The notes under the pieces: model-generated | What the model was told of the DNA's origin: nothing | Databases searched by the model: none | Seen by the model: only the letters and a program-made list of their open reading frames with translations | In this document: piece by piece, positions 1-64,000 of the stretch | How the letters are laid out: each line of letters starts with the position of its first letter | Numbering within the stretch: position 1 is the stretch's first letter | Program-made: the position numbers and the translations under genes | From: Weeksellaceae bacterium | GTDB lineage: Bacteria > Bacteroidota > Bacteroidia > Flavobacteriales > Weeksellaceae | Reading direction: 5' to 3' | NCBI GenBank assembly: GCA_041677705.1 | Contig: JBAYPM010000005.1 | Location: 23,102-87,101, forward strand | Length of the DNA stretch: 64,000 nucleotides

Positions 1-1
1 T

Positions 2-1210
2 GCTTCGGAAAGAATTTCTTTTCAGCTCAAAGGCTATATGAAACAGACGGTTGGAGCGATGAGCCACAGCAGCAAATACGAGAGCGTGATGACCACCTGG
101 AAGGAATTGAACAAACAAATCAGCGACGAATACATCAAATTTTCAAATGACGGAACCGGAAAGGAAATTGCGGCTTCGATTCCGGGCGGAAAAAATGATA
201 TGGAAACACTTGAAAATGTTTTCAATTATTTCAAAGCAAATTACAATTGGAATATGTATTACGGCATCAGCCCGAGAAAAACCAACCGAGAAGTTGAAAA
301 GACAAAATCCGGAAATTCGGCTGATTTGAATCTGCTGATGAATACGGTTCTGAAATCAAAAAATCTGAAACCCGAACTGGTGCTGATCAGTACCAGAAGA
401 AACGGAAAACCAATCGGGAATTATCCGTACCTCGGTCAATTTGATTCACTTGTGAATGCAATCAAAACTTCTGACGGTACACTTTATCTAATCGATGCAT
501 CCGATATGACTTTTGGTTTGGGTTATGCGCCATTGCAGAATTACAACTATTCGGGTCTGCTGGTAGACCCTCAAAAAGAGGGATTTATCGAGCTGATTCC
601 GCCGATTTCAGATTATCAGTCCACCCAAACTTATGTGGTGAAAGACAGCCATTTTGTGATGACCCGAATTGAAAAAAGGAGTGGGTATTTCAGACAGCAG
701 GACAGAAAAATTCCTGCCGGTATCATCAAATACAATCCGATTGCAAATTCTCTGGATTTACGGACAAATGAGATCAATGCTCAAACAAAAGATGCAGAAG
801 ACCATCAGATGGAAAGGATACAGTCAGAGACGGTTGATTTTGCAAATGCAAACTTTATTTCGTTTTCAAATCCGCTGAAAGAAATAATTTCGAGTTACAA
901 ATTATTTGAAAAAGACAGAGAAAGAGCACTCGAATTTGATTTTCCGTTTCATTACAATGTGAATGCTGTGCTCGATATTCCTGTAGGTTTCAAAGCTGAA
1001 ATTCCGGCGGGATATGACTCACAGTCAATGGCTTCAAACAGAGATCTGGGTTATATACAGTCGGCTGAAATCAAAAACGGAAAACTGATTCTGCATGTTG
1101 AATTCTATCTGGCAAAACCGGTTTTGTCAAAAAATTACAGTGAAATCAAATCGTTTTTTGACCAAATCATTCAGGATTCAAACCAATCACTGCTAATCAA
1201 AAAACAATGA
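2..1210 (+). CDS. DUF3857/transglutaminase-like/DUF3858 protein, 5'-truncated by window edge
   Basis: Frame is open from position 2 (ASERISFQLKGY...), aligning with AAEKIIFQRKGY of the next gene; shares the GNSADLNLLL transglutaminase-like segment (no catalytic Cys) and the C-terminus with it. Confidence 0.8.
   Translation, partial: ASERISFQLKGYMKQTVGAMSHSSKYESVMTTWKELNKQISDEYIKFSNDGTGKEIAASIPGGKNDMETLENVFNYFKANYNWNMYYGISPRKTNREVEKTKSGNSADLNLLMNTVLKSKNLKPELVLISTRRNGKPIGNYPYLGQFDSLVNAIKTSDGTLYLIDASDMTFGLGYAPLQNYNYSGLLVDPQKEGFIELIPPISDYQSTQTYVVKDSHFVMTRIEKRSGYFRQQDRKIPAGIIKYNPIANSLDLRTNEINAQTKDAEDHQMERIQSETVDFANANFISFSNPLKEIISSYKLFEKDRERALEFDFPFHYNVNAVLDIPVGFKAEIPAGYDSQSMASNRDLGYIQSAEIKNGKLILHVEFYLAKPVLSKNYSEIKSFFDQIIQDSNQSLLIKKQ
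1130..1194 (+). repeat. Direct repeat copy 1 (64/65 nt identical to 3019..3083)
   Basis: aaaaattacagtgaaatcaaatcgttttttgaccaaatcattcaggattcaa[a/g]ccaatcactgct present at the 3' end of both paralogs. Confidence 0.9.
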
Positions 1211-3099
1211 AACTGATCTGTTCCTTTTTGGCTTTATCGATTTATGTTTCAGTATTTTGTCAGCTCAACCCAAAGACGAAATGGGGAAATGTAAATCAGT
1301 CGGAATTTGATTATACAGAGGTTCCGTATGAGAAAGATGCTTCTGCTGTTATTCTGTACGAAAAAGGTGAGTTTACAATTGCAAGACTCGACAATGAGAA
1401 CAAAATATACAGACGAATCAAGATTCTGACCGAGGAAGGAAAAAAATATGCGACTCAGGAAATTTTCTATTACGATTTTTATCCGTTTGACGAAATCAGA
1501 AATATCAAAGCACAGTCAATCAATCTGGTGGATGGGAAAATTGTAAAAACGGCTGTCAAAAACAGTGAAATTTTCACTTCCGAGACCAGCGATTTGGGAA
1601 GATCGATCCGTTTTGCGATCCCAAATGTAAAGGTCGGTACCATTATAGAAGTCGAATTTTCTTCATTTGGCATCAACAATTATGCTATCGAACCCTGGGA
1701 ATTTCAGCACGAGATTCCAACACTGTACAGCACTTTTGAAATGAATGTTCAGGCGCCGGTCGATTATACTCCGATTTGCTTGGGTGAGAAAATTGTAAAG
1801 TACGCAAAAGAAAATCAGAGAAAAAGAGAATATCTGAATGTTTGGACGGTTGAAGATCTGCCGAGTATCGAAAAAATTGAACTTGTGTATAACAAGCGAG
1901 ATGCAGCCGAAAAAATAATCTTTCAACGGAAAGGATACCGAAATATCAATTTTGATTATGTAAAAGAGGTGACGTCCTGGTTTGACTTGAGAAACAGCAT
2001 CATTGAATCAAATTCAAAAATGATCAGTCAGACAGTTGTCAATAAAATTTCGCTCAATATTTCACCGGGTCTTGACGAGCAGGATCAGTTAGAGAAGGTG
2101 CTGAAATATTTCAGAGACAATTTTAAATGGAACAATGGATACAGAGTTCAGCCTTTCCGCTCATTTGCCGATATTGAAAAAGAAAAAAAGGGAAATTCGG
2201 CCGATCTCAATCTGCTGTTAAATCAGCTGCTCAAAAAGAAAAACATTCAATCGGAGCTGGTGCTGGTCAGTCAGCGGGACAACGGAAGGGTAAAAGTGAT
2301 TTCTCCTTTTGCCAATCAGTTCAATACCATTGTCAATCTGGTCAAAATGAAGGATGGCAGAACAATTTTTATTGATGCCGCATATCTTCCGATCAAGGAT
2401 TACGATTTTATGCCTTTGATCAATTTCAACCAATACGGACTGATTCTCGACACCGGCGCAGACCGCTTTATCTTGATGAATCCGCCGAATTCAGAATACC
2501 ATTCGGTTCAAAATTACAGTCTGAAAGACGGAAAATTTATCTATGTCAGAAATGACAAAAAAAGCGGATATTTCAAAAAAGATCTGTCTGAACTGTCCAA
2601 AAAATGGAGAAAATACAACGAACAGACACAGGGTCTTGATTTATTTTTTAAAGATGTAAAAACGGATTTCAAAGAATCGGATGAAAATAGTTTTGAGATG
2701 GAACGAATGATTTCGGAGTCGCCAAAATTAGGAGGCAACAGTTTCTATCAGATCGAAAATCCGCTGAAACCCGTGATTTCTCAGTTCAAACTTTATGAAG
2801 CGGATCGGGAAAGACCGCTTGAATTTAATTTTCCTTTTTTTTACAAAACCGATCTGATCATCGACATTCCAGACGGTTATCGGGTCGAAATTCCGGAAGC
2901 TTATCAATCTCAAATCCAAACCGGTTCTAAGGAACTGATGTATTATCAGAATGCGGAAGTTGAAAACGGAAAACTGAAAATGCATTTTGAATTTTTGCTC
3001 TTACAATCGGTTTTTGACAAAAATTACAGTGAAATCAAATCGTTTTTTGACCAAATCATTCAGGATTCAAGCCAATCACTGCTGCTGAAAAAATTATAA
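1207..3099 (+). CDS. DUF3857/transglutaminase-like/DUF3858 secreted protein
   Basis: Signal peptide, YEKDASAVILYEKG, RFAIPNVKVGTIIE, PWEFQHEIP, KKGNSADLNLLL motifs; ATGA overlap with upstream paralog. Confidence 0.85.
   Translation: MKLICSFLALSIYVSVFCQLNPKTKWGNVNQSEFDYTEVPYEKDASAVILYEKGEFTIARLDNENKIYRRIKILTEEGKKYATQEIFYYDFYPFDEIRNIKAQSINLVDGKIVKTAVKNSEIFTSETSDLGRSIRFAIPNVKVGTIIEVEFSSFGINNYAIEPWEFQHEIPTLYSTFEMNVQAPVDYTPICLGEKIVKYAKENQRKREYLNVWTVEDLPSIEKIELVYNKRDAAEKIIFQRKGYRNINFDYVKEVTSWFDLRNSIIESNSKMISQTVVNKISLNISPGLDEQDQLEKVLKYFRDNFKWNNGYRVQPFRSFADIEKEKKGNSADLNLLLNQLLKKKNIQSELVLVSQRDNGRVKVISPFANQFNTIVNLVKMKDGRTIFIDAAYLPIKDYDFMPLINFNQYGLILDTGADRFILMNPPNSEYHSVQNYSLKDGKFIYVRNDKKSGYFKKDLSELSKKWRKYNEQTQGLDLFFKDVKTDFKESDENSFEMERMISESPKLGGNSFYQIENPLKPVISQFKLYEADRERPLEFNFPFFYKTDLIIDIPDGYRVEIPEAYQSQIQTGSKELMYYQNAEVENGKLKMHFEFLLLQSVFDKNYSEIKSFFDQIIQDSSQSLLLKKL
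3019..3083 (+). repeat. Direct repeat copy 2
   Basis: Matches 1130..1194 with one mismatch. Confidence 0.9.
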
Positions 3100-4074
3100 A
3101 TCGGAAACCATCAGATTGCAGCCTCTGACATCAGAATGATCAAAACGACCAACCACTTCAAACGAGCCGTCGGGATTTGATTTTCCCAAATCGTCGGTGG
3201 CAATGAAGCTGCAGGAATTGAGATTGGCGAGGTCTATTGCATTGATTCCGCCGGTTTTTCCAACTGCTGAATAAGAAAGCGGATCTTCGGTGTCACGGAT
3301 CAGAACCTTCATCCAGGGCGGCGTTACAAATCCGGCACCGTCGTCTGAATAGGCCTGAGAAAGCAGCTCGGTCATACCGTATTCGGAATGGATTTTATCA
3401 ACACCAAAACCGTTTCTCAATATCAAATGCAGTTCGTCTCGTGTGATTTCCTTTTTCCGGCCTTTCATTCCGCCGGTTTCCATCACGATGGTATTTTTCA
3501 GGTTCATTTTGTAATTCTCAACAAAATCAATCAACGCAAATGAGACACCAATCAGAATTGATTTTCTTCCCTCCTTTTCGCTGTTGACCAGACCACGATA
3601 CAATTCATCATGATTGTACAGATAAAATCCGCCACTTCCCGACTGTGCAATCCAAAATTCAACCATATCGATCAGCGACGAACCGCTCCTTTCCAGATAG
3701 GAAGGCAAAAGTCCGAAAATGGTGTAGTCCGAAAAATCTCCGTAGAAATGTTTGAAACTGTGATTCAGACTTTCTCTGTAGAAATCAAGATTTGTAACCA
3801 AATGCCTGCTCTGTTCAGTTCCTGAAGTACCCGAACTGGTGAAGGTTTTTTCAACCTTCTGGTTTCCTGTAATCACCCGATGGCTTTTAAAAAATCGGAT
3901 CGGTAAAAAAGGAATATTTTCAATTGATTTGATTTGATTGGGATCAACTCTAAGATAACCGATAAATTCAGCATACACCGGATTGTTTTTTGCCTGAAAA
4001 TTGAAGACTTCCATTGCGGCTTCTCCAAATTCACGACGGTTTCGGATATTGAAAATCTGATCCTTTGAAATCAT
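3094..4074 (-). CDS. LuxE/PaaK-like acyl-protein synthetase (acyl transferase)
   Basis: FTSSGTSG P-loop, METGGMKGR, SEYGMTELLSQAY, GRFDHSDVRGCNL. Confidence 0.85.
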   Translation of the reverse strand: MISKDQIFNIRNRREFGEAAMEVFNFQAKNNPVYAEFIGYLRVDPNQIKSIENIPFLPIRFFKSHRVITGNQKVEKTFTSSGTSGTEQSRHLVTNLDFYRESLNHSFKHFYGDFSDYTIFGLLPSYLERSGSSLIDMVEFWIAQSGSGGFYLYNHDELYRGLVNSEKEGRKSILIGVSFALIDFVENYKMNLKNTIVMETGGMKGRKKEITRDELHLILRNGFGVDKIHSEYGMTELLSQAYSDDGAGFVTPPWMKVLIRDTEDPLSYSAVGKTGGINAIDLANLNSCSFIATDDLGKSNPDGSFEVVGRFDHSDVRGCNLMVSDL

Positions 4075-4129
4075 CTGACAAAGTTAACCATTGTCAGCAA
4101 TCGGATGGCAGTCTGAAAATAAAAAGAGG

Positions 4130-4873
4130 TTATTTGAAAATCAATTCGGCTTCGGTTATGCTTTCGGGCTTTCCGACATCGATCAGATGACTGCCGCTGT
4201 GGTCAAAACCGAGTATTTCTTCGGTTTTCATCAGTTCCATATAGGTTTTCATGATCGAAAATTTTCCGGACGAAGGCATCATCTCAAAAATCCTCGGATT
4301 GATGATGTGGATACCGCTGAATGCCATCTCTTTCAACGGTTCGTCTGTGGTCAGAATTTCCTCTCCCGTATTGAGGTTCTTCCATCCGGCAAGCTGTCTG
4401 TTTTTTTTGAACAGCAGTTTCCGGCTACTGTCTCGGTCAGAAACCGCAAGTGTGACCAATGGCTGATACTGATAATGAAACTGAATCAGATCTTCGAGAT
4501 TCAGATCGGTAAGTATGTCCACATTCATCACCAGAAAAGACTGGTCGCCGATCATCTCTTTTGCTTTGACCAGACCGCCGCCGGTTTCGAGCAGTTCTGC
4601 GGTTTCATCCGAAATCTGAATATGGATACCAAAATTGCTGTTTTGTTTTAAAAAATCGATGATCTGATCTGCAAAATGATGAACATTGATCGTCAGTTCG
4701 GTTACTCCGATTGTTTTCAGATACTCAATATTTCGTTGCAAAAGCGTCTTTCCGTTCACTTCTGCAAGCGCCTTGGGATGATGGTCGGTAAAAGGTTTCA
4801 GCCGAGTTCCCATTCCGGCAGCGAAGATCATTGCTTTTGGGAGGCCGGCGGTGATTAGTTGTGATCTGTTCAT
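4130..4873 (-). CDS. murU: Nucleotidyltransferase, MurNAc-alpha-1-phosphate uridylyltransferase-like
   Basis: AMIFAAGMGTRLKPFT...PKAL, LETGGGL, NVDILTD; in operon with amgK-like kinase. Confidence 0.8.
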   Translation of the reverse strand: MNRSQLITAGLPKAMIFAAGMGTRLKPFTDHHPKALAEVNGKTLLQRNIEYLKTIGVTELTINVHHFADQIIDFLKQNSNFGIHIQISDETAELLETGGGLVKAKEMIGDQSFLVMNVDILTDLNLEDLIQFHYQYQPLVTLAVSDRDSSRKLLFKKNRQLAGWKNLNTGEEILTTDEPLKEMAFSGIHIINPRIFEMMPSSGKFSIMKTYMELMKTEEILGFDHSGSHLIDVGKPESITEAELIFK

Positions 4874-4889
4874 GAGTTTGATTTTGTTG

Positions 4890-4911
4890 GATGTTGGGCG
4901 TGGGATGTTGG
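4890..4911. repeat. Left arm of 22-bp inverted repeat (7-mer units) flanking four-helix-bundle gene
   Basis: gatgttgggcgtgggatgttgg is the reverse complement of 5307..5328 at 20/22 positions. Confidence 0.85.
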
Positions 4912-4930
4912 GTGAATTTGATGTTCATCA

Positions 4931-5284
4931 TTATTCGACCTTTTTTCTGAATGAAATAATCGTATTCATCAATTTATATGAAAATTCATAAACTGATTTA
5001 AACTCAGTTTCATCGATATAATTTCTTTCCTTAGCCTTGTACAGGCAAGTTACAACTTCTGCTGTTGATCTGATGGAATAACCCAAGAATCTTTGAAATT
5101 CCAATTTTGACTGAAGTATAGAACCTTCTGCGATATTTAGGGCAATTGAATCTGCGGCACGTTGAATCTGAGAGGTTAAATTAAATTTTTCAGTTTCAGA
5201 AAACTTTTTGGAAAGTTGAAATATTAATTCTCCAAACTTCATTGATTCCTGCCAGATAATCAATTTTTCAAATTTAAAACTCAT
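4931..5284 (-). CDS. Four helix bundle protein (23S rRNA IVS-like / TIGR02436 family)
   Basis: MSFKFEKLIIWQ...EKFNLTSQIQRAADSIALNIAEG...FLGYSIRSTAEV; start placed at ATG 5284 because the longer track start only translates the repeat arm. Confidence 0.9.
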   Translation of the reverse strand: MSFKFEKLIIWQESMKFGELIFQLSKKFSETEKFNLTSQIQRAADSIALNIAEGSILQSKLEFQRFLGYSIRSTAEVVTCLYKAKERNYIDETEFKSVYEFSYKLMNTIISFRKKVE

Positions 5285-5306
5285 ATCTAATTTTTTTAGT
5301 ATCCAT

Positions 5307-5328
5307 CCAACACCCCACGCCCAACACC
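5307..5328. repeat. Right arm of 22-bp inverted repeat
   Basis: ccaacaccccacgcccaacacc, continuing as ccacatcc in 7-nt register. Confidence 0.85.
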
Positions 5329-5344
5329 CCACATCCGGGCAAAT

Positions 5345-5761
5345 TCAATTTTTCCAATTCTTTCCGTCCTGAACTACGTGCTCAACCGTAATATTTATTC
5401 CCGAAAACTTTCCTGTCAGATGTTCGGCAGTCCGGTCAGCCGAATAAACCGATCTGTGCTGACCGCCGGTACAGCCAAAATTAACTTCAAGATTTGTAAA
5501 TCCTCTGTTTAAATAATCTTCAATCGTCAGATCCAAAAGCCGATAAACAGCATCCAGGAATTCGTGAATTTTGGTTTTACTTTCCAGAAATTCAATCACC
5601 TCCCCGTCCCTTCCGGTCAGTCGTTTGTATCCTTCAAATCTTCCGGGATTCAGTATGCCTCGACAGTCAAATACAAAACCGCCGCCGTTGCCTGAAGGGT
5701 CAGCGGGAATTCCGTTTTTGTACGAAAAACTTCTGATGTTGATATTCAGCTTATTATCCAT
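5345..5761 (-). CDS. RapZ C-terminal-domain protein (stand-alone)
   Basis: SFSYKNGIP, GGGFVFDCR..NPG, FGCTGGQHRSV. Confidence 0.9.
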   Translation of the reverse strand: MDNKLNINIRSFSYKNGIPADPSGNGGGFVFDCRGILNPGRFEGYKRLTGRDGEVIEFLESKTKIHEFLDAVYRLLDLTIEDYLNRGFTNLEVNFGCTGGQHRSVYSADRTAEHLTGKFSGINITVEHVVQDGKNWKN

Positions 5762-6773
5762 TAATTTTTTGTTTTAATTCAATAAAAAATTCAGGTTCGG
5801 CCAGTTTTCCAATCACAGATTTCAGTTCGGAATATTGATTGATCTGATCAAGATTTTTGATCTCATTCAAATTTTTTAAACCAAATTCAATGCTTTTCAA
5901 AAAATGGGGTTTTCGTTCATAAATTCCTCTGAAACCATAAGTTCCCAGCACCTGAATCAGTCTTTCAATCAGACAGAGCTGATAGCCTTTTTGGAATTCG
6001 GATTTGTCAACATTATTTTGACCGATTTGATTCAATTCATTCAAATACAGATCATAAAATTCCTGTTTCCATTCATTTGAAAGATTTGCCTTTGCCTGCC
6101 AGATCAGCGAAACCAAATCATACTGAACCGGTCCTTTCAGTCCGCCCTGATAATCTATAAAATAAGGCTGATCGTTTTGAACCATTATATTTCTGGATTG
6201 AAAATCACGAAATACAAAAAAACGGTTTGGGATTTTCTCAAAATCATAAGCGAATTTCTCAAAATCCTGAAGCAGTTTTCCGTGATTGAATTCAATTTCT
6301 GTCAGATTCAGAAAATAATTTTTAAACGAAAACAAATCTCTTAAAACCAGCAGGTAATTGAATTCGGGATAGCTGAAACATTTTGAATAATCAAGCCCTT
6401 TGTCACCACAAACCTGTAATCTCACCAATTGTCGGATTGATTTTATTAAAATTTCTTTTGACTTTTCTCTGTCATTTTCAATCAGGTTCATCAGCGACAG
6501 GTTGCCCAGATCGGTTTGTGTATAAATGCTGAAATCATCCGAAACCTGATCGATTTTTGGCAGATGATCTGTGATTTTTGAAAAATGAGAAGTAAAATAA
6601 ACAAAGGTTTTGTTTTCCTCAATATTGTCGCTTTGGGTCAGAATCAGTGAGTTGTCCTGAAATTCAAAACGATAATATTTTCTTGAAGAACCGCTCTGTG
6701 CCAACGGAATCAGCGAGTCGGCAGCCTCCGAATTGTAGTGGTCGACCAAAAAATTTTGAAGTTCTGTATCCAT
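5754..6773 (-). CDS. amgK: Aminoglycoside-phosphotransferase-family kinase, anomeric MurNAc/GlcNAc kinase-like
   Basis: SGSSRKYYR, RDFQSRNIM, IDYQGG, YDLVSL; clustered with murU-like gene. Confidence 0.8.
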   Translation of the reverse strand: MDTELQNFLVDHYNSEAADSLIPLAQSGSSRKYYRFEFQDNSLILTQSDNIEENKTFVYFTSHFSKITDHLPKIDQVSDDFSIYTQTDLGNLSLMNLIENDREKSKEILIKSIRQLVRLQVCGDKGLDYSKCFSYPEFNYLLVLRDLFSFKNYFLNLTEIEFNHGKLLQDFEKFAYDFEKIPNRFFVFRDFQSRNIMVQNDQPYFIDYQGGLKGPVQYDLVSLIWQAKANLSNEWKQEFYDLYLNELNQIGQNNVDKSEFQKGYQLCLIERLIQVLGTYGFRGIYERKPHFLKSIEFGLKNLNEIKNLDQINQYSELKSVIGKLAEPEFFIELKQKING

Positions 6774-6967
6774 CCGAAACTTTGCCCAAAGTTAGCAATT
6801 TTGAAACTGAAAAATAAGGAATAACAGTAACTTAAACCTGAATAGTATCAATTTTTCATAAATTTATTAACCGCAATTTATTTGGGCACAGTTATTGGAA
6901 AGTTCGGGAGGTTTTTAGATTTTTAAACAGTAAAAAGAAAAATAATCAATCAAATAAGAACCAAAAA

Positions 6968-7768
6968 ATGTATTGTATGAAAACAACAATTTTCAATCTG
7001 ATTTTGGCTGCCGGCCTCAGTTTAATGAGCTGCTCGCCGCAATCAATCTCATCAACAGTAGAAAATGAACCAAATCTTCAACTCAATGATGAACACAATT
7101 CACAAAATTCGCTTGACTGGTCCGGAAGCTATACCGGCGTTGAACCCTGTGCGGACTGTGAAGGAATCAGGACCACACTGAAAATCAGTGAGGATGGAAA
7201 TTACACTTTGGCATCAGAATATCTGGGAAAAGACAAACCGACTGTCAATGTTCAAAACGGAAAATTCAGCTGGATAGACAGAAATACAATTGAGCTGGAC
7301 GGTTTCAAACCGGGTGAAGGTTCACCTTATTTCAAAGTTGAGGAAAACAAAGTGAGACATCTGGACACCGAAGGAAAGATTATTGGTGGCGGTCTTGCCA
7401 ATCATTATGTGCTGAACAAAACCGGAAATCCTGAAGCTGAAGACATCAGATGGGAAATAACTGAATTGTACGGAAAACCAATCAACGGAAATCCTGAAAA
7501 TTATTATCTGATTTTCAATTCTGAAAAAGGAAATCTGAATGCAAAGGCAAACTGCAATACGATGACCATGCCGTATGTAATCGAAAACAGGTACAAACTG
7601 ACCGTCGGAGACGGAATTTCAACCCTGATGGCCTGTTCTGACTCAAACGATGAATCCAATCTGGTAAAAGCATTGAAGCAGGCAGACAATATCTCTGTCG
7701 GAAACGGAGTCTTGACACTCAACAAAGCAAGAATGACACCTTTGGCGAAATTTAAAAAAGCAGAATAA
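6968..7768 (+). CDS. Lipoprotein with NlpE N-terminal (copper resistance) and META domains
   Basis: Lipobox LSLMSC, SLDWSGSYTGVEPCADCEGI, C-terminal ANCN...STLMAC. Confidence 0.85.
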   Translation: MYCMKTTIFNLILAAGLSLMSCSPQSISSTVENEPNLQLNDEHNSQNSLDWSGSYTGVEPCADCEGIRTTLKISEDGNYTLASEYLGKDKPTVNVQNGKFSWIDRNTIELDGFKPGEGSPYFKVEENKVRHLDTEGKIIGGGLANHYVLNKTGNPEAEDIRWEITELYGKPINGNPENYYLIFNSEKGNLNAKANCNTMTMPYVIENRYKLTVGDGISTLMACSDSNDESNLVKALKQADNISVGNGVLTLNKARMTPLAKFKKAE

Positions 7769-7790
7769 ACAATAACACATTCACTGATCA

Positions 7791-7818
7791 AAGCCCTGAA
7801 TTTTTCGGGCTTTTTTTT
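7791..7818 (+). terminator. Rho-independent terminator
   Basis: aagccctgaa-ttt-ttcgggctt hairpin followed by T run. Confidence 0.7.
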
Positions 7819-7875
7819 GACCTTTTTTGATTGAACTTTGATTTGAATCGTTTCCGGATGATATGAAAAAAAGTT

Positions 7876-8790
7876 ATGAATTATTTCTTATTTTTGAACC
7901 GACTTATAATCAATTTTCGGGTGAAAAAAAAGATTAGAATTTTCAGAGCTGCGCTAAGAAGCATTCAAAATCAATATGTCGGGAAACCGTCAAAAAAACT
8001 CAAATTCAGCTTTCTGGTTATCCTTCACTATTTTTATAAAACCATTGGAATCAAAAAAAAGGTCAATTTTCCTGAATCAAAATTCAAATTGCAGAACATC
8101 ACACTGATCACCCGACCCGATACCATCGACTTTTGGGCCTGTCTTGAATCTTATGAACCCGATCTGACTTACTTTCTGACTGAAATCATTAAAAATCAAA
8201 AAGGAAATTTTATCGACATCGGCGGTCACATCGGCCGTTTTACGGTGCTGATGGCAAAAAGCGGATGGAAAACAATCACTTTTGAACCGATGGAGTCCAA
8301 TTACAACAGTCTGATCAGAAATCTTGAATTCAACGACTGTCAGAAAAACGCAATCGTTTACAATCTTGGTCTGAGTGAAGAAAACCGAACTCAGACGATT
8401 TATTTTGACCCGCGCGAAATGGGTGAAGCTTCTGTGATGAATACAAATCAAGGTTCGGAAACTCAAATTCGGATAGTTCGTTTTGATGATTTTATGAAGG
8501 ATACTGAATTTGAAGATTTCTGTATGGTCAAAATGGACATTGAAGGAAATGAAGAAAGAGCGATCAACGGAATGCGAAATTTTCTGACCCAACACAAACC
8601 GCTGCTGGTCATCGAGCTTTGGAAAGAACATTCAAAAACGCTGATTCCTTATTTGAAATCATTGGGTTACAAAAGACTTCATATCTTCTGGTACATCGAA
8701 CAAAAACACGGCGGTCCGATCGGTGAGATGAGAAAACTTTATGAAAATTCCGGCATGAAACTGAATGAAGAAGGTGAACTTTTGAACTGA
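7876..8790 (+). CDS. FkbM family methyltransferase
   Basis: FIDIGGHIG, FEP, KMDIEGNE. Confidence 0.85.
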   Translation: MNYFLFLNRLIINFRVKKKIRIFRAALRSIQNQYVGKPSKKLKFSFLVILHYFYKTIGIKKKVNFPESKFKLQNITLITRPDTIDFWACLESYEPDLTYFLTEIIKNQKGNFIDIGGHIGRFTVLMAKSGWKTITFEPMESNYNSLIRNLEFNDCQKNAIVYNLGLSEENRTQTIYFDPREMGEASVMNTNQGSETQIRIVRFDDFMKDTEFEDFCMVKMDIEGNEERAINGMRNFLTQHKPLLVIELWKEHSKTLIPYLKSLGYKRLHIFWYIEQKHGGPIGEMRKLYENSGMKLNEEGELLN

Positions 8791-9744
8791 TCAGCTTTCA
8801 ACCCCCAATTTAATTTTTAGATTTTCGAGCATTGCGCGGCACATTGCATCCAGATCGAATTCGGGTTTCCAGTTCCAGTCTTTTTGAGCAATCGAATCAT
8901 CGATGCTCGCCGGCCAGGTATCCGCAATCGCCTGTCTGAAATCGGGTTTGTAACTGATTTCAAAATCGGGCAGGTATTTCCGGATCGCTTCAGTCAGCTG
9001 TTTGGGTGAAAAACTCAATGCATTCAGATTGTATGAAGTTCTGATGCTCAATTTTTCGGCATCAGCCTGCATCAGCTCGATGGTCGCACGGATTGCGTCA
9101 TCCATATACATCATTGGCAATGCGGTTTCTTCTGAAAGAAAACATTCATATTTTTCGGTTTCCAGTGCCTGATAAAAAATATCGACTGCATAATCGGTCG
9201 TTCCTCCGCCCGGCATAGTTTTCCAACTGATCAGTCCCGGATAACGTATGCTTCTGACATCGACTCCGTATCTTTTGTGGTAATAATTGCACCAAAATTC
9301 ACCGGCTCTTTTTGAAATTCCGTAAACGGTAGTCGGTATGGCAAGCGCATTTTGTTCTGTATTATGTTTCGGCGTGTCGGCTCCAAAAATTGCAATACTG
9401 CTCGGCCAGTACAATTGCAAAATCTTTTTTTCGCGTGCCAGTTCCAGAAAATGCAAAAGAGAATTCATATTCAGATCCCAGGCTTTCATCGGGATTTTTT
9501 CGGCAGTCGCAGAAAGCATCGCTGCCAGATGGTAAACGGTGTCGATCTGATGTTTTTGAACCATTTCCGAAATTCTTTCAGTATCGTTTACATCCAGCTT
9601 TTCGTAATATTCATCAGTCGTCTCTGTGGTCTCTTTCAGGTCGGTCGAAAGCACATTTTGATTTCCGTAAATTTTTCTCAGTGATGCAACGAGCTCAGAG
9701 CCGATTTGACCAAGCGCTCCGGTTACCATAATTTTTTTTGACAT
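8791..9744 (-). CDS. NAD-dependent epimerase/dehydratase, SDR-type L-threonine 3-dehydrogenase-like
   Basis: GALGQIG, HLAAMLSATAE, YGISK, PGGGTTDYAV. Confidence 0.85.
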   Translation of the reverse strand: MSKKIMVTGALGQIGSELVASLRKIYGNQNVLSTDLKETTETTDEYYEKLDVNDTERISEMVQKHQIDTVYHLAAMLSATAEKIPMKAWDLNMNSLLHFLELAREKKILQLYWPSSIAIFGADTPKHNTEQNALAIPTTVYGISKRAGEFWCNYYHKRYGVDVRSIRYPGLISWKTMPGGGTTDYAVDIFYQALETEKYECFLSEETALPMMYMDDAIRATIELMQADAEKLSIRTSYNLNALSFSPKQLTEAIRKYLPDFEISYKPDFRQAIADTWPASIDDSIAQKDWNWKPEFDLDAMCRAMLENLKIKLGVES

Positions 9745-9918
9745 AATTCTCTTTTAAAAAAGTAGTACAAAGATAAGATTTAAACCAAAATCGGCTGACA
9801 AAAAAACAGGCTTTAATTCAATGATAAAATTCAAGGATCGGAATTGAAAAAACCGGCTTCAATTATTGTTTTCTGTCATTTGGCTCATTTCAAATCAGCA
9901 AACAATAAACTATTTTGC

Positions 9919-9926
9919 TAAATTTG
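9919..9926 (+). promoter_or_regulatory. Bacteroidota -7 promoter box (TAnnTTTG)
   Basis: taaatttg about 45 nt upstream of the M13 peptidase ATG. Confidence 0.55.
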
Positions 9927-9970
9927 TATCCTTAATCTTATCAAATAACCGATACAACAAATCCAATCAA

Positions 9971-11989
9971 ATGAAAAAATTATTAATCATGGGTATTGCA
10001 TTATTGGCAGTAAACGGCATGAGTCAGGAGAAATTTCATGCCATTAATTTAGAAAATATGGATACCGGCATAAGACCGCAGGATGATTTTTACAATTTCG
10101 TCAACGGCAACTGGATGAAAACCGCAGAAATTCCTTCGGACCGATCACGATGGGGAAGTTTTGACGAATTGAGAGAAAATACAGACCAGACGACTTTGGC
10201 GATTCTGAAAGGTTTGCTTGGAAAAAATTTCCAAAAAGGAAGTGACGAACAGAAAATCGCAGATTTGTATGAATCTTATATCGATTTTGATGCAAGAAAT
10301 AAGGTAGGTCTCGCTCCAATTCAGCCCTATTTGGATAAAATCGACAAAATCAAAAATCTGAAAGAACTTCAGGATTATCTGACCGAAGTGACTCCGCTCG
10401 GATTCAATTCTCTGTATGGATTTTATGTTCGTTCACATATGAAGAACAGCGCCGAAAACGCAATTTATCTCGGCGGAATGAATCTTGGGATGGGGAGAAA
10501 TTATTATCAGAAAGACAACCAGGAAAACAGAGACAAACTTGAGCTGTATTCAAATTATATCGATAAAATTTACAGATTCACAGGCGAAAGGACAAGAGAT
10601 CTGAAAGGTCCGAAAGTTCTGGATTTTGAAAGACAGATTGCATCCAATCTGTGGACTGTGGAAGAGCAGAGAGACAGCAGAAAAAGATTCAATCCCTATT
10701 CGGTAAACGATCTGGTTCAGCTTTCAAAAAATGTGGATTTTAAAAAATTCCTGACCGATCTGAATGTAAAAACGGATTCTGTCATCATTGGCGAAATCAA
10801 TCTGTACAAGAATATGGATAAACTGATCAATATGGAAAATCTTCCGGTGATCAAAGAATATCTGAAATTCCATCTGATCGACGATGCAAGCGGTTATCTG
10901 ACCAAAGAACTCGATGAACTCAGTTTTGAATTTTACAGCAAACAATTGAGAGGTCAGCTGGAACAGAGGTCTCTTGACAAAAGAGGACTTGAATTTGTAA
11001 ACGGTTCCGCAGGTGAGCTTTTGGGTAAAATTTATGTAAAAGATAATTTTCCGCCCGAAGCAAAAGCAAGTGCAGTTGAAATGGTCGATTATCTGTTCAA
11101 ATCATTCAAGGTGCATATTAACAATCTGGAATGGATGTCGCCCGAAACCAAGGTGAAAGCATTGGAAAAACTGAGTAAGTTCACTGTAAAAATCGGTTAT
11201 CCGGACAAATGGAGAGATTATTCAAATCTTGAAATTTATTCGCACAACGAAGACCAGGCATTGTTCAAAAATATGATGAATCTGAAACTTTGGAGATACA
11301 ACTACAATTTTGACAAAATCGGAAAACCGGTTGACCGCACAGAATGGGGAATGAATCCTCAGACTGTGAATGCCTATTTCAATTCTTCTAACAACGAAAT
11401 CGTATTTCCGGCTGCCATTCTTCAATATCCGTTCTATGATTACAGGGCAGATGCGGCAGTGAATTTTGGCGGTATGGGTGCTGTAATCGGGCATGAAATT
11501 TCGCACAGCTTTGACGATTCGGGCGCTTTGTATGACGGCGACGGAAATCTGAAAAACTGGTGGACAAAAGAAGACGAAGAAAAATTCAAAGCGGCAGGCC
11601 AGGCATTGGCTGATCAGTACAGCAAATATGAACCTGTCAAAGGATCATTTGTCAACGGCAAATTCACTTTGGGTGAAAACATCGGTGATCTTGGCGGTGT
11701 TAGCGTTGCATTTGATGCATTGAAAATGTATCTGGAAGATCATGGAAATCCGGGACTGATCGACGGTTTTACACCAGAACAGAGATTCTTTATTTCATGG
11801 GCAACCATCTGGAGAACCAAATCAACAGATGAGGCGCTCAAGAATCAGGTGAATACAGATCCTCATTCGCCGGGTTATTACAGAGCATTCGGACCGATCA
11901 TCAATGTGGACGGATTCTTTGATGCATTCAATATCAAACCGGGTGACAAAATGTACAAGGCACCGACGGACAGAATTAGAATATGGTAA
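9971..11989 (+). CDS. pepO: M13 family (neprilysin-like) metalloendopeptidase
   Basis: QDDFYNFVNG, VNAYF, HEISH zinc motif, GENIGD; signal peptide starts at ATG 9971. Confidence 0.92.
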   Translation: MKKLLIMGIALLAVNGMSQEKFHAINLENMDTGIRPQDDFYNFVNGNWMKTAEIPSDRSRWGSFDELRENTDQTTLAILKGLLGKNFQKGSDEQKIADLYESYIDFDARNKVGLAPIQPYLDKIDKIKNLKELQDYLTEVTPLGFNSLYGFYVRSHMKNSAENAIYLGGMNLGMGRNYYQKDNQENRDKLELYSNYIDKIYRFTGERTRDLKGPKVLDFERQIASNLWTVEEQRDSRKRFNPYSVNDLVQLSKNVDFKKFLTDLNVKTDSVIIGEINLYKNMDKLINMENLPVIKEYLKFHLIDDASGYLTKELDELSFEFYSKQLRGQLEQRSLDKRGLEFVNGSAGELLGKIYVKDNFPPEAKASAVEMVDYLFKSFKVHINNLEWMSPETKVKALEKLSKFTVKIGYPDKWRDYSNLEIYSHNEDQALFKNMMNLKLWRYNYNFDKIGKPVDRTEWGMNPQTVNAYFNSSNNEIVFPAAILQYPFYDYRADAAVNFGGMGAVIGHEISHSFDDSGALYDGDGNLKNWWTKEDEEKFKAAGQALADQYSKYEPVKGSFVNGKFTLGENIGDLGGVSVAFDALKMYLEDHGNPGLIDGFTPEQRFFISWATIWRTKSTDEALKNQVNTDPHSPGYYRAFGPIINVDGFFDAFNIKPGDKMYKAPTDRIRIW

Positions 11990-12043
11990 CAGATGATTGT
12001 TCAGGGTTTATTCAGAAGATTATTTCTAAGAAAAATTATCAAA

Positions 12044-12328
12044 ATGACAACAGCAGATGCAGTTAAGAATTCAAATGCGACCTTTATAGATATCAGGGAA
12101 GCCTACGAACTTGAAATCGACGGAAAGATAGAAGGTGCAATCAATATTCCGCTGACCCAGATTCCGGATCGTGTGGATGAAATCAAGCAGATGTCAAAAC
12201 CGATCGTGGTATTTTGCAGAGGCGGCAACCGAGCCACTTCGGCATTCAGCTTTCTGATTGAAAAAGGAGTTGAGGAACTTTATTGCGCCGGCGGATATGA
12301 GGATGTAAATCAAATTTTGAACTCATAA
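12044..12328 (+). CDS. Rhodanese-like domain protein
   Basis: IDIRE..E, GAINIP, FCRGGNRA; alternative start 11993. Confidence 0.85.
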   Translation: MTTADAVKNSNATFIDIREAYELEIDGKIEGAINIPLTQIPDRVDEIKQMSKPIVVFCRGGNRATSAFSFLIEKGVEELYCAGGYEDVNQILNS

Positions 12329-12404
12329 AATCACCGGAAAATTACGCCTTGTCATTGGATTTACTAATGACAGGGCATTTTTTGTAAATTAAAACTCAAA
12401 ACCG

Positions 12405-13028
12405 ATGACCAAAAAAGAGAGAGCGGCGGTCGTGATGGAAGAACTTGAAAAACTCTATCCGAAACCGGCCATTCCGCTTGATCATTATGATCCGTTTACT
12501 TTATTGGTGGCTGTTGTGCTTTCTGCCCAGACCACCGACAAAAAAGTAAATGAAATCACACCCGAACTGTTTGCAAGTGCATCCAATCCAAAGGAGATGA
12601 GTCTGCTCAAAATCGATGAAATCAAACATCTGATCCGTCAGATCGGTCTTTCAAATACAAAGGCAAAAAATCTGAAACGACTGTCGGAAATACTGGTCGA
12701 AAAATACAATGGCGAAGTGCCCCAGACTTTTGAAGAACTCGAGGAACTGCCTGGCGTCGGTCACAAAACCGCTTCTGTGGTGATGTCTCAGGCATTTGGC
12801 CATCCTGCTTTTCCGGTCGATACCCACATTCACCGGCTGATGAAACTCTGGAAACTGAGCAACGGGAAATCTGTGGAACAGACAGAAAAAGATGCCAAGA
12901 AACTGTTTCCGAAAGAAGCCTGGAACAAGCTTCATATTCAGATCATCTATTACGGCAGGGAATATTCGCCGGCACGCGGCAGAAATGATGAAAAAGACTT
13001 TATCACCTGCAAATTATTTGAGAAATAA
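12405..13028 (+). CDS. nth: Endonuclease III
   Basis: LVAVVLSAQTTD, HhH LPGVGHKTA, FPVDTH. Confidence 0.92.
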   Translation: MTKKERAAVVMEELEKLYPKPAIPLDHYDPFTLLVAVVLSAQTTDKKVNEITPELFASASNPKEMSLLKIDEIKHLIRQIGLSNTKAKNLKRLSEILVEKYNGEVPQTFEELEELPGVGHKTASVVMSQAFGHPAFPVDTHIHRLMKLWKLSNGKSVEQTEKDAKKLFPKEAWNKLHIQIIYYGREYSPARGRNDEKDFITCKLFEK

Positions 13029-13068
13029 GTCAGTTCCAATTTAAAACCGATTCACACCATTATTTTAT

Positions 13069-13076
13069 TAAATTTG
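13069..13076 (+). promoter_or_regulatory. Bacteroidota -7 promoter box
   Basis: taaatttg 20 nt upstream of the fabH-like ATG. Confidence 0.55.
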
Positions 13077-13095
13077 CATTCTAAACAATTTTCCT

Positions 13096-14175
13096 ATGTT
13101 GAATACAGTAATCACCGGCTCAGGTCATTTTTTACCCGAAAGGATCATAAAGAACGATTTTTTTCTGGGTTATGATTTCTTTGGAGAGGACGGTCAGAAA
13201 ATCGAAAAACCGATTGAAGAGACCATCGCAAAATTTCAGGAAATCACAGAAATCGAGGAAAGAAGATATGCAGACGATCGCATGTACACTTCTGATCTGG
13301 CGGCGATTGCAGCAAAAAAAGCATTGGAAGAAGCAGGGATCGATAAGGAAGAACTCGATTATGTGATCGTTGCCAACAATTACGGAGACATCGATCCGGT
13401 GTACAGGCAGGTGGACAGTATGCCTTCGATTGCGACCCGTGTAAAAAACAAACTCGGCATCAAAAACAACCATTGCCGTCCGTACGAAATGCTGTTTGGT
13501 TGTCCGGGCTGGATCGAGGGAATGATCCTGGCACATCATCTGTTTTTGTCGGGTACTGCAAAAAAAGCTTTGGTGATCGGCGCCGACACACTGTCAAGAG
13601 CTGTTGATCCCCACGACCGTACCGCAATGATTTTTTCGGACGGAGCAGGTGCAGTCGTTCTCGAAGCGGTAGAATCCGATAAAAAAGAAGGAATCATTTC
13701 TTACGATACACTTTGCGACAGTCTGGATGAAATGGATTATCTGACCAATGACGAATCGCTGAAAACAGATTATGAAGGTTCAAAAGTCAACATCAAAATG
13801 AGAGGAAGAAAGGTGTATGAATATGCACTCAGAAAAGTTCCGGCGCTGATCAAAAGGACGATTGACAAATCGGGACTCGACATCTCTGACATCAACAAAA
13901 TACTGTTGCATCAGGCAAATGCAAAAATGGATCATGCCATGATTCAAAGACTTTTCAGACTGTACAATCTGAAAGAAATTCCGGAAGGGCTTGCACCGAT
14001 GACGGTCCAAAAATTCGGGAACTCTTCGGTGGCAACCGTTCCGACTATGTACGATCTGATTTCAAAAAATATGCTCGACGATCACAAATTCAATCCGGGT
14101 GACCATCTGGTATTCGGTTCGGTGGGCGCGGGAATGAATATCAATGCGGTGGTTTATAAAATTCCCGAAAAATAA
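13096..14175 (+). CDS. fabH: 3-oxoacyl-ACP synthase III family protein
   Basis: Catalytic Cys in FGCPGW, His in LHQAN, Asn in FGNSS; GSVGAGM. Confidence 0.85.
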   Translation: MLNTVITGSGHFLPERIIKNDFFLGYDFFGEDGQKIEKPIEETIAKFQEITEIEERRYADDRMYTSDLAAIAAKKALEEAGIDKEELDYVIVANNYGDIDPVYRQVDSMPSIATRVKNKLGIKNNHCRPYEMLFGCPGWIEGMILAHHLFLSGTAKKALVIGADTLSRAVDPHDRTAMIFSDGAGAVVLEAVESDKKEGIISYDTLCDSLDEMDYLTNDESLKTDYEGSKVNIKMRGRKVYEYALRKVPALIKRTIDKSGLDISDINKILLHQANAKMDHAMIQRLFRLYNLKEIPEGLAPMTVQKFGNSSVATVPTMYDLISKNMLDDHKFNPGDHLVFGSVGAGMNINAVVYKIPEK

Positions 14176-14299
14176 TCAGCCGACCGAAAATATCTACGCA
14201 GCTGATTCTCAGACAACAGTCTGAATCCTATTTGATTTAATTGTTAACGATATGTTAAAGTTTGTGACTTTTTCAAATTGATTGTGTCCAAATAGTAGT

Positions 14300-14878
14300 A
14301 TGGTGTCAATGGCGGCACAGAATCCAAAGGAGAAAATAAGTGATGAAGCACTTATCAAAAAAATAAATGAGACGAGTGATACCCATTTGTTCGGACTGCT
14401 TTATGACCGGTATTCGGGCGCAGTGTACAACAAATGCATCAGTTTCACATCGGATATGGAGGCCGCACAGGATTTGACACAGGATATATTTGTGAAGCTC
14501 TTTGTCAAACTGAAAAGCTTTAGAGGTGAATCAAAATTTTCAACCTGGCTGTACACATTTACCTACAACCACTGTGTGAATTTTGTTCAAAGGGAAATGA
14601 AAACTGAAAATAACATCCAAACGGCGGTAGAGGATTTGGAAGAAGAACCGGTCGAAGAAATTTCTGATCGTGAAATCTTTGAACTGAAAGCCGAAAAATT
14701 GAAAAAAGCGCTTCAAATGCTGAATCCGACCGATCGGATGATGCTGTTGCTGAAATATCAGGACGACATCAGCATCAGGGAAATTGCGTCAACAACGGAG
14801 TTGAGCGAAAGCGCGGTAAAAATGAGGCTGTCAAGAGCCAAAATGAATCTGGTTAAATTTTATAATGATTTGAAGTGA
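14300..14878 (+). CDS. ECF (sigma-70 group 4) RNA polymerase sigma factor
   Basis: AQDLTQDIFVKLF, SKFSTWLY, EIAS...SESAVKMRLSRA; start could be 14309. Confidence 0.9.
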   Translation: MVSMAAQNPKEKISDEALIKKINETSDTHLFGLLYDRYSGAVYNKCISFTSDMEAAQDLTQDIFVKLFVKLKSFRGESKFSTWLYTFTYNHCVNFVQREMKTENNIQTAVEDLEEEPVEEISDREIFELKAEKLKKALQMLNPTDRMMLLLKYQDDISIREIASTTELSESAVKMRLSRAKMNLVKFYNDLK

Positions 14879-15084
14879 TTGAGAATCCGTTTAAAAATAT
14901 AATCGAACACCGACAGGTTCCGGAAATATTGAAGGAACGGGTGATGAACGACATCAGACTGATCAAACTGTCTATGGATATGGCTGATCTGGTGGCGGTC
15001 AAATACCCGTCCTCGATCTTCAATCTGCTCAATACTGCCACAAAAAAGAAAAAGGACGATAACAGAAATTCAGATAAAAATTAA
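14875..15084 (+). CDS. Small hypothetical protein (possible anti-sigma)
   Basis: 69 aa, 4-nt overlap with the sigma stop codon. Confidence 0.65.
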   Translation: MIENPFKNIIEHRQVPEILKERVMNDIRLIKLSMDMADLVAVKYPSSIFNLLNTATKKKKDDNRNSDKN

Positions 15085-15095
15085 AAGTATGCTTT

Positions 15096-15917
15096 ATGGA
15101 AAGATCCACTGAACTGCTCCAGAACCTGTATGATTATTTTATAGAAGTTTCACCCAAGATTCTGATCGGAATCGGATTTGTCATTTTGGCCATTCTGATT
15201 TACCGGATCATTGTCTGGGTCATCAGAAAACTTTTGAAATTCTCAAAAATCAACAAACTGAATTCAAAAATCAATAAGATTGAATTTTTTGAAAGCTCAA
15301 ATTTCAAAATCGATATTTCAAAAATCATTGTCGGATTTGTTAAATTCATTCTGATTTTGATTCTGTTGGTCGTCGGAAGCGAAATGCTGAATCTTGAAAT
15401 TATTTCGGAACAAATCGGTGTACTGCTTGCCTATATGCCGAAATTTCTGTCGGGACTGCTGATTTTTTCAATCGGAATCTATATTGCGGCACAGCTCAAA
15501 AAAGTGGTTTACAACACTCTGAAATCATTTGATGCGGGCGGGTCAAAACTTATCAGTTCACTGGTTTTTTACCTGATTTTCATTTTTATGACAATCACTG
15601 CAATCAACCAGATCGGAATCGATACAGCAATCATTTCAACCAATCTGTCGTACATCATCGGTGCGGCGCTGGTTACGGTCACCATCGCAGTGGGACTCGG
15701 TTCCAGAGACATCATCCACAGACTGCTGTTGGGCTATTACACCAAAAAGAATCTGAAGACAGGAATGAAAATCAGGATGAATGAGGTAACCGGAATCATC
15801 GAATCGATTGACAATATCTGTATGATTTTGAAAACCGACGAACAGAAAATCATCATACCGATTAAAGAAATCAACGAATCCAAGGTCACCATCATCGAAG
15901 AATCCGAACAGGAATAA
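15096..15917 (+). CDS. Mechanosensitive channel MscS-family / TM-helix-repeat membrane protein
   Basis: Multiple TM helices, AVGLGSRDII, C-terminal beta domain GIIESIDNI. Confidence 0.75.
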   Translation: MERSTELLQNLYDYFIEVSPKILIGIGFVILAILIYRIIVWVIRKLLKFSKINKLNSKINKIEFFESSNFKIDISKIIVGFVKFILILILLVVGSEMLNLEIISEQIGVLLAYMPKFLSGLLIFSIGIYIAAQLKKVVYNTLKSFDAGGSKLISSLVFYLIFIFMTITAINQIGIDTAIISTNLSYIIGAALVTVTIAVGLGSRDIIHRLLLGYYTKKNLKTGMKIRMNEVTGIIESIDNICMILKTDEQKIIIPIKEINESKVTIIEESEQE

Positions 15918-16043
15918 GGACTTATCCAAATCATTTTTCAATACTTTAACCAAACTTGACCTTATCCGGCCAACCGATCAAACTTAACCTAAATTTTGGA
16001 GGGCCCTATTGCTCGATCTCCAACCTACGGGCAATAGTTTTTT

Positions 16044-16076
16044 GCCGGCTGTGTTTTCAGCCGGCATTTTTTTTAA
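16044..16076 (+). terminator. Rho-independent terminator
   Basis: gccggctg-tgttttc-agccggc followed by a long T run. Confidence 0.65.
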
Positions 16077-16201
16077 TGTTTTGTTAATTGATTTTAACAT
16101 TTGTTAATTTTTTACTAAAGTTCGTTGAGCAGCCCAAAATTAAAGCTTTTAAAGTTTAGTTTTGTAAACAAATCAAGGGGGTTTTCTTAGTTAAGGGACA
16201 A

Positions 16202-16837
16202 ATGAAGGGACTGAATTTAGTAATTTTTATTGCAATTGCAATTGTGGCCGCATCCTGCGGTTCACTAATTCCCGCAAATCAGGCAAAAACAAATTATCTT
16301 CCCATCGATCGTTCCTACTACGCAGAAAGCTCAATCATCAACAAAACTCTTTTTGAGGAAAACAAAGCCAACGAAGCAAGTCAGGTAAAAGTCAAAAAAG
16401 AAAAAACCGCAATCGAGGAACTCAATGACATCCACACTTTTGCAATGGCTTCTTTTGTAACCGGCATACTTTCGGAAGCAGAATCTTATCTGGGTGTTCC
16501 TTACCGTTACGGCGGAACTTCAAGAAGCGGAATTGACTGTTCGGCGTTTGTTCAGCGGGTTTTCGAAATCTTTGATCAGGATCTGCCGCGGGTTTCTTCT
16601 GCACAGGCAAAAGAAGGTCATCCGGTTTCAAAAGACGAACTGAGAGCCGGCGATCTGATCTTTTTTGCAACCAACGGAGGCAGCCGTGTAAGCCATGTCG
16701 GGATTGTTCACAATGTTTCAGATCAGGGTGATGTTGAATTTATACATGCATCGACTTCAAAAGGAGTGATCGTTTCTCCGCTCAGCGATTCATACTGGTC
16801 AAAAAGATATCTGTACGCAAAAAGACTGATCGACTGA
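16202..16837 (+). CDS. NlpC/P60 (C40) peptidoglycan endopeptidase lipoprotein
   Basis: Lipobox AASC, YLGVPYRYGG, GIDCSAFV, SHVG, FIHAS. Confidence 0.92.
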   Translation: MKGLNLVIFIAIAIVAASCGSLIPANQAKTNYLPIDRSYYAESSIINKTLFEENKANEASQVKVKKEKTAIEELNDIHTFAMASFVTGILSEAESYLGVPYRYGGTSRSGIDCSAFVQRVFEIFDQDLPRVSSAQAKEGHPVSKDELRAGDLIFFATNGGSRVSHVGIVHNVSDQGDVEFIHASTSKGVIVSPLSDSYWSKRYLYAKRLID

Positions 16838-16986
16838 TCGGAAATCTATTCTTATCTTACAATCCTTTAATTTATAATTGTTTCGGCACTGTTTTGGGAG
16901 CGAAGCGATTCAAAAATTGTAACGAAACAACTGAAATTTTATTTATAGGAGCCTGTTTATATTTTATTTTCATGTCCTCTGAAAGG

Positions 16987-17211
16987 TCATGTCCGCCTGC
17001 CGGCAGGCAGTACAAAACTTTTTGTAAATACAGGCAGCTGCGGTGCACCAACCTGTGAAGTAAAAGTATTTGTTTGTTGAGTAGTAACCACTTTATAAGT
17101 TTGTTCGGGTGTGATTTGGTAATTTGATACCTGTGAGGTAAAAGTATGCGATACCTGTGCGAGAACTGTGGTTGCTATACAAAGCAACACACAGGAAATT
17201 AAATTTTTCAT
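16987..17211 (-). pseudogene. 5' fragment of a secreted protein with a C25-propeptide-like start
   Basis: Signal peptide then VGAPQLPVFTKSFVLP, ending after 74 aa at a 14-bp palindrome. Confidence 0.5.
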
Positions 17212-17222
17212 GATGAATAGGT

Positions 17223-18440
17223 TTAGTTGATGATGATTTTTTTGGTCAAGGTTTTATCTCCGGTTTTTACCGAGAGAATGTAGGCTCCTTTTGGAAATCC
17301 TTGTGTATTTATTGTCGTCTTGTTTGTATTAAGTGTAATTGAATAAGCCTGTTTTCCGGTTATGTCAGTCAATGAAATATCTACTCTCATTGGTCTATCA
17401 AAAACAAGATTTAATTTATTAGATACCGGATTGGGATATATTTTTATATTATTATAACTCAATTCATTTTCTGAAATGCTCATAGTATTGATTCCGGTTC
17501 CGTTTTTCCAGATTGTACCTTTATTATACTTCATTCCCACTACATATCCTGTTGTTTCATCCGAAAAATGAATGGAAAGCATATCAATTTCATCATTATG
17601 CTCCCAGGCGATTGTTTCGATATAATTTTCGGAATCCAATGAGGTAATATTAGCAATCCCATGACTTGAAGGGTCCCCTCCTAAATCTCCCGGAATTATG
17701 CCCCAAACATTATTTTCATTTATAACAAAAATATCAAATAGAAGACCAGCACCTCCAAATCCTAAATTAACAAAATTATCTCCTCCATCTGTTGTTTTTA
17801 ATAAACTTCCGTTATAACAAAAACCTATTTCCTCATCTAAAAAATGAGCCGGGCCTGCTGCCAATCCTGTTAAATTATTCCATACCCCCCCCCCATTTTC
17901 TGTTTTTGACAAGACAGAACCAAATGACTCCCATAGAAAACCGATATCACTATTTAAAAATTGTATTTGAGACAAAAGAGGTAAGGTTACTTCTATAGTT
18001 TCCCAGTTTTCTCCTCCGTCTTCCGTTTTTAATATAGCATTGTTACTGGTGGAAATAAAAATCAGGTTTTCATCGACACAGGACAACCCTGCAAGACTAA
18101 AGCCACTTTCTGTATCAATTACATTCCAGGTTTCACCACCATCTATAGTTTTGAGAAGCGTGCCTCCATCTGCCGTTATGTATCCAATATCCGGTGTTGG
18201 GAATTGAATTTCGCCTAATCCGCTTGTGGTACCGGAGGGTTTCTGTACCCAAGTTTCACCACCGTCTGTAGTTTTGAGAATGGTGCCGTTGGCACCCACT
18301 ACGACAACAATATCGGGTGTTATAGCATAAACATCATTGAAAACAGGCGGGTTTTCCATACCTGTGTCAAGCTCTACCCACTGGGCTTTTCCATAAGAAA
18401 GACAAAGGATAATGCTAAAAAGAGAGATAAGTGTTTTCAT
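17223..18440 (-). CDS. T9SS type A cargo with BNR/YCF48-like repeats
   Basis: Repeated ILKTTDGGETW motifs; CTD IKIYPNPV...KGAYIL...TKKIIIN; start placed at MKTLISLF. Confidence 0.88.
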   Translation of the reverse strand: MKTLISLFSIILCLSYGKAQWVELDTGMENPPVFNDVYAITPDIVVVVGANGTILKTTDGGETWVQKPSGTTSGLGEIQFPTPDIGYITADGGTLLKTIDGGETWNVIDTESGFSLAGLSCVDENLIFISTSNNAILKTEDGGENWETIEVTLPLLSQIQFLNSDIGFLWESFGSVLSKTENGGGVWNNLTGLAAGPAHFLDEEIGFCYNGSLLKTTDGGDNFVNLGFGGAGLLFDIFVINENNVWGIIPGDLGGDPSSHGIANITSLDSENYIETIAWEHNDEIDMLSIHFSDETTGYVVGMKYNKGTIWKNGTGINTMSISENELSYNNIKIYPNPVSNKLNLVFDRPMRVDISLTDITGKQAYSITLNTNKTTINTQGFPKGAYILSVKTGDKTLTKKIIIN

Positions 18441-18789
18441 GTTTTGCAGTTTTTTTAATGTTATGATTCTAAAGGTAATAAGTTTTTTTCTTATAAAAGA
18501 TATTCCGGTATTATTTTCTAAAAATTCATCAGCCAAAACATTTTGCTTCTTTTATTTGCAGGCAGCTCATTTTCCGGTGAATCATAAAAAAACTGGTTTT
18601 TCAAAAGATTTCAATCGCTATAGGTTTTGGCTCACAGGAAAAGGAAAAAAGTTTTTGGTTTTCGAAGTATTTTTGTCGCACAGCAATACAAAAATAATCA
18701 CAGGATAATGTGAATCAACTTCCTGCAACAAATCTTATTATCTCATTTCAGAATGCGTCCTAATTTCTTAATTTCGTCAAAAAATTAAT

Positions 18790-19710
18790 TTGAAACCCAA
18801 ATCACTCCATCCAAACGATCAGGTTGCAATCGTTGCGCCTTCGGGAAGGGTTTTCCCGGAAGAACTGAATGCCGGTTTGAAACTGATCCGAAGCTGGCAG
18901 CTGACCGCCAAAACCGGAGAAAATATTTTTGAGGATTATTTTTTGGGTTATCATTATGCCGGAACCCAACAGCAAAGAACAGCAGATCTTCAAGATGTTT
19001 TGGATGATGATTCTGTCAAAGCAATTTGGTTTGCACGGGGCGGATACGGCGCAGTCCATCTGATCGACCGGATCAACTGGACAAAGTTTCTGCAAAATCC
19101 AAAATGGCTGATTGGCTATTCTGACATCACCGCTTTTCACAATCATCTGAATAATTTTGGCATCCAAACCCTGCATGCCGTCACCGTCAAACGACTGAAA
19201 ACCGAATATACAGACGAATCTTTTGAAAGTTTGAGAAAAGTTCTTTTTGGCGAAAAATTAAACTATCACCTCAAAGCCAATCCGTACAATCGTTTTGGAA
19301 AGGCCGGCGGAAAACTTGTCGGCGGAAATCTGTCGCTGATCTGCAGTCTGACCGGCAGTCGTTCCGAAATCAAAGGCGAAAATCTGATTTTGTTTATCGA
19401 AGACTGGTGCGAAAACTGGTATCATCTCGACCGTATGCTGATGAATCTGAAACGCAGCGGACTGCTTGACAGTATTTCGGGTCTGATTGTTGGGAATTTC
19501 ACAAAAATGGATATTGAAGATGAAAACCCCGATTATGAAAACGGTTTTGATCCGGTTTCTTATCAAATAATTTATAATTTTATAAAAGATTACAACATAC
19601 CGGTCTGTTTTGGTTTTCCGGCAGGTCATACCGGCGACAACCGTGCGCTGATCATGGGCGCAGAAATCAGCCTGGAATCGGATCCGGGCGGTGTAAAAAT
19701 AGAATTCTGA
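18790..19710 (+). CDS. ldcA: LD-carboxypeptidase (S66)
   Basis: ARGGYG, IGYSDIT, GGNLSL, LFIED, PAGH. Confidence 0.9.
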   Translation: MKPKSLHPNDQVAIVAPSGRVFPEELNAGLKLIRSWQLTAKTGENIFEDYFLGYHYAGTQQQRTADLQDVLDDDSVKAIWFARGGYGAVHLIDRINWTKFLQNPKWLIGYSDITAFHNHLNNFGIQTLHAVTVKRLKTEYTDESFESLRKVLFGEKLNYHLKANPYNRFGKAGGKLVGGNLSLICSLTGSRSEIKGENLILFIEDWCENWYHLDRMLMNLKRSGLLDSISGLIVGNFTKMDIEDENPDYENGFDPVSYQIIYNFIKDYNIPVCFGFPAGHTGDNRALIMGAEISLESDPGGVKIEF

Positions 19711-19713
19711 AAA

Positions 19714-20343
19714 ATGAAAAATGTAATTGTACTCGATCATCCGCTGATCAAAAGCAAAATGACACAGATCCGAAGAAAGGACACGCCGACCAAGATGTTC
19801 AAAGAACTGGTCAAGGAAATCTCAACATTGATGTGTTACGAACTGACACGCGATCTGGAAACCGAAGAAATCCAAATTGAAACACCGATCAGCAAAACCG
19901 TCGGCTATAAAATCAAAGGTGAGGACATCGTTCTGGTGCCGATACTGAGAGCCGGTCTGGGAATGGTCGAAGGAATTCAGGATCTGATACCCAATGCAAA
20001 AATCGGTCATATCGGAATTTATCGCGATCACGAAACCCTTCAGCCGGTTGAATATCTGTGCAAACTGCCGCCCAATATTGAAAAACGCGATGCGATCGTC
20101 GTCGATCCGATGCTTGCCACCGGCGGTTCCGCGGTCAAGGCAATTGAAATCCTGAAGTCTCACGGCGTGAAATCCATACGGCTTGCCTGTCTGGTCGGCT
20201 GTCCCGAAGGGATAGAAACGGTGCATAACCATTATCCCAAAATTCCGATTTATCTGGCTGCGCTTGACAAAGGTTTGAACGAAAAGAGCTATATTGTTCC
20301 GGGTCTCGGTGATGCCGGCGACCGATTGTTTGGAACCCAATAA
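19714..20343 (+). CDS. upp: Uracil phosphoribosyltransferase
   Basis: [37 protein letters not shown]. Confidence 0.97.
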
Positions 20344-20352
20344 AAATTTATC

Positions 20353-20721
20353 ATGGCAGACCATAATCTTTTTGGAATTGAAGCTGAAAAACAGGCTGCC
20401 GATTTTTTGGAGAAAAAAGGTTATGAAATCATCGAAAGAAACTGGACTTTTCTGAAAGCCGAAATCGACATCATCGCAAGAGCTCCCGAAAAAGACGAGC
20501 TTGTAATCGTAGAGGTCAAAGCAAGAAAAAAAGATCCGCTGGTACTGCCCGAACTGGCGGTCAACAAAAAGAAACGAAGACTGCTGATTACAGCGGCAGA
20601 CGAATACATCGTATCAAATGAAATCGATCTGGACTGCCGTTTCGACATCATCAGCATTGAAAAATCAAAGGACGAATGGTTCATCGACCATATTGAAAAT
20701 GCATTTTTTTCATTTGAATAA
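20353..20721 (+). CDS. YraN family protein
   Basis: GYEIIERNW, EIDIIA, IVEVKAR, RFDII. Confidence 0.9.
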   Translation: MADHNLFGIEAEKQAADFLEKKGYEIIERNWTFLKAEIDIIARAPEKDELVIVEVKARKKDPLVLPELAVNKKKRRLLITAADEYIVSNEIDLDCRFDIISIEKSKDEWFIDHIENAFFSFE

Positions 20722-20842
20722 ATTTTCGGATAAATTTAAATTAACAGAAATTCTCCAATTTACAGTCAAATTGAATTTGAATTCGAATGGTGTATATATC
20801 AAAAATATATTTTAATTTAGTCCTTATCAAATATTTGAAATT

Positions 20843-21271
20843 ATGAAAAAACTAATCTTGGCAAGTTTTATCTTTCTTTTTGGTGTAATCGGATACGCAC
20901 AGTCTGCGATCGGCACCTGGAAGACGATTGACGACAAAACCGGAAAAGAAAAATCCTATGTTCAGATTTATGAAACCAAAAGCGGAAAACTTCAGGGAAA
21001 AGTGGTGAAAATCCTTACTCCGGGCAAGGAACACGAGACATGCAAGGACTGCAGCGGTGACAATAAGGACAAACCGATCATGGGAATGGTGATTATGTGG
21101 GGTCTTGAAAAAGACAGCAGCGGCTGGTCCGGCGGACATATACTCGACCCAAACAACGGAAAACAGTACAAATGCAAAATCAGTCTGACCGATGCAAACA
21201 CTCTCACTGTCAGAGGATTTCTGGGTGTGTCTCTTCTCGGAAGATCTCAGACCTGGTACAGAGTGGAATAA
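20843..21271 (+). CDS. DUF2147 domain protein
   Basis: GTWKTIDD, GGHILDPNNGKQYKC, VRGFLG..LGRSQTW. Confidence 0.9.
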   Translation: MKKLILASFIFLFGVIGYAQSAIGTWKTIDDKTGKEKSYVQIYETKSGKLQGKVVKILTPGKEHETCKDCSGDNKDKPIMGMVIMWGLEKDSSGWSGGHILDPNNGKQYKCKISLTDANTLTVRGFLGVSLLGRSQTWYRVE

Positions 21272-21442
21272 TTAAGAGCGGAATAATTAAAGGACAAAAA
21301 AATTAAAGAAAATCTCTTTCAATTCGTTTTGGAAGAGATTTTATTATTTGGGTTGAAAAACAAATTCGGAAAACTTTCACAGTCCGAACTTTGGCATAAA
21401 ATATTATTCGCTTAATTTCGTAACCGCAAACCGAATACAGAA

Positions 21443-22357
21443 ATGAAAAAACTGATTCCGATATTTTGTTTTTTGATGATCTTCATCGGCTGTTCAGAGA
21501 CCGATATCATCAACGAAACCGGCGAAATGGAGATTACAGACATCAGTCTGCCCGAACTGCCAAACGGATATTTTTATCAGGGCTGGCTGCTGGTTGACGG
21601 CAGCTTTGTATCTGCGGGAACGATTACAAATGACTCGATTGCAAACAATTATGCACGATTTTCAAAAATCGATGCAAGCGATTTGAGCAATGCGCAGTCT
21701 TTTGCGGTAACAGTTGAAACTTCAAGCGGTGCGCCTTCAGACTATGTATTGCTGATCGGTAATTTTGAAGGAAATACAGCACAACTGAGCCCTACTGTGA
21801 CTGCAGCCAACGGTGTAAAAACTTTGGGTCAGAAAATTTCTGCGGGCTATACGGTTCAGAATGCTTCTGTTCCGCCCGAAGAAGCCGGAAACTACGGCAC
21901 CAACGGAATCTGGTTTTTCAAAGGAAGTGATGAAAACAAGGAACCGACACTTCAGCTTGATTATCACGGTTTGAGATATCAGGCGTGGCTAATCAAAACG
22001 CTGGAGGGAAACGACTGGTATCTGAATATGGGTCAGATCGAATCGGATACGATTGCAGATAACTGGCGAAATTTTATACCGGCACCTTTTGCACCGAATA
22101 TTCCGAATTTTCCGGGCGAAGACTTTTTGCAGCAGCCGGGTTCCGGGACTTCTTATCCCGAAGGATTTTTTCCGGCAGATGTGAGAGGTTCAAAGATCAT
22201 TCTCACTCCTATTTTTACAAATTACAACAATGCCGAAATTCCGTTCCCAATCTGGCTTCTTCGTTCTGATGTGCCGGCTGATGCGGTTAAAGATCCGAAT
22301 CTGGTCAGAGAAATGGAGATTAACAACAGCTACAGTCTGAAGGCAAAAAAATTATAA
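21443..22357 (+). CDS. Hypothetical lipoprotein with two RskA-like (YQGW/YQAW) segments
   Basis: Lipobox FIGC; LPELPNGYFYQGWLL and LRYQAWLI segments. Confidence 0.6.
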   Translation: MKKLIPIFCFLMIFIGCSETDIINETGEMEITDISLPELPNGYFYQGWLLVDGSFVSAGTITNDSIANNYARFSKIDASDLSNAQSFAVTVETSSGAPSDYVLLIGNFEGNTAQLSPTVTAANGVKTLGQKISAGYTVQNASVPPEEAGNYGTNGIWFFKGSDENKEPTLQLDYHGLRYQAWLIKTLEGNDWYLNMGQIESDTIADNWRNFIPAPFAPNIPNFPGEDFLQQPGSGTSYPEGFFPADVRGSKIILTPIFTNYNNAEIPFPIWLLRSDVPADAVKDPNLVREMEINNSYSLKAKKL

Positions 22358-22414
22358 AATCAATTCAAAATTTGGGGAGATCATTTCAATTCTTAATAAT
22401 AATTTGAACTACAG

Positions 22415-22556
22415 CGTTTTGTCATCATTTTTGTTTTGCTTCGCAACAAAAATGCCGCCAAAACGATAACACTCACACTTCTTTAATCCCGATTTGCTCT
22501 CCGCTGACGCTCCGTTTAATCGGGGCTAAAAATATTTGACCCGCTGCTGCGGGTCA
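22415..22556. repeat. Cluster of three REP-like palindromes
   Basis: cgttttg...caaaacg hairpin (22415-22465), cccgatt...aatcggg (22488-22524), tgacccgc-tgct-gcgggtca (22537-22556). Confidence 0.6.
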
Positions 22557-22647
22557 GTCCAAATCATAATTTTTAATCCGTGATTTGATTAAAGCATTTT
22601 AAAAGTTTTCGGCTTCCGCAAATTAGTATTAACTTCGCAGCACAAAC

Positions 22648-22722
22648 CGAAAGGGGTGCTTCCGTCAGGAGGCTGAGATTATACCCGAAGAACCTGGACA
22701 GGTAATGCTGTCAAGGGAATTT
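22648..22722 (+). ncRNA. TPP riboswitch
   Basis: ggggtgc...gctgaga..ataccc...gaacctg...gtaatgct...aggga consensus, upstream of a TonB receptor. Confidence 0.92.
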
Positions 22723-22841
22723 TCAAAATTATTCCCTGTTCAAAATCTCAAACACCGGATGCTGCAGAATCCGGATGATTGAACGAACAGCGAATTTTAA
22801 AAAAGGGATAATCCGCCTTTCATTTAAAAAATTAATTTAAA

Positions 22842-24977
22842 ATGAAAAGTAGGATTTTTTTATTTGGGCTCATTTGCGGAGCCTTTGTATCGGCACAGGA
22901 AATCATTGAAACCGATACCACAAAAATCGAACTCGGAACGGCTGAAATCATTCAGAAACTTCCGCTCACAACTAAAAAAGTCAGTAAGAAACAGTTGAAT
23001 CAAAAAAATCTGGGACAGGATATGGCGTCACTGCTCAGCAATGAAACCTCGGTGGTGGTAACCAGCGATGCAGGCGCGGGCGTCGGCTATTCTTCGATCC
23101 GGATCAGAGGGGTCGCTCAGGACCATATCAACATCACCATGAACGGCGTACCGCTCAACGATCCCGAATCCCAGAATGTATTTTGGGTCAATATGCCCGA
23201 TCTGGCGACCAATGCTTCGTCGGTGCTGATTCAGCGCGGCGTGGGAACTTCTGCTTCGGGAACGGCTGCTTTTGGTGCTGCGATGAATATTGAATCAGAG
23301 AATCCGTCGAATCGGGAATTTATTGAATTTTCGGCTTCGGCAGGAAGTTTCAATACCCGGAAATATTCGCTCAAAGGCGGAACCGGTGCAATACTCAACG
23401 GCAGGCTGACACTCGATCTGAATGCTTCACTGATCAAATCGGACGGATACATCGACCGTGCTTTCAGCGATCTGTATTCCTTCGGACTGAATGCAAAATA
23501 CCGGCTTGGACAGAATACGGTTTTTACATTCTGGAATTTCAACGGAAAGGAAAAAACCTATCAGGCGTGGAACGGAATCGATGAACAGACTTTGAAAACC
23601 AACCGCAGATTCAATCCGGCGGGCGCGATTTATGATTCGGACGGAAATATTATTGATTATTTCAAAAATGAAACCGACAATTACAGACAGAATCACAACC
23701 ATCTGGGCTGGCAGCAGAATTACGGAAACGGCTGGAAATCGTCGGCAACGCTCTATTACACCCGAGGAATCGGTTATTATGAAAATTACAAACAGGATGC
23801 AAAACTGTATCAGTACAAAATTGAATCGGATACCGAAAGAGCAGACCTCATCAGACAAAAATGGCTGGACAGCAATCTGTACGGTTTGAATTTCAATTTT
23901 GAAAATCAACGGCTTGGGAATCTGAAATATTTTGGCGGATTTTCGGTCAATCATTTCAACAACAAACATTACGGAAAAGTGATCTGGCTGAAAGATGTTG
24001 AAAATTGGGATTCCAATTTTGAATTTTACAGAAATCTGTCAAACAAAAACGACCTGTCGGTTTACTCAAAAGCGGTTTTGGAACTGAATGATTTTGAATT
24101 GTTTGGAGATATTCAGTATCGTCATGTTTCCTACAAAACCAAGGCTGCACCCGGCGGTGAAAACGAATATGAAAACTTTTTTGCGTTTGATGATCAATTT
24201 GATTTTGTCAATCCCAAAATCGGAATCAATTACAATCCGAATCTGTATCAGACCATTTACTTTTTTTACGGATTGTCACATCGCGAACCGATCCGATCCG
24301 ATTATCTGGACAACGGCAGAAAGCTCGATCCCGAAAAACTGCATGATTTTGAATTGGGTTACAAAAAATCGGGCCGATTGAAACTGAATGCAAATCTGTT
24401 TTATATGTATTATCTCGATCAGCTGGTGGCGACCGGACAGCTGAACCAGACCGGAAATTATATCAGAACCAATAGCGGAAAAAGTTTCAGAACCGGAATT
24501 GAAATCAGTTTTGGATACGAACTCATCCCGTCTAAACTTGATCTTTTCGGAAATCTGAGCCGAAGCATCAGCAGAAATATCGATTATTCGGAGATCGGTT
24601 ATGACTCGGACGGAAATGAACTGCTGACCGAATACGGAAATACACCGATTTCTTTTTCGCCCGATTGGGTGGGTGCGGCCGGTCTGGACTGGCAGTTGGT
24701 CAAAAATCTGTATTTCAATCTCAGCGGGAAATATGTGGGCAGTCAGTATCTGACCAATACAAAATTAAATGACGGAAAGCTAAATGATTATTTTCTGACC
24801 GATCTGCTGATTCGTTATCAGCCAAAAATCAAAACGTTTAAAAATCTTGAATTTTCGATTTTGGTCAATAATCTTTTTGACCGGAAATATGAAAGCAACG
24901 GATTTTATTATGAAGGCGCTTATTATTATCCGCAGGCGGGAATCAATGTATTGGGCGGCTTGAGTTTCAGATTTTAA
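22842..24977 (+). CDS. TonB-dependent receptor, probable thiamine uptake
   Basis: Plug SDAGAGVGYSSIRIRG, C-terminal YYPQAGINVLGGLSFRF; TPP riboswitch upstream. Confidence 0.88.
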   Translation: MKSRIFLFGLICGAFVSAQEIIETDTTKIELGTAEIIQKLPLTTKKVSKKQLNQKNLGQDMASLLSNETSVVVTSDAGAGVGYSSIRIRGVAQDHINITMNGVPLNDPESQNVFWVNMPDLATNASSVLIQRGVGTSASGTAAFGAAMNIESENPSNREFIEFSASAGSFNTRKYSLKGGTGAILNGRLTLDLNASLIKSDGYIDRAFSDLYSFGLNAKYRLGQNTVFTFWNFNGKEKTYQAWNGIDEQTLKTNRRFNPAGAIYDSDGNIIDYFKNETDNYRQNHNHLGWQQNYGNGWKSSATLYYTRGIGYYENYKQDAKLYQYKIESDTERADLIRQKWLDSNLYGLNFNFENQRLGNLKYFGGFSVNHFNNKHYGKVIWLKDVENWDSNFEFYRNLSNKNDLSVYSKAVLELNDFELFGDIQYRHVSYKTKAAPGGENEYENFFAFDDQFDFVNPKIGINYNPNLYQTIYFFYGLSHREPIRSDYLDNGRKLDPEKLHDFELGYKKSGRLKLNANLFYMYYLDQLVATGQLNQTGNYIRTNSGKSFRTGIEISFGYELIPSKLDLFGNLSRSISRNIDYSEIGYDSDGNELLTEYGNTPISFSPDWVGAAGLDWQLVKNLYFNLSGKYVGSQYLTNTKLNDGKLNDYFLTDLLIRYQPKIKTFKNLEFSILVNNLFDRKYESNGFYYEGAYYYPQAGINVLGGLSFRF

Positions 24978-24997
24978 CAGCAAAAAAAAGGATTTTG

Positions 24998-25151
24998 TTT
25001 TGGCTAAAGCCGCTGATCGACACAATTTATGATAAACGGCCTAAAGGCCGTTCCTATTCAAAATTTCAAAAATTTGAATGTTGTTTAATTGAATGGGCCC
25101 CGGCTTCAGCCGGGGTTCAAATTCATCCTGTTCAATAGGCTTTAGCCAAAA
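24998..25151. repeat. 154-bp MITE/REP-like element with 14-bp terminal inverted repeats
   Basis: ttttggctaaagcc ... ggctttagccaaaa; internal ggcctaaaggcc and cccggcttcagccggg hairpins. Confidence 0.7.
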
Positions 25152-25249
25152 TATCTTTTAAACAATCTGAAATTTAGAAGAAAAAATCAAAGCCATAAAA
25201 AAAGCATTGAAGTCAGGAATTTGACCTAAAGATGTACAATTATGGGAAT

Positions 25250-25277
25250 GTAGAGACGTACGGTCGTACGTCTCTAC
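25250..25277. repeat. GTAG-type REP palindrome
   Basis: GTAGAGACGTACG-gt-CGTACGTCTCTAC, perfect 13-bp stem. Confidence 0.75.
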
Positions 25278-25401
25278 CCTAAAAATCGAAATATTTTCGC
25301 ACAATTTTCTGAAATAATTATAAAATTGATGCAGTAATCTAAATAACAGCTGAATATCAAAAACCTGAGTTTCTGAATAAGAATAAGGTGGAAGTCACAA
25401 A

Positions 25402-25428
25402 AAAAGCGTCCCAAATCGGGACGCTTTT
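25402..25428. terminator. Terminator hairpin downstream of the endonuclease gene
   Basis: aaaagcgtccc-aaatc-gggacgctttt. Confidence 0.75.
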
Positions 25429-25451
25429 GATTTTTATAATCGAATCAACTT

Positions 25452-26600
25452 TTATTTGATTACCGCTTTGGTATTGAATTCAAGACGTTTTCCTTCTGCT
25501 TTGATGATATAGACACCTTTGCTGAACAGACTGATTTTGACTTGGTCCTGACCGTTTGAATTTTGGATGGTTTTGACCAGTCTTCCGTTCAGATCGTAAA
25601 CCGAAATCTTTTCAATCGATTTTTCGGGATTCTGAAGTTTGAGCGTCACCTCATTTTTTGAAGAATTATACACCAAAACATCATTTCTTTTCTGATAATC
25701 GGTATCGTTCACATCCATGCCTGAACCCCAGATAATCTGTACAAATTCGGGGTGATCTATATACGGATTCCTGTTTCCCTGATGATTGTAATAAATCAGA
25801 TCGTTGATATCCTTTTCTCGCTGGCTCACCGGATCCATCACATGCCACTGGATCAGCATTTCAAGAAAATCCTGACTGAAAACCTGTGTAAAAGTTCCGT
25901 CAAACATTGCTTTCACACCAGCATTTGAGCTGTTGTAGAATCCAGTCATTTTGTCCTGATAACAGGTCGCAAAATAAAAATAAGCACGGGCAACATCGCC
26001 TTTGAATTCATCGATCGGTTCAAATACGGTGATTGAATTGTTTTTGGTAAATTTTCCCTTCAGCGAACCGTTTTTGGTTTTGCAGGGCATATTGGTGGCT
26101 CCGCTGTTGCATGGAGTTGCGCTGCTTCCGTTGGTAACCGTTCCGAAAGCGAAATTGTCGCGCCAGCCGTTCACCTTGCTGTCTGTCGGCCAGATGTGAA
26201 ATGCGTCTGTGCGCATCGGCAACTCTTCGTTGAAATAAGATTGTGGAATCAGGTGTTCACGATTGAAGGCATCACCCTCCGAACCGCCCGAACCCATCGG
26301 ATCGTCCGGATTAAAATTATACGGATCGGGACCGTCCGGATTTTCGGAATAAATATCCAGTACGGTATTGTCATTTTCATAATATTTGTCCTTGAAACCG
26401 TTTTTTGAACTGTTGGACTGATAGAGACCTTTGAGTGCGGCATAACTCTGCACATTGAAATCTCTGATGATGTAGAACAATTTTGTCTTCAGATCGTAGC
26501 CGGTCAGCCCTTCGGTTCCGTCATAGTATCCGCTTGGGATTTGGCCAAACATCAGACCTGAAAGAAGAATTCCAAAAAGTGTAAATCTAAATTTATTCAT
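25452..26600 (-). CDS. Extracellular endonuclease I family nuclease with T9SS CTD
   Basis: NREHLIPQS, GDVARAYFY, QGNRNPYIDHPE; CTD KISVYDLNGRLV...KGVYIIK. Confidence 0.9.
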   Translation of the reverse strand: MNKFRFTLFGILLSGLMFGQIPSGYYDGTEGLTGYDLKTKLFYIIRDFNVQSYAALKGLYQSNSSKNGFKDKYYENDNTVLDIYSENPDGPDPYNFNPDDPMGSGGSEGDAFNREHLIPQSYFNEELPMRTDAFHIWPTDSKVNGWRDNFAFGTVTNGSSATPCNSGATNMPCKTKNGSLKGKFTKNNSITVFEPIDEFKGDVARAYFYFATCYQDKMTGFYNSSNAGVKAMFDGTFTQVFSQDFLEMLIQWHVMDPVSQREKDINDLIYYNHQGNRNPYIDHPEFVQIIWGSGMDVNDTDYQKRNDVLVYNSSKNEVTLKLQNPEKSIEKISVYDLNGRLVKTIQNSNGQDQVKISLFSKGVYIIKAEGKRLEFNTKAVIK

Positions 26601-26709
26601 TTTTCAATTTTCTGTAAGCGCAAAAGTATTAATTTTGGCAGGATTAATTTCCATCAAAACACTTAAAATAATTTTTCGACAAAACTATTGCAGATATTAA
26701 ATTTTGTAT

Positions 26710-26717
26710 TAATTTTG
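26710..26717 (+). promoter_or_regulatory. Bacteroidota -7 promoter box for rpsT
   Basis: taattttg with ttg about 20 nt upstream. Confidence 0.55.
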
Positions 26718-26792
26718 CGCACTCATTCAATTTGAATGGAAAACCCAAAAATTAAGTCGGATTAAATTCCGGTTTTAAAAGAATAAAAAATT

Positions 26793-27047
26793 ATGGCAAA
26801 TCATAAGTCGGCATTAAAGAGAATCAGACAGACAGAAGTCAGAACAGAGAGAAACCGTTATTATCACAAATCTGCACGTACAGCGATCAAAAATCTGCGT
26901 GCCGAAACTGATAAGAAAGCAGCTGAAGAGCAGCTCGCAGCGGTATCTTCAAAGATCGACAAATTGGCAAAGAGAAACATTATTCACAAGAATAAAGCTT
27001 CCAATTTGAAGAGCAAACTGACCAAGCACGTCGCTTCACTGGCATAA
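26793..27047 (+). CDS. rpsT: 30S ribosomal protein S20
   Basis: MANHKSALKRIRQ...IHKNKASNLKSKL. Confidence 0.98.
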   Translation: MANHKSALKRIRQTEVRTERNRYYHKSARTAIKNLRAETDKKAAEEQLAAVSSKIDKLAKRNIIHKNKASNLKSKLTKHVASLA

Positions 27048-27057
27048 AAATACAGTT

Positions 27058-27129
27058 GGCCCGTTCGTCTATCGGTTAGGACTTCAGATTTTCATTCTGG
27101 CAAGAGGGGTTCGATTCCCCTACGGGCTA
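27058..27129 (+). tRNA. tRNA-Glu(TTC)
   Basis: Acceptor GGCCCGT/ACGGGCT, anticodon arm TCAGA-TTTTCAT-TCTGG, T-arm GGTTCGATTCC; CCA not encoded. Confidence 0.95.
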
Positions 27130-27223
27130 CAAAAATAAACCTCTAACGATTTGATTAAAAGATTGCTAGAGGTTTTTTCTTGCTTAAAACTCCCGACATA
27201 TTCCCGATTCTGAGGAGACCATA

Positions 27224-28201
27224 TTATTTTTCCTTGTATAATTCTATATAAAATTTAGACGTTTTATAAACCTCCTCCAATGCTTTAAAGTTTATAAATA
27301 AATGCCATTCTTTTCCATAGTCATTTTCTAAACCGTGTAAAATTAAATCTCTGTCCTCTTTGAATCGTCTTCTTAGAAAATCTAATCTCTCTTGAAAAGT
27401 TATCATAATTTCGTTTGGCTCATTTCCTTTACAGAAATCGCAATCTCCAGTTATCAATCTATATTTACTATAACTTACAGGATAATCCTTTTCCCATTCT
27501 ACTTTTCTCAGAAAACCGTCTAAAGAATTAGCATAATCTTTTGATTTAATTTTCAAATCTCGTTTTTCTATCAAAAAATGACCTAATTTTCTTACTATAC
27601 CCTCAATAGAGGTTAATATGAGCAAACTACAAGCTCTGAACAATTTAACTTTATACGCTTTTTCAATTTCCTGAAAAGTGTCTTTAAATTCTTTAAAGAA
27701 TTCTTCTGATTTAAAATAGTTATGAATATCCGATTTAAAATTTTTAAAAGTAGTTGGAAGATAGGAAGCTAATTCATCTACATTTTTATTACCAACACTT
27801 ATATCTAAAGCATCATATAATTTTAAATCTGTAATCCAATACAAATCATATTTTATGCTTCCATAATAAGAATTTGCAACTATAAAAGGAATATCTATAT
27901 CATAATTAGCAAAAAGCAATTGTTGTTTACTGAAAAAATTTATGATTTTTTCTCTTTCTAATTCTTCCGCTAAATAATCTATATAATCAGAATATCTTTT
28001 AAGACTTCTTTTAACTCTTATATCTTTGTAATAGGAAACATTCACTTCATCAGGAAGACTTACGAGTTGAATACAATGACTAAATACCACATTTATAAAT
28101 TTCTTTAATAAAATCTCCCTTTCTATATACCTACTTGGTTCGTCATCTTCAAAAATTTGACGGTTTAGTTTATCTTCAATATCTCCGATAGTCATATTCA
28201 A
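27224..28201 (-). CDS. Hypothetical protein with C-terminal HEPN-like motif
   Basis: CSLLILTSIEGIVRKL helix and RDLILHG (R-x4-H). Confidence 0.55.
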   Translation of the reverse strand: MNMTIGDIEDKLNRQIFEDDEPSRYIEREILLKKFINVVFSHCIQLVSLPDEVNVSYYKDIRVKRSLKRYSDYIDYLAEELEREKIINFFSKQQLLFANYDIDIPFIVANSYYGSIKYDLYWITDLKLYDALDISVGNKNVDELASYLPTTFKNFKSDIHNYFKSEEFFKEFKDTFQEIEKAYKVKLFRACSLLILTSIEGIVRKLGHFLIEKRDLKIKSKDYANSLDGFLRKVEWEKDYPVSYSKYRLITGDCDFCKGNEPNEIMITFQERLDFLRRRFKEDRDLILHGLENDYGKEWHLFINFKALEEVYKTSKFYIELYKEK

Positions 28202-29337
28202 TATTTAAAGGTCATTAAATCCAAATACAACTTTTCATAATTTTCATCAGTATATAAGGTTTGAGGCACTTTATAATACTTGCGAAGAATTTTATTAAAA
28301 TCGTTTTCTATAATCTCTTTTTGCATAAAAACTTTTGGTATTACATCCTCAACCCCCTTTTCAAAATTATTTGATGCTATATATTCAATCTTTAAATTTT
28401 GATTTTCCTTTCCAATAATTTTACCTATTCCGAAGTCAAATATTGCAATATTCCCAATGGCTACATTATTAAGATTTTCAGTATTTAAATCCGTATTGAG
28501 AGTATTAAAAACATCAGTAAATGTTTTTGTTATGTTATCTTCAAATTTTAGTATCTTAGATATATCTCTATAAATTCCCACAATAAGTAACAGAGACCAA
28601 TCCAATAAAGTTTTAGGTGTTAATGTACTTACTATTACATTAGAATATGAAAAGTGGTTTTTCTTACTTAAAAAAGCATAACTTGTTAAATAGTCCATTC
28701 CGAGCAACAATCTTTCTTGTTTGGAATTTCCCTTAATGACATCTAAAAGTTTACTCTTAGTATTTTTTAGTAGAGATAAATTCTTTTGAGTTAGTTGCGA
28801 CCTAAAACTATTTATTGTTTTTCTATTATCCTCACTTACTTTCTTATAATATAATGGCTCACAATTATAGAAATCTTTAGAAACATTTAATTTCAATTCA
28901 TCGTAATTAAATCTATCCCCTAAATAGACCAATTGCAGTAATAACTCAATTGCTTCGTCTGTTTCATTATTTAGCTTTGCAAAAGTAAGGTTAAAGGATT
29001 TCAGTTCTAAATACAATTCAAATAAAGGTCTTAATATACTTGCTATTAATTCAACCTCTGCTTCATCCTGAAATTTAGAATTTAATTCCGCTTTTGTTAA
29101 TATATTTTCACAATCATTAATTCTTATTACATCAAGAATAGACAAAATCCTAATGTAATTTATTCCTAATGTAGAAAGTTTATCAAAAATTCTCGAAAAA
29201 ATAAAATCTCTAAAAGAACTGATTTTATTATAATCGTTTATATTTTCGATGTAATTGATATTTTTCTCAATACTAAAAAGAATTTGTTTTACAGTATTAA
29301 TTCTCCCATTCCTATCCATTGAATTCCTACATTTCAA
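28198..29337 (-). CDS. Hypothetical protein, DUF5677/HEPN-like fold
   Basis: ASILRPLFELY and SYAFLSKKNHFS segments; 4-nt overlap with the next gene. Confidence 0.45.
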   Translation of the reverse strand: MKCRNSMDRNGRINTVKQILFSIEKNINYIENINDYNKISSFRDFIFSRIFDKLSTLGINYIRILSILDVIRINDCENILTKAELNSKFQDEAEVELIASILRPLFELYLELKSFNLTFAKLNNETDEAIELLLQLVYLGDRFNYDELKLNVSKDFYNCEPLYYKKVSEDNRKTINSFRSQLTQKNLSLLKNTKSKLLDVIKGNSKQERLLLGMDYLTSYAFLSKKNHFSYSNVIVSTLTPKTLLDWSLLLIVGIYRDISKILKFEDNITKTFTDVFNTLNTDLNTENLNNVAIGNIAIFDFGIGKIIGKENQNLKIEYIASNNFEKGVEDVIPKVFMQKEIIENDFNKILRKYYKVPQTLYTDENYEKLYLDLMTFKY

Positions 29338-29635
29338 ATTTAACCTCCGTATTCCATTTTGTATAGAAAACTATTTTATCCGCTTTCGATTTTTCTTCTG
29401 TCATATAGAGAATTAAATCAGCTTGATTTTTCCATTCTATGAAATACCATTTTCCTTCTTTGGCTTGATTTATCCAATCGGTTTTCATTAGAATCCAATC
29501 GGCTTCATTTTTTTGCGTGGTTTCGTAAACAATATAATCTGCTTCCGTTTCATTATCGGTTATGTATATTTTTTGAGAAAATACACTTACTGAAAAGAAG
29601 AAGAAAAAAACGAATAAAATAATTTGACTTTTCAT
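29327..29635 (-). CDS. Small secreted protein, DUF6150-like
   Basis: Signal peptide MKSQIILFV...; three repeats of the ..EAD/QAD/KAD..IVY type. Confidence 0.6.
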   Translation of the reverse strand: MKSQIILFVFFFFFSVSVFSQKIYITDNETEADYIVYETTQKNEADWILMKTDWINQAKEGKWYFIEWKNQADLILYMTEEKSKADKIVFYTKWNTEVKFEM

Positions 29636-29820
29636 TTTAGGTTGAATTTTACCAAAATTAACTAAATTTGTAAGCTCCCCTTTTTCCAACAACTCAAAAC
29701 TAAACAAAATTATGCACTTCTATTCAATTTTTTAAACATCCACCTTATAGATATGAACGATATTGTAATGTTAGTACTTTACCCGCTATGCGCCAATGGG
29801 ATTTATAGGCTTTGGCTTTT

Positions 29821-30723
29821 TTAAAGGTTTTCCAAAGCGTCGTACAAGTCAAATTCATGTACTATAACAAGATTTGAACCTTGCTTTCTATGCGCCATTG
29901 CTTGTTCTATTTTCTTTCCATAACAAGTAAAGGCCCAACAAGAGTTTTTCTCGTCGCAAACTATAAGGTAATTTAGTTTCGAGCTCACAGAATTAACAAC
30001 GAAACCACCATATAATTCTATTTTTTCTGCAATTTCTCTTCTTTTTAAAATCCGTGAAACCCCTGTAATGCAAAATGTTTTTTCTTGGACAATTATGTCG
30101 GGATCTATTTGATAAAATCCGGTCTTGAGTGATTGTATTAAATCATTGTTAGTGTTATCATCAGAATTTCCTACAATACTTTTACAAAAGTCTAAAACGG
30201 CTTTATGTTCTTCTTCGGTAATTTTTTTATCTAATATCACATTTAATGTAAGATTATAAATTTCATCATATGGGTATGTGTTTTTTAGGTATTCATTTTC
30301 GTCTAACCAATCTTTTAAATAACGGATTTCATCATAATTAATTTCATTGTCAATGGAAATACCCATTAGGATGCCAATCAATCTTTGGATTCCTGCGGTA
30401 ATTGCGGAGTAATAACCGCTCTTATCAAGATATTGATTGCAAAACCAGATGATATTTTCACATTCTTCTTCCGTGAGAATTTCATCAGTTAAACTTTCAC
30501 GCAGTAGATTAATAATTCCTTTATACGGATTTCTTTCTTCATAAATTTTAGTTTCATTTATCCATTTCTGAACTCCTTTTTTTTCAATTTCTGTGATTTT
30601 TTTATCACTCTTTATTCCCTTTATAATTCCAACTAAAGTTTGTAAATCTTTTTCAACTATTGAAGGATTTATAAATTGCTTGTATTCTTCGTTGTCAAAT
30701 TTGTCAAAATCGGCTGTATTCAT
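29821..30723 (-). CDS. TerB-like tandem helical repeats plus C-terminal BRCT domain protein
   Basis: Two repeats (LVGIIKGIKSDKKITEIE; LIGILMGISIDNEINYDE) and BRCT FCITG...GG...SVSSKLNYLIV. Confidence 0.75.
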   Translation of the reverse strand: MNTADFDKFDNEEYKQFINPSIVEKDLQTLVGIIKGIKSDKKITEIEKKGVQKWINETKIYEERNPYKGIINLLRESLTDEILTEEECENIIWFCNQYLDKSGYYSAITAGIQRLIGILMGISIDNEINYDEIRYLKDWLDENEYLKNTYPYDEIYNLTLNVILDKKITEEEHKAVLDFCKSIVGNSDDNTNNDLIQSLKTGFYQIDPDIIVQEKTFCITGVSRILKRREIAEKIELYGGFVVNSVSSKLNYLIVCDEKNSCWAFTCYGKKIEQAMAHRKQGSNLVIVHEFDLYDALENL

Positions 30724-30757
30724 TTTGGTTTGTTTTTTAAGGAATCTTTAATGTTAT

Positions 30758-30935
30758 TGCCATTAACGTTTTAGGTATTTTCGAAAACGGGAAAATCGAT
30801 CCGCCGCGGCGGATCGATTTTGCACCGAGCCATAATATGAAGTAAATTTAAGAAAAAACGAATGATATTCATTTTAGCGAGTCTCGGAGTATAAAGCATC
30901 AGCTTGCTATTGTGATAAACCCTCGTTATATGGCA
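30758..30935. repeat. attC-like folded spacer with TAAC...GTTA termini
   Basis: tgccattaac ... gttatatggca terminal inverted repeat with one extra base; internal perfect 30-bp palindrome aaaatcgatccgccgcggcggatcgatttt. Confidence 0.55.
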
Positions 30936-30991
30936 GGCTTTTCCGCTATTCTTTTTTCGTCTGCCTGTCAGCGTTGAGTTAGGTTTCCTCT

Positions 30992-32017
30992 TCATAGCTC
31001 ATTTATTTCCTTTTCAATCAAACGATATTTATCTTTGATATCTTCTCCTGAATAAAAGTCTAGCAAGTCTTTTTTAGTTAGTGTTCCTTGGCTTAAGAAA
31101 CGTTTTAAATATTCCTGATTAAACTCCATTAGAAGAATGGATTTTTCTAATTGTTTTAGAATTGCTTTGTTGTTATCAATGTTGTTTAGAACCAAAGATT
31201 TTATTGCCAGAATTTCATTAATATCTTTAATGATACGGTTTACTATCACCGCCAAAATATCTTTGTCTAACTCAACTTTCGTAGCATTTAAAGCAATGTC
31301 ACGAGCTAACATATACGCAATAGCCAAATTGCTGTAATCTCCTTTTTGAGAATTGATAATAGCAACGAATCCAATACTAGGGATATACCCCACGTTTTCA
31401 TAGTTCCTTAAGATTGAATTTTCTATTAATGAAATATCAAATACAATTATACTTACTTTACTATCTCTATTGGCTTGTGCTTCAATTAGCTGACTCCAAG
31501 CGGTATCTGTTTTTCGTGTAAAGACGTCTTTACTTTCAATATCTCCCAAACGAATACTTTTATCAAATTTGCACTCAATGGCAATTTTCAAATCGGGCGT
31601 TCCATTCACTTCACAAATAATATCACCCGTTTTATTTTTGGGTAAATTGCCTGTAGTATTACCTGTTAAAAACGCTCTGTCTTTTAATTTTTTGTCTGCA
31701 AAATATTGATTTAAAAATTCTGCAATTTCTTCCTCAGCCAATGTTCCTTTGATAGTTGACTTGTAGAAAAGTTCTTTCTTCATTTCAAAAATCATCTTCA
31801 AACTTTCGAGCTCTGTTCCCAACTCATTTGATGTTTTTGAAAGGAAAGATGAAATACGGTCTTCCATTAGGGCCAATACACCAATGTAAATGGCTCTTAG
31901 CAATTTTTCATCTCTTTCACTTGCAGGAAGATTATCAAAGTAATTAAAAACGATTTGATTTTCGATTTCAAATTCTTTGATTTCAATTCTTTTGAGTTGT
32001 TGGTTTATTTTAAGCAT
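30992..32017 (-). CDS. Coiled-coil plus PD-(D/E)XK (RmuC/restriction-endonuclease-like) nuclease
   Basis: KGTLAEEEI, KTGDII, IAIECK. Confidence 0.65.
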   Translation of the reverse strand: MLKINQQLKRIEIKEFEIENQIVFNYFDNLPASERDEKLLRAIYIGVLALMEDRISSFLSKTSNELGTELESLKMIFEMKKELFYKSTIKGTLAEEEIAEFLNQYFADKKLKDRAFLTGNTTGNLPKNKTGDIICEVNGTPDLKIAIECKFDKSIRLGDIESKDVFTRKTDTAWSQLIEAQANRDSKVSIIVFDISLIENSILRNYENVGYIPSIGFVAIINSQKGDYSNLAIAYMLARDIALNATKVELDKDILAVIVNRIIKDINEILAIKSLVLNNIDNNKAILKQLEKSILLMEFNQEYLKRFLSQGTLTKKDLLDFYSGEDIKDKYRLIEKEINEL

Positions 32018-32019
32018 TT

Positions 32020-32229
32020 CTAAACCTTTGAATATCTATAAACCCCTTTTATGTTTTGTGCCAAATACTTACCGTGAGAGTCAGCCTGCATTAGGTCTCT
32101 ATAAATATGTTGTGGTACGTCAAAATACTGGTAAATAGAATTGTTTAAAAATTCAATCTCCAAAGTTGATGATGCCTCATCATAGCCTATTGACGCTATG
32201 TTTGATGATGTTACTGATTTTCTTTCCAT
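32020..32229 (-). CDS. KTSC domain protein
   Basis: SSNIASIGYD...LEIEF...YQYFDVP..IY..LM.ADSHGKY. Confidence 0.92.
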   Translation of the reverse strand: MERKSVTSSNIASIGYDEASSTLEIEFLNNSIYQYFDVPQHIYRDLMQADSHGKYLAQNIKGVYRYSKV

Positions 32230-32237
32230 TTTTATAT

Positions 32238-34103
32238 TTATTTAATTATACGTTCAATTTTAGGGTTTTGAGCTCTCCAAGTTTCAACAAATTCTTCATA
32301 ATTTGGGTTTTCTTCCATTTTGTTACCCCATCCACCTGGATGCAGAGAGTTTTCAGATGCAATTTCATCAAAAATAATAGGGTCTTGACTGTCGGGGCGT
32401 CTATCTTTCGGTGGGGCTTTTATAAAAGTTCGCATTGGTAACTTAACGGCTTCACCTAAGATAATTGCTTCTCCTGTTTTTAGAATTGGTAGCATACTTG
32501 TAAGACCTTCAAGATTATCAGAAACAGCACCAGTTATATGTCCTCGGTCAGAAGAATTTGAAAGTCTTAGTGCAAAGAAAGTTCCACATTGTGAAAGTAT
32601 TGTAGAATTAATTTCCGAAGGCCTTTGACTAACTATCATAGCTCCAATACCGTACTTTCTTCCTTCCTTTACTATTTTTTGAACAATAGAGAGTGCACTT
32701 CCTTCGGAATTCAAATAATTATGCGCCTCTTCCATTAATAGTAATAAAGGTCTTTCTTTTCCACCTTGGGAAAGATTTCTTGCCCAAAATAGACCATCAT
32801 AAACTATTCTAAGCAAAACTCCTATTATAGTATTTAAAATTGTGATTGGAACGCCTGATAAGTCTAGAATTGTAATTGATTTATCACTCCCAACCCAACC
32901 TTTAATTAAAGTATCTAAATCTTCATCCGTTTTTCCGTCTTGCTTAGGCATCCAATTCCCTGGCTTAAATATGAAGTCATATCTTGGAATCCTTAATTTG
33001 GAACCTAATGAATGTAATTGTTGACTACTTCCTAAAGGCGATTCGTTTGGATGCTGAACTCTATCGCCATTAGCCTTGTTTGTATTGATTTTTTTAAAGA
33101 CAGGTGGTGTAGCAGTTTCTGGGTTTCCTTTTAACTCATTTCCATCTTTGTCTATTTCGTATGCTAAAGGCTTTCCATCTTTATCTGGATAAAATTTCCC
33201 TAACGTTTGAGTGTATAGATCAAACCATAAATGATTAATACTAAATGGGACTGGAGAGTCAACATTTATCGTTTCTTTATCAACCCCTTTAAGAGGATAT
33301 TTTTCGATAGTCTTAATTTTTTCTTGTAGAATTCTTTCGAGAATAGTATTTTGGTCTTTTTCGTTATTAAATTTCCCAAAACTTATTTCACATAATTCCT
33401 CAAAACTTAATGCCCAAAAAGGTAAATACAATTCTTTTTCTTTTCTGTCAACACTTTTGTCTGCATTTATTTTATAAATATTTGCTTTGTCTTTTAGTGC
33501 CTGACTGTACTCGCCGTGAATATCAAAAACCAAAATGCGGGATGAAGGATATTTTGTTGTATCAGATAGCGCATTTAATAGACTTGCTACTGTTGTTGAT
33601 TTTCCTGACCCTGTAGTGCCAACAACAGCAGAATGTCTTGTTATTAATTTGTTTACATCAACTAATGCTGGAATAGATTCGGCACCTGCTATATACCCAA
33701 CATTCACAAAATAAGGTTTGTCTGGTTGTCCGTATATTCTTTTTAAATCTTCCTCTGAAACTAAATGAACCTCGTCACTTATAGTTGGATATTGGGAAAT
33801 ACCTCTATGAAATTCACCTGATCTTTGTCCTTCACCAACTAATTGAATTGTAATCCACCTATTGCCATATGGTTGATTTGGAATTTGATTTTCAGGTACA
33901 GCACCTGCTCCAACTTGTGTAATAATGCCAAATAAATAATTGTAACCAATAGGGATTTTCACAAAACTTCCAATTTGTCCAATTCGATAACCTTCACCGT
34001 TAACATAAGTCAAACCTGATAGTGAATCATTAACCATTGCTACCCTTATAGTTGTCCCAGTTACATCTTGAACTGTTCCTAAATATGTAGAATTATTTTT
34101 CAT
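32238..34103 (-). CDS. herA: HerA/FtsK-family ATPase (HAS barrel + DUF87)
   Basis: N-terminal GQIGSFVKI barrel, Walker A GTTGSGKST, Walker B LMEEAH, KEGRKYG, SQRPSEI. Confidence 0.92.
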   Translation of the reverse strand: MKNNSTYLGTVQDVTGTTIRVAMVNDSLSGLTYVNGEGYRIGQIGSFVKIPIGYNYLFGIITQVGAGAVPENQIPNQPYGNRWITIQLVGEGQRSGEFHRGISQYPTISDEVHLVSEEDLKRIYGQPDKPYFVNVGYIAGAESIPALVDVNKLITRHSAVVGTTGSGKSTTVASLLNALSDTTKYPSSRILVFDIHGEYSQALKDKANIYKINADKSVDRKEKELYLPFWALSFEELCEISFGKFNNEKDQNTILERILQEKIKTIEKYPLKGVDKETINVDSPVPFSINHLWFDLYTQTLGKFYPDKDGKPLAYEIDKDGNELKGNPETATPPVFKKINTNKANGDRVQHPNESPLGSSQQLHSLGSKLRIPRYDFIFKPGNWMPKQDGKTDEDLDTLIKGWVGSDKSITILDLSGVPITILNTIIGVLLRIVYDGLFWARNLSQGGKERPLLLLMEEAHNYLNSEGSALSIVQKIVKEGRKYGIGAMIVSQRPSEINSTILSQCGTFFALRLSNSSDRGHITGAVSDNLEGLTSMLPILKTGEAIILGEAVKLPMRTFIKAPPKDRRPDSQDPIIFDEIASENSLHPGGWGNKMEENPNYEEFVETWRAQNPKIERIIK

Positions 34104-35313
34104 CTAATTTAGTTTGATTGTAACCGATTAATGCTTGAAGAAAATCTCCCAATATAGAAAAATCTCCTAGTTTTAAGAGATGCTTCTCTTCTGTATCTTC
34201 ATCGGATTTAATTTTTTGAATGCAATTGGCTAAGTTATCTTCATCTTCCATTTCAGATGGGGTTTTCCATTTAGCTCTTACTGTTCCTATTATTGCTTCA
34301 TCAAAAGACCATAAAGCAAGATTATTTCTGTTTAGTGCCAATTGCATAGCTTTTGGATAACGTTCAATTTTCTTTTCATCTTTTTCATAGGTTAAAGTGT
34401 CAAATAGTAAAGCAATAGCCATAGAGTTTGGATTAGCTTTTAACGCATTCAAGATAGTATCATTCAAATGTTCATCATTAAATGAATAACCAATTAATAC
34501 CATCAGCGAATTAGGTTGCCTTAGAAATTTATTAAGTTGGTCTATTAAAGCTAAATATGGCATTTTTCTACTTTGCTCATACTTTAAGTGAGAAGGATAT
34601 ATCAGAGAAGAATCTCCGCTTTCCTTTGTAGCTATTGATCTATAGACTTCTTTGCTCTCTTTTTGAAACCAATTTATAGATCCGTGTATCTTCCATAATC
34701 GCGTCCAATGCTTGGGTATCAAGTTGTCCTCTACTGCACGTAAGTCAAAAAAAGATTGTCTTGAGCCTACAAAACCATCAAAGTAGGGGATTGACAAGGC
34801 CTCAAAGGCTTCTTCTAGTAGTACGTCGTAATTAGTAGTAAAAACTTCAATGGGTTTTTCTCTATCAATTGAAATCCATTGTGCGAGTTTGTGATATGGC
34901 GTGTCATTATCAGGAAGATTTACCATAAGTTTTTCAACTATCTTCCTGCAAATATTCTTTTCGAGCTCTATCAAGTTTTCATTTGTAAATCCTCTAACAG
35001 AATTACCGATTGAAACTTCTTTCAATCCACGAAGAAAACTCAATATATCTTCAATATTATTACTATCCTTTTGAGAAAGAATTACTTCGTCAACGAGTCT
35101 GTCATAATCATTTTTTGTGTCTGTTTCTGACTTTAGTTCTTTGGTGACAAATTCGGTTAGTTTTGCGACATCAGGAATTAATGGCCATTTGCCTTCTGGC
35201 ATCTTTACAGCAAGTGGACAACCTGCCGAAATAAAAAATCCTAATGGTTTTTTGTCTTGAGATAATGTTTGCCTCAGAAACTTTATATGCTTTACGGGGT
35301 CGTGTGTAATCAT
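34093..35313 (-). CDS. SIR2_2-family sirtuin (predicted NADase of a SIR2-HerA defence system)
   Basis: SAGC, FTTNYD, KIHGSINW, IGYSFNDEH; overlaps the HerA start. Confidence 0.9.
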   Translation of the reverse strand: MITHDPVKHIKFLRQTLSQDKKPLGFFISAGCPLAVKMPEGKWPLIPDVAKLTEFVTKELKSETDTKNDYDRLVDEVILSQKDSNNIEDILSFLRGLKEVSIGNSVRGFTNENLIELEKNICRKIVEKLMVNLPDNDTPYHKLAQWISIDREKPIEVFTTNYDVLLEEAFEALSIPYFDGFVGSRQSFFDLRAVEDNLIPKHWTRLWKIHGSINWFQKESKEVYRSIATKESGDSSLIYPSHLKYEQSRKMPYLALIDQLNKFLRQPNSLMVLIGYSFNDEHLNDTILNALKANPNSMAIALLFDTLTYEKDEKKIERYPKAMQLALNRNNLALWSFDEAIIGTVRAKWKTPSEMEDEDNLANCIQKIKSDEDTEEKHLLKLGDFSILGDFLQALIGYNQTKLDEK

Positions 35314-35422
35314 ATTTTCAAACTATTTATTCCTATTTAACCTCTATTTCAATAACTTTCTCCAAATACTATCAGCTGGTCTTATTTCCCTAGTGAAACC
35401 GTATAAGAAGCCGAAACGTTAG

Positions 35423-37480
35423 TTACAGGGCTTTTAATTCTTCAAATTCTTGTGGAATACTCAATCCTTTTTTGTAATTTTCAATATTTGAATGATTTCT
35501 GTATTTTCCAATTAATGTATTTATCGTTATAGCTGTAAAAAGAAAAACAATTATTGAAAAGCTACCAGAAATTAGAATGTTTGTTTGTAGTGTTTTGAAG
35601 TATTCAATGGCGTCATTAATATTCCAATTTGAGTTAATCAAAAGATATAATATACCACCTATAAACAGTCCAATACCAAAAAAAAGCTCAATCCAACTTT
35701 TTCTTCTCCATTTTGATACCTCCTTCTTAATCCATTCATCTCTTAAAAGTTTTCGAGAGTAATTCTGTTCAATTAGTAGTTTGTTTTCAAGTTCTGATAC
35801 TTTTTTATTGCTCTCATTTCTTTCTTCCAAAACTTGACCAAATACTTTGATTTTGTTGTCATAATTTATCTTGGACTTTTCAAGTTCATCAGTTCGCAAT
35901 GCAATATCCTTAAAAACTTTTTCTAATTTTTTAATTCTACTCTCTTCAAGTCGTTTTTGTTTTTCAGCCTCTCCTTCAAGTCGTTTTACAAATTGTTCTT
36001 TGTCTTTTTCAGCAAGAATATTTAACTCCTCAATATCTTTTAATTGTTTATTTGTAATTCTTGTTGCAACTCTTACAATATCGGCATCACTTATAGCCTC
36101 CTTTGCATATTTATGAATATTATTATCTAACTCTCTTAAAATATTTGATTTGGGTAAATTTTTGTTTAGTGTTAATGATATTATTGAAGTTAAACCAATC
36201 TCTGCTAAATCTCCCCCTTCAATTTCTCTATTTGTTTGAGGATTACTTAACCATAAAATATTCAACAAATCGTCAGCTTTTATAGTTTCTGGCTGAAACC
36301 CCTCTTTTAAAAAGATATTATCTCCTTCAACAGAAGCTGAATTATTAACAAACCAAGCATTTACTTTTTCAAAATCCTTAATCCTTTTACCTCTTTTCTT
36401 TTTGATGTAAAGAATTGCAACTGCATCGTGTAATGCAGATTTTCTCGTGGTTCTAACCTGTTCGAAAATTTTAAATTCATCGGTAAATTTTGCCTCATTT
36501 TTTAATTTGTCTGTATTATACAATACACTTATACCAAATTCATGTATTGAACTTTCCAGATTGTCCGCAACGCGCTCTAAATCTGTTTTAGAAAAACCTT
36601 TTCTATCACAAGCGTTATACACGTCTTCTGGATTAACTTTTTTCTGTAAAAAAGATTTGTCAAAAAATGCGGCCTTTGTTTCTAAAAGATTTTTAGTTTC
36701 TTCTATTGTGTCTTTTAAAACATGGATTTTAAAGCCTTGCTGTTTACTAATTTTTACTAAAGTTCTACAAGTGTGAGTTGATTCAGGTGTGTTCAAGTCT
36801 AACAATGCAACAATAAAATTAGTATCCAATAATAGCTCTATTTCACTTTTCACACTGTCTGGATTGTACTCAATGTAGCCAGATATGATTGAGCCTAGAT
36901 AAATATTTTTAATTCTGTCGTAAATTGTGGGTATTCTTCTGAAGAAATTAATAAATTGAGCTTCTGCTGTATAGTCCTCGCCATTAATATGTTGATTATT
37001 GGATATGTATTTTGAAAGAGTGAATTTATTCTTCTCAATAAAATTGAAGATAGTATTTCCATTTTCGATTTCTAATTCAGATGTTTCGCAAAATTTTTTA
37101 AATAATTCTTCTAGTTCATTTATTTCATTTTCTTGATTTGCAATAATATCCTCAAAGTCGGTAAATGTATATTGATTAATACTAAAAGCACCATCTTTAT
37201 ATAGTATAAAATGCGTTGTTTCTTCTGTATTTACTTCCTTACAAATTTCTTCTAGGATTTTTTTCAAAACGGGAATTGGGAAGTCTAAAGAATACAGAGA
37301 GTCTGTTTTGCTTTTTATTTCTAAAATACTTTTTCCTTTAAAAATTCCTTCAATGTTCATCTTTGATAGGGCCCTCTTAACAAGAGGGATAAATATATCA
37401 ATTGGACCTTTTACTAATGTCCCAGTATTTCGAATATGAGCCAACAAGCCATAAGTTACTGCTCTTTCCTTATTATTCAT
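35423..37480 (-). CDS. Large protein: central PIN-like domain, coiled coil, two C-terminal TM helices
   Basis: LLLDTNFIVALL, DTIEE, ALHDA acidic motifs; charged heptad region; WIELFFGIGLFIGGILYLLI and ILISGSFSIIVFLFTAITI. Confidence 0.65.
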   Translation of the reverse strand: MNNKERAVTYGLLAHIRNTGTLVKGPIDIFIPLVKRALSKMNIEGIFKGKSILEIKSKTDSLYSLDFPIPVLKKILEEICKEVNTEETTHFILYKDGAFSINQYTFTDFEDIIANQENEINELEELFKKFCETSELEIENGNTIFNFIEKNKFTLSKYISNNQHINGEDYTAEAQFINFFRRIPTIYDRIKNIYLGSIISGYIEYNPDSVKSEIELLLDTNFIVALLDLNTPESTHTCRTLVKISKQQGFKIHVLKDTIEETKNLLETKAAFFDKSFLQKKVNPEDVYNACDRKGFSKTDLERVADNLESSIHEFGISVLYNTDKLKNEAKFTDEFKIFEQVRTTRKSALHDAVAILYIKKKRGKRIKDFEKVNAWFVNNSASVEGDNIFLKEGFQPETIKADDLLNILWLSNPQTNREIEGGDLAEIGLTSIISLTLNKNLPKSNILRELDNNIHKYAKEAISDADIVRVATRITNKQLKDIEELNILAEKDKEQFVKRLEGEAEKQKRLEESRIKKLEKVFKDIALRTDELEKSKINYDNKIKVFGQVLEERNESNKKVSELENKLLIEQNYSRKLLRDEWIKKEVSKWRRKSWIELFFGIGLFIGGILYLLINSNWNINDAIEYFKTLQTNILISGSFSIIVFLFTAITINTLIGKYRNHSNIENYKKGLSIPQEFEELKAL

Positions 37481-37604
37481 TATTTCTATGGTTCTGATTT
37501 TCAAGCTTTGCCTATTACTCCCAAATATCTAAAATATTCTCAAATTTCACAAAAAAATTCATAAATTAGACCCGTAAGATTCAATAATTTGTTTGACATA
37601 ATCT

Positions 37605-38075
37605 ATGACAACAACTTCCAAAATATTATATCTTACATTTTTCTTATTACCACTTCTTGCCTACTCGCAAGTCACGGCAAAAGTTGTTGGTATAAAAGAC
37701 GGAGATACTATTGTCGTACTTCTAAAAAATAAAACCCAACAAACCCTTCGATTAGCAGAAGTAGATTGCCCTGAAAATGGTCAAGCCTTTGCAAGAAACG
37801 CAAAACAGTTTACTTCAGATGCCGTTTTTAGAAAAGAAATAACATATATAGAAACAGATCGGGACAGGTGGGGACGCATAATCGCCAAGGTATATTACGA
37901 TGACAATTTATACCTCTCTGCGGAAATCATAAAAGCAGGTATGGGATGGTGGTATTATAGATATTCTGATGATGAAAGTTTAGGCGATTTAGAAAATGAT
38001 GCTAAAACAAATAACCGAGGTTTATGGCAAGACTCCAATGCAATTGCCCCATGGGAATTTAGGAAATTAAAATAA
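37605..38075 (+). CDS. Thermonuclease (SNase-like) with signal peptide
   Basis: IKDGDTI, RLAEVDCPE, DRWGRIIA, GLWQD..PWEFR. Confidence 0.92.
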   Translation: MTTTSKILYLTFFLLPLLAYSQVTAKVVGIKDGDTIVVLLKNKTQQTLRLAEVDCPENGQAFARNAKQFTSDAVFRKEITYIETDRDRWGRIIAKVYYDDNLYLSAEIIKAGMGWWYYRYSDDESLGDLENDAKTNNRGLWQDSNAIAPWEFRKLK

Positions 38076-38414
38076 TTTCATTTATTCTTTGTTTCATATC
38101 CACATAATATTTTTCCTTTTTACCTGTAAGTTTATTGTCCAGTTTATAACATTCTTCAACAATTTGAAGAATTTCCCTCTTCTCTTTCACGACTAATAAC
38201 TCACAAAAATTTAGGTTTAGAAATTGTATAACTTCTATTAGCTTATTCCATCCACTAAAATGTCAGCTCTTTCTATACGACCAACTGATGTGTTTGTAGA
38301 GCCAATCCTTAAAGCAAGATCAAATTGGGAAATACCCAATTTTAAACGAGCAAGCTTAATTCTATGCCCAAGATAAATATTAACCTTCTTAAATTCTTTC
38401 TCGCTGAATATCAT
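38059..38414 (-). pseudogene. Frameshifted XRE-family HTH regulator
   Basis: MIFSEKEFKK...LGHRIKLARLKLGISQFDLALRIGSTNTSVGRIERA, then continues in another frame (GWNKLIEVIQFLNLNFCEL...) after about 38263; not in ORF track. Confidence 0.65.
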
Positions 38415-38423
38415 ACTTCTATA

Positions 38424-38675
38424 TTAGTAATTAAATAAATCCCTCAAAGAAACATTTAGGACTTTAGATAGTGCCAATAGGGTTTCAAATGAAGGATTTG
38501 TCTCTCCTCTCTCAATCTCCCCAATTGTTTTTTTAGACAAATATTCACTTCTATCACTTAATTCTTGTTGTGATATTGACCTATTATTATATTCAGTGCT
38601 TTTGATTTTCTTTCTTAATTTAAGAACATGCTTACCAAGCTTCTCTTTCTCAATTTCAAAATCTATTTTATTCAT
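38424..38675 (-). CDS. XRE-family HTH regulator
   Basis: LGKHVLKLR...SQQELS...TIGEIERGETNPSFETLLALSKVL; start placed at MNKIDF. Confidence 0.88.
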   Translation of the reverse strand: MNKIDFEIEKEKLGKHVLKLRKKIKSTEYNNRSISQQELSDRSEYLSKKTIGEIERGETNPSFETLLALSKVLNVSLRDLFNY

Positions 38676-38741
38676 TTTATAAATTTCCTTGTTAAAGAGG
38701 AATTTTTTGGTAACGTATAGGGTACTATAAATAATTTTATT

Positions 38742-38749
38742 TATATTTG
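38742..38749 (+). promoter_or_regulatory. -7 promoter box pointing into ncRNA-like copy 1
   Basis: tatatttg (TAnnTTTG), divergent from the XRE gene. Confidence 0.55.
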
Positions 38750-38802
38750 CCTCGAATAACATATTGCAATTCTTCCAATAGGAATAAAATATTGAAGCAA
38801 TT

Positions 38803-38951
38803 GCTTGGAATCTCGCCCGAAAACTGGTAATTTTCAAAGAAACGAGACCAATAAGCAAGATGCTCACGTCCCGGGCGTGGCCTTCTTATCGTTCCTTAGG
38901 CGTACCAGTGCCTCGATTCGGTAAGTTGAGTTCACGCCCTTTTTCTTGCGT
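38803..38951 (+). ncRNA. Candidate structured ncRNA, copy 1
   Basis: Non-coding, strongly similar to 39374..39526; complementary blocks ACTGGTA/TACCAGT and GGGCGTG/CACGCCC; ends in a T run. Confidence 0.6.
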
Positions 38952-38979
38952 AGTAACTCACAGCCATATCATTCTTAAT

Positions 38980-39219
38980 CTAATACTTCTTTATATCGAA
39001 TTCAAAATCAAACAATTGTTTTGGTTGAACATTTAATGCTTGTGCAAATTTCAACAAAGTACTTATTGTGAGATTTATTTTCCCCTGTTCATATCTGCTA
39101 ATTTCTGAATTCTCAATCCCGGTAAGAAAACTTAAGTCATTTTGTGTTTGCTTATTCTTTTCCCGAAATTCTGCAATCTTGTTACCAATTCCCTCTAAAA
39201 AATCGCTTTTAATATCCAT
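38980..39219 (-). CDS. XRE-family HTH regulator
   Basis: IGNKIAEFR...TQNDLSFLTGIENSEISRYEQGKINLTISTLLKFAQAL. Confidence 0.9.
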   Translation of the reverse strand: MDIKSDFLEGIGNKIAEFREKNKQTQNDLSFLTGIENSEISRYEQGKINLTISTLLKFAQALNVQPKQLFDFEFDIKKY

Positions 39220-39300
39220 AGTAAGCTTTGTTTTAAAAGCAATTTCCCTTTATTTTGATAAAATTTTATTGGGATATATCACAATATTGAAATAAATTCT

Positions 39301-39308
39301 TATATTTG
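39301..39308 (+). promoter_or_regulatory. -7 promoter box pointing into ncRNA-like copy 2
   Basis: tatatttg, same arrangement as in copy 1. Confidence 0.55.
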
Positions 39309-39373
39309 TTCAATAGTTACATCAATAGATGTAATTTAGCGATTCTTCGATTAGGAAAATATTAGAAGCTTTC

Positions 39374-39526
39374 GCTTAGAATCTCGCCTTTGGAAACTGG
39401 TAATTTAAATCGGAACGAGAGGATAAGCAGAAGGCTCACGACCGCGGGCGTGGGCTTTCTTACTGTTCCTCGGTATACCAGTACCTCAAAGGCGGTAAGT
39501 TGAGTTCACGCCCTTTTTTCTTGCGT
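39374..39526 (+). ncRNA. Candidate structured ncRNA, copy 2
   Basis: Homologous to 38803..38951 with compensatory changes in the outer helix. Confidence 0.6.
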
Positions 39527-39918
39527 ATTCTTCAACTGATTTTCTAGGCATCTTCTCATTCTTCCGGAGATTGCAACAATTAACTTGTAATAAATCAAAA
39601 AAAAAGTGCCTATGTAAAAAAACATCTGAAACAACTGCAGTAAGAGAAAAATTATTCTTTCACAAACCTGTCCAATAAAGCGTGTGTTAATTATTTGGTC
39701 CCTCTGCTTTGGCTCAAGAAGTCAGGGTAAGCACATCCAAAGCCGACGCAGAGGGTTTTTCAAAAGAAAGAAAAAGGGGCAAAAACACCTTTGCCCGAAC
39801 GATCCACCGCTGCTTACTGTCCCACCATTACATAAAAATGCCCTCTGCAACTGACTTGACAAACAATGCAGAGAGCACGGATTTTAAAATAAAGTATCAC
39901 TAAAACCCATTCAAAATT

Positions 39919-42900
39919 ATGAAAAAAATTTTATCATTAGGGAAGAAGTTTGTGCCGGGCTGTACCTTTTTACTCGTCCTCATAGCCTTAAACGCCTTCG
40001 CGCCGGCACATAACTCTCCCATAAAATCAAACCTCAATACACAAATCGACCAGGACGACTTCATCACCGGCACAGTCTCCGATTTGGGAGGGCCAATACC
40101 CGGTGTCCTGATTACCGTCAAAAACACAAATATTTCTGCTGTAACAGATGAAAACGGTCATTACACCATTTCTGCCCTACCCGGAGATATCCTCATATTC
40201 TCATACGAAGGCTACGAAACCATTGAACTGGAAGTAGGCATTGACCCAATCATTGACGTTGAACTCTATGAAGCCGTAGCCCTCGAAGAAGCCGTGATCA
40301 ATGCAGGATACTATCAGGTTAAAGACCGTGAACGTACCGGAAGTATCTCCCGAATAACAGCAGAAGAAATTGAAAACCAACCGGTCGGAAATGTACTTGC
40401 TGCCATACAGGGAAGAATGCCGGGCGTCAATATAATTCAAAATTCAGGAACTCCCGGCGGTGGATTTGAAGTACAAATCAGGGGAATAAACAGCTTGCGA
40501 AGAGAAGGCAATTATCCATTATACATAATCGACGGTGTGCCTGTCAATGCTTCCACTCCGTCTTTTTTTGGCAGCCGGGCACTTCCTTACGCAGAAATCA
40601 ACCCACTCAATTCAATAAACCCAAACGATATTGAAAGTATTGAAGTCTTGAAAGATGCAGACGCTACCGCCATATATGGTTCCCGTGGAGCCAATGGTGT
40701 GATTCTGATTAATACAAAGAAAGCAAAATCAGACAGAACGAATTTCAGTTTTCAGTCAAGTTACTCGATTAGTCAGCTTGGAAAGAAAATGAAAATGATG
40801 AATACAGACCAATATATTGAAATGAGAAAGTATGCTTTCCAAAATGACGGTATTTCGGAATATCCTGCCAATGCATTTGATTTAAACGGAGCATGGAATT
40901 CCGATCGTTATACAAATTGGCAGGATCAAATTTTAGGTAAAACAGCAGCCGGTTTAAATTTGCAATTCACTTTAAGCGGCGGAAAGGATAAAACACATTA
41001 CCTCCTGAGTGGAAGTCATAACGAACAACAAACTGTATTTTCAAACAAATTTCTGTACAAATACAATAATCTTGTGGGAAATTTCAGTCACAAATCCGAT
41101 GACAGCAGACTGGAATTAAATGTCTCTGGATTGTTCTCAGCACAGCAAAATGATATAATCAACGGAGACCTGACCAATAGTGCGCTTACACTCAGTCCAA
41201 ATGCTCCAAAATTATACGATGAAAACCATAATCTCAATTGGGAAAATAACACATTTGAAAACCCGTTGGCAATTTTTGAAAGCACTTATGATAATGAAAG
41301 CATTGATCTCAATTCAAATCTAAACCTCAGATATGAATTATTTCCTTCATTCTTTCTGAAATTCAACGGAGGTATAAATTATCAGGAATTTGAAGAGACC
41401 GTACTGCGCCCCAGCACTATGTACAACCCGTCAATGGGAGTTACGCCTGCAAGTTCCAGTATTACAAGAGGAAACAGACGTTACCTCTCTTATCTGTTGG
41501 AACCCCAGCTGAATTACAAAACGACCTTTAAAAATCATGAGTTAGATATATTAATTGGAGGAACCTTTCAACAAAGTAATTCATCCTATTTGGGGCTGTA
41601 TGCATCAGGATTTGAGACAAACTCTCTTATCACAAACTTAGCGGCAGCAAATAATCTTTCAGTAACAAATGATGATTTATCACAATATAATTACGCCGCA
41701 TTATTCGGCCGAATTAACTATCAATTCCGGAATAAATACATTTTAAATCTGACCGGTAGAAGAGATGGCTCAAGCAGATTCGGCCCCAATAACAGATTTG
41801 CAAACTTCGGGGCTGTTGGCATCGCCTGGATTTTTTCACAGGAGAATTTATTAAAAGACCTGTCCTGGTTGAGTTTCGGAAAATTAAGAGGGAGTTTTGG
41901 TATTACCGGAAATGACCTGATCGGTGACTATCAATATCTGGATACCTATGGGATTAGCAGTAATCAATATGGCGGAAATTCAGGATTATATCCTTCAAGG
42001 CTTTACAATCCGGATTTCAGCTGGGAAAAAACACAAAAAACAGAATTTGCTGTCGAACTTGGGTTTATAAAAAACAGATTAAACTTATTTGTAAACAGGT
42101 ATGAAAATAAATCAGGAAATCAACTGGTTGGAATCCCTTTGCCGGGAACAACCGGTTTCAGTTCTGTGCAGGCAAATCTGGATGCTACAGTTAAAAATAC
42201 CGGATGGGAATTTGTGCTGACCGCAAAACCCATATCAGGCAAAAGCTTTTTGTGGGAAACAAATTTCAATATAAGTTTCCCAAAAAATAAACTTGTTTCA
42301 TTCCCAAACTTAGAAGGCTCCACATATACCAACAAATATGTAATTGGGCAACCGGTTACTATTGTAAAAGTTTACAATTTCGAAGGTATTGACCCTGAAA
42401 CGGGTCTCTACTCCTTTACAGATTATAATAATGACGGCAACCTCTCTGCGTCGGATGATGCTCAGGCAATCCGAAATCTCGGTATTCGCTATACCGGAGG
42501 ATGGAGCAATCAGTTCTCTTATCGAAATTGGAAATTATCTTTCCTCTTTCAATTTGTGAAACAATTGCAGTGGAATTACAACAATATCATGAAAATGCCG
42601 GGTACTTTTTACAATCAGCCGGTTGAGGTTCTCAATGTTTGGTCAGCTTCCAATCCAAAAGGACAATATATGCCTTATTCAACCGGGATGAATCCTGAAA
42701 TATCTCAAAGACACCTGATGTTTATGAATAGTACGGCCGCTATTAGCGATGCTTCATTTATCCGTTTGAAAAATATTCAGATAAATTATCAAATACCGCT
42801 TAAACAATCAGAAATGAGGATAAATGTATTTGTTCAGGGTCAAAACCTTTTGACTTTTACTGATTATTTCGGACTTGATCCGGAATTTCGTCTGGGTGGT

Positions 42901-42951
42901 TATCTCCCACCTCTAAAAACTTATGCTTTTGGATTCCAATTAACATTCTAA
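39919..42951 (+). CDS. SusC/RagA family TonB-linked outer membrane protein
   Basis: CarboxypepD-like N-domain, IEVLKDADATAIYGSRGANGVILINTK signature, C-terminal F. Confidence 0.95.
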   Translation: MKKILSLGKKFVPGCTFLLVLIALNAFAPAHNSPIKSNLNTQIDQDDFITGTVSDLGGPIPGVLITVKNTNISAVTDENGHYTISALPGDILIFSYEGYETIELEVGIDPIIDVELYEAVALEEAVINAGYYQVKDRERTGSISRITAEEIENQPVGNVLAAIQGRMPGVNIIQNSGTPGGGFEVQIRGINSLRREGNYPLYIIDGVPVNASTPSFFGSRALPYAEINPLNSINPNDIESIEVLKDADATAIYGSRGANGVILINTKKAKSDRTNFSFQSSYSISQLGKKMKMMNTDQYIEMRKYAFQNDGISEYPANAFDLNGAWNSDRYTNWQDQILGKTAAGLNLQFTLSGGKDKTHYLLSGSHNEQQTVFSNKFLYKYNNLVGNFSHKSDDSRLELNVSGLFSAQQNDIINGDLTNSALTLSPNAPKLYDENHNLNWENNTFENPLAIFESTYDNESIDLNSNLNLRYELFPSFFLKFNGGINYQEFEETVLRPSTMYNPSMGVTPASSSITRGNRRYLSYLLEPQLNYKTTFKNHELDILIGGTFQQSNSSYLGLYASGFETNSLITNLAAANNLSVTNDDLSQYNYAALFGRINYQFRNKYILNLTGRRDGSSRFGPNNRFANFGAVGIAWIFSQENLLKDLSWLSFGKLRGSFGITGNDLIGDYQYLDTYGISSNQYGGNSGLYPSRLYNPDFSWEKTQKTEFAVELGFIKNRLNLFVNRYENKSGNQLVGIPLPGTTGFSSVQANLDATVKNTGWEFVLTAKPISGKSFLWETNFNISFPKNKLVSFPNLEGSTYTNKYVIGQPVTIVKVYNFEGIDPETGLYSFTDYNNDGNLSASDDAQAIRNLGIRYTGGWSNQFSYRNWKLSFLFQFVKQLQWNYNNIMKMPGTFYNQPVEVLNVWSASNPKGQYMPYSTGMNPEISQRHLMFMNSTAAISDASFIRLKNIQINYQIPLKQSEMRINVFVQGQNLLTFTDYFGLDPEFRLGGYLPPLKTYAFGFQLTF

Positions 42952-42961
42952 AACAAAAAAA

Positions 42962-44335
42962 ATGAAAAAAATATTCTTTATTTTATTGAGCATATTTATA
43001 GCAATTGCTGCAATACTCACATCTTGTGAAGACCTAATCGAAACAGATTACCCAACCAATCAGATTGGCACCGCACAGGTTTTTGACAATGTTCATACAG
43101 CCAATTCAGCTCTTAATGATATATACGCTGAATTAAGGACTCAATCATTCTTTTCCGGAGTTGACACAGGTACAGGTATTTTATTGGGAATGTACACAGA
43201 TGATATAGATTGTTATTACAACGATCAAAACGGATTCAGGGATATATATCTTAACATGCAGCAGGCATCAAACTCGGTTGTGGAACTTTCTTGGGACACT
43301 GCTTATAAAATTATCTATGCTGCAAATTCCATCATTCTTGGTGTTGAAAATTCAACAGGGTTGAATGAAACAGAAAAAGATCAAATTAAAGGAGAAGCTT
43401 TATTGATCCGCACTGTTTTCTATTTTTATTTACAACAATTATTTGGCGGCATACCTTATACAACCAGTATTGATTATGAATACAATCGTACACTTTCAAA
43501 AACCAATGAAAATGAACTGCTTACAATACTTTCAAATGATTTGGTTGAAGCCTCCCAACTTCTGAACGATGATTATCGACATCCGGAACGTATTTATGTC
43601 AACAAAAAAGTTGCTGAGTTGATGTTGGCAAAAGTTTACCTGACACAAGGTAATTATTCCCTCGCTGAACAAACCATAATGTCCGTTCTTCAATCTCCGT
43701 TGTATCAGTTTCAGCCTGATTTGAATGAAGTTTTCCATAACACCGGAAATCATATTTTATGGCAGCTGCAACCTATGGTTGCATTATTTCCAACTTGGGA
43801 ATCGCTGTTTTTTTACTTTACGGATGCACCGCCGCATGCATTTGCATTAACTGATAATTTAGTCAGTTCGTTTTCAGAAAATGATTTAAGAAAAACAGCA
43901 TGGATTGAACCTGTCACATTCAATAACCAAGTTTGGTACAGACCAAACAAATACAAAAACATTGATGTTAATCCGGATGAATACTCTGTGGTTATAAGAA
44001 TTGAAGAAGCCTATTTCATTATGGCTGAGGCCTTGGCTCGGCAAAATAGGATCAGTGAAGCTTTGCCTTATATAAATATGACTCGCGAGAGAGCAGGCTT
44101 ACAGCCGTTAGGCAGTGTTTCTCAGGAAGTATTTATAACAGAATTACTCAATGAAAGAAGAAGAGAATTCTTTACAGAATTCGGACACAGATTTATTGAT
44201 TTAAAAAGATTGGAAAAACTTCACATTTTATCAGGTGTAAAACCCAATTGGGTTGAAAGTAAAAAAGTATGGCCAATTCCACAAAAGGAATTACTGCTAA
44301 ATCCAAATCTTAATCCCCAAAATGAAGGTTATTAA
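42962..44335 (+). CDS. SusD/RagB family lipoprotein
   Basis: Lipobox ILTSC, GEALLIR, ERRREFFTEFGHRFIDLKR, WPIP. Confidence 0.95.
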   Translation: MKKIFFILLSIFIAIAAILTSCEDLIETDYPTNQIGTAQVFDNVHTANSALNDIYAELRTQSFFSGVDTGTGILLGMYTDDIDCYYNDQNGFRDIYLNMQQASNSVVELSWDTAYKIIYAANSIILGVENSTGLNETEKDQIKGEALLIRTVFYFYLQQLFGGIPYTTSIDYEYNRTLSKTNENELLTILSNDLVEASQLLNDDYRHPERIYVNKKVAELMLAKVYLTQGNYSLAEQTIMSVLQSPLYQFQPDLNEVFHNTGNHILWQLQPMVALFPTWESLFFYFTDAPPHAFALTDNLVSSFSENDLRKTAWIEPVTFNNQVWYRPNKYKNIDVNPDEYSVVIRIEEAYFIMAEALARQNRISEALPYINMTRERAGLQPLGSVSQEVFITELLNERRREFFTEFGHRFIDLKRLEKLHILSGVKPNWVESKKVWPIPQKELLLNPNLNPQNEGY

Positions 44336-46811
44336 TCTTATCATCTTTACTCTTGGCCTGGCAATTTTGTCAGGTCAGGAGTCAAAAGATAGAAATACTA
44401 AAATATTTAAAAGTTTATCCGATAAGACATACCTGCCAATCAATCTTCAAATGAGCGAAAATGGTAAATGGATAAGTTTCTTGAAGTCTTACGATTCAAA
44501 TAGGGATACTTTGGTTATTTTAAAAAGCACAAAACCAAATTCTTTTCAATTCTTTAGAACTGGTTTCAATTCAGTATTATTCAGCAAAAATGACTATGTG
44601 CTTTTAAACAATGAATCTGAAACAGAGTTTCTCAACCTGAATTCCGGAAACGCCTTAATATTTCAGAATGTTTGGAGAAGTGCGTTCCTCAACCAAAAAG
44701 AGCAATTTATATTGCATTACAACGACAACAATCAGAATAAATTAGAATTGCGTGATTTTAATGGGAATATCATAAATAGCGAACATCATATTAAAAATTT
44801 CTTTTTATCTGATTTCGAAAATCTTTACCTTATATCTGAAAGTGGCTATGGAATTTCAGAAATCATAACTTTCAACAACAAGGAAAAAACTGTCTGGTAC
44901 TCTTCTTCCAACCCTATTCAGGATCTTTATATAGATCCAGGCGAAAAAAGTTTAATTATATACTCTGAAAACAATCAGGACAAAAGTAAATTAATTACAT
45001 TTTATGAGCTCCAAACCAAAACAGCCTATCATTTAAACAAGCTGCTGGAATTTCAGCCTCTCTGGGGAAACAGTAAAACAATCATCGAAGGGGATTGCTA
45101 TTTTATCAGACTCTTTAAAAAAACTGAAACTGCCGGTGATTTAGTTGATTTATGGTACGGAAGCGATAACCGGCTCGAGAAAAAGTTCGAACAGCCCATA
45201 GAAGAAATAGATTATTTGTGGTTCCCTAAAAAACAAAAGATTCAAAGAATTGGAACAGATGAATTAAGCAAAAATGCTCCACTAAATAAGGATGGTTTAT
45301 TTTTAAGTTTTAACCCTTATTTACTCGAAGATTACACAAAGGAAAAAGCAGATATACTGCTGTATATATTTAACAGCACCACAAATCAAATTGAGCCATT
45401 AGACACCCTGACTCCCGAGATTCATATTTCTCCTGATGGAAATTTTCTTCTTTCACCAAAAAATAAGGAATGGCATTTATTTGATCTGAAACGAAAGAAA
45501 AGAGTAACAATAAACAACCCGAATCTAAAAAGACCGGTTTTTACTTCAGATGGAAAATCTGTGTATTTTGAGGGAGTTGGTGGCCTGTGGGAATACCTTC
45601 TTTACAAAAATAAGCTTCAAAATATATTAGATTTTAGAGAATATGAAACCAGTATCTTAAACTACAAAATGAATATTGTATTGGATGGCTACAATTTCTT
45701 TCAAAACTCAATAGATCCGGATACCCCCCTTATTATAAAATTATTTGATGAGGAAAAAAATACATCTGCCATTGTCAGGTTTTACAAACAAAATGCTTCG
45801 TATATCGTCTATCCGACTGACAATCATATTCGGTCTGTAACCTATGATTTGAATTATCAGAATTTTGCTTATTGGGAAGAAAATTTTAACTCTCCTCCTG
45901 TTTTGTTCAATTTGCCTTTTAACAAAAAGAAATTTCCAATATATTTTACCAATAAAAATGACAGTCAAATAAAGAATGTAAAACAGCGAGTCATTTCCTA
46001 TCAGGATTCTTTTGGAAATGATTTAAAAGGGATATTGTATTTCCCCATAAACTACGAACCCAATAAACAGTTTCCGCTTGTAACACATATCTACGAAAAG
46101 CAAAATCATTTAAGAAATCGATATTTAAACTTTGATTACAAAACAGGAGTGGGTTTCAACATAAGGTCTTTGATTGAAAAAGATTATTTCGTATTCCTGC
46201 CGGACATTCAGATAAATCAAAACGGGCCCGGACAATCTGCATTGGATTGTATTGGTAATGCAATTAAAGCATTAAGAAAGGAATCACTTTCGGTGAGTAA
46301 AATGGCTCTGATAGGACATTCCTTTGGCGGCTACACAACAAATTACATCGCGACTCAGTCAGATTTCTTTGCAACTTATATCTCAGGTGCGGGAAAGAGT
46401 GATTTAATCCATAGTTATTACTCCTTTAATTACAATTTTTTGACCCCGGATTACAGACGGATAGAATCAAGCATTTACAACATGAAATTCTCATTTTCAG
46501 ATAATAAAGAATTATATTATATCAATAATCCCATTTATTATGCTGACTCGGTAAAAGCACCCGTTTTATTATGGTCTGGGGAGAATGATGAGAATGTTCC
46601 CAAAAGCGAAAGTATTGGTTTTTACCTTGCGTTAAAAAGAAATAATAAGAAAGTTATTACTTTATTTTATAGAAATGAAATACACAGTCTGCAACGCAAA
46701 GAATCTCAAATTGATCTTATGCTGCGTATTTGGGATTGGTTGGATTATTTTTTGAAAAATGCCAATGACATAGAATGGATAGACAATGAAATAAAAAAGG
46801 GTGCTCTTTAA
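44322..46811 (+). CDS. S9 (prolyl oligopeptidase/DPP-like) peptidase with N-terminal propeller
   Basis: GHSFGG nucleophile, DENV, EIH triad residues; signal peptide. Confidence 0.9.
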   Translation: MKVINLIIFTLGLAILSGQESKDRNTKIFKSLSDKTYLPINLQMSENGKWISFLKSYDSNRDTLVILKSTKPNSFQFFRTGFNSVLFSKNDYVLLNNESETEFLNLNSGNALIFQNVWRSAFLNQKEQFILHYNDNNQNKLELRDFNGNIINSEHHIKNFFLSDFENLYLISESGYGISEIITFNNKEKTVWYSSSNPIQDLYIDPGEKSLIIYSENNQDKSKLITFYELQTKTAYHLNKLLEFQPLWGNSKTIIEGDCYFIRLFKKTETAGDLVDLWYGSDNRLEKKFEQPIEEIDYLWFPKKQKIQRIGTDELSKNAPLNKDGLFLSFNPYLLEDYTKEKADILLYIFNSTTNQIEPLDTLTPEIHISPDGNFLLSPKNKEWHLFDLKRKKRVTINNPNLKRPVFTSDGKSVYFEGVGGLWEYLLYKNKLQNILDFREYETSILNYKMNIVLDGYNFFQNSIDPDTPLIIKLFDEEKNTSAIVRFYKQNASYIVYPTDNHIRSVTYDLNYQNFAYWEENFNSPPVLFNLPFNKKKFPIYFTNKNDSQIKNVKQRVISYQDSFGNDLKGILYFPINYEPNKQFPLVTHIYEKQNHLRNRYLNFDYKTGVGFNIRSLIEKDYFVFLPDIQINQNGPGQSALDCIGNAIKALRKESLSVSKMALIGHSFGGYTTNYIATQSDFFATYISGAGKSDLIHSYYSFNYNFLTPDYRRIESSIYNMKFSFSDNKELYYINNPIYYADSVKAPVLLWSGENDENVPKSESIGFYLALKRNNKKVITLFYRNEIHSLQRKESQIDLMLRIWDWLDYFLKNANDIEWIDNEIKKGAL

Positions 46812-46822
46812 AAAGGCACCCT
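46798..46822. terminator. Possible bidirectional terminator between convergent operons
   Basis: agggtgc...gcaccct stem spanning the S9 stop codon. Confidence 0.55.
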
Positions 46823-46834
46823 GATCCAATTAAA

Positions 46835-47101
46835 TTATGGTTGATTCAATTGGATTCCACACATCGTCTGTTGTGACGGATTAAACCTATACAAAGGACT
46901 GCCATCAGTCCATGTACAGGTTGGATTTGGCAAATGCGAACAATTCACTGTCGTGACTATGCATTTCTTAGTGACGGTATCATAACGATACCCCTTTTCA
47001 AGCACAGCATCTGAATCTTGTGAAATGTTTGTTGCCAAAGCAGCACCGGTCCCTATTAAGGCAATAACAACCGGAAAAACAAAATTTTTGATTTTTTTCA
47101 T
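46835..47101 (-). CDS. Small secreted 4-Cys peptide (DUF6520-like)
   Basis: 88 aa; signal-like MKKIKNFVFPVVIALIGTGAALA; core with four Cys. Confidence 0.8.
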   Translation of the reverse strand: MKKIKNFVFPVVIALIGTGAALATNISQDSDAVLEKGYRYDTVTKKCIVTTVNCSHLPNPTCTWTDGSPLYRFNPSQQTMCGIQLNQP

Positions 47102-47134
47102 AATATCAAAATTTAAATAGAACCTACTCTTTTT

Positions 47135-48655
47135 TTAAGGGTTTTCGGCTTCTCCCTGTTTGAAATACTGCATTACTGACGGCGCCAGTCTGTAACCCAA
47201 TATCTCAGTTCCGGACAATACATAAAAATGAGTGTCCGTTACAAGCATATGTGTCATTTTTTCCTTGCCCCGGGTTTCAATGAAAAAACTTCCCAGATAA
47301 ATCTTTTCGTTTATATTGTATATGTCAATGACAACTGCCTTATCCCAGATTTCCTTTGATTCGTGTTTCCCCATTAAATTGGATTGATTGAACAATATCC
47401 CCTTGTATAGTATTGCTCTTTCATTTACCCTCAATGGGGGGGCTTCCATTTTAATGTTGCCGTTTGATAGTCTTTTTACTTTAACTTGAGCACGGCTTAT
47501 GGTATCGATGGTTTTGAGCTTCCTAAGAAACTTTAAATCACCATCAAAAACAGGAATTTCATTTCGATAATAATATACATACACAAATTCATTCTTGCCT
47601 TCCGCTCTATCTCCCAATAAAATTCCATCGGTATCAAATATCCCGTCAGACTGTTTGCTTAGCAAGTCGTAATTCAACCTGACATCTGAAGAATCTCCAA
47701 CTTTTAAAGCACCTATAATTCTTGACTTTGTTTTTGCAGACTGGGTATTAATTACAAACCTGGCTGAATCAGCAATCTCTAATTGTGTGAAAAATGCATC
47801 ATTAAAACTTAGAGTTTTCGCTGTACTTTCATTTAAATTCCCTCTGTATAAAACCGGAACCGATCCATCGTAAATATAATAGTATGGCGGTTTTACCTTA
47901 ATCTCAATGAAGCGAAAATTATAACTCGAATAATCCGGTTCGATTTTCGTACTCCTTTCTTTGATAAACGCCGTGTCTGTAACAGTCAAAACCAGAGGTG
48001 CAGTATAATTGCCCAAGTAAATTTGCCCATTATCATACCCTGCAAAATAATAAGAATTGAATTTCAAATCATAATATTTCTCCAATGTAATGGCATGCGG
48101 GATAAACCTCCTTACAAAAGGATTTTCCTTTTTTATAATATGTTCTGAAGAGAAAAACAAACCGATTACAATACCTGTTGAAAAAACAAATGACACAATA
48201 CCTCTTGTCAGTATCCTCCTGAAACCCTTTGTTCTCCTATTCTCCATTATCCATAAGGCCCAGCCCCCTAACAATATGAATCCTATATTAAAAACCAAAT
48301 GCTCCGTCCAGCCCATATCTTCCAATATTCCGCCGCAGGAGCAGGGTATGAATTCACTGTAATTTAAGATAAGGGAAATGTATATGGTGAAAGCTGCCAT
48401 AAGAGAGAATGACAAATACAGCCCAACCAATCTTGTAACCCTAAAAGACAGGAAAATCACAGTAATCAATTCAATCGCTATAATTACCGGTGCCACCAAT
48501 CCGGCATAAGCACTTAATAAAGGAGATTGAGCCAGTTGTATCTGAAAATCCTCAAATTCTATCAGTTTGCTCACTGCCGCATACACAAAAAGCAATACAA
48601 ATAGATAGGCGGCTGCATCAGCCGATAGATTTTTTAATTGAGTCAGGGATTTCAT
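47135..48655 (-). CDS. MauE/DoxX membrane domain fused to a large extracytoplasmic domain
   Basis: LFVYAAVSKL, QLAQSP, IPCSCGGILE..GWTEHLVFN, then a TM and about 340 aa soluble region. Confidence 0.85.
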   Translation of the reverse strand: MKSLTQLKNLSADAAAYLFVLLFVYAAVSKLIEFEDFQIQLAQSPLLSAYAGLVAPVIIAIELITVIFLSFRVTRLVGLYLSFSLMAAFTIYISLILNYSEFIPCSCGGILEDMGWTEHLVFNIGFILLGGWALWIMENRRTKGFRRILTRGIVSFVFSTGIVIGLFFSSEHIIKKENPFVRRFIPHAITLEKYYDLKFNSYYFAGYDNGQIYLGNYTAPLVLTVTDTAFIKERSTKIEPDYSSYNFRFIEIKVKPPYYYIYDGSVPVLYRGNLNESTAKTLSFNDAFFTQLEIADSARFVINTQSAKTKSRIIGALKVGDSSDVRLNYDLLSKQSDGIFDTDGILLGDRAEGKNEFVYVYYYRNEIPVFDGDLKFLRKLKTIDTISRAQVKVKRLSNGNIKMEAPPLRVNERAILYKGILFNQSNLMGKHESKEIWDKAVVIDIYNINEKIYLGSFFIETRGKEKMTHMLVTDTHFYVLSGTEILGYRLAPSVMQYFKQGEAENP

Positions 48656-48783
48656 ATCAAACCAAACTGTTTGTACAAAATTAAATACCCCCAAACAATA
48701 AATTATTTACCAAATCCGGACAATAATTGACTGAATCTGAACCGGTTTTGCCCCGGTCAGCAAATATTAACCAATGGTCGGAC

Positions 48784-50409
48784 TTATTTCCTGAAACCCT
48801 CCAGATACTCGGTCAGCGTTTTGCCGATTCTCAATTTGAAAGCACGGACAAAACGGTCATTCGAACTGAAGCCAACTTCCCTTGCAAGCGATTCACTCTT
48901 ATACAAACGCAATTGGCTGTTTTCATTCAGCAGTTTAACCAAATGATCTATACGGAGATCATTGATGTAATTTGAAAAATTCTTTTTTCTGTAATATTGA
49001 ACAGCCTTGTTCAGATACATAACATTTGAACCAAAATAGGCCGCAAGTTTTGCCTGTGTCCAGTCCCCTTTCAAAAACCTTCCCGACGCCTCAAATTCAT
49101 CCAGCTTTCTTTTCAATCGCTTAACACTCTCTGAATTTATAAAATAATCATCATCCGGGATTTTTACCGTTGGCCGGCCTGACTCAGGCGGAATCAAAAC
49201 CTTAACCCCGTTAAAAATTGATTTACCGCTTAATAATACTGTGAAAACAAGAGTGAAAAATGAAAACAGTGAAACACGAATCCAAAAACCAAATTTGTTT
49301 CTCCCCTCTGAATCGGTATCATTGAATTTTTTCGAATTGACATATTCTTTAACATCATAATGATGAAAAACACTTTTTGACAATTTACGGTATTGGGTTT
49401 CAAGTATCCTGTCGGCTTTTACAAGCTGTTTCAGATAATATTCCTGTAAAGCGAAATCCTCTCTTCCTTTATAATGATTGGCAAGATAGGTGTATGCCTC
49501 ACGCAAATCGGAACGGATGTATTCCTTCTCATTAAAAATCCTGTCAACCTCAACAAAACATTCTGTCGCTTTCTCAATCTCATTCATTCCAAAATAACTG
49601 ACACCCAGATAAAACCAGCTGACAGCCTCATTTGCAAAATCATTCTTGTTTCGAATTGATTCCAGACTCTCACTTAACAGAAATATTGCTTTTTTATGAT
49701 CCCGCCGAATGCTTTGATTAATCCCTTCAATTTGAGTAAAATAACCGTCAAGATTCGAAATTGACAATCGCTTGGACTCACTTCTTCCCTTTCTTATGTA
49801 GGCATCACTGTGTGAATAACTCCCCAAACGGCTGCTGCAGAGCGCAAGAGCGTGCAGTGTATTGATATAGCCTCTGGCATTATTCATTTCAAAATAAACA
49901 GCACACTCTTCATATATTTTAATCGCCTCATCATAATATTCCAGATAACTTTTAATCTGAGCGATATTGTACCTTGTTTTATAATACAGATATTCATCCT
50001 TTGTTTTATCAACTAAGGAATCGGCAGCCAGATAATACTGAAATGCTGTTTCGTATTTTTTGTATTTGTAATGCTGAATACCCGCAGAAAGATAGGCAGT
50101 GGCTTTTAAGCCCGTATCATTGCTCAGCATTGCAGCCCATATCATACTGTCACCATACATACAGGCTTCTTTTTCATCGGATTGATGACCCGTCCTGCGA
50201 TAAGCCTTGATAAGCTCCGGATAATTCTTTTCTGTTTTATAAAATTGAATCCTGCACCGTAAATCCATCGTATCCTCCAACTTGCTTTGATAATGATCCT
50301 CCGGCAGATTTTCAGTTTTCAAACCATCGCGGATATGAGCAAACGACAATAAAACAGTGTAAATCAATAAACAGATTACCAACCTGAATGCAAATAAAAT
50401 ACCCTTCAT
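48784..50409 (-). CDS. Transmembrane TPR-sensor / AraC-HTH one-component regulator
   Basis: N-terminal hydrophobic segment, TPR-like helices, TM FWIRVSLFSFFTLVF, C-terminal YLNKAV...NFSNYINDLRI...EVGFSS...F.RAFK. Confidence 0.85.
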   Translation of the reverse strand: MKGILFAFRLVICLLIYTVLLSFAHIRDGLKTENLPEDHYQSKLEDTMDLRCRIQFYKTEKNYPELIKAYRRTGHQSDEKEACMYGDSMIWAAMLSNDTGLKATAYLSAGIQHYKYKKYETAFQYYLAADSLVDKTKDEYLYYKTRYNIAQIKSYLEYYDEAIKIYEECAVYFEMNNARGYINTLHALALCSSRLGSYSHSDAYIRKGRSESKRLSISNLDGYFTQIEGINQSIRRDHKKAIFLLSESLESIRNKNDFANEAVSWFYLGVSYFGMNEIEKATECFVEVDRIFNEKEYIRSDLREAYTYLANHYKGREDFALQEYYLKQLVKADRILETQYRKLSKSVFHHYDVKEYVNSKKFNDTDSEGRNKFGFWIRVSLFSFFTLVFTVLLSGKSIFNGVKVLIPPESGRPTVKIPDDDYFINSESVKRLKRKLDEFEASGRFLKGDWTQAKLAAYFGSNVMYLNKAVQYYRKKNFSNYINDLRIDHLVKLLNENSQLRLYKSESLAREVGFSSNDRFVRAFKLRIGKTLTEYLEGFRK

Positions 50410-50621
50410 AAGTAAAAGACTTTTTTGTGATAAATTATGCGCTCTTAAATTTATGAATTTATTAACAAACTGCACTTCTTTTTTCTTAAAACACAGTTGA
50501 ATTTTCTTAAAATCAGTAAACAGTGTCTTGTCATACCGGAACCTCCGGTTTAATTTTGCTCTGAATCATAAATTCAAATTTGCTTATTTACCCTGATTTT
50601 TTAATTCTAAAACCAAATATT

Positions 50622-51359
50622 ATGTACACTTTAAAATTCAATCCAAAGCCCGCTGTTTTCCTTTGGCTGACAGCAGCAGTTTCATGTTTTGATAACAGTG
50701 ATGATTTGTCCCTGTATTACAACGAAACAAACAATCCTCCGGCAAACATTGAGATGAAAGAAAATTTCATTTCACCCGAAAACTCACTAAATCCATACGA
50801 TTCGGTGGGTATTTCACACAATGAATTATTACAGGATTTTCTTGACAGCTCGGCTGTCCCGGAAGACATTCGGGAAGTTGTTGAATTGGTAAACTCATTG
50901 GATGTTTTTGACAATGCAATTGACCTCAATAGTTTTTCTTCCATTTCAGAACTGAATCTCATTCAGCAGATTCTGGACAGTCCCGAACAGGAATTCAATC
51001 AAATTCTAACAGCTTCATTGCTTTCAAATCAGGCAAAAGACAGCATTATAAGCTTACTGACATACATAGACTCTCACAGCACTGACCCGTACCAGTCACT
51101 GCATCTGTATATTGTGGACTTCGAAGATCAGATCATAAACGACAATTTGCTGGATACTTATGACAAAAAAACTGTTCTTTGTTTTACTTCCTTTGTCAGA
51201 CACAACCTCTATTTCTGCAAAAAGAAAGAAGAAGATGACGACACGGATTGGGACGATTCTACAGCAAGCAGAACCGCTGCTTTGATGGGTGCTTTAACCG
51301 GACCTGAAGATACTGTTTACTGGTCGCTCATACTTGGCATAAGTCATAATTTTCTGTAA
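50622..51359 (+). CDS. Hypothetical acidic lipoprotein
   Basis: Lipobox AAVSC; NPYDSVGISHNELL motif; hydrophobic/Gly-Ala C-terminus. Confidence 0.65.
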   Translation: MYTLKFNPKPAVFLWLTAAVSCFDNSDDLSLYYNETNNPPANIEMKENFISPENSLNPYDSVGISHNELLQDFLDSSAVPEDIREVVELVNSLDVFDNAIDLNSFSSISELNLIQQILDSPEQEFNQILTASLLSNQAKDSIISLLTYIDSHSTDPYQSLHLYIVDFEDQIINDNLLDTYDKKTVLCFTSFVRHNLYFCKKKEEDDDTDWDDSTASRTAALMGALTGPEDTVYWSLILGISHNFL

Positions 51360-51574
51360 TACAAACAAAAGAAGATCCCGATACTGTCAAATTAATTTGT
51401 TGACATTCACACCGGGTTGGTGATTTTTCCGGCTGATTTGCACATCGGCTGACAAAAATCTTTAAACGCTGAAAATAAGCCGCTGTCCGCTGCTTAACAA
51501 ACAGCTGAAATTCATTTTGCCGAAAATTGAATAATCCATGCTTTTTAAGACGATAACTGTTTCAATAAATCTGT

Positions 51575-52411
51575 ATGGTCATGATACTGGTCAAACAAAA
51601 CAATTTAAGAAAATGGGAATTATCCCCCATTGGTACAGTCAGAATAATTCTGAATTGCAATGGCAGTTTATTGCTTAAAATTTGCGGCCGGAAAATTAAA
51701 ATAAAAAGAAAAACCATTATTCTGATACCCCTGATTTTTCCGCTTAAAATCAAAACCAAAACCGGACCGTCCATAAAAATCTTTGAGCTTGCCTTTTCCG
51801 AAAATGAATTAAATACCGGTTTCAATCCTGAAAAAATCAACGGTTTGGATCAGTTCAAATTTTTTGAGTCAGACAAAATAACGGCAATAGATCTCAATAC
51901 TTTTGATTACCTCTATCTCGCAGCCCTGTTCCGGATCCTGTATTTCCATCTGAACTACAGAACCGCCTACAGATATTATACCGACTGTAAAACAATTTTG
52001 TTATACACCATCCTTAAGGAACTTGAAGCCGTATCCGTCAGAAACAGACTGAACATCAAACATTTCAAATCTGCCGGCAACCCTCTGATTCGTTCTTTTC
52101 TTGAATTGCTGTTACAAAACTGCAAAAGCCGGCACAACCTTGATTTTTATGCAGCTGAACTCTCGGTAACAACTGATTATCTTAACAAACTTGTCAAAAA
52201 GGAAACCTCAGAGGCGCCTTCAGTCATCATTCGCAGATTTTTATTAAACCGGGCAAAATACTTATTGTCAGAAACAAATCTGCCGCTCAAAATGATTGCC
52301 GAAGAACTCGGATACTCTGAGATTTCAGCATTCTCCAGATTTTTCAAAAAACAGCTTTCGATAAACCCCGGAGATTTCAGAAAAAAAATGCAGCAAAAGT
52401 CAAATCAGTAA
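51575..52411 (+). CDS. AraC-family transcriptional regulator
   Basis: FYAAELSVTTDYLN...IAEELGYSEISAFSRFFKK...PGDFR. Confidence 0.85.
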   Translation: MVMILVKQNNLRKWELSPIGTVRIILNCNGSLLLKICGRKIKIKRKTIILIPLIFPLKIKTKTGPSIKIFELAFSENELNTGFNPEKINGLDQFKFFESDKITAIDLNTFDYLYLAALFRILYFHLNYRTAYRYYTDCKTILLYTILKELEAVSVRNRLNIKHFKSAGNPLIRSFLELLLQNCKSRHNLDFYAAELSVTTDYLNKLVKKETSEAPSVIIRRFLLNRAKYLLSETNLPLKMIAEELGYSEISAFSRFFKKQLSINPGDFRKKMQQKSNQ

Positions 52412-52424
52412 AAAATCTTCCGCC

Positions 52425-52721
52425 ATGAATTCTTTCCATTTACTCAGCCGAATTCTCAGTCATATAAACAGAGACAATGACCTGAGGCCTTCGCACTTCT
52501 GTCTGTATTTGGCACTTTTTGCAGAATGGCATCGAAACCAATTCCAAAACCCAATCAGAATTACCCGGATTGAAATGATGAAATTAAGTAAAATAAGCTC
52601 GGTTGCCACTTATCACAAATGCATTCGCGATCTTCATCAGAAAGGGATTATCATTTACAAACCAAGCTTCCATCCCCAAAAAGGAAGTGAAATAATTCTT
52701 ACAAACCTGAAAACTGAATAA
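52425..52721 (+). CDS. Winged-helix protein of the type found in Bacteroidota integrative elements
   Basis: LRPSHFCLYLALFAEW...MKLSKISSVATYHKCIRDLHQKGIIIYKPSFHP. Confidence 0.7.
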   Translation: MNSFHLLSRILSHINRDNDLRPSHFCLYLALFAEWHRNQFQNPIRITRIEMMKLSKISSVATYHKCIRDLHQKGIIIYKPSFHPQKGSEIILTNLKTE

Positions 52722-53045
52722 ACGGTTCGCAGAAATTGATCTGCATCCTTAATCATCCGATCCTGAAAGGATCGCATGTGTATAAAACAAATGAACTGCC
52801 CCCGATTCCGATCCGCCGCTTTGCATCGATTAAATTCTGACTGACATTAAATAATTTATCCCATTTTTCAATTATTAAAAAACCGAATTCGCAACCCTTC
52901 TCCACCGTGTTTTCCTCTGGAGCTGAATTGTTTATTTCATCTCCCAACTATTGTTCATTAATTATTTTGAATTGCGGTAAATAAAAACAGTAAAAAAAGA
53001 GAACCCCGGCAATAACCGGGATTCCCAAACAATTTGACAATTGGT

Positions 53046-53225
53046 TTACTTATCAGAATGCTTCTCTAAAATACATTTCAGCAAAAACGATACAGTAAAA
53101 CTGACAGCGGCTCCGACAGCAGCCAGGATAATCGTATCCGCAATATTGCTCAGTCTTATTTGATGTGTCGCCAGACTGAAAAATGTACCGCCAATTGTCC
53201 CGATTTTTAACGAATCAGCATACAT
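53046..53225 (-). CDS. Small two-TM membrane protein (holin-like)
   Basis: 59 aa MYADSLKIGTIGGTFFSLA...IILAAVGAAVSFTVSFLLKCILEK; below the ORF-track cutoff; abuts the previous stop codon. Confidence 0.65.
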   Translation of the reverse strand: MYADSLKIGTIGGTFFSLATHQIRLSNIADTIILAAVGAAVSFTVSFLLKCILEKHSDK

Positions 53226-53465
53226 TCAGCCCGATTCGTTTTGTTGAGTTTCTTTTACGCAACTGTCATCAACAGCACATTGACTGACCGCCGACAGTAC
53301 GCCGCCGGCAACTGCCAGGTATCCGCCAATCGATACCAGTATGACCGGCAGCTCAACAGGTGACGTTAAAAAAACTCCGCCAATCCCGGCACTCACCAGA
53401 CCAATTGTCCGAAGCACTCTGAAAAACTTTGGTGTGGGAGACTGGGCTCTTTTTATCAAATTCAT
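53226..53465 (-). CDS. Small two-TM membrane protein (holin-like)
   Basis: SPTPKFFRVLRTIGLVSAGIGGVFLTSPVELP..GGYLAVAGGVLSAVSQ. Confidence 0.7.
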   Translation of the reverse strand: MNLIKRAQSPTPKFFRVLRTIGLVSAGIGGVFLTSPVELPVILVSIGGYLAVAGGVLSAVSQCAVDDSCVKETQQNESG

Positions 53466-53476
53466 AATTTACAATT

Positions 53477-53872
53477 TTATGATTCAACAATAAGATCAAC
53501 TCGTCTGTTCAGCTCCAATTCCCGATAAATCGATTCTCTGAGCTTTCCAAACGCTGCACGGGACTGAAAACCCACTCCGGCTCCCGATAATTTAAATACG
53601 GGAGCAATACAGCCCTTGAGTTCTTTCAGTGCATAGTTCGCCGGATGGATCAGAATCAATTCTCTGTCAGGTACATCCAAAAGCTCGATATGCCATGAAA
53701 ATTTTCGGCTGAAACGCTTCTTTAGGGCATAAACTCCCTCCGGGATACAGGAAACAATCCGTCGATTGTTTTTCCACGGCAGTTCTATCGTATGACAGAC
53801 CCTGACATCATTCACAGTCAGAATGCCGTTTGTTCCTTCAGGATAATATGTCCTTTTAAGCAGAAGTTCCAT
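53477..53872 (-). CDS. DUF5675 family protein (predicted peptidoglycan hydrolase-like)
   Basis: LKRTYYPEGTNG, CHTIELPW, SCIPEGVY, LIHPAN..ELKGCI. Confidence 0.8.
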   Translation of the reverse strand: MELLLKRTYYPEGTNGILTVNDVRVCHTIELPWKNNRRIVSCIPEGVYALKKRFSRKFSWHIELLDVPDRELILIHPANYALKELKGCIAPVFKLSGAGVGFQSRAAFGKLRESIYRELELNRRVDLIVES

Positions 53873-53873
53873 T

Positions 53874-54632
53874 TTACACGCCATTTTCAACTTCCACCGC
53901 AGACATCGGATTGAACGCCCCGTTTCTCAACGGATACATCGTACCGTTCACCTCCTGAAAAAAGGAGATACCAAGCAGCAAAAACAGTGACAGTGTAGAA
54001 CCGGGACTCAAAATGTTCTGCAAATTCAGAGCTCCGCTCGCCGTCTCATCATATGCCAAAATAGCGGATTCAGAGGTGGCCACAGTGTATTCCTCATTGT
54101 CAAAATCAATTTCCGCTGCACCGGATACGATTTTAAAATGAGTAGTACCTTCCGGAGCGGTAATCATCTCAATGGGAACAAATGATTCAATATCAACATT
54201 CATCTCACCGCTGCTTCGGTTGAGACTCGCATTGTAAGGTACAAACAGCGTAGTGCTGAGTTTACCGAATGCATTGAATTCAAATCCTTTGACAATACTG
54301 AGATCACCCTCGGAAACCTTACGTTCTCCACGGGCGCTTACCGGATCACTCTGAATGACTTTCAGCATTTGACGGGTTAAACGACTGACCATCCGACCGT
54401 CGGAGGCCTTCATCAAAATCGGACGAAAAGCAGTTCGGATCAGTTTCCCCGATTTGCCCGCACGGCCAAATTCAGCCCCGTTTTCGCGGGTACGCTGAAA
54501 TGCCGGATCATTGGCAATACGGCTTGCTTCAACTCCGCCTTTCTCACGGACCATATATCCGTCCCTCGACTTGTAAAAGGTCATATCACCGATAGTACCT
54601 TTAATCTTAACAATTCCTTTTTGTCGTGCCAT
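53874..54632 (-). CDS. Conserved Bacteroidota hypothetical protein (basic N-terminus, beta-rich C-terminus)
   Basis: MARQKGIVKIKGTIGDMTFYK...DPAFQRTRENGAEFG. Confidence 0.7.
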   Translation of the reverse strand: MARQKGIVKIKGTIGDMTFYKSRDGYMVREKGGVEASRIANDPAFQRTRENGAEFGRAGKSGKLIRTAFRPILMKASDGRMVSRLTRQMLKVIQSDPVSARGERKVSEGDLSIVKGFEFNAFGKLSTTLFVPYNASLNRSSGEMNVDIESFVPIEMITAPEGTTHFKIVSGAAEIDFDNEEYTVATSESAILAYDETASGALNLQNILSPGSTLSLFLLLGISFFQEVNGTMYPLRNGAFNPMSAVEVENGV

Positions 54633-54875
54633 AATTCTAATTTTTTTAGTTAAACAAATGATTTTAATTAATTAAATCCTATCCGATTGCAATCATTAAT
54701 TATAGAATTCACAACAAATCTTTCACTTTTTTTGAACCTAAAAAAAAATGCATGACACTGCTGACCGCCCATGACACAAAGCGACCCAAATGACCTGATA
54801 TCCAATCAGATTTCCGGCTCCTGTCCGCCCCATTCAGCGCCTTAAACCCGGCTAATCCCAATTGCCGAAATTTTC

Positions 54876-55058
54876 CCCATTGCCCCATAGCCCCAATCAC
54901 CTCCACCGTCACCATTGTCTCCATCGTCCCCACCGTCCCAATCACCACCATCATTCCCATTGCATCCCTTTGCGCCAATCGTCCCTACCGTCCCAATTGT
55001 CCCCATTGCCCATTGCCCATTGCCCATCGTCCCCATCGTCCCCATCGTCCCCACTCCC
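54876..55058. repeat. Degenerate C-rich 9-mer/7-mer tandem repeats
   Basis: ccatcgtcc / ccattgtcc units and cccattg x3. Confidence 0.75.
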
Positions 55059-55484
55059 AAATCCAAAATCTTACAGATTGATCATTTTACCTGTCCACAC
55101 TCAATTAAAACCCTCATTTTATTTTTGAAGAAACAAAGAAACACACCTGTCAGCACCTGCTTGAAACCCTTGAAATACCTTTGTTTTAGCAAAATGAAAG
55201 GAGTACAAAAAATTGTATCCTTTCCAAAAGAGTGTTTGAATTTTATTGTAACTGTTTTCGTAAGGATTTTGAGATTTTTTTTTGCTTTTCATTTGAGTAC
55301 TTATCGGGATAAATCAAAAATAAAAAATGAAAAACAGGCTCTCAGACAATAAAGCAATAAATCTTCATCTGATAAAATACATAAAAAGGGGAAAAAGCCC
55401 CTCAAAAAAACAGGAAATCTCCTATGGCCACTTTAAATTCAATTTATAATATTTGAAAAAAGAACAGCAAAACATCAGATTACT

Positions 55485-56930
55485 ATGAAAACTTTTATCA
55501 AGTACCTTTTAATTAAACTATTATTAGTTTGTAGTTTTTGTTACTCCCAAAATCAGTTTCCTAATTTTGGCGATGTTAAGTTAGAAAATTTTTTCGACAT
55601 AAGGATGCTAACGAATTCTGTGCACTCAAATTGGCATCATGGAATACAGTTTGAAAATGATTCAACAGCTTATAATCATGATAATCCAGGGCCTTGGGCT
55701 GGTGTAGGGCTTGCCGGACACGTTATAGATGATGGCAAATTTATTAGAAAAGATCAACTCTACATCACTCATGGCGCCGAACCCTGGAACAGTATCCTTG
55801 GCATAAATATACTCCCGGACGGCTTTGTGGGAATCGGAACACTGACTCCGTCAGCAAGGCTGGAAATCAACAGCAATGCATCAAACAGCAGCGGATTGAA
55901 ACTTACCAATCTGACCTCTTCTTCGCCTTCAACTTCCGGTGCCAAAGCGATCGGAGTAACTTCAACCGGTGAGGTGGTGACAATTGATACAGAAGGCAGT
56001 GAAGTTTCAGGAACATGGTTAATAACCGGAAATAATGGAACCACTGCCTCAACTTCTACCTATCCGAACAATGTAAACAATAATTTTTTAGGTACAACCG
56101 ATAATCAGCCATTGGTTATTGCTACCGACAACAAAGAAAGATTGAGAATCAGCACAACAGGACGGATTACTTTTCACAACAATGATATTTCTCCCAACAA
56201 TGTGAATAACTTATATCTGGGAGGAGGAAATACTACTACTTATACGGATGGTGGCAATTATGCCAATACAGCAGTCGGTCTGGGATCTTTGGCGCTTATC
56301 AGTAGCGGATATCAGAATCTGGCAGTCGGCAGCAACGCACTCAGATTAAATACTTCGGGTAAAAATAATATAGGGTTGGGTTACAATGCCGGAACAAACA
56401 TTACAACAGGTTCAGATAATATTTTGATAGGCAGCGGTGTTGATGCGCCGATTTCGGCCACTGCCGATAATCAGATCAATATCGGCAATCAGGTTTTTGG
56501 ATACAACGGACAGATTGCAATTGGGAGTTATACCGACATTGCTCAGGCATTTTCAAACAGCCCGGGCTATAAATTGATTGTTAAGGACGGAATCAGAACC
56601 GAAAAAGTAAGAGTTGACCTGTCAGGCGTCAATGATTGGGCGGACGATGTGTTTGAAGACAATTACGATCTGCTGCCAATTGAGAATCTGAGAGAATTCA
56701 TTGAGATCAACAGGCACTTGCCGGGCATTCCAAAAGCGGAACAGTTGGTTGATGAAGGCATCGATGTAGTGGAAATGGATTCAAACCTTTTAAGAAAGAT
56801 TGAGGAACTTACATTATACAATATCGAACTGTATGATGAAAACAAAAGGCTTAAAGAAGATCTTATGAATCAGCAGATTATTCTGGAAGATCTGATAAAA
56901 AGAATTGACCGCATAGAATCAGCACAATAA
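55485..56930 (+). CDS. Secreted tail-fibre/trimeric adhesin-like protein with S74-chaperone-like C-terminus
   Basis: GIGT motif, NTAVG/NLAVG/NIGLG repeats, WADDVF...HLPGIP...LLRKIEELTLY coiled coil. Confidence 0.75.
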   Translation: MKTFIKYLLIKLLLVCSFCYSQNQFPNFGDVKLENFFDIRMLTNSVHSNWHHGIQFENDSTAYNHDNPGPWAGVGLAGHVIDDGKFIRKDQLYITHGAEPWNSILGINILPDGFVGIGTLTPSARLEINSNASNSSGLKLTNLTSSSPSTSGAKAIGVTSTGEVVTIDTEGSEVSGTWLITGNNGTTASTSTYPNNVNNNFLGTTDNQPLVIATDNKERLRISTTGRITFHNNDISPNNVNNLYLGGGNTTTYTDGGNYANTAVGLGSLALISSGYQNLAVGSNALRLNTSGKNNIGLGYNAGTNITTGSDNILIGSGVDAPISATADNQINIGNQVFGYNGQIAIGSYTDIAQAFSNSPGYKLIVKDGIRTEKVRVDLSGVNDWADDVFEDNYDLLPIENLREFIEINRHLPGIPKAEQLVDEGIDVVEMDSNLLRKIEELTLYNIELYDENKRLKEDLMNQQIILEDLIKRIDRIESAQ

Positions 56931-56951
56931 TTTCCCAATAACCGGACAGTC

Positions 56952-59327
56952 ATGAAAAGAGTTTTTTTATACGGGAAATTAATATTATCGCTTTTGGGAA
57001 TTGTGCAATTGACCTATGGTCAGAATCAGGCTGACAGAACCAGGATTGCAACGACTGTAAACCAACTGAAGCTTGAGTCGATTATTACAAATGCAGAACA
57101 GCAGAGCAAAATTCAACAAAGAGAAGTCAAACGTTTCATAAAATTGGGTTACCCTGAATTTATTGAATCAGATGACGGTACCTTTTCACAGCTGATCGGA
57201 TCCAATGAATTGGGAAGCCCGGTTTATCTTCAGACCATGAATCAAAATGTGGTCAATACCACAGGTGCAAACATCTTGCACAACGGATTTGACGGATTTA
57301 ATCTGACCGGCAATGATATGACCATTGGACTGTGGGAACCTTCGAGCCCCCGTCTGTTGCATGAAATCTTGAGATTTAGTTCCACATCTTCCCGCATTAC
57401 CTACGCAACCGGACAAATATCGGGAATTAATTCTCATGCTACGCATATTGCAGGCACACTCATCGGAAATCAGACCAATATAAATTCACCCAATCAGCAG
57501 GAAGTAAGGGGAATGGCTTATGAAGCCGTAATAAAAGCTTACGATTGGAATTTGGCAGCAGCTGAAATGGCCTCCGAAGCACAAAACGGACTGTTGGTCG
57601 CAAATACGAGTTTTGGCTATGCACCCGCTCCGTTGGATGAATCGGAATACGGAAGATATTCTCTGACTTCCCGGGAATGGGACGCTGTCATGTGTGCGGC
57701 TCCCTTTCTGCAAATCGTGAAACCTGCCGGAAATGTAAGAGATGACTCGCCCTACATAGTACCGCAGGTAGCAATTAAATCGGGATTTGACCTTTTGGAA
57801 AGTTCCGGAACTTCAAAAAATGTATTGGTTGTCTCTGCTTTTGATTTAACAAAGGACCAACCATCCGAACAATCTCCGGTATATGATGTTTCATTGGTAG
57901 AAGTTCCGTACAGCAGCTGGGGACCGACAGACGACGGTAGAATTAAGCCGGATATTACTGCGCATGGCCACAAAGTATATTCTTCTTTGCAGGATACCAA
58001 TAGTGCCTATGGGCTGCTGTCGGGGACTTCAATGGCGACTGCCGGGGTGTCGGGAGTTATCACACTGCTGCAGCAATATTACAACGAAAAGTTTGGCCAT
58101 CTGCTCGATCCGTCCGAAGTACCTTATTTATGGTCTTCTACCATCCGCGCATTGATTATACACAGTGCAGATGAAGTAGGTGACCCCGGACCGGATTACA
58201 AATACGGATGGGGAGTAATCAATGCCGTTTCTGCTGCCGAAATTATTGAAAAGAGAGGAACGGGTACAATTATCAGAGAGGAAACTTTGGAAGATCAGTC
58301 AGAGTTTAAGCTGAATGTAATTTCAAACGGATATGAACCGCTTGTTGTTACGATTGCCTGGACGGATCCTGAAGGTGAAGTGAGTCCGAATAACCCGCCG
58401 GTTGTGGATGACACCACACATAAACTGGTAAATGATCTGGATGTGAAGCTTGTCCGCCTGGATTCAAACGGTGTTCCCGCAACTGTAATCGACAGCAACG
58501 GAGATAATTTGCTTTTACCATGGAAAAGACTTGAAGGAATTACAGCTGACATCAGCCTGCTCTCTGCCCGTTCAACCCGTGGTGTCAACAATGTGGACAA
58601 TGTGGAAAAAATAGAAATCCCGATTGATTATCTTCCGCAGGATGGAGGTTTGTTTCAAATAGTGGTTTCGCACAAAGGAGTTTTGGAAGAAGATTGTACA
58701 TCGGCAGGTCAGAATTTCTCTCTGATTGTTTCAGGTGTGTCTTTTTGTGAAGATTCAATTGTACTGTATCAGCATGAAGATGATGTACAGACTGTGAATG
58801 GTGAAGGACTGCATGTTAAGGCGGATAACATAACGGCATCCAATGTACTGGAGCCGGTGCCGGACCCGAATACAGACGATTATTTGGTAGAATACGAAGC
58901 AGCGTCTTTTATAGAGCTGGTACCTCAGGGAAATCACGGTTTCACATCAGAATACGGTTCGGACTTTTTGGCTCATATCAATTGTCAGACCGGGATGACT
59001 GAAGCATTCAGCAGCAGAGAACTCCGTTCTTTAAAAGCAGATGAATTACCCGACAGTAATCTTAAAATGACAAATGCACTGATTGTATATCCCAATCCGA
59101 TTATCAGCAGCTTTCTCAACGTTCAGTTTGAGCTGAAAGAACCATCAGCCGTTGATATACGGTTGTATGATATGCAGGCTAAGCTTGTTTTGACTGGCGG
59201 TTCAAAAGAATTCAGCAGCGGCCTGCACAAACAGGTATTGGATATCTCAACACAGCCAAAAGGAATATACATCCTGAAAATAATTATGCCGGACGGCACC
59301 CATACCCGAAAGATTATCAAAAAATAA
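56952..59327 (+). CDS. S8 subtilisin-like protease with T9SS CTD
   Basis: HATHIAGT, KPAGN, GRIKPDI, SGTSMA; CTD VYPNP...KGIYILKI. Confidence 0.9.
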   Translation: MKRVFLYGKLILSLLGIVQLTYGQNQADRTRIATTVNQLKLESIITNAEQQSKIQQREVKRFIKLGYPEFIESDDGTFSQLIGSNELGSPVYLQTMNQNVVNTTGANILHNGFDGFNLTGNDMTIGLWEPSSPRLLHEILRFSSTSSRITYATGQISGINSHATHIAGTLIGNQTNINSPNQQEVRGMAYEAVIKAYDWNLAAAEMASEAQNGLLVANTSFGYAPAPLDESEYGRYSLTSREWDAVMCAAPFLQIVKPAGNVRDDSPYIVPQVAIKSGFDLLESSGTSKNVLVVSAFDLTKDQPSEQSPVYDVSLVEVPYSSWGPTDDGRIKPDITAHGHKVYSSLQDTNSAYGLLSGTSMATAGVSGVITLLQQYYNEKFGHLLDPSEVPYLWSSTIRALIIHSADEVGDPGPDYKYGWGVINAVSAAEIIEKRGTGTIIREETLEDQSEFKLNVISNGYEPLVVTIAWTDPEGEVSPNNPPVVDDTTHKLVNDLDVKLVRLDSNGVPATVIDSNGDNLLLPWKRLEGITADISLLSARSTRGVNNVDNVEKIEIPIDYLPQDGGLFQIVVSHKGVLEEDCTSAGQNFSLIVSGVSFCEDSIVLYQHEDDVQTVNGEGLHVKADNITASNVLEPVPDPNTDDYLVEYEAASFIELVPQGNHGFTSEYGSDFLAHINCQTGMTEAFSSRELRSLKADELPDSNLKMTNALIVYPNPIISSFLNVQFELKEPSAVDIRLYDMQAKLVLTGGSKEFSSGLHKQVLDISTQPKGIYILKIIMPDGTHTRKIIKK

Positions 59328-59331
59328 TGCT

Positions 59332-61395
59332 ATGAAAAAACTCATACCTTTAGTTACTGTTCTCCTGTTCTCAACGCTTGCGGCACAACTGCCCGGAGGC
59401 GTAACCGGTGAGGATTTATGGTATAAAACCGATGCATCCGCCGTATCTGGAAACCAATACCAGGATTACGGTCCGAATGCGTACTCCATTGCCGGGAACG
59501 GGACAATACAGGCCGGATTGTTCAATTTCAACCACAGCCTGAATTTTGGCGGAGGCTATCTGAGATTTCCTTATTCGGTGGAAGATATGAAAGTGGCAAC
59601 GATTTTCATGGTTTACACCTATCCTGCCGAAGCAAATTTGTCGCTGATTCATTCGGAATGGACTTCAGGCGGTTATGACGGCAACGGAACCAATGAAAAA
59701 CGATTTTCCTATACCACCCAAAAACTGGAAAAGGAGGAATTCACATTGTCCTATCCCGAAGATGCCAATGAATCCGTTCAGAATGCACTGATCAACACCT
59801 TAAACTGGTTTGATTTCAATTCAAACTACATCAACAATGCGATGGGTACAGGTGGAGAAAGCACTGTCTTTATTGGTAAATCTAACCCCGGAGCCGCCGG
59901 TTTTTCGGGTTCAATTCCCGAATTTCTTATTTACAGAAAAGCACTGAGCAAAGAAGAACGGCAGCGAATAGAAAGTTATCTCGCCATTAAATACGGCATC
60001 ACACTGACCAAAGAAGTTGGGTATTACAACTCAAACTATGATGAAATATGGAAGGCTGACAACAATATTGTATTTGGGAACCGGATTTTTGCAATCAGCA
60101 GAGATGATGTTTCCGGACTTTACCAGAAACAAAGCAAGAGCAGCCATACCGAAAACGACGAACTTATTTTGAACGCGGGAGAACTGGAAGAAACCAATGA
60201 AGAAAATATTTCTGCGTTTGACAATGACCATTACATTTTCATTGGTGACAATGACGGTGATGACGATCCTGAGGATGTCGGAGACTGGGAGCTGCACCCA
60301 TTGGATCGTGTATGGCTGGTACACCCCTATGGAGAGACAGCTGATACCATCACCACCGGACTCCGGTACAACGCAGCCCACCTGTTTGACAGGATTCATC
60401 AGGACTATGACCAGACAGACTGGGACGATATAAGTATTTGGCTGTTAATCAATCGGGATGCGGACGAACAACAGGAAGGAAATTTTGATTTCAATCAGGT
60501 GGAAGCTTATAAATATCATGCGGTTGAAGGAGACCATATTGTTTATTACAATCAGAAATGGGATGAAGACAACAGCGGATTCGATCAGTTTACATTTGCC
60601 ATAGCGCCCAAACTGATAGTGAATGTGCATCTCCATGAAATGGAATGCGAAGACGAGGAAGGAGATATAGATGTAAACATAAAATTCGGAGAACCGGATT
60701 TTGATGTAGAAATTTTTGACGAGAATGACCTTCCGGTCGATTCACAAACCGACTGGCCTACCCGCACTGTTCCATTCACCAGCCTGCCCAACGGCTGGTA
60801 CACCGCAAAAGTGACGGATTCAACCAATGTCATCAGAATCGTTGAATTTGAGGTGTCTCCTACTGCCGGCATGTACGTCGGTCTCGAAGATGAATATGTC
60901 TTAAATCCGGATGTGACAATCGATGCTTCTGAACATGTAACCGCCCAAAACATCACCTACGAATGGTTCAGAGAAGATATATTCTTCTCTTCCGGTGCTG
61001 TTCTGAACACCGATAAACCCGGACATTACAAAGTTGTGCTGACCAATCCGATGGGTTGTACGGCAGAAGCAGAAACCGATGTCGTGATTTCAGAAGGGAT
61101 GATTGAAAAAGAATCGCAAAAAGAACTGCCGACAGGCGATTTTGCCACAGCCGATATTCGTATCTACCCCAACCCTACCCGTGCCAATCAGGAATTTACG
61201 GTTGAGATGAATCTGATTGAAAAACAGAATGTGCAAATTCAGATTTACGATATGTCGGGCAGACTGATCCATAATGAAGACTTAAAGGAAATCTCAGATT
61301 ACAAATGGAATCACAGGATTTTCCAATCCGGTTCATATCTGATATCGGTAACAGCCAAAGACAGGAAATACAGCAAAAAAATAATTATCCAATAA
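59332..61395 (+). CDS. T9SS cargo with LamG-like/DUF8202-like and Ig/PKD-like domains
   Basis: IPEFLIY..ALS..ERQRIESYLAIKYGITL; CTD IYPNPT...GSYLI...KKIIIQ. Confidence 0.8.
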   Translation: MKKLIPLVTVLLFSTLAAQLPGGVTGEDLWYKTDASAVSGNQYQDYGPNAYSIAGNGTIQAGLFNFNHSLNFGGGYLRFPYSVEDMKVATIFMVYTYPAEANLSLIHSEWTSGGYDGNGTNEKRFSYTTQKLEKEEFTLSYPEDANESVQNALINTLNWFDFNSNYINNAMGTGGESTVFIGKSNPGAAGFSGSIPEFLIYRKALSKEERQRIESYLAIKYGITLTKEVGYYNSNYDEIWKADNNIVFGNRIFAISRDDVSGLYQKQSKSSHTENDELILNAGELEETNEENISAFDNDHYIFIGDNDGDDDPEDVGDWELHPLDRVWLVHPYGETADTITTGLRYNAAHLFDRIHQDYDQTDWDDISIWLLINRDADEQQEGNFDFNQVEAYKYHAVEGDHIVYYNQKWDEDNSGFDQFTFAIAPKLIVNVHLHEMECEDEEGDIDVNIKFGEPDFDVEIFDENDLPVDSQTDWPTRTVPFTSLPNGWYTAKVTDSTNVIRIVEFEVSPTAGMYVGLEDEYVLNPDVTIDASEHVTAQNITYEWFREDIFFSSGAVLNTDKPGHYKVVLTNPMGCTAEAETDVVISEGMIEKESQKELPTGDFATADIRIYPNPTRANQEFTVEMNLIEKQNVQIQIYDMSGRLIHNEDLKEISDYKWNHRIFQSGSYLISVTAKDRKYSKKIIIQ

Positions 61396-61410
61396 CCCAA
61401 AGCCATCATC

Positions 61411-64000
61411 ATGAAAAAACAATCTCTGTTAAACCCTGTAAAAAAGCAAAAAAGAGCGGTGGCACTTTTGGGACTTGCGGCTGTCCTTTTCGCTTATTCG
61501 TGTTACAATGAGAACCGCAAAAACGGTGAAAACACAATGCTGACCCAGTTGTTTGACGAGGCTCAATACCTGCCTGAAAAAGACAACCTCAATATCCGGA
61601 GCCGTTTGAACAAAGAACCGGCACCGCCATTTGAAAACAGGGAAGATATCCCTGAATCATCCCCGGTTTTCAAAACCGAAATCCCAGCCGAAAAACAATT
61701 TTCACTGCCCGAAGTTTCCATTCAGACCGGTCAGCAGACTATTTCTGCACCATCCGATGGGTCAAAAGAACCGGATCCCGGTTTTTCTGAAAACCCGCAG
61801 GGCATCATCGGCAAAAGTGAGGAATTCCCGATAGACGACCCGCAGGACAATACTTTTCCGGTGGTTTTAAACGAACTGCCCGGTGCGGGTCAGGGGGTTT
61901 ACCTGACTTATGAACTCATCGGATTGGAAGACGCTGCCGGTGCCGCCGTATCCATCAATGACCATTTTTCCCGTGGCGGCTATCTGGTAAAAAAATCAAA
62001 AGGCAGGATTACCCACAGAGAAAGAATCAATCCAGAGGAACTCAACAAAGGCGTTAACTACATCCGGTTCTCCACACTGCCGTCAGCCGCTTATGCCTAT
62101 ATCGTAAAAAATGTACGGCTTGAAATCTCGGACTCAATGCAGCAGACCGAAGCAATAACGCTGAACCGGACACAATTGAAATCATACGGCGGCAGCGTAT
62201 ATGTTTCCGGATTTGCCGACAAATCCCTTCAAAGCATAACGATTAACAGAAAAGAAACCGGGCTGAGAGACGGCGTATTTGAAGCGGTTGTGGAAAATGC
62301 AGAAACAGAAATTGTGATAAGCGCAGCAGGTCAGGATTACCATTTTCCGGTATCTGAAGAAACAGAAGAAGAACCCGACAAAATCACCCTGCCTGAAACC
62401 CAAAATGAAACCGTTTCGGCCTATTTTACAGCCTCGTCAGAAAACACAATTTCCGACTTCGGTGCCACCCTGAACGTCCCGGCGGCAAGCATGGAAAAAG
62501 ACCGGACATTTTATCTTTCCGCATTGCGGTTTCAGGATGTATCCGCACTGTCCCCCGAAATGGTCAATGTGACAGCGGGACATTCCGGATTCAGACTGCT
62601 GCCCCACGGAGAACATTTTGTCAGCAGCCCGGCGACATTGGAAATTCCGTATGATGAAACCATGATTCCGGCAGGCTACAGACCGCAGGACATCAAAACC
62701 TTTTATTTTGATAACCGGCAGAGAAAATGGATTGCACTGGAACGGGATACAGTGCTGTTGGATAAAAAAGTCATTGTCTCAAAGACTACCCATTTCACCG
62801 ACTTTGTCAACGGCATCATCAAAGTGCCGGAATCTCCCGAGACGGGCAACTTTACGCCGACCAGCATCAAAGACATCAAAGCCGCCGACCCTGCGGCAGG
62901 AATAGTGAGCATCGCTCCGCCCACACCCAACAACATGGGAACCGCCACAACCGGCTTCCCGATAAAGCTTCCGGCAGGCCGTGCAGGAATGCAGCCCTCA
63001 CTCTCGGTCAACTACAACTCAGAGGGCGGAAACGGCTGGATGGGCATCGGCTGGGACTTGTCCCTGCCCTCCGTGAGCATTGACACACGATGGGGCGCAC
63101 CGAGGTATGATACCGCCAAAGAAACCGAAATATACTCACTGGCCGGTTCCATGCTGACCCTGAGTACGGATGGTGGATACACCAATCCGCATCGTACTGA
63201 AAACATTTCAAGGACTTCCGAAAGGCAATTTTATCCCCGGATTGAGGGCAGTTATGCCAAAATCATCCGACACGGCAGTAATCCGACCAATTACTGGTGG
63301 GAAGTAACCGACAAAATGGGCAACAAAAGTTTTTACGGCGGATATACCGGATCGGGAGTTGTGAGCAATGCAGTTATCAAAACATCCGATGGCAATATCG
63401 CACACTGGGCGCTTTACCGCACCGAGGACACCAACGGAAACTATGTGCAATATTCGTATGCGCAGGGAACCGGGACGGCCGGATACGAGTTTTACCCCAA
63501 AGAGATTAGCTATACCCGGCATACAGACCAGCAGACACCGCAATACTATAAAGTAACATTCATACTGGATTCCGCTATTGGGACTCCGTCGTCAAGAACC
63601 GATATACAGACCAATGCCCGATTGGGATTGGTACAGTCCACCTCCAAACTGCTCAATGAAATTAAAATTGAATTAACAGACGGCCTGAATCCCGAAAAAA
63701 TCCGTTCCTATAAATTCGATTATGATGACAAAGCATTTTCCAAAAAACAGCTGATCAAAATATCGGAATTCGATGCCAATGACGACCTGTTTTATTCCAA
63801 CACAATGGATTACTACGAAGAAGTGACCGACGGAAACTTTATGGACACAGAACCGAAAACAGATTGGAACGGTGTAAATGACGGCATAAACGGAAACCCA
63901 AAACTCCCATCTGTTGGAGAGAAGTTTGTATGGAAAGGGAGCCTATTGGGATTTAACAGAGGAAATGGTTTTACAGGAGGTCTGTCAGCCGGAGTCGGTT
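61411..64000 (+). CDS. Large lipoprotein-type ZU5 + SpvB/TcaC-N (Rhs/Tc-B-like) protein, 3'-truncated by window edge
   Basis: Read by hand, no stop to the window end (absent from ORF track); lipobox LFAYSC; LLPHG..F and TTHFT; SpvB motif IKLPAGRAGMQPSLSVNYNSEGGNGWMGIGWDLSLPSVS. Confidence 0.85.
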   Translation, partial: MKKQSLLNPVKKQKRAVALLGLAAVLFAYSCYNENRKNGENTMLTQLFDEAQYLPEKDNLNIRSRLNKEPAPPFENREDIPESSPVFKTEIPAEKQFSLPEVSIQTGQQTISAPSDGSKEPDPGFSENPQGIIGKSEEFPIDDPQDNTFPVVLNELPGAGQGVYLTYELIGLEDAAGAAVSINDHFSRGGYLVKKSKGRITHRERINPEELNKGVNYIRFSTLPSAAYAYIVKNVRLEISDSMQQTEAITLNRTQLKSYGGSVYVSGFADKSLQSITINRKETGLRDGVFEAVVENAETEIVISAAGQDYHFPVSEETEEEPDKITLPETQNETVSAYFTASSENTISDFGATLNVPAASMEKDRTFYLSALRFQDVSALSPEMVNVTAGHSGFRLLPHGEHFVSSPATLEIPYDETMIPAGYRPQDIKTFYFDNRQRKWIALERDTVLLDKKVIVSKTTHFTDFVNGIIKVPESPETGNFTPTSIKDIKAADPAAGIVSIAPPTPNNMGTATTGFPIKLPAGRAGMQPSLSVNYNSEGGNGWMGIGWDLSLPSVSIDTRWGAPRYDTAKETEIYSLAGSMLTLSTDGGYTNPHRTENISRTSERQFYPRIEGSYAKIIRHGSNPTNYWWEVTDKMGNKSFYGGYTGSGVVSNAVIKTSDGNIAHWALYRTEDTNGNYVQYSYAQGTGTAGYEFYPKEISYTRHTDQQTPQYYKVTFILDSAIGTPSSRTDIQTNARLGLVQSTSKLLNEIKIELTDGLNPEKIRSYKFDYDDKAFSKKQLIKISEFDANDDLFYSNTMDYYEEVTDGNFMDTEPKTDWNGVNDGINGNPKLPSVGEKFVWKGSLLGFNRGNGFTGGLSAGVG

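Follow-up and report, generated by a model that had tools for sequence, protein, structure and literature searches.

The integrons most comparable to the elements considered here are the sedentary chromosomal integrons and those of the Treponema type, in which the integrase lies on the cassette strand, with each cassette comprising an ORF and a folded site at its 3' end. Surveys have recovered almost no integrons from Bacteroidetes, CALIN arrays are now required to hold at least two attC sites, and isolated attC sites with no integrase nearby are read as degraded integron remnants (PMC9024848). In Riemerella anatipestifer, a member of the Flavobacteriales, aph(3')-IVb and a 140-bp attC-like 3' region are integrated without flanking homology, with lnu(H) and blaRATA also shown to undergo homology-independent integration; the mechanism was left open by the authors, who name no recombinase (PMC13148043). 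No description of the Bacteroidota integron-like cassette system discussed below was found in the searchable literature.

The window analysed here, a stretch of 64,000 nucleotides from a Weeksellaceae bacterium lying on a 97-kb contig, contains a region at 27131-37604 with a GC content of 30.5%, compared with 40% in its left flank and 36% in its right flank, which is most readily explained as a low-GC defence island that was acquired by horizontal transfer and occupies a variable position adjoining tRNA-Glu. In relatives, homology stops at the 3' end of this tRNA and differing cargo follows, with the cargo varying across five relatives and no elements of the family described below present at this spot in any of the five. 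In three metagenome contigs of the same species the gene order is identical. The region resembles tRNA-adjacent genomic and defence islands in that foreign DNA of low GC adjoins a tRNA gene and varies in content among relatives, however no integrase, duplicated tRNA 3' end or direct repeats were found at its borders. Every ORF of at least 100 aa from 37504 down to 27224 lies on the minus strand, as the original prediction had stated for the genes from 37480 to 27224, with the island organised into four transcription units:

27058-27130, plus strand: tRNA-Glu(UUC), marking the island boundary
35423-37504, minus strand: 693-aa protein, family unknown, the island's first transcription unit (ORF; GC 28.9%)
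30992-35313, minus strand: four-gene operon SIR2-HerA-KTSC-341aa, also termed SIR2-HerA-KTSC-nuclease (genes overlapping or 2-8 nt apart)
34093-35313, minus strand: SIR2 (PADLOC PDLC04093, 1e-144)
32238-34103, minus strand: HerA (PADLOC PDLC04105, 5e-164)
32020-32229, minus strand: KTSC (Pfam KTSC, 7.5e-27)
30992-32017, minus strand: 341-aa protein (ORF)
29821-30723, minus strand: BRCT-domain protein, 300 aa (Pfam BRCT, 2e-6)
27224-29707, minus strand: last transcription unit, a DUF6150 protein followed by unknown proteins of 379 aa and 325 aa (GC 26.2%)

The adjacent SIR2 and HerA genes overlap by 11 nt and give top matches to PADLOC profiles, with the predicted pair fitting the profiles of the SIR2-HerA defence system. 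The overlapping gene pair is shared with the SIR2-HerA anti-phage system, which differs in that KTSC and the 341-aa protein follow in the operon of the island. The 341-aa protein is 85-92% identical across distant Bacteroidota, and the same four-gene operon occurs in a Saprospiraceae contig, without an element after it. Pfam and PADLOC searches with the 693-aa protein returned no match. It had been proposed that these co-oriented modules are separated by three attC-like spacers bounded by TAAC and GTTA, here termed A, B and C, as in a CALIN-like or undescribed cassette system of Bacteroidota; only spacer B exceeds chance.

Spacer B belongs to a family, found by homology, of structured elements of ~153 nt with AAC and GTT ends, carried by 177 of 401 sampled Bacteroidota genomes (44%) and present on contigs C39, C43 and C10 of the present genome. 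The arms of these elements consist of the near-invariant AAC and GTT boxes, an asymmetric unpaired spacer and a stem of 15-17 bp, with arm pairing of 95.5% over 49 copies compared with 30-43% in slid controls. The arms contain 258 compensatory cells (73 in shuffles) and have a covariation score of 0.70 (0.16 in shuffles). The family would accordingly be assigned an attC architecture on sequence grounds, being an imperfect hairpin with AAC and GTT ends in which structure is conserved over sequence. Co-oriented gene-element-gene arrays are found in genome G196 and on C39 and C43 of the present genome, with a cargo of defence and resistance-type genes (a LinB-like nucleotidyltransferase, a DHPS-like protein and GmrSD). 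Within arrays, the 3' flank of each element complements the 5' flank of the next at 4.7 of 7 positions, compared with 2.6 of 7 for non-adjacent pairs and 2.7 of 7 in the reverse direction, and the pair on C43 agrees with this pattern, which would fit an integron-type crossover at G|TT.

The arrays lie directly downstream of an Xer-like tyrosine recombinase, with all 31 element matches in 30 named recombinase loci falling downstream on the recombinase strand, and the recombinase upstream and co-oriented in 14 of the 14 loci with matches. Of 28 sampled genomes whose recombinase shows at least 60% identity, 27 also have elements. The repeat family is thereby linked to a recombinase, as the original prediction anticipated; arrays also occur without one. 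In the present genome, a recombinase of the linked type is found on C44, and the recombinase adjacent to the C39 array is of a second type, pointing away from the array. The best NCBIfam match of the linked recombinase is NF040815, of XerA type. Against the integron integrase model TIGR02249, the best recombinases of the genome score 108-189 bits and that of the G196 array 209 bits, with a cut-off of 265 bits, and model positions of about 180-237 are unmatched, only about 15 residues being present there. The additional domain specific to IntI is considered essential for attC recombination. The linked recombinase, extended by about 100 aa at its N-terminus, lacks this domain and, judged by these matches, does not qualify as an integron integrase.

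The family is thus like integrons in its cassettes of an ORF and a 3' folded site, in its AAC...GTT-ended sites of the form R''-spacer-L''...L'-spacer-R' with structure rather than sequence conserved, in a flank exchange that fits G|TT, in its resistance-type and defence cargo, and in its recombinase-less (CALIN-like) arrays. In contrast to integrons, the recombinase lacks the IntI-specific insertion, falls below the TIGR02249 cut-off and bears the ~100-aa N-terminal extension; it lies upstream of the array on the same strand rather than divergently, with neither attI nor a Pc promoter identified; and the sites measure about 153 nt, have a conserved middle and show an R-L spacing of 2 nt against 6 nt. 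Also unlike integrons, the window holds a single decayed site. We infer from sequence patterns the identity of the acting recombinase, recombination at G|TT and the use of a folded single strand. Overall, the data support the presence in Bacteroidota of a putative integron-like cassette system with folded, AAC...GTT-ended sites. The proposal of such a system is upheld to the extent that the family exists and spacer B belongs to it; the island itself is no array of site-separated modules.

The features of spacer B are as follows:

30751-30942, minus strand: spacer B element, a divergent member of the ~153-nt attC-like family (BLAST and model R3)
30925-30935, minus strand: left end, R''-like box TGCCATATAAC, aligning with the invariant AAC of the family
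30758-30767, minus strand: right end, R'-like box GTTAATGGCA, aligning with the invariant GTT of the family
30792-30821, no strand: perfect 30-bp palindrome, followed by TTTTCCCGTTTTCG, within an insertion of ~40 nt absent from the family consensus (self-complementary BLAST match)

Three covariance models (R1, R2 and R3) were run on the entire window with filters off. R1 and R2, trained with the spacer B copy, score it at 123 and 56 bits, and R3, built without it, aligns from model position 1 to 153 with a score of 27.5 bits (E 3.7e-4); the solitary spacer B is the only match of each of the three models in the 64 kb. This match is weak once the copy is excluded from training. BLAST aligns spacer B with a G196 copy of the element (E 1.9e-7), and part of this similarity falls in an inserted-hairpin region shared by the two. 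The R3 alignment recovers the R boxes and the L' arm and shows conservation of the right arm (CG.AAAUACC.AAAACGUUA.GGCAAU), with 9 of 21 arm pairs broken. TGCCATATAAC (30935-30925) is complementary to GTTAATGGCA (30767-30758) with one extra base, and the two are paired in the DNA fold; both this terminal inverted repeat and the palindrome are present as originally described. By analogy with integrons, the crossover point in the right end would be G|TT. The palindrome forms a 13-bp stem in both folds, is an insertion in the R3 alignment and is probably a transcription terminator acting in both directions; a G196 copy bears a hairpin of other sequence at the matching position. The significance of spacer B stems from its homology to the family and not from its terminal inverted repeat, which alone is weak evidence.

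The spacer B element is probably inactive. Family elements would be expected immediately past one ORF and 0-50 nt ahead of the next co-oriented ORF, within an array that has the Xer-like recombinase at its head; the window copy lies between co-oriented ORFs, 64 nt past a stop codon and 44 nt ahead of the BRCT ATG, and is solitary. No recombinase or recombinase remnant was found on C5, the 97-kb contig carrying the window, and a second boundary sequence (GTTATATGGCA-like) was searched for in the island and is absent, which leaves the upstream 'cassette' without defined limits. In its isolation, with no integrase nearby, spacer B resembles the single attC sites read as degraded integron remnants (PMC9024848). 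The island, to which no recombinase is linked, differs from a CALIN, of which at least two sites are expected, in holding one decayed site and a doubtful half-site, and the CALIN-like assignment originally made for it is abandoned.

The remaining spacers yield the following features:

35314-35422, minus strand: spacer A, read as an ordinary intergenic region (fold, uniqueness, no model match)
29637-29777, minus strand: remainder of spacer C, read as ordinary intergenic DNA (fold, uniqueness, no model match)
29778-29815, minus strand: ATAAATCCCATTGGCGCATAGCGGGTAAAGT, candidate remnant of the left arm of the site belonging to the BRCT cassette (pairwise identity; no right arm)

Spacer A has TAAC at 35425 and 35421, the former being the TAA stop codon plus C, and GTTA at 35356 and 35341, with unpaired ends and single-stranded DNA fold z-scores of -0.23 and +0.10; spacer C has TAAC at 29773 and GTTA at 29663, with z-scores of +1.89 and +1.34. 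Neither folds better than shuffles (z -0.23 to +1.89), the tetramers are unpaired in both, and R1, R2 and R3 give no match in either with filters off. Each is unique in the genome, as spacer B, given its family homology, is not, and no repeat family common to all three spacers was found. The tetramers proposed to bound spacers A and C are indeed present, however TAAC and GTTA occur at 2.7 and 2.25 per kb in the window, and in this order in 40 (9.5%) of the 421 gaps of 80-300 nt that separate co-oriented genes in this genome, with no excess over chance in these two spacers. Spacers A and C were rejected as attC-type sites, having no fold and no model match and being unique; covariance models and single-strand folding bear out the proposed sites only for spacer B, and there through a model of its own family.

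The BRCT gene provides a further link to the family, with a homologue in Cloacibacterium (80% identical) being the first of three cassettes, and an element beginning at its stop codon. Other BRCT homologues lie in unrelated contexts, and DNA homology to the Cloacibacterium locus is limited to the ORF. A former cassette gene would be the best explanation of the BRCT gene. Directly after its stop codon, at the position equal to that of the Cloacibacterium element, ATAAATCCCATTGGCGCATAGCGGGTAAAGT is identical to the left arm of a Cloacibacterium element at 27 of 33 positions, with an equal score in 2 of 500 shuffles (p about 0.004, uncorrected, in one of three pairwise comparisons). As the family models leave this region undetected, the remnant is only suggestive; spacer C may thus keep a left-arm remnant, at coordinates other than those first proposed.

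We consider it likely that the region is a defence island holding one decayed cassette junction, and not an active array. Only the junction between the 341-aa and BRCT genes bears a recombination-site-like element. Elsewhere, family elements close off the cassettes of co-oriented arrays that have the Xer-like recombinase at their head. By analogy with integrons, this recombinase would act on the folded site, recombining it at G|TT, and a cassette would therefore run from TTnnnnnn through the ORF to the G of the next site. The BRCT gene and the gene upstream of it may once have been adjacent cassettes, or may have been copied from an array, with their shared site later decaying through loss of arm pairs and hairpin insertion, and the BRCT cassette's own site shrinking to a left-arm remnant at most. 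Today, the spacer B element would most likely be only a terminator or insulator between two operons, with spacers A and C presumably ordinary terminator and promoter DNA. As the family builds arrays elsewhere and only spacer B is a worn copy, the island would be at most an array fossil.

A broader reading, in which the integron-like system of Bacteroidota built up the whole tRNA-Glu island one cassette at a time, with multi-gene defence operons such as SIR2-HerA-KTSC-nuclease travelling as cassettes and sites decaying after capture, and in which the window would represent an intermediate stage with one eroded site, one half-site and two erased, appears doubtful. Were it true, such decay would make many Bacteroidota 'defence islands' fossil cassette arrays.

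It is improbable that spacer B is itself ordinary intergenic DNA, consisting of terminator hairpins and the BRCT promoter, with a likeness to the family that is due to chance or extends no further than a shared terminator-like hairpin. Two hairpins, the palindrome with its trailing T-run and another, small one ahead of T6, do resemble terminators, the independent R3 score is modest, and a gapped 10-bp terminal inverted repeat is estimated not to be rare in 268 nt. However, the R3 alignment extends over the full model length in the correct orientation, with the invariant columns occupied by AAC and GTT and a conserved right arm, and is the sole match in 128 kb of searched strand. Furthermore, the element has an R'-to-ATG spacing, of 44 nt, resembling that of the arrays on C39 and C43; its GC content of 38% exceeds the 30-33% of the neighbouring genes, and the gene downstream is a cassette gene in Cloacibacterium.

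The uniform length and conserved middle part of the elements, their many copies per genome, and scattered single copies, such as one that follows a reverse transcriptase gene on a contig of Flavobacterium psychrophilum, could suggest a MITE-like or REP-like selfish repeat transposing between genes, with the window copy being one insertion. This is very unlikely, as orientation strictly follows the genes and the upstream recombinase (31/31), flank complementarity is directional from one element to the next, arm covariation keeps pairing and not sequence, and neither target-site duplications nor linkage to a transposase was observed. Scarcely credible, and already largely refuted, is a working CALIN-like array in which all three spacers are attC-type and a trans-acting recombinase excises and reshuffles defence modules: whilst the island units are co-oriented, one junction holds a true family member, a half-site may lie past the BRCT gene and the genome encodes linked-type recombinases, spacers A and C are unique, unfolded and unmatched, the sole real site is broken at 9 of 21 arm pairs, three same-species metagenome contigs share an identical gene order, and partner boundary sequences are absent from the island.

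On the preferred reading, of a defence island with one decayed cassette junction, a lone AAC...GTT pair is no evidence of an array. If confirmed, a site family served by a recombinase without the IntI domain would widen the definition of the integron, and could explain homology-free gene capture in Riemerella, which the present case resembles, by description only, in its Flavobacteriales host and in a gene followed by a ~140-bp 3' region with attC-like folding, but differs from in that no recombinase is named there (PMC13148043). It would also provide a route to finding mobile defence genes in Bacteroidota. The window suggests that such sites survive as eroded single copies within ordinary defence islands, and therefore that the modules of these islands can originate as cassettes.

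All ORFs of at least 100 aa between 37504 and 27224 lie on the minus strand, as originally described, and form four tight units separated by three longer gaps (spacers A, B, and C), with tRNA-Glu and rpsT on one flank, and a staphylococcal-nuclease (SNase) homologue, HTH genes, and a SusC/SusD operon on the opposite flank.

Features of the island and its tRNA flank (window positions)
35423-37504, minus strand: unit 1, a 693-aa protein with no Pfam or PADLOC matches
35314-35422: gap A (spacer A), 109 nt
34093-35313, minus strand: unit 2, SIR2 (PADLOC, 1e-144)
32238-34103, minus strand: unit 2, HerA (PADLOC, 5e-164)
32020-32229, minus strand: unit 2, KTSC protein
30992-32017, minus strand: unit 2, 341-aa protein, last gene of the unit (30992-35313)
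30724-30991: gap B (spacer B region), 268 nt
29821-30723, minus strand: unit 3, BRCT-domain protein
29637 or 29708 to 29820: gap C (spacer C), 113-184 nt by choice of start codon
27224-29707, minus strand: unit 4, a DUF6150 protein and two unknown proteins
27058-27130: tRNA-Glu, flanking the island with rpsT

The genes of unit 2 overlap or are separated by 2-8 nt. The island has a GC content of 30.5%, compared with 40% in the left flank and 36% in the right, and is found in identical form in three same-species metagenome contigs. In same-genus relatives, DNA homology extends no further than the tRNA 3′ end, beyond which other genes follow. The tRNA-Glu/rpsT and SNase-SusC/SusD flanks lie on separate contigs (C1 and C8) and in different neighbourhoods in G005, the closest complete relative, so that the island (27131-37604) coincides with a rearrangement breakpoint and no empty site could be reconstructed from the synteny of relatives. 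Neither a duplicated tRNA end nor recombinase pseudogene fragments were found in the window, and a scan for sigma-70 promoters and terminators, whose coverage excludes Bacteroidota promoters, gave background level only. The island is foreign, defence-rich DNA at a variable spot. The 341-aa protein is 85–92% identical in Saprospiraceae, Carboxylicivirga, Arthrospiribacter, and Flavobacterium psychrophilum, which are very distant Bacteroidota, with its partner being SIR2-HerA-KTSC in some and an AAA_13 ATPase in others. Read by eye, it carries a D...E-x-K motif (PDLKIAIECK), presumably that typical of PD-(D/E)xK nucleases.

Spacer B combines pairing ends (TGCCAT[A]TAAC/GTTAATGGCA) with a perfect 30-bp palindrome. 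All three spacers looked unique at first by BLAST against their own genome; for spacer B this uniqueness is misleading, its relatives having been missed because they are too divergent for blastn. A DNA search of 400 Bacteroidota genomes gave one real match, in genome G196 (68% over 120 nt, E = 1.9e-7), located between nucleotidyltransferase and GmrSD genes just downstream of a tyrosine recombinase, and the G196 copy as query recovered an extra copy in the host genome, on contig C39. Five copies align cleanly at both arms, and covariance models of the resulting family of ~153-nt elements, run over the window with filters off, return a sole match at 30751-30942. The training set of models R1 and R2 contained the window copy; R3, built excluding it, scores this copy at 27.5 bits (E = 3.7e-4) over the full model length, as the only match in 64 kb. 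Nine of the 21 arm pairs are broken, and the 30-bp palindrome lies within a ~40-nt insertion, with the G196 copy first matched carrying a hairpin of other sequence at the same place. That spacer B resembles the family by chance only is improbable, given the full-length R3 match, and the copy in the window, though eroded, truly belongs to the family.

On the gene strand, an element reads nnTAAC, 2 nt, a 9-nt box, and ~10 more pairing bases on the left, followed to the right of the middle part by the complementary bases, the complementary box, 6 nt, and GTTAnnGGCAA. This is the same R''-L''...L'-R' plan as that of attC sites, with the canonical layout taken from attC(aadA7). Across 49 copies from at least 15 genomes, the arms pair in 95.5% of cells, compared with 30–43% with a slid partner, two-sided changes occupy 258 cells against 73 in shuffles, and covariation scores 0.70 against 0.16. 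The AAC and GTT ends almost never vary. Folding as single strands pairs the arms as modelled, the bottom strand slightly better, with a modest thermodynamic z, and the case for the family thus rests on covariation rather than stability.

R1 and later models place about 19 copies in three co-oriented arrays of G196, and six in the host genome (two on C39, two on C43, one partial on C10, and that of the window). Elements of G196 array 1 abut ORFs in a gene-element-gene-element order, with a cargo of a LinB-like nucleotidyltransferase, GmrSD, a DHPS-like protein, a split GmrSD, an HNH endonuclease, and a Schlafen-ATPase. Crossover at G|TT would make the bases following GTT part of the next cassette, and these should then complement the bases that precede AAC in the site after it. 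Between an element's 3′ flank and the 5′ flank of its successor, 4.7 of 7 positions are complementary, with 9 of 17 pairs reaching 6 or more, compared with 2.6 for non-adjacent pairs, 2.7 in the reverse direction, and 3.2 for an element's own flank. The flanks of the C43 pair are GTTGTGCGT/ACGCACAAC.

Several of these loci merit individual description. The C43 copies (20908-21060 and 22660-22814) are co-oriented beside a contig end with one ORF between them, and the flank after the first GTT (GTGCGT) is complementary to that before the second AAC. C39:21700-24620 is a real small cassette array, with minus-strand elements at 24073-24225 and 22945-23097 flanking pairs of small genes, and a shorter, different TAACC...GGTTA hairpin region (21640-21740) after the last cassette. 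The second-type recombinase of C39 starts at 24304 on the strand opposite to the elements and is truncated at the contig end, and C10 ends with a near-identical recombinase that has a partial element upstream of it. In Flavobacterium psychrophilum (L054:10503-12966), an element scoring 106 bits abuts the end of a reverse-transcriptase gene, with a bAvd gene nearby, and the locus resembles a diversity-generating retroelement that is carried as a cassette or lies beside one.

At the head of the G196 array is a tyrosine recombinase of 391 aa, the best NCBIfam match of which is NF040815 (XerA/integron-integrase type, 228 bits). It scores 209 bits against the intI model TIGR02249 (cut-off 265), with the alignment skipping model positions ~180–237, where only ~15 residues are present, indicating that the IntI-specific insertion is absent. 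No integron integrase was found in the host genome (best TIGR02249 score 108 bits per segment, cut-off 265). The original prediction proposed, as a check, a genome-wide search for the spacer family and a linked tyrosine recombinase; copies do occur on C39, C43, and C10, and a homologue of the G196 recombinase (41% identical) on C44, while C39 and C10 carry a second type at their ends, and no tyrosine recombinase is present on the window's own 97-kb contig. In 30 named public loci with a recombinase homologue, 31 of 31 independent element matches are downstream on the same strand, with none in the upstream 10 kb; the genomes include Paenimyroides, Portibacter, Olivibacter, Flavobacterium, Kaistella, Weeksellaceae, Chitinophagales, and Cytophagales. 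A large share of these contigs stop just past the recombinase gene, as expected where repeats break assemblies. At least one element at E ≤ 1e-5 is found in 177 of 401 sampled genomes and 96 of 180 genera, and elements occur in 27 of the 28 sampled genomes whose recombinase is 60% identical or more. One junction of the island carries a decayed copy of these structured sites, whose family extends across the phylum. Array-linked recombinase homologues also occur in contigs binned outside Bacteroidota, namely L123 and L130 (titled Rhizobium sp. and Azoarcus sp. MAGs), L129 (a Fibrobacteria MAG), and L144 (a Chloroflexi MAG), with elements downstream of the homologue in L123 and L129, reflecting either mis-binning or transfer beyond the phylum.

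That the family is a MITE-like repeat is very unlikely, given the complementarity between successive flanks and the consistent position downstream of a recombinase and on its strand. We infer that the family works like attC, whereby a folded single strand would be the substrate and the linked Xer-like recombinase would carry out the crossover at G|TT. The system would be integron-like in its working, but its recombinase fails the defining integron test and is co-oriented with the array. No description of such a Bacteroidota system was found in the searchable literature, with IntegronFinder 2.0 reporting only In0 elements and one complete integron, of Salinibacter, in Bacteroidetes (PMC9024848). 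A 2026 Riemerella paper describes homology-free integration of aph(3')-IVb with a 140-bp attC-like 3′ region, leaving the mechanism open (PMC13148043); this may be the same system.

The sequence features listed in the original prediction are all present, and its attC-like reading of the spacers stands for spacer B, by homology to the family, and falls for A and C. TAAC and GTTA each occur 2–3 times per kb, one TAAC among the proposed ends is a TAA stop codon plus C, and TAAC...GTTA in order is found in 40 of 421 comparable intergenic gaps of the host genome. Folded as single-stranded DNA, spacers A and C are no more stable than shuffles (z = -0.23 to +1.89) and leave the tetramers unpaired. 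No repeat shared among the three spacers was found, permissive Rfam searches gave no family in the island or the full array, and the element family is absent from the tRNA-Glu regions of five relatives. Neither spacer A nor spacer C carries a family site. A generic genome scan for TAAC...GTTA with complementary arms was discarded, its energies equalling those of a CAAT...ATTG control with only the C39 element distinct, and HMMs built from sequence alone for each of the two arms and for the middle were uninformative. The start of spacer A (35411-35422, CTAACGTTTCGG) matches the reverse complement of the family right-arm spacer (CCGAACCGTTAG) at 11 of 12 positions. As a right-arm trace CTAACGTTTCGG was rejected, the match having been noticed post hoc and the right-arm HMM giving a non-significant E of 8, and the likeness is probably coincidence. 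Directly after the BRCT stop codon, 29778-29815 is identical to the left arm of a Cloacibacterium element at 27 of 33 positions (2 of 500 shuffles being as good), with no right arm nearby and no detection by any family model, and is suggestive of a left-arm remnant. The island has a single fossil site, that of spacer B, with no partner boundary sequences and no recombinase remnant, and that it is an active array is very unlikely.

The initial observation is partly confirmed, and its cassette interpretation partly supported. In Cloacibacterium, a BRCT homologue (80% identical) occupies the first position among three cassettes, and an element begins at its stop codon; DNA homology between this locus and the window is limited to the ORF, and further homologues lie in unrelated contexts. 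All three elements of L113, a Cloacibacterium contig (7903-8330, 12317-12500, and 13741-13990), share the same ~50-nt palindromic sequence (CGATGTGGTCGAAATCCGCTCCGCTACTTCCGACCACATCG) after or replacing the right-end GTT, which suggests insertion of another small element into the recombination sites. The four-gene SIR2-HerA-KTSC-341aa operon is present without an element in a Saprospiraceae genome, and homology among four loci reaches only to the end of the 341-aa gene, at its stop codon. The right end of the window copy lies 44 nt ahead of the BRCT start codon, a spacing as in arrays. The BRCT gene and the preceding unit probably originated in an array or moved through one. What is left of the element comprises two hairpins, each followed by a T-run, and would now serve mainly as a terminator between operons. 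We are reasonably confident in the reading as a whole, in which a foreign island retains one decayed attC-like site beside a BRCT gene derived from an array.

Follow-up and report, generated by a model that had tools for sequence, protein, structure and literature searches.

The window, by which we mean the whole 64,000-nucleotide stretch of DNA analysed, carries at 30992-35313 on the minus strand four co-oriented open reading frames (ORFs), in the order SIR2, HerA, KTSC and gene 4, hereafter P4 (Table 1). In the ORF listing, SIR2 and HerA overlap by 11 nt, KTSC follows HerA after 8 nt and P4 follows KTSC after 2 nt; the ORF starts are mechanical calls, and these gap sizes are approximate. The first-pass annotation had described the locus as a four-gene extended variant of a SIR2-HerA defence operon, and the layout and spacing that it gave match the ORF coordinates exactly.

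Table 1. Features of the SIR2-HerA-KTSC-P4 locus (window coordinates)
Feature	Position	Strand	Remarks
Leader or promoter region, about 90 nt, upstream of SIR2	35314..35404	-	Conserved in other cassette copies
SIR2-family NADase, 406 aa	34093..35313	-	First operon gene; PF13289, PADLOC SIR2 and 8W9L matches
HerA-type ATPase, 621 aa	32238..34103	-	DUF87, PADLOC HerA and 8WIV matches
KTSC protein, 69 aa	32020..32229	-	PF13619; aligns to the C-terminal end of 8WIV
Gene 4 (P4), PD-(D/E)XK-like, 341 aa	30992..32017	-	Invariant residues, AF2 model, Foldseek
Terminator-like hairpin and U-rich tract	30792..30821	-	About 170 nt past the gene 4 stop

Profile searches matched SIR2 to PF13289 (5.8e-18) and PADLOC SIR2 (1e-144), HerA to DUF87 (6.5e-41) and PADLOC HerA (5e-164), and KTSC to PF13619 (7.5e-27). 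The closest studied counterpart is the SIR2-HerA system of Paenibacillus sp. 453MF (8W9L, 8WIV, 8WLD; PMC11472057), which has been described as a two-gene system. [quoted passage not shown] HerA residues 3-620 matched residues 9-611 of Paenibacillus HerA 8WIV at 1.3e-200, and its translation shows Walker A (GTTGSGKST) and Walker B (LLLLMEEAH) motifs. The gene order, with sir2 directly upstream of herA on the same strand, is also of the Paenibacillus type. The identification of the locus as a SIR2-HerA defence operon was borne out by these Pfam and PADLOC matches and by the Paenibacillus homology; the domain calls for SIR2, HerA and KTSC likewise held, and the PD-(D/E)XK call for P4 draws on the indirect evidence described below.

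KTSC had been proposed as an addition to the canonical system. We found that its residues 1-69 align over their full length with the C-terminal end (residues 628-696) of Paenibacillus HerA, a protein of 696 aa (4.4e-18). KTSC thus corresponds to the last 69 residues of a HerA that has already been studied and, judged by sequence, is the detached C-terminal tail of HerA and not a new accessory. On the same grounds, genes 1-3 represent SIR2-HerA, an anti-phage system that has been studied before, with the HerA tail split off as KTSC. Pairwise identity of KTSC tracks that of HerA (r = 0.90), as that of SIR2 does (r = 0.97). The locus differs from Paenibacillus in that HerA is split into an ATPase and a small KTSC protein, and KTSC is a separate ORF in 50 related loci. 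The second difference is the PD-(D/E)XK-like gene appended behind KTSC.

The P4 protein of the window had no significant sequence match in Pfam, NCBIfam, PADLOC or PDB; its sole PADLOC/Pfam match was borderline (CARF_RelE, E 0.0099), and PDDEXK_15 gave sub-threshold matches in 10 of 50 homologues. In total, 2655 homologues were found, the matches listed being 85-92% identical and mostly annotated 'hypothetical'; no phage homologue was found, and the plasmid search returned a single match. Residues E95, D132, E148 and K150 are invariant across 50 diverse homologues, down to 23% identity, and contain a conserved E...D...(D/E)xK catalytic-type motif (E148-x-K150). The AF2 model (pLDDT 89; core-only model 82) consists of a small N-terminal beta/helical part, a nuclease-like core at about 86-245 and a 59-residue C-terminal helix (252-310). 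Foldseek against solved structures gave weak matches (E 0.03-1) to MspJI, Bax1, McrC, VC1899, EcoT38I and EcoRV, nearly all of them restriction-endonuclease-fold proteins, and the best viral match was an Mrr-domain protein (2e-5); the core-only model yielded fold matches no better than the full-length one. The conserved residues and the model suggest that P4 represents a new family with a PD-(D/E)XK-like core, predicted to be a nuclease. The weak fold matches and the E...D...ExK pattern recall solitary restriction-fold defence nucleases such as MspJI, Mrr, McrC (type IV) and Shedu. P4 differs from them in having no significant sequence or HMM match to them and in being almost never free-standing: it is start/stop-coupled to an upstream NTPase gene.

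We examined the spacers on both sides of the operon, which had been described as attC-like. The two (35314-35422 and 30724-30991) have no repeat in common. Three spacer segments were folded. Two of them showed no gain in stability over shuffled sequence (z +0.66 and +0.68); the remaining one, of 137 nt, has z = -3.05 and contains a perfect 13-bp hairpin (AAAATCGATCCGCCGCGGCGGATCGATTTT) with a U-rich tract behind it, a terminator-like arrangement. The six tyrosine recombinases of the genome are all on contigs other than that of the window. The attC-like description therefore had to be abandoned: the absence of a repeat family, of an attC-like fold signal beyond the terminator hairpin and of an integrase on the contig led us to reject an integron. 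Rfam found only a tRNA-Glu on the island. In more than 25 loci of relatives, P4 is followed, directly or at a distance of a few kb, by a conserved non-coding element of about 300 nt; it has no Rfam family, and loci L216 and L002 contain a second copy of its 55-nt core at another site.

The survey of the four-gene order that had been suggested showed that the four genes recur as a discrete unit of 4.35 kb in at least two phyla: it is present in Bacteroidota, on a plasmid of Paracoccus and in seven or more high-GC lineages. By blastn, the window block is continuous at 72-83% nucleotide identity with eight loci (L002, L003, L005, L008, L018, L019, L063 and L078), beginning 0-91 nt before the SIR2 start and ending within 33 nt of the P4 stop. 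In the leader, homology to L002, L003, L005, L008 and L011 begins at regional positions 97-113, corresponding to window positions 35388-35404. Order and spacing are unchanged on the Paracoccus plasmid pPZ02, where identity to the window is 42% (SIR2), 61% (HerA), 48% (KTSC) and 63% (P4). Each of the 12 high-GC loci whose upstream sequence is long enough has all four genes, and among at least seven diverged high-GC lineages (67-73% identical in nucleotides) homology stops at the SIR2 start on one side and at the P4 stop on the other, the flanks being unrelated. This strict four-gene unit on the plasmid and in the high-GC clade weakens the idea that P4 is a mere unrelated neighbour or hotspot anchor. 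Together with the constant place of P4 behind NTPases, the unity in high-GC lineages could mean that P4 depends functionally on the upstream ATPase.

Inheritance as a unit with exact boundaries, and the tight gene spacing, are what would be expected of the four-component variant originally proposed, in which KTSC acts as sensor or regulator and the HerA motor loads the nuclease, a dedicated second effector, onto DNA; Iyer et al. 2022 (PMC9503650) also note systems of HerA, KTSC and an endoDNase. KTSC being HerA's own tail speaks against this variant, and the wider distribution of P4 does so too. Among 113 low-GC P4 loci, a P4-centred sample that inflates the apparent association with defence genes, the upstream partner is SIR2-HerA in 46, OLD in 20, an SMC/LmuB-like gene in 20, PDC-S06 in 11 and PDC-S46 in 5, so that P4 follows a gene other than SIR2-HerA-KTSC, always a few nt away, in 67 of the 113. 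Median gaps to directly adjacent partners range from -23 to +16.5 nt, and the partner label switches 40 times on the P4 tree. Three pairs of metagenome loci are duplicates (L149 and L150, L151 and L152, L158 and L159). The HerA-P4 identity correlation is 0.30; some pairs have HerA identity of 40-50% yet P4 identity of up to 98%, and near-identical copies of P4 stand behind OLD, PDC-S06 or SMC-like genes. An unbiased sample of 400 Bacteroidota genomes contained 12 SIR2-HerA loci (9 with KTSC), and P4 occurred in none of the 12 and in none of the 400 genomes.

Co-conservation of the nuclease with SIR2-HerA is therefore a mixed result: the four-gene unit exists in at least two phyla, but P4 is missing from all 12 SIR2-HerA loci of the 400 genomes and its divergence is uncoupled from that of HerA. 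The claim that P4 is a dedicated SIR2-HerA component is not supported on these two counts, nor by its equally tight coupling behind OLD, PDC-S06, PDC-S46 and SMC-like genes. That partners of unrelated structure share P4 speaks against a specific interface with HerA, and we consider the dedicated four-component variant improbable.

The way in which P4 changes partners bears on another explanation, namely that it is a mobility or maintenance gene, or the passive 'bookend' of a cassette-exchange hotspot, and not a defence effector; its conserved sequence or nuclease activity would let upstream defence cassettes swap by recombination. Homology between loci breaks exactly at the P4 start codon. In locus L007, the leader (83%) and P4 (85% nucleotide identity) are kept and the SIR2-HerA-KTSC interior is replaced, being only 34-46% identical. 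In a syntenic locus of Flavobacterium species, only one gene varies, the one flanked by a small gene of 72 aa and by P4, and P4 (81-86% nucleotide identity) is more conserved than the host flanks (65-74%). The non-coding element near P4, with its repeated core, fits the same explanation. Against it, synonymous codon variation is even along P4 (0.71-0.87), and the constraint therefore lies at the protein level rather than in a DNA site, which rules out an embedded DNA element as the cause of P4 conservation. Moreover, distant homologues (30-54%), for which no constant partner was found, sit within other conflict-type operons, no recombinase is consistently nearby, and the high-GC clade shows no swapping. 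We regard such a mobility, maintenance or bookend role as unlikely. The 72-aa gene, c4, precedes OLD, PDC-S06 and similar genes; it also occurs in 17 of the 400 P4-less genomes, mostly beside other genes, and its candidacy as a KTSC paralogue was weakly suggested (hhalign E 6.6e-4, probability 27%) and not retained.

Defence hotspots flanked by conserved genes exist, for example in P2/P4 elements, and resemble the present loci in that variable defence cassettes adjoin a conserved gene. Here, by contrast, the conserved flank is a rare accessory gene for a predicted nuclease (0 of 400 genomes), a gene that is coupled to the cassette in translation and accompanies it from one phylum to another. 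Known variants with HerA, KTSC and an endoDNase, and HerA-DUF4297 (Cap4-like) systems, share with our locus a HerA ATPase linked to a KTSC domain and a restriction-fold nuclease; in them the nuclease is described as replacing the sirtuin, the two being mutually exclusive (PMC9503650; bioRxiv 10.1101/2024.10.24.620088), whereas both are present here. Among PADLOC and Pfam models at the thresholds used, P4 had no DUF4297/Cap4 match.

We think it fairly probable that the whole locus consists of a known system plus a putative add-on nuclease that is independent of its partner. The locus would be a Paenibacillus-type SIR2-HerA abortive-infection system in which the separate KTSC polypeptide presumably rejoins the HerA hexamer in trans; by analogy with the homologue, its SIR2 and HerA would form a large assembly that depletes NAD+ upon infection. 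P4 would form a separate module, a predicted nuclease of a new PD-(D/E)XK-type family, probably oligomerised through its modelled C-terminal helix. There appears to be no space for a separate P4 promoter, and P4 expression would come from start/stop coupling and read-through of the operon that it ends. As an add-on it could travel with SIR2-HerA-KTSC in the 4.35-kb cassette, and recombination at its start codon would place the nuclease behind other defence NTPases. We infer that P4 adds DNA cleavage to whichever abortive-infection module lies upstream, without serving as a structural subunit in the SIR2-HerA complex.

A more specific form of the add-on would make P4 the founder of a new class of defence component, a gene-sized and partner-independent 'plug-in' nuclease common to at least five unrelated NTPase systems (SIR2-HerA, OLD, PDC-S06/AAA_13, PDC-S46 and SMC/LmuB-like), here taken as end-responsive ATPase modules, which cuts invading DNA and so supplies the nicks or ends that trigger them. 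Such a supply, if true, would explain swapping between systems without co-evolution; as a specific mechanism, we consider it unlikely. P4 might instead be a safeguard or regulator of the upstream module, for example removing self-DNA trigger intermediates and so lowering autoimmunity. The systems with which it would always be co-expressed are toxic once triggered, and type III Sir2-HerA has been reported to be gated by DNA ends; yet the majority of copies of these upstream systems have no P4, and a safeguard role seems to us very improbable.

Structural work treats SIR2-HerA as two genes, and the separate KTSC 'arm' and the attached nuclease fall outside it; an arm that is a polypeptide of its own offers a natural way to test arm function. 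A very conserved predicted nuclease, currently missed by the PADLOC, Pfam and NCBIfam catalogues, is repeatedly attached to the ends of SIR2-HerA and several unrelated defence ATPase operons. Should it take part in immunity, systems that are at present treated as independent would share a reusable effector or trigger module; should it do no more than mark a recombination hotspot, it would still be a useful handle for finding swappable defence cassettes in Bacteroidota.

The ORF listing confirmed the four co-oriented genes of the first-pass annotation, with an 11-nt overlap between SIR2 and HerA and gaps of 8 nt between HerA and KTSC and 2 nt between KTSC and gene 4 (hereafter P4), and Pfam and PADLOC confirmed the identities of SIR2, HerA and KTSC. 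The operon sits inside a low-GC stretch (~27-39 kb; GC 0.27-0.34 vs ~0.40) that starts beside a tRNA-Glu gene and also holds two coupled ORFs, a DUF6150 protein and XRE-type regulators. The proposed attC-like spacers on either side of the operon were not recovered: the two spacers had no common repeat, two of three folded segments were no better than shuffles, and the third contained a terminator-like hairpin. The genome carries six tyrosine recombinases, none of them on the contig of the window, and no integrase was found on that contig. Repeated segments spaced ~570 nt lie beside the XRE genes. The BRCT-domain protein has 35-36% homologues in two other P4-bearing loci (L054:9129-14438; L057), where it is paired with a ~1460-aa protein that is absent from the window.

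Features of the window and of other P4-bearing loci (L-numbered)
Feature	Position	Strand	Remarks
SIR2	34093-35313	minus	406 aa
HerA	32238-34103	minus	621 aa
KTSC	32020-32229	minus	69 aa
Gene 4 (P4)	30992-32017	minus	341 aa
Perfect 13-bp hairpin + U-rich tract	30792-30821		resembles terminator
Low-GC island	27058-39800		begins right after tRNA-Glu
tRNA-Glu	27058-27130		
Two coupled unknown ORFs	27224-29337		low-GC island
DUF6150 protein			low-GC island
BRCT-domain protein	29821-30723		300 aa; downstream of P4, low-GC island
Unknown protein	35423-37504		693 aa; low-GC island
Secreted staphylococcal-nuclease homologue	37605-38075	plus	low-GC island
XRE-type regulators			low-GC island
Repeated segments	38794-39520		identical 26-mer at 38919 and 39493
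c4	L053:4288-4506		72 aa
c6	L053:3998-4285		95 aa
c59	L046:5422-5670		82 aa
c10/c11 protein	L014:3778-5628		~616 aa
~300-nt element	L005:9027-9330		C/A-rich, non-coding
Second copies of 55-nt core	L216:939-993; L002:10672-10727		L216 copy ~6 kb upstream of P4
Flavo-1 RNA motif (RF01705)	L002:7582-7655		45.6 bits

SIR2 of the window matched that of Paenibacillus sp. 453MF (PDB chain 8W9L) at 5e-95; N163, D165 and H212 of the latter, its putative catalytic residues, are aligned with the TTNYD and HGS motifs of the window protein. HerA matched the Paenibacillus HerA (8WIV, 696 aa) at 1.3e-200, residues 3-620 against 9-611. KTSC had been placed outside the canonical system, and this was not borne out. 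Since its 69 residues align end to end with the C-terminal residues 628-696 of the same 8WIV chain (4e-18; Met1 on Met628), the alignment indicates that KTSC is HerA's own tail, separately encoded in the window. In the Paenibacillus structure, HerA residues 576-696 were named the 'C-terminal arm domain', and the split-spiral hexamer is stabilised by a unique C-terminal extension (PMC11472057). HerA is likewise followed by a stand-alone KTSC ORF in 50 related loci, which rules out an assembly artefact as the source of the split. Of 400 Bacteroidota genomes sampled without bias, 12 carried SIR2-HerA of this kind, 9 of them with KTSC directly downstream of HerA. The HerA-KTSC linkage was already noted by Iyer et al. 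2022 (PMC9503650). SIR2-HerA itself is an established system, of which the split-off KTSC makes a minor variant; the window differs from the Paenibacillus system, described as two genes, in that KTSC is a separate ORF rather than HerA 628-696 and that P4 is added. Another defence-type ATPase tied to KTSC is the c10/c11 protein of L014 and its relatives, a Schlafen/AlbA_2 and HATPase_c_4 protein with its own C-terminal KTSC domain, preceded by an XRE-like gene and followed by a second, free-standing KTSC gene.

Searches of Pfam, NCBIfam, PADLOC and the PDB sequences gave no significant match for P4. Homologues numbered 2655 at E <= 1e-3, with 292 representatives in the 50%-clustered library; the 120 matches listed were 85-92% identical, and the few named ones were hypothetical proteins. 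G91, E95, G131, D132, E148, K150, R184 and L231 were invariant in a diverse set of 50 full-length homologues (23-54% identity), and because synonymous codon variation was even along the gene, conservation acts on the protein. In the AF2 model (pLDDT 89), an N-terminal part with three short strands and helices precedes an alpha/beta core and a helix of 59 residues (252-310). The solved structures that Foldseek matched scored weakly (E 0.03-1), and nearly all have the restriction-endonuclease fold (MspJI, Bax1, McrC, VC1899, EcoT38I, BstEII, EcoRV and the R2 endonuclease domain). Among viral proteins an Mrr-domain protein was the best match (2e-5), and Pfam PDDEXK_15 was matched below cut-off by 10 of the 50 homologues. 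The earlier PD-(D/E)XK call is thus favoured by the invariant E/D/E/K residues and the weak fold matches, although no significant family match was obtained, and P4 looks to represent a new family of PD-(D/E)XK nucleases.

The window block aligned continuously (72-83% nt) with eight other P4 loci (L002, L003, L005, L008, L018, L019, L063 and L078); the alignments open 0-91 nt ahead of the SIR2 start, close at most 33 nt from the P4 stop and extend no further. The sole plasmid match of P4, pPZ02 of Paracoccus zhejiangensis (Alphaproteobacteria), has the same gene order with an 11-nt overlap and 2-nt gaps, at 42% (SIR2), 61% (HerA), 48% (KTSC) and 63% (P4) identity to the window. Searching metagenomes with the Paracoccus P4 protein gave 22 loci of high GC. 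The four genes were present in all 12 whose upstream sequence was long enough, and in at least seven lineages only 67-73% nt identical, homology ran exactly from SIR2 start to P4 stop between unrelated flanks. Given these shared limits and the same order in Bacteroidota loci, pPZ02 and high-GC lineages, the four genes can be one inherited unit of ~4.35 kb.

Such units speak for P4 as a true fourth subunit of SIR2-HerA and for the co-conservation that the first-pass annotation had in mind, but P4 is rare, being absent from all 400 other Bacteroidota genomes of the sample, including the 12 carrying SIR2-HerA. Across 50 four-gene loci, pairwise identities correlated at r = 0.97 for SIR2-HerA and 0.90 for HerA-KTSC but only 0.30 for HerA-P4, and locus pairs with HerA 40-50% identical had P4 identity of up to 98%. 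Among 113 low-GC loci whose upstream sequence was long enough, sampled through P4 itself, with some metagenome loci being duplicates and ORF starts called mechanically, the gene directly before P4 belonged to SIR2-HerA (KTSC split or fused) in 46, the OLD-family nuclease in 20, SMC/LmuB-like genes in 20, PDC-S06/AAA_13 in 11, PDC-S46 in 5 and others in 11. Adjacent partners lay on the same strand at median gaps of -23 to +16.5 nt, the partner stop and P4 start often overlapping as TAATG. On the P4 tree, partner labels switched 40 times against a possible minimum of 5, and clades tracked host taxa more than partners. Distant homologues (30-54%) occurred in other conflict-type neighbourhoods (WYL regulators, NERD-UvrD, PTP-SAK, ADP-ribosylglycohydrolase, T5orf172 with a DEAD helicase), and no constant partner was found for them. 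Taken together, there is evidence that P4 is not a SIR2-HerA-specific component.

Flavobacterium species have a common syntenic locus, c20-KTSC-c4-[X]-P4-lipoprotein genes, in which X alone differs and P4 is 81-86% identical (nt) versus 65-74% for the host flanks. L007 retains the ~90-nt leader of the window (83%) and P4 (85% nt) while its SIR2-HerA-KTSC is just 34-46% identical, and in L011 a c4-OLD pair is inserted between KTSC and P4. These loci, too, speak against a SIR2-HerA-specific P4. A less likely reading has P4 as a recombination 'bookend' or mobility gene.

The small genes c4, c6 and c59 precede the variable ATPase in P4 loci. c4 aligned weakly over its full length with KTSC (hhalign E 6.6e-4). 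It was also present in 17 of 400 Bacteroidota genomes that lack P4, in one case immediately ahead of an OLD gene. c6 is related to c59 (95% probability). A conserved ~300-nt element, located either immediately behind the P4 stop or 1-3 kb beyond it, recurs in more than 25 loci whose upstream partners differ, among them L001, L002, L003, L007, L013, L172, L174, L179, L182, L186, L189, L194, L201, L207 and L216; no Rfam family was found for it, and in the window the similarity is limited to roughly the first 20 nt past the P4 stop. Its 55-nt core (GCACATTTGCAA...TTGCAAAAGAGCT) is duplicated in L216 and L002, and the copies could be att-like borders of tandemly inserted islands. The Niabella locus L002 also carries a Flavo-1 RNA motif, above the gathering score, ~1.8 kb downstream of P4.

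In the literature searched, neither P4 nor a SIR2-HerA system of four genes was found described. By analogy with the Paenibacillus and E. coli systems, SIR2-HerA with KTSC in trans would form a large complex that depletes NAD+ on infection. P4 would be made from the operon's one transcript, ending at the hairpin, and would probably act as a Mg2+-dependent DNA endonuclease oligomerised via its long helix; a role as a safeguard is an unlikely rival reading. A specific P4-ATPase interface is disfavoured, because near-identical nucleases stand behind structurally unrelated ATPases. For type III Sir2-HerA, gating by DNA ends has been reported. P4 would contribute an activity directed at DNA while not belonging to the SIR2-HerA complex as a subunit, and P4 and its upstream ATPases may have a substrate or product in common, for instance nicks or ends in DNA.

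Follow-up and report, generated by a model that had tools for sequence, protein, structure and literature searches.

At the landing sites of dCas12f-sigma factor complexes in Bacteroidota, Hoffmann et al. (Nature 2026, PMC13472631) described an hth-associated non-coding RNA (ncRNA), and they report the same arrangement in Chryseobacterium, a member of Weeksellaceae. In the sections of that report that deal with the ncRNA, its function and its promoter are given as unknown, and its role is named as the question left to answer about the recently found RNA-guided transcription (RGT) systems. According to the same sections, the ncRNA is abundant, yet the downstream rpoE and dcas12f are lowly expressed; its 5′ end is placed at a guide-like sequence; and both the HTH and the ncRNA are dispensable for RGT in E. 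coli reporters, with no repression by the ncRNA shown there. Hoffmann et al. favour a negative regulator whose mode is unknown (PMC13472631).

We analysed a window of 64,000 nt from a Weeksellaceae genome, in which an original prediction had placed a tandemly duplicated unit of an XRE regulator and a new structured RNA at the edge of a defence island. Here we assign both units, with high confidence, to the hth-associated ncRNA of the dCas12f-sigmaE RGT regulons of Bacteroidota, and describe two alternative folds of this RNA that point to a testable model of what it does.

Results

Two homologous RNAs, each with an HTH gene

The window contains two homologous non-coding elements on the plus strand, with covariance-model matches at 38789-38953 (copy 1) and 39360-39528 (copy 2) and with 79% identity between the two across 148 nt (E 3e-25). 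Sequence and covariance-model searches of the genome returned just these two copies. Model R1 matches copy 1 over its full length of 1-168 with 122 bits (E 1e-21) and copy 2 with 147 bits (E 9e-27), and the folding z-scores are -2.5 and -3.8, respectively. The core of copy 1 runs from the P0 hairpin (38794-38806) to a T run (38940-38944) and includes P1 (38817-38821/38917-38921), P2, which is ACTGGTA/TACCAGT (38823-38829/38903-38909), and P5 (38862-38868/38876-38882, with one C.C mismatch). In copy 2, P0 lies at 39365-39377, P1 at 39385-39392/39487-39494, P2, again ACTGGTA/TACCAGT, at 39396-39402/39476-39482 and the T run at 39514-39519. A further helix, GGGCGTG/CACGCCC, occupies 38873-38879/38933-38939 in copy 1 and 39446-39452/39507-39513 in copy 2, and the outer helix reads CCGAA/TTCGG in the former and CGCCTTTG/CAAAGGCG in the latter. 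The paired elements, XRE genes, promoter box and T run of the original prediction are all present, and the ACTGGTA/TACCAGT and GGGCGTG/CACGCCC helices sit where it had located them in both copies. The extent of the element has to be redrawn, the conserved RNA beginning further 5′, at P0 (38794 and 39365).

The two RNA units are spaced by ~570 bp, and each has its own HTH gene. The gene hth1 (38424..38675, minus strand, ATG at 38675) encodes an XRE/Cro-C1-type HTH protein of 83 aa (Pfam HTH_3 1.3e-13, HTH_26) and is divergent from copy 1, while hth2 (38980..39219, minus strand) encodes one of 79 aa (Pfam HTH_26 2.9e-12, HTH_3 2.1e-11) and is convergent with copy 1 and divergent from copy 2. Directly downstream of hth1 there is a truncated XRE-like ORF of 58 aa (38238..38414, minus strand) with a partial HTH_3 match to profile positions 1-32 of 55, which gave no alignment with hth1. 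The two HTH proteins, already described as diverged, share only 29% identity, and orthologues from other species resemble copy 1 at least as closely as copy 2 does. On these comparisons, the locus is better read as two diverged modules placed side by side by recombination than as a recent tandem duplication, which departs from the duplicated unit first proposed.

The Bacteroidetes -7 box has the consensus TAnnTTTG. Read from the sequence, a distal box of this type, TATATTTG, precedes copy 1 at 38742..38749 and copy 2 at 39301..39308 (both plus strand), and it is kept at the same place in 31 loci. The proximal box is degenerate in both copies: it is ACATATTG in copy 1, and in copy 2 the distal box is followed by a 5′ hairpin (39315-39336) and by TAATTTAG at 39332-39339, both on the plus strand. 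An inverted-repeat search found a 92% complementary palindrome, TATTGGGATATATCACAATA, at 39267..39286, a candidate HTH operator; 47 bp separate it from the hth2 start codon, and the distal -7 box follows ~15 bp downstream of it. Copy 1 has a weak inverted repeat that overlaps its -7 box, and relatives carry clear, locus-specific palindromes at the same place. Hoffmann et al. describe a -7/-33 promoter architecture and inverted repeats within 50 bp of hth genes (PMC13472631). The RNA is divergent from a small HTH gene in most of 31 related loci; ORF calling gave no hth in L011 and L012, two loci of the same genus. The pairing of a structured ncRNA with a divergent XRE/HTH gene is thereby confirmed, with a candidate palindromic operator at the RNA promoter.

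The absence of a shared ORF also held up. The RNA family has no conserved reading frame, and 1-nt indels are scattered among close relatives. We rejected coding potential on the plus strand because the short ORFs lie in different frames in the two copies, and on the antisense strand because the stop-free frames of some subfamilies are broken by 1-nt indels and by frame shifts between subfamilies.

Family membership and genomic setting

Rfam 15 returned no match in 38600-39700 at the gathering score, and at E up to 10 the best E-values, 3.1-9.4, were those of chance matches. Searches with our own model detected the family in 67 of 201 Weeksellaceae genomes and in 45 of 401 Bacteroidota genomes, with strong covariation across Bacteroidota. 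In relatives, the same RNA has one of two settings: it separates hth from the gene of a C-terminally extended ECF sigma factor, which a dCas12f-like gene follows, or it precedes susC. One covariance model and alignment takes in both the window copies and RNAs that precede dcas12f by ~1 kb, the named dcas12f loci in it being those of Chryseobacterium, Cloacibacterium, Elizabethkingia and Epilithonimonas. The RNA nearly always shares its strand with a gene that begins shortly downstream of it, be it susC, rpoE or another; gene content upstream of it varies between genomes, whereas the downstream partners, susC or rpoE-dcas12f, are constant.

Like the published ncRNA, each window RNA is divergent from a small HTH gene, encloses a same-strand gRNA-matching target with a 5′-G TAM, and belongs to a family that occurs in Flavobacteriales, including Chryseobacterium, and whose members separate hth from rpoE-dcas12f or precede susCD(-peptidase). 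The inverted repeat that marks the published hth operators has a clear candidate at copy 2 and a weak one at copy 1. Since they match the hth-associated ncRNA of Hoffmann et al. (PMC13472631), the family is already described; it is not the novel class that had been claimed, and the window copies are ordinary, partly decayed members of it. Overlap with the published covariance model was judged from the paper's text on the ncRNA. The window differs from that description in having two modules in tandem in a genome without rpoE-dcas12f, of which a remnant is left. Moreover, the covarying RNA reaches ~80-130 nt further upstream than the 5′ end stated there, up to the TAnnTTTG boxes, and two alternative folds are supported in the present analysis. 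New here is thus a conserved RNA about twice as long as the description in those sections implies. Among housekeeping RNAs, 6S RNA (including Rfam 6S-Flavo) is similar: it too is abundant, measures ~150-200 nt, folds into a rod interrupted by internal loops and has a link to sigma factors. Unlike 6S, which is a single housekeeping gene, the window RNA is multi-copy and locus-linked, and it has neither an Rfam match nor a large central bubble.

Downstream of the RNAs, an operon at 39919..46811 (plus strand) encodes a SusC-like TonB-dependent transporter (Pfam Plug, CarbopepD_reg_2), a SusD-like protein (SusD_RagB) and an S9 peptidase (Peptidase_S9). Beyond copy 1 come the convergent hth2 and copy 2, the latter ~400 nt upstream of the operon. 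Same-genus orthologous RNAs precede the same susC gene, and the target of Fta dCas12f is an operon of the same kind, susCD plus peptidase (PMC13472631). A TAnnTTTG promoter box between the ncRNA and susC was present in 2 of 14 leaders, which is uninformative given a chance expectation of ~0.3 per locus. The RNA is a leader or boundary element of the susC-susD-S9 peptidase operon and is functionally outside the defence island to which it had been assigned. The adjoining island is of the SIR2-HerA type; across genomes the defence cargo upstream of hth varies and hth genes are swapped between loci.

Two alternative folds

P0 and P1-P5 together form a rod (fold A), in which the 3′ tail GGUAAGUUGAGUUCCACGCC would be left single-stranded. 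Among 75 distinct family members, 99% of cells pair in the fold A helices, against 27-46% in slid controls, and 12 pairs are compensatory. The 37 diverse Bacteroidota members compared pair in 96% of cells, with 29-30 of 35 pairs compensatory, a level reached by none of 500 shuffles, so the helix covariation first noticed between the two copies is real. The crossing helix GGCGUGG:CCACGCC, which is absent from the covariance model, is 92-96% paired and shows G-C to A-U double changes. Conservation of this helix upholds one part of the pseudoknot originally proposed; the other part, coexistence of the crossed helices, may not hold, and the two may alternate instead.

In fold B, the 5′ part would form a hairpin of GCUUAG-AAUCUCG with CGAGA-GAUAAGC, and in the 3′ part GGCGUGGGCUCUCUUAUC would pair with the 3′ tail directly before the U-tract, as in an intrinsic terminator. 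On an alignment not fitted to this fold, 87% of cells pair versus 40-51% in slid controls, and 16 of 29 pairs are compensatory, which again none of 500 shuffles reaches. Column-shuffled fold B still pairs at 84%; fold B thus rests largely on conserved sequence, with modest covariation except in the AUCUC:GAGAU helix and the lower T stem. Calculated energies favour fold B over fold A in 66 of the 75 members, by -4.8 kcal/mol on average, and nearly all family members have a U-rich tract after the tail. The putative long terminator hairpin, T, spans 38873..38944 in copy 1, where 38873-38890 (GGGCGTGGCCTTCTTATC) pairs with 38920-38939 (GGTAAGTTGAGTTCACGCCC) ahead of the U-tract 38940-38944, and 39446..39519 in copy 2, where 39446-39463 pairs with 39494-39513 ahead of the U-tract 39514-39519 (all plus strand). 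Folded alone, T has -26.3 kcal/mol (z -4.0) in copy 1 and -32.3 kcal/mol (z -5.3) in copy 2, with a loop of ~30-55 nt. T was not called by a simple sigma-70/terminator scan, which is unsuited to Bacteroidetes promoters and long-loop terminators.

Taken as structure models, these data suggest that the P1-P5 rod and the 5′ hairpin plus long terminator are mutually exclusive, attenuator-like folds. As in attenuators and riboswitch platforms, one segment, GGCGUGGGCUCUCUUAUC, can pair upstream (P4-P5) or downstream (T, directly before the U-tract); the RNA is in an operon-leader position, both folds covary, and their energies lie within a few kcal/mol. The window RNA contains no leader peptide and, in Rfam 15, no known aptamer. 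In contrast to attenuators and riboswitches, the ncRNA is not known to have a ligand, a leader peptide, a tRNA partner or a binding protein; its terminator loop is unusually long, 330-500 nt of further leader precede susC, and an extra RNA-guided promoter would lie inside the terminator.

Guide match and landing site

The gRNAs that directly follow dcas12f in relatives carry the guide GGCGTGGGCTCTTT, and the ncRNA contains a segment, GGCGTGGGCTC(T/A)CTT, of the same sense. The family consensus target, G|GCGTGGGCTCTCTT, matches these guides. By column mapping, the site of copy 1 (TAM G38874 plus GCGTGGCCTTCTTA, 38874..38888, plus strand) is degraded to G|GCGTGGCCTTCTTA and departs from the consensus GCGTGGGCTCTCTT, and that of copy 2 (TAM G39447 plus 39448-39461, plus strand) keeps G|GCGTGGGCTTTCTT. 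The native mismatches that the published account gives at guide positions 11-12 agree with the guide/ncRNA pairing, and in one genome (G080) guide, ncRNA and terminator 3′ strand co-vary (GGCGTGA with TCACGCC). The gRNA itself (85-105 nt, located after dcas12f) has ~11-14 nt (GGCGUGGGCUC...) in common with the ncRNA in the same sense, and both end in a U-run; its scaffold (GAGGGTGCTTGTACACCC...TATACAAC) is unrelated and absent from the ncRNA, which is not described as dCas12f-bound (PMC13472631).

RNA-guided transcription starts at +45-48 from the TAM (PMC13472631). Counted from the TAM, P1 ends at +43..+48 in 75 of 75 family members and at 44-49 in 34 of the 37 diverse members, a constancy that could simply mirror the conserved structure, and the terminator 3′ strand lies at +58..+71. 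The predicted guided start would therefore fall at 38919-38922 in copy 1 (TAM+45..48), inside the terminator loop, and at 39492-39495 in copy 2, between the two T strands.

Several other candidates for a guide or a start were rejected. A conserved TTTGCGATACTTCAA box upstream of the core is not the dCas12f target, as real guides match GGCGTGGGCTC inside the RNA, and no guide matches a second putative target 46 bp upstream. Nor is the RNA the gRNA of the downstream Cas12f-like gene, given that this gRNA lies after dcas12f with an unrelated scaffold. An internal promoter for the 5′ end at GGCGTGG was discarded because no conserved TAnnTTTG box stands at the right distance.

Loss of dCas12f

A tblastn search for dCas12f in the window genome found only a 30-aa C-terminal remnant and one gRNA-like gene, whose seed has changed, on contig C46, and no sigmaE with the C-terminal domain was found in this genome. 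The rpoE-dcas12f operon is deleted here, and both modules are consequently orphans. The same state is common: 35 of 67 ncRNA-positive genomes have no dCas12f, 33 of the 34 tested among these have no gRNA either, and the RNA is equally conserved in genomes without dCas12f. Loss of the cognate system in the window genome has no bearing on the homology of the RNA itself.

Discussion

We lean towards reading the locus as two hth-associated ncRNA modules of RGT regulons in which a bistable leader RNA is bypassed by guided transcription, orphaned in this genome. A small XRE/HTH repressor would be divergent from a Bacteroidetes-type promoter and act on a palindromic operator there, and the promoter would drive a ~190-210-nt cis-acting leader RNA ahead of susC-susD-S9 peptidase. 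How such a leader might gate the operon is a more tentative matter, to which we give somewhat less than an even chance. With the tail GGUAAGUUGAGUUCCACGCC single-stranded, fold A would permit read-through; fold B being usually the stabler, promoter-driven transcripts would for the most part end at T, leaving an abundant small RNA behind and shielding the operon. The published 5′ end of the ncRNA, as described in the sections on it, coincides with the base of hairpin T, as expected of a stable terminator-hairpin product. The 5′ strand of the terminator would double as the DNA landing site of dCas12f guides (5′-G TAM plus GCGTGGGCTC...), and a guided start 45-48 bp downstream of the TAM would lie just past P1, between the terminator strands. 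Guided transcripts would hence lack the terminator 5′ half and could run into the operon. A second long hairpin followed by TTTTT lies in the ~400-nt susC leader at 39700..39760 (plus strand, CCCTCTGC...GCAGAGGG; -25 kcal/mol, z -2.9), with similar ones in L011 and L012, so that bypass of the first terminator may not suffice.

The RNA persists in a well-conserved form in many genomes that lack dCas12f and must therefore serve some purpose independent of it, probably that of controlling the SusCD-peptidase uptake operon. The locus and its relatives thus offer a testable model for the ncRNA, a bistable leader whose terminator is bypassed by a guided start between its strands. If confirmed, it would explain how Bacteroidota hold such operons silent and privately inducible, and would add a new widespread class of cis-regulatory RNA in a phylum whose RNA regulation is poorly charted.

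A rather less probable alternative, though one to be taken seriously, is that the RNA regulates in cis on its own, much as a riboswitch does, and that it predates dCas12f and is more widely distributed. An effector, perhaps a metabolite linked to the uptake of peptides or nutrients, perhaps a protein (the HTH, for instance), would stabilise the rod against the terminator fold and open the susCD-peptidase operon or, at other loci, rpoE-dcas12f. In that case dCas12f-sigmaE would be a later arrival that evolved to land on the terminator 5′ strand and start inside the terminator, and the 'ncRNA' of RNA-seq would be the leftover terminator hairpin.

We consider it unlikely that the RNA is a negative regulator in trans, whose tail UUGAGUUCCACGCC sponges the gRNA guide seed GGCGUGGGCUC, or which sequesters dCas12f-sigmaE-RNAP in the manner of an anti-sigma factor or 6S RNA. 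Its tail is complementary to the guide over ~8-12 nt, albeit by construction, and the conserved internal loops of the rod could bind protein; the RNA is abundant in Fta, and negative regulation is what Hoffmann et al. hypothesised (PMC13472631). However, half of the RNA-bearing genomes have no dCas12f or gRNA and conserve the RNA equally, the usual position, just ahead of a gene such as susC or rpoE and on its strand, is typical of a cis element, and the tail is buried in the T stem of the stable fold. In addition, according to the sections on the ncRNA, it was not enriched with dCas12f, and in E. coli it left target binding and activation unaffected (PMC13472631).

Self-cleavage or specific processing, in which a new ribozyme would make the 5′ end in the apical P5 loop and leave a functional 3′ product, strikes us as very improbable. 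It would fit the published 5′ end, since the guide-like sequence named in the report corresponds to the P5 loop of the rod fold, and covariation shows that the upstream half is co-transcribed. Yet the RNA resembles no Rfam 15 ribozyme family at E up to 10, which lends no support to the ribozyme that the original prediction had listed as an option; the P5 loop sequence is variable, and trimming to a very stable hairpin would give the same 5′ end without catalysis.

There is scarcely any room for a pure DNA feature, a dCas12f landing pad or a recombination hotspot at the island border with incidental RNA structure. The embedded guide-matching site, the variable defence cargo upstream of hth and the swapping of hth between loci would suit it, but 30 of 35 pairs are compensatory across the phylum, a pattern with no explanation other than selection on a folded single strand; the element is conserved to the same degree where dCas12f is missing, and an abundant transcript is reported (PMC13472631). 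Hardly credible, too, is the XRE-controlled sRNA or antitoxin-like RNA of the defence island that had first been suggested from the adjoining SIR2-HerA genes and the paired XRE genes, as no toxin gene or type III toxin-antitoxin-like tandem repeat array accompanies the RNA, its upstream genes differ across genomes while susC or rpoE-dcas12f stays constant downstream, and its same-genus orthologues precede the same susC gene.

Two RNA elements beside divergent XRE genes

The window carries three XRE-type genes on the minus strand, a truncated one (38238-38414), hth1 (38424-38675, 83 aa) and hth2 (38980-39219, 79 aa). To the right of hth1 and of hth2 lies a plus-strand TATATTTG box (38742-38749 for hth1, 39301-39308 for hth2), followed by a homologous non-coding element with a terminal T run, namely copy 1 (38789-38953, T run at 38940-38944) and copy 2 (39360-39528, T run at 39514-39519), both on the plus strand. 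The copies are 79% identical (E 3e-25), and the 2.7-Mb genome holds no others. The helices named in the original prediction are present where it had placed them, and both copies fold more stably than their shuffles (z -2.5 for copy 1 and -3.8 for copy 2); the structured RNA it observed is real. The Rfam search it had proposed returned no family match for either copy (Rfam 15, best E-values 3-9). Copy 2 is followed by a susC-susD-S9 peptidase operon, which corresponds to the published Fta target, susCD with a peptidase.

BLAST with a 151-nt query found the ncRNA in 67 of 201 same-family genomes, often in 2-5 copies each, and the named loci place the family in Weeksellaceae (Chryseobacterium, Cloacibacterium, Elizabethkingia, Epilithonimonas, Kaistella and others). 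Alignment A3 and covariance model R1 were built on 75 distinct copies; full-length R1 matches, for which the E-values are rough, occur in 45 of 401 Bacteroidota genomes and in 31 of 179 genera. The context of the ncRNA is constant across related loci. A small HTH gene, divergent from the RNA, usually lies upstream (not found at the same-genus loci L011 and L012), with a locus-specific palindrome and a TTATATTTG box in between. Downstream, on the same strand, lies a SusC-like gene at about +450 to +620, or an ECF sigma factor of 271 aa (Pfam Sigma70_r2/r4) that has an additional HTH at its C-terminus and is followed by a ~365-aa protein without Pfam match, or a 137-174-aa protein (...VIYHFHQCMQSFVQAGYLMALKEKK...YLHLTKMLDAAYLILERR) that also has no Pfam match and starts ~220-340 nt past the RNA. 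This third context was seen at L016, L017 and L029, all in genomes without dCas12f.

Most loci have two boxes of the form TAnnTTTG, the Bacteroidetes -7 consensus. The distal box, TATATTTG, adjoins a palindromic candidate operator, and the proximal one abuts a conserved CGAT(A/T)CTTCA. The distance between them varies from 9 to >50 nt, which marks them as distinct boxes. Within the window, both distal boxes are intact and both proximal ones degenerate (ACATATTG and TAATTTAG). A -7/-33 promoter architecture is cited in PMC13472631.

Identity with the ncRNA of dCas12f-sigmaE systems

Hoffmann et al. (Nature 2026, PMC13472631) describe nuclease-dead Cas12f with sigmaE as an 'RNA-guided transcription' system. 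They report an abundant ncRNA between hth and rpoE, a similar ncRNA upstream of the susCD target, where it adjoins an hth homologue, same-strand targets that match the gRNA and 'precisely overlap' the ncRNAs, inverted repeats <50 bp from hth, and seven such loci in a Chryseobacterium gleum example; the role and promoter of the ncRNA are stated there as unknown. The pair of sigma factor and ~365-aa protein, the susCD link and the HTH gene all agree with this system, and we are highly confident that our family is its hth-associated ncRNA. The RNA class is not novel: it is a published family of unknown function, and the window copies are partly decayed orphans.

The guide RNAs (gRNAs) agree as well. 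The gRNA 3' of dcas12f in 30 relatives consists of a scaffold (GAGGGTGCTTGTACACCC...TATACAAC), the guide GGCGTGGGCTCTTT and a T run, and the ncRNA carries GGCGTGGGCTC(T/A)CTT in the same sense as the guide. A companion structure paper reports native mismatches at guide positions 11-12, which are those given by guide GCGTGGGCTCTTTT against target GCGTGGGCTCACTT. In genome G080, one variant appears in all three places: a gRNA guide GGCGTGA, the ncRNA site GGCGTGA and its 3' pairing partner TCACGCC. Extra tandem gRNAs of some dcas12f loci (L055, L072 and one more array) carry guides TGAGCGGTTTTCTT, GGGGCGGTTTTCTT and AGAGCGCCTTTCTT; these do not match the ncRNA, so other targets must exist. Additionally, since the putative terminator repeats the guide-matching site in inverted form, the minus strand at 38933-38939 and 39507-39513 reads G+GCGTGG towards hth, a TAM (the 5'-G) with 6-7 nt that match the seed. 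A match of this length probably would not suffice for guided transcription, but it might permit dCas12f binding in genomes with the system.

Two alternative folds

Fold A consists of hairpin P0 and a long rod, P1-P2-P3-P4-P5. Among the 75 family members, 99% of cells pair, against 27-46% in slid controls, and 12 pairs are compensatory. Across 37 diverse members from a phylum-level search, in an alignment fitted to fold A and hence favouring it, 96-97% are paired, 29-30 of 35 pairs are compensatory and 0 of 500 shuffles do as well; the original prediction had proposed looking for such covariation in homologs. The crossing helix GGCGUGG:CCACGCC lies outside the model; its pairing nonetheless reaches 92-96%, and it shows double changes from G-C to A-U.

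Fold B contains a long hairpin, T, a putative terminator, which the 3' part of the RNA (TAM G through U-tract) forms by itself and in which GGCGUGGGCUCUCUUAUC pairs with GGUAAGUUGAGUUCCACGCC. Folded alone, T reaches -26.3 kcal/mol in copy 1 and -32.3 kcal/mol in copy 2 (z -4.0 and -5.3). The strongly conserved GCUUAG-AAUCUCG, unpaired in fold A, pairs in fold B with CGAGA-n-GAUAAGC. In an alignment that had not been fitted to fold B, its pairing is 87%, slid controls reach 40-51%, 16 of 29 pairs are compensatory and 0 of 500 shuffles do as well, a support that is largely conservation; all five pairs of the AUCUC:GAGAU helix covary.

The two folds are mutually exclusive, since T takes the 3' strands of P4 and P5, and the 5' hairpin (that of GCUUAG-AAUCUCG) occupies P4 on its 5' side and P0 on its 3' side and would enclose the P1-P3 5' strands without a linker. 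In constrained folding, fold B is ahead in 66 of the 75 members by a mean of 4.8 kcal/mol, and it wins by about 14-17 kcal/mol in both window copies. Both crossed helices of the proposed pseudoknot are therefore real, though it is likelier that they form in alternative states. The conserved 5' leader suggests one more alternative, with CUUCA pairing to the UGAAG of P0.

A proposed leader with a possible terminator bypass

We took the first G of GGCGTGG as the 5'-G TAM. Measured from it, the 3' end of P1 falls at +43 to +48 in 75 of 75 family members (mode +44); for 34 of 37 diverse members the range is +44 to +49. Farther on, at +58 to +71, comes the start of the 3' strand of T. Guided transcription starts 45-48 bp after the TAM according to PMC13472631. 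By this spacing a guided transcript would begin at about GGUAAG (38919-38922 in copy 1 and 39492-39495 in copy 2, plus strand) and would keep the 3' strand of the terminator without its 5' strand. Folded alone, the predicted guided 5' ends give -4 to -5 kcal/mol (z about 0), with no significant structure. This spacing, with the omitted 5' strand and the unstructured 5' ends, is what suggests a possible terminator bypass.

The published ncRNA 5' end, which sits at the guide-like sequence (PMC13472631), falls where hairpin T has its base. P1-P4 join the upstream half to the interior of the published ncRNA and covary across the phylum, which means that the upstream half must be transcribed in the same molecule. 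In the simplest reconciliation, the abundant species would be what remains of a longer leader once its 5' part has been degraded or cut away, namely the very stable terminator hairpin.

We tentatively propose that the module works in cis. The RNA would be a leader whose terminator, on by default, insulates susCD-peptidase (elsewhere rpoE-dcas12f) from the HTH-controlled promoter; the alternative rod fold would let transcription read through, and dCas12f-sigmaE would get around the terminator. This full chain is the likeliest reading, though short of probable. The main rival, a decoy or anti-sigma-like RNA acting in trans, is what the authors of PMC13472631 suggest; we find it doubtful, as the ncRNA has a fixed cis context and occurs in genomes without dCas12f. 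A DNA-only element, a ribozyme, a small ORF, and the sRNA or antitoxin of a defence island that had been envisaged are each unlikely.

A second long hairpin with TTTTT (39700-39760) and further inverted repeats lie in the ~400-nt susC leader (39529-39918). In other genera this leader has its own conserved blocks, e.g. CAATGGG-GTGTACAAC-CCATTGCGGCTTT...CACGGGA...TTCATATTAAAT, which suggests additional, undescribed leader elements. Together they show that regulation 3' of the ncRNA is more complex than the cis model.

The ncRNA without dCas12f

The genome itself has neither dCas12f nor a sigmaE with the C-terminal extension. Outside the window, its contig C46 bears a remnant of a deleted rpoE-dcas12f locus (C46:1288-1501) in which the last 30 dcas12f codons survive (...IQNWNFYELEAKIRYKAEKAGIELIVDKN, stop). 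A single gRNA-like gene (nhmmer E 2e-21) comes after them; its guide, GGAGTGGGCTCTTG, is altered in the seed. The same-genus genome G149 has the same kind of remnant.

Among the 201 genomes, 37 encode full dCas12f, 67 carry the ncRNA, 32 have both and 35 have the ncRNA without dCas12f, counts that hinge on how sensitive BLAST and HMMER are within one family. The gRNA was also absent from 33 of 34 tested ncRNA-positive, dCas12f-less genomes, with both positive controls matched. The guide-like segment is equally conserved in dCas12f-less genomes and elsewhere, so the ncRNA has a function independent of dCas12f. Since the search of PMC13472631 took only dCas12f-encoding genomes, the ncRNA without dCas12f appears to be new. 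What our analysis adds is a hypothesis of structure and mechanism on an open question, together with the finding that the ncRNA is often present without the RNA-guided machinery.

Origin of the two modules

We do not read the tandem duplication originally predicted as a fresh one: the hth1 and hth2 proteins are only 29% identical, and copy 2 stands no nearer to copy 1 than do orthologous RNAs of other species. Two same-genus genomes have a single RNA before the same susC gene; it has its P1 3' strand in common with copy 1 and its 3' flank in common with copy 2. Both copies share the ending ...CACGCCCTTTTT(T)CTTGCGTA and diverge afterwards. We read the locus as two diverged hth-RNA modules that recombination within the conserved 3' tail has joined. 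Some decay seems to have affected copy 1: P5 holds a C.C and P3 an A.C mismatch, the proximal promoter box is missing, and the R1 score is 122 bits, below the 147 bits of copy 2.

The hth genes seem to have been swapped between loci by recombination. Directly behind hth1 lies a third, truncated XRE-type ORF (38238-38414, minus strand, 58 aa), which may be a relic of an earlier hth exchange. Genes upstream of the module vary by genome and are often defence-like, such as a Cas9 N-terminus (L013), an AAA/OLD-like ATPase (L018) and a Dam-like methylase (L020), with L036 and others likewise variable; in the window, a SIR2-HerA island (27224-38075) follows a tRNA at 27058-27129. The conserved ncRNA/susC border may be a hotspot for variable islands. 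Elsewhere in the window, just upstream of the gene at 47135-48694, lies a DUF805b RNA motif (Rfam RF02914; 47121-47158, minus strand) whose 39.7 bits exceed the gathering score.
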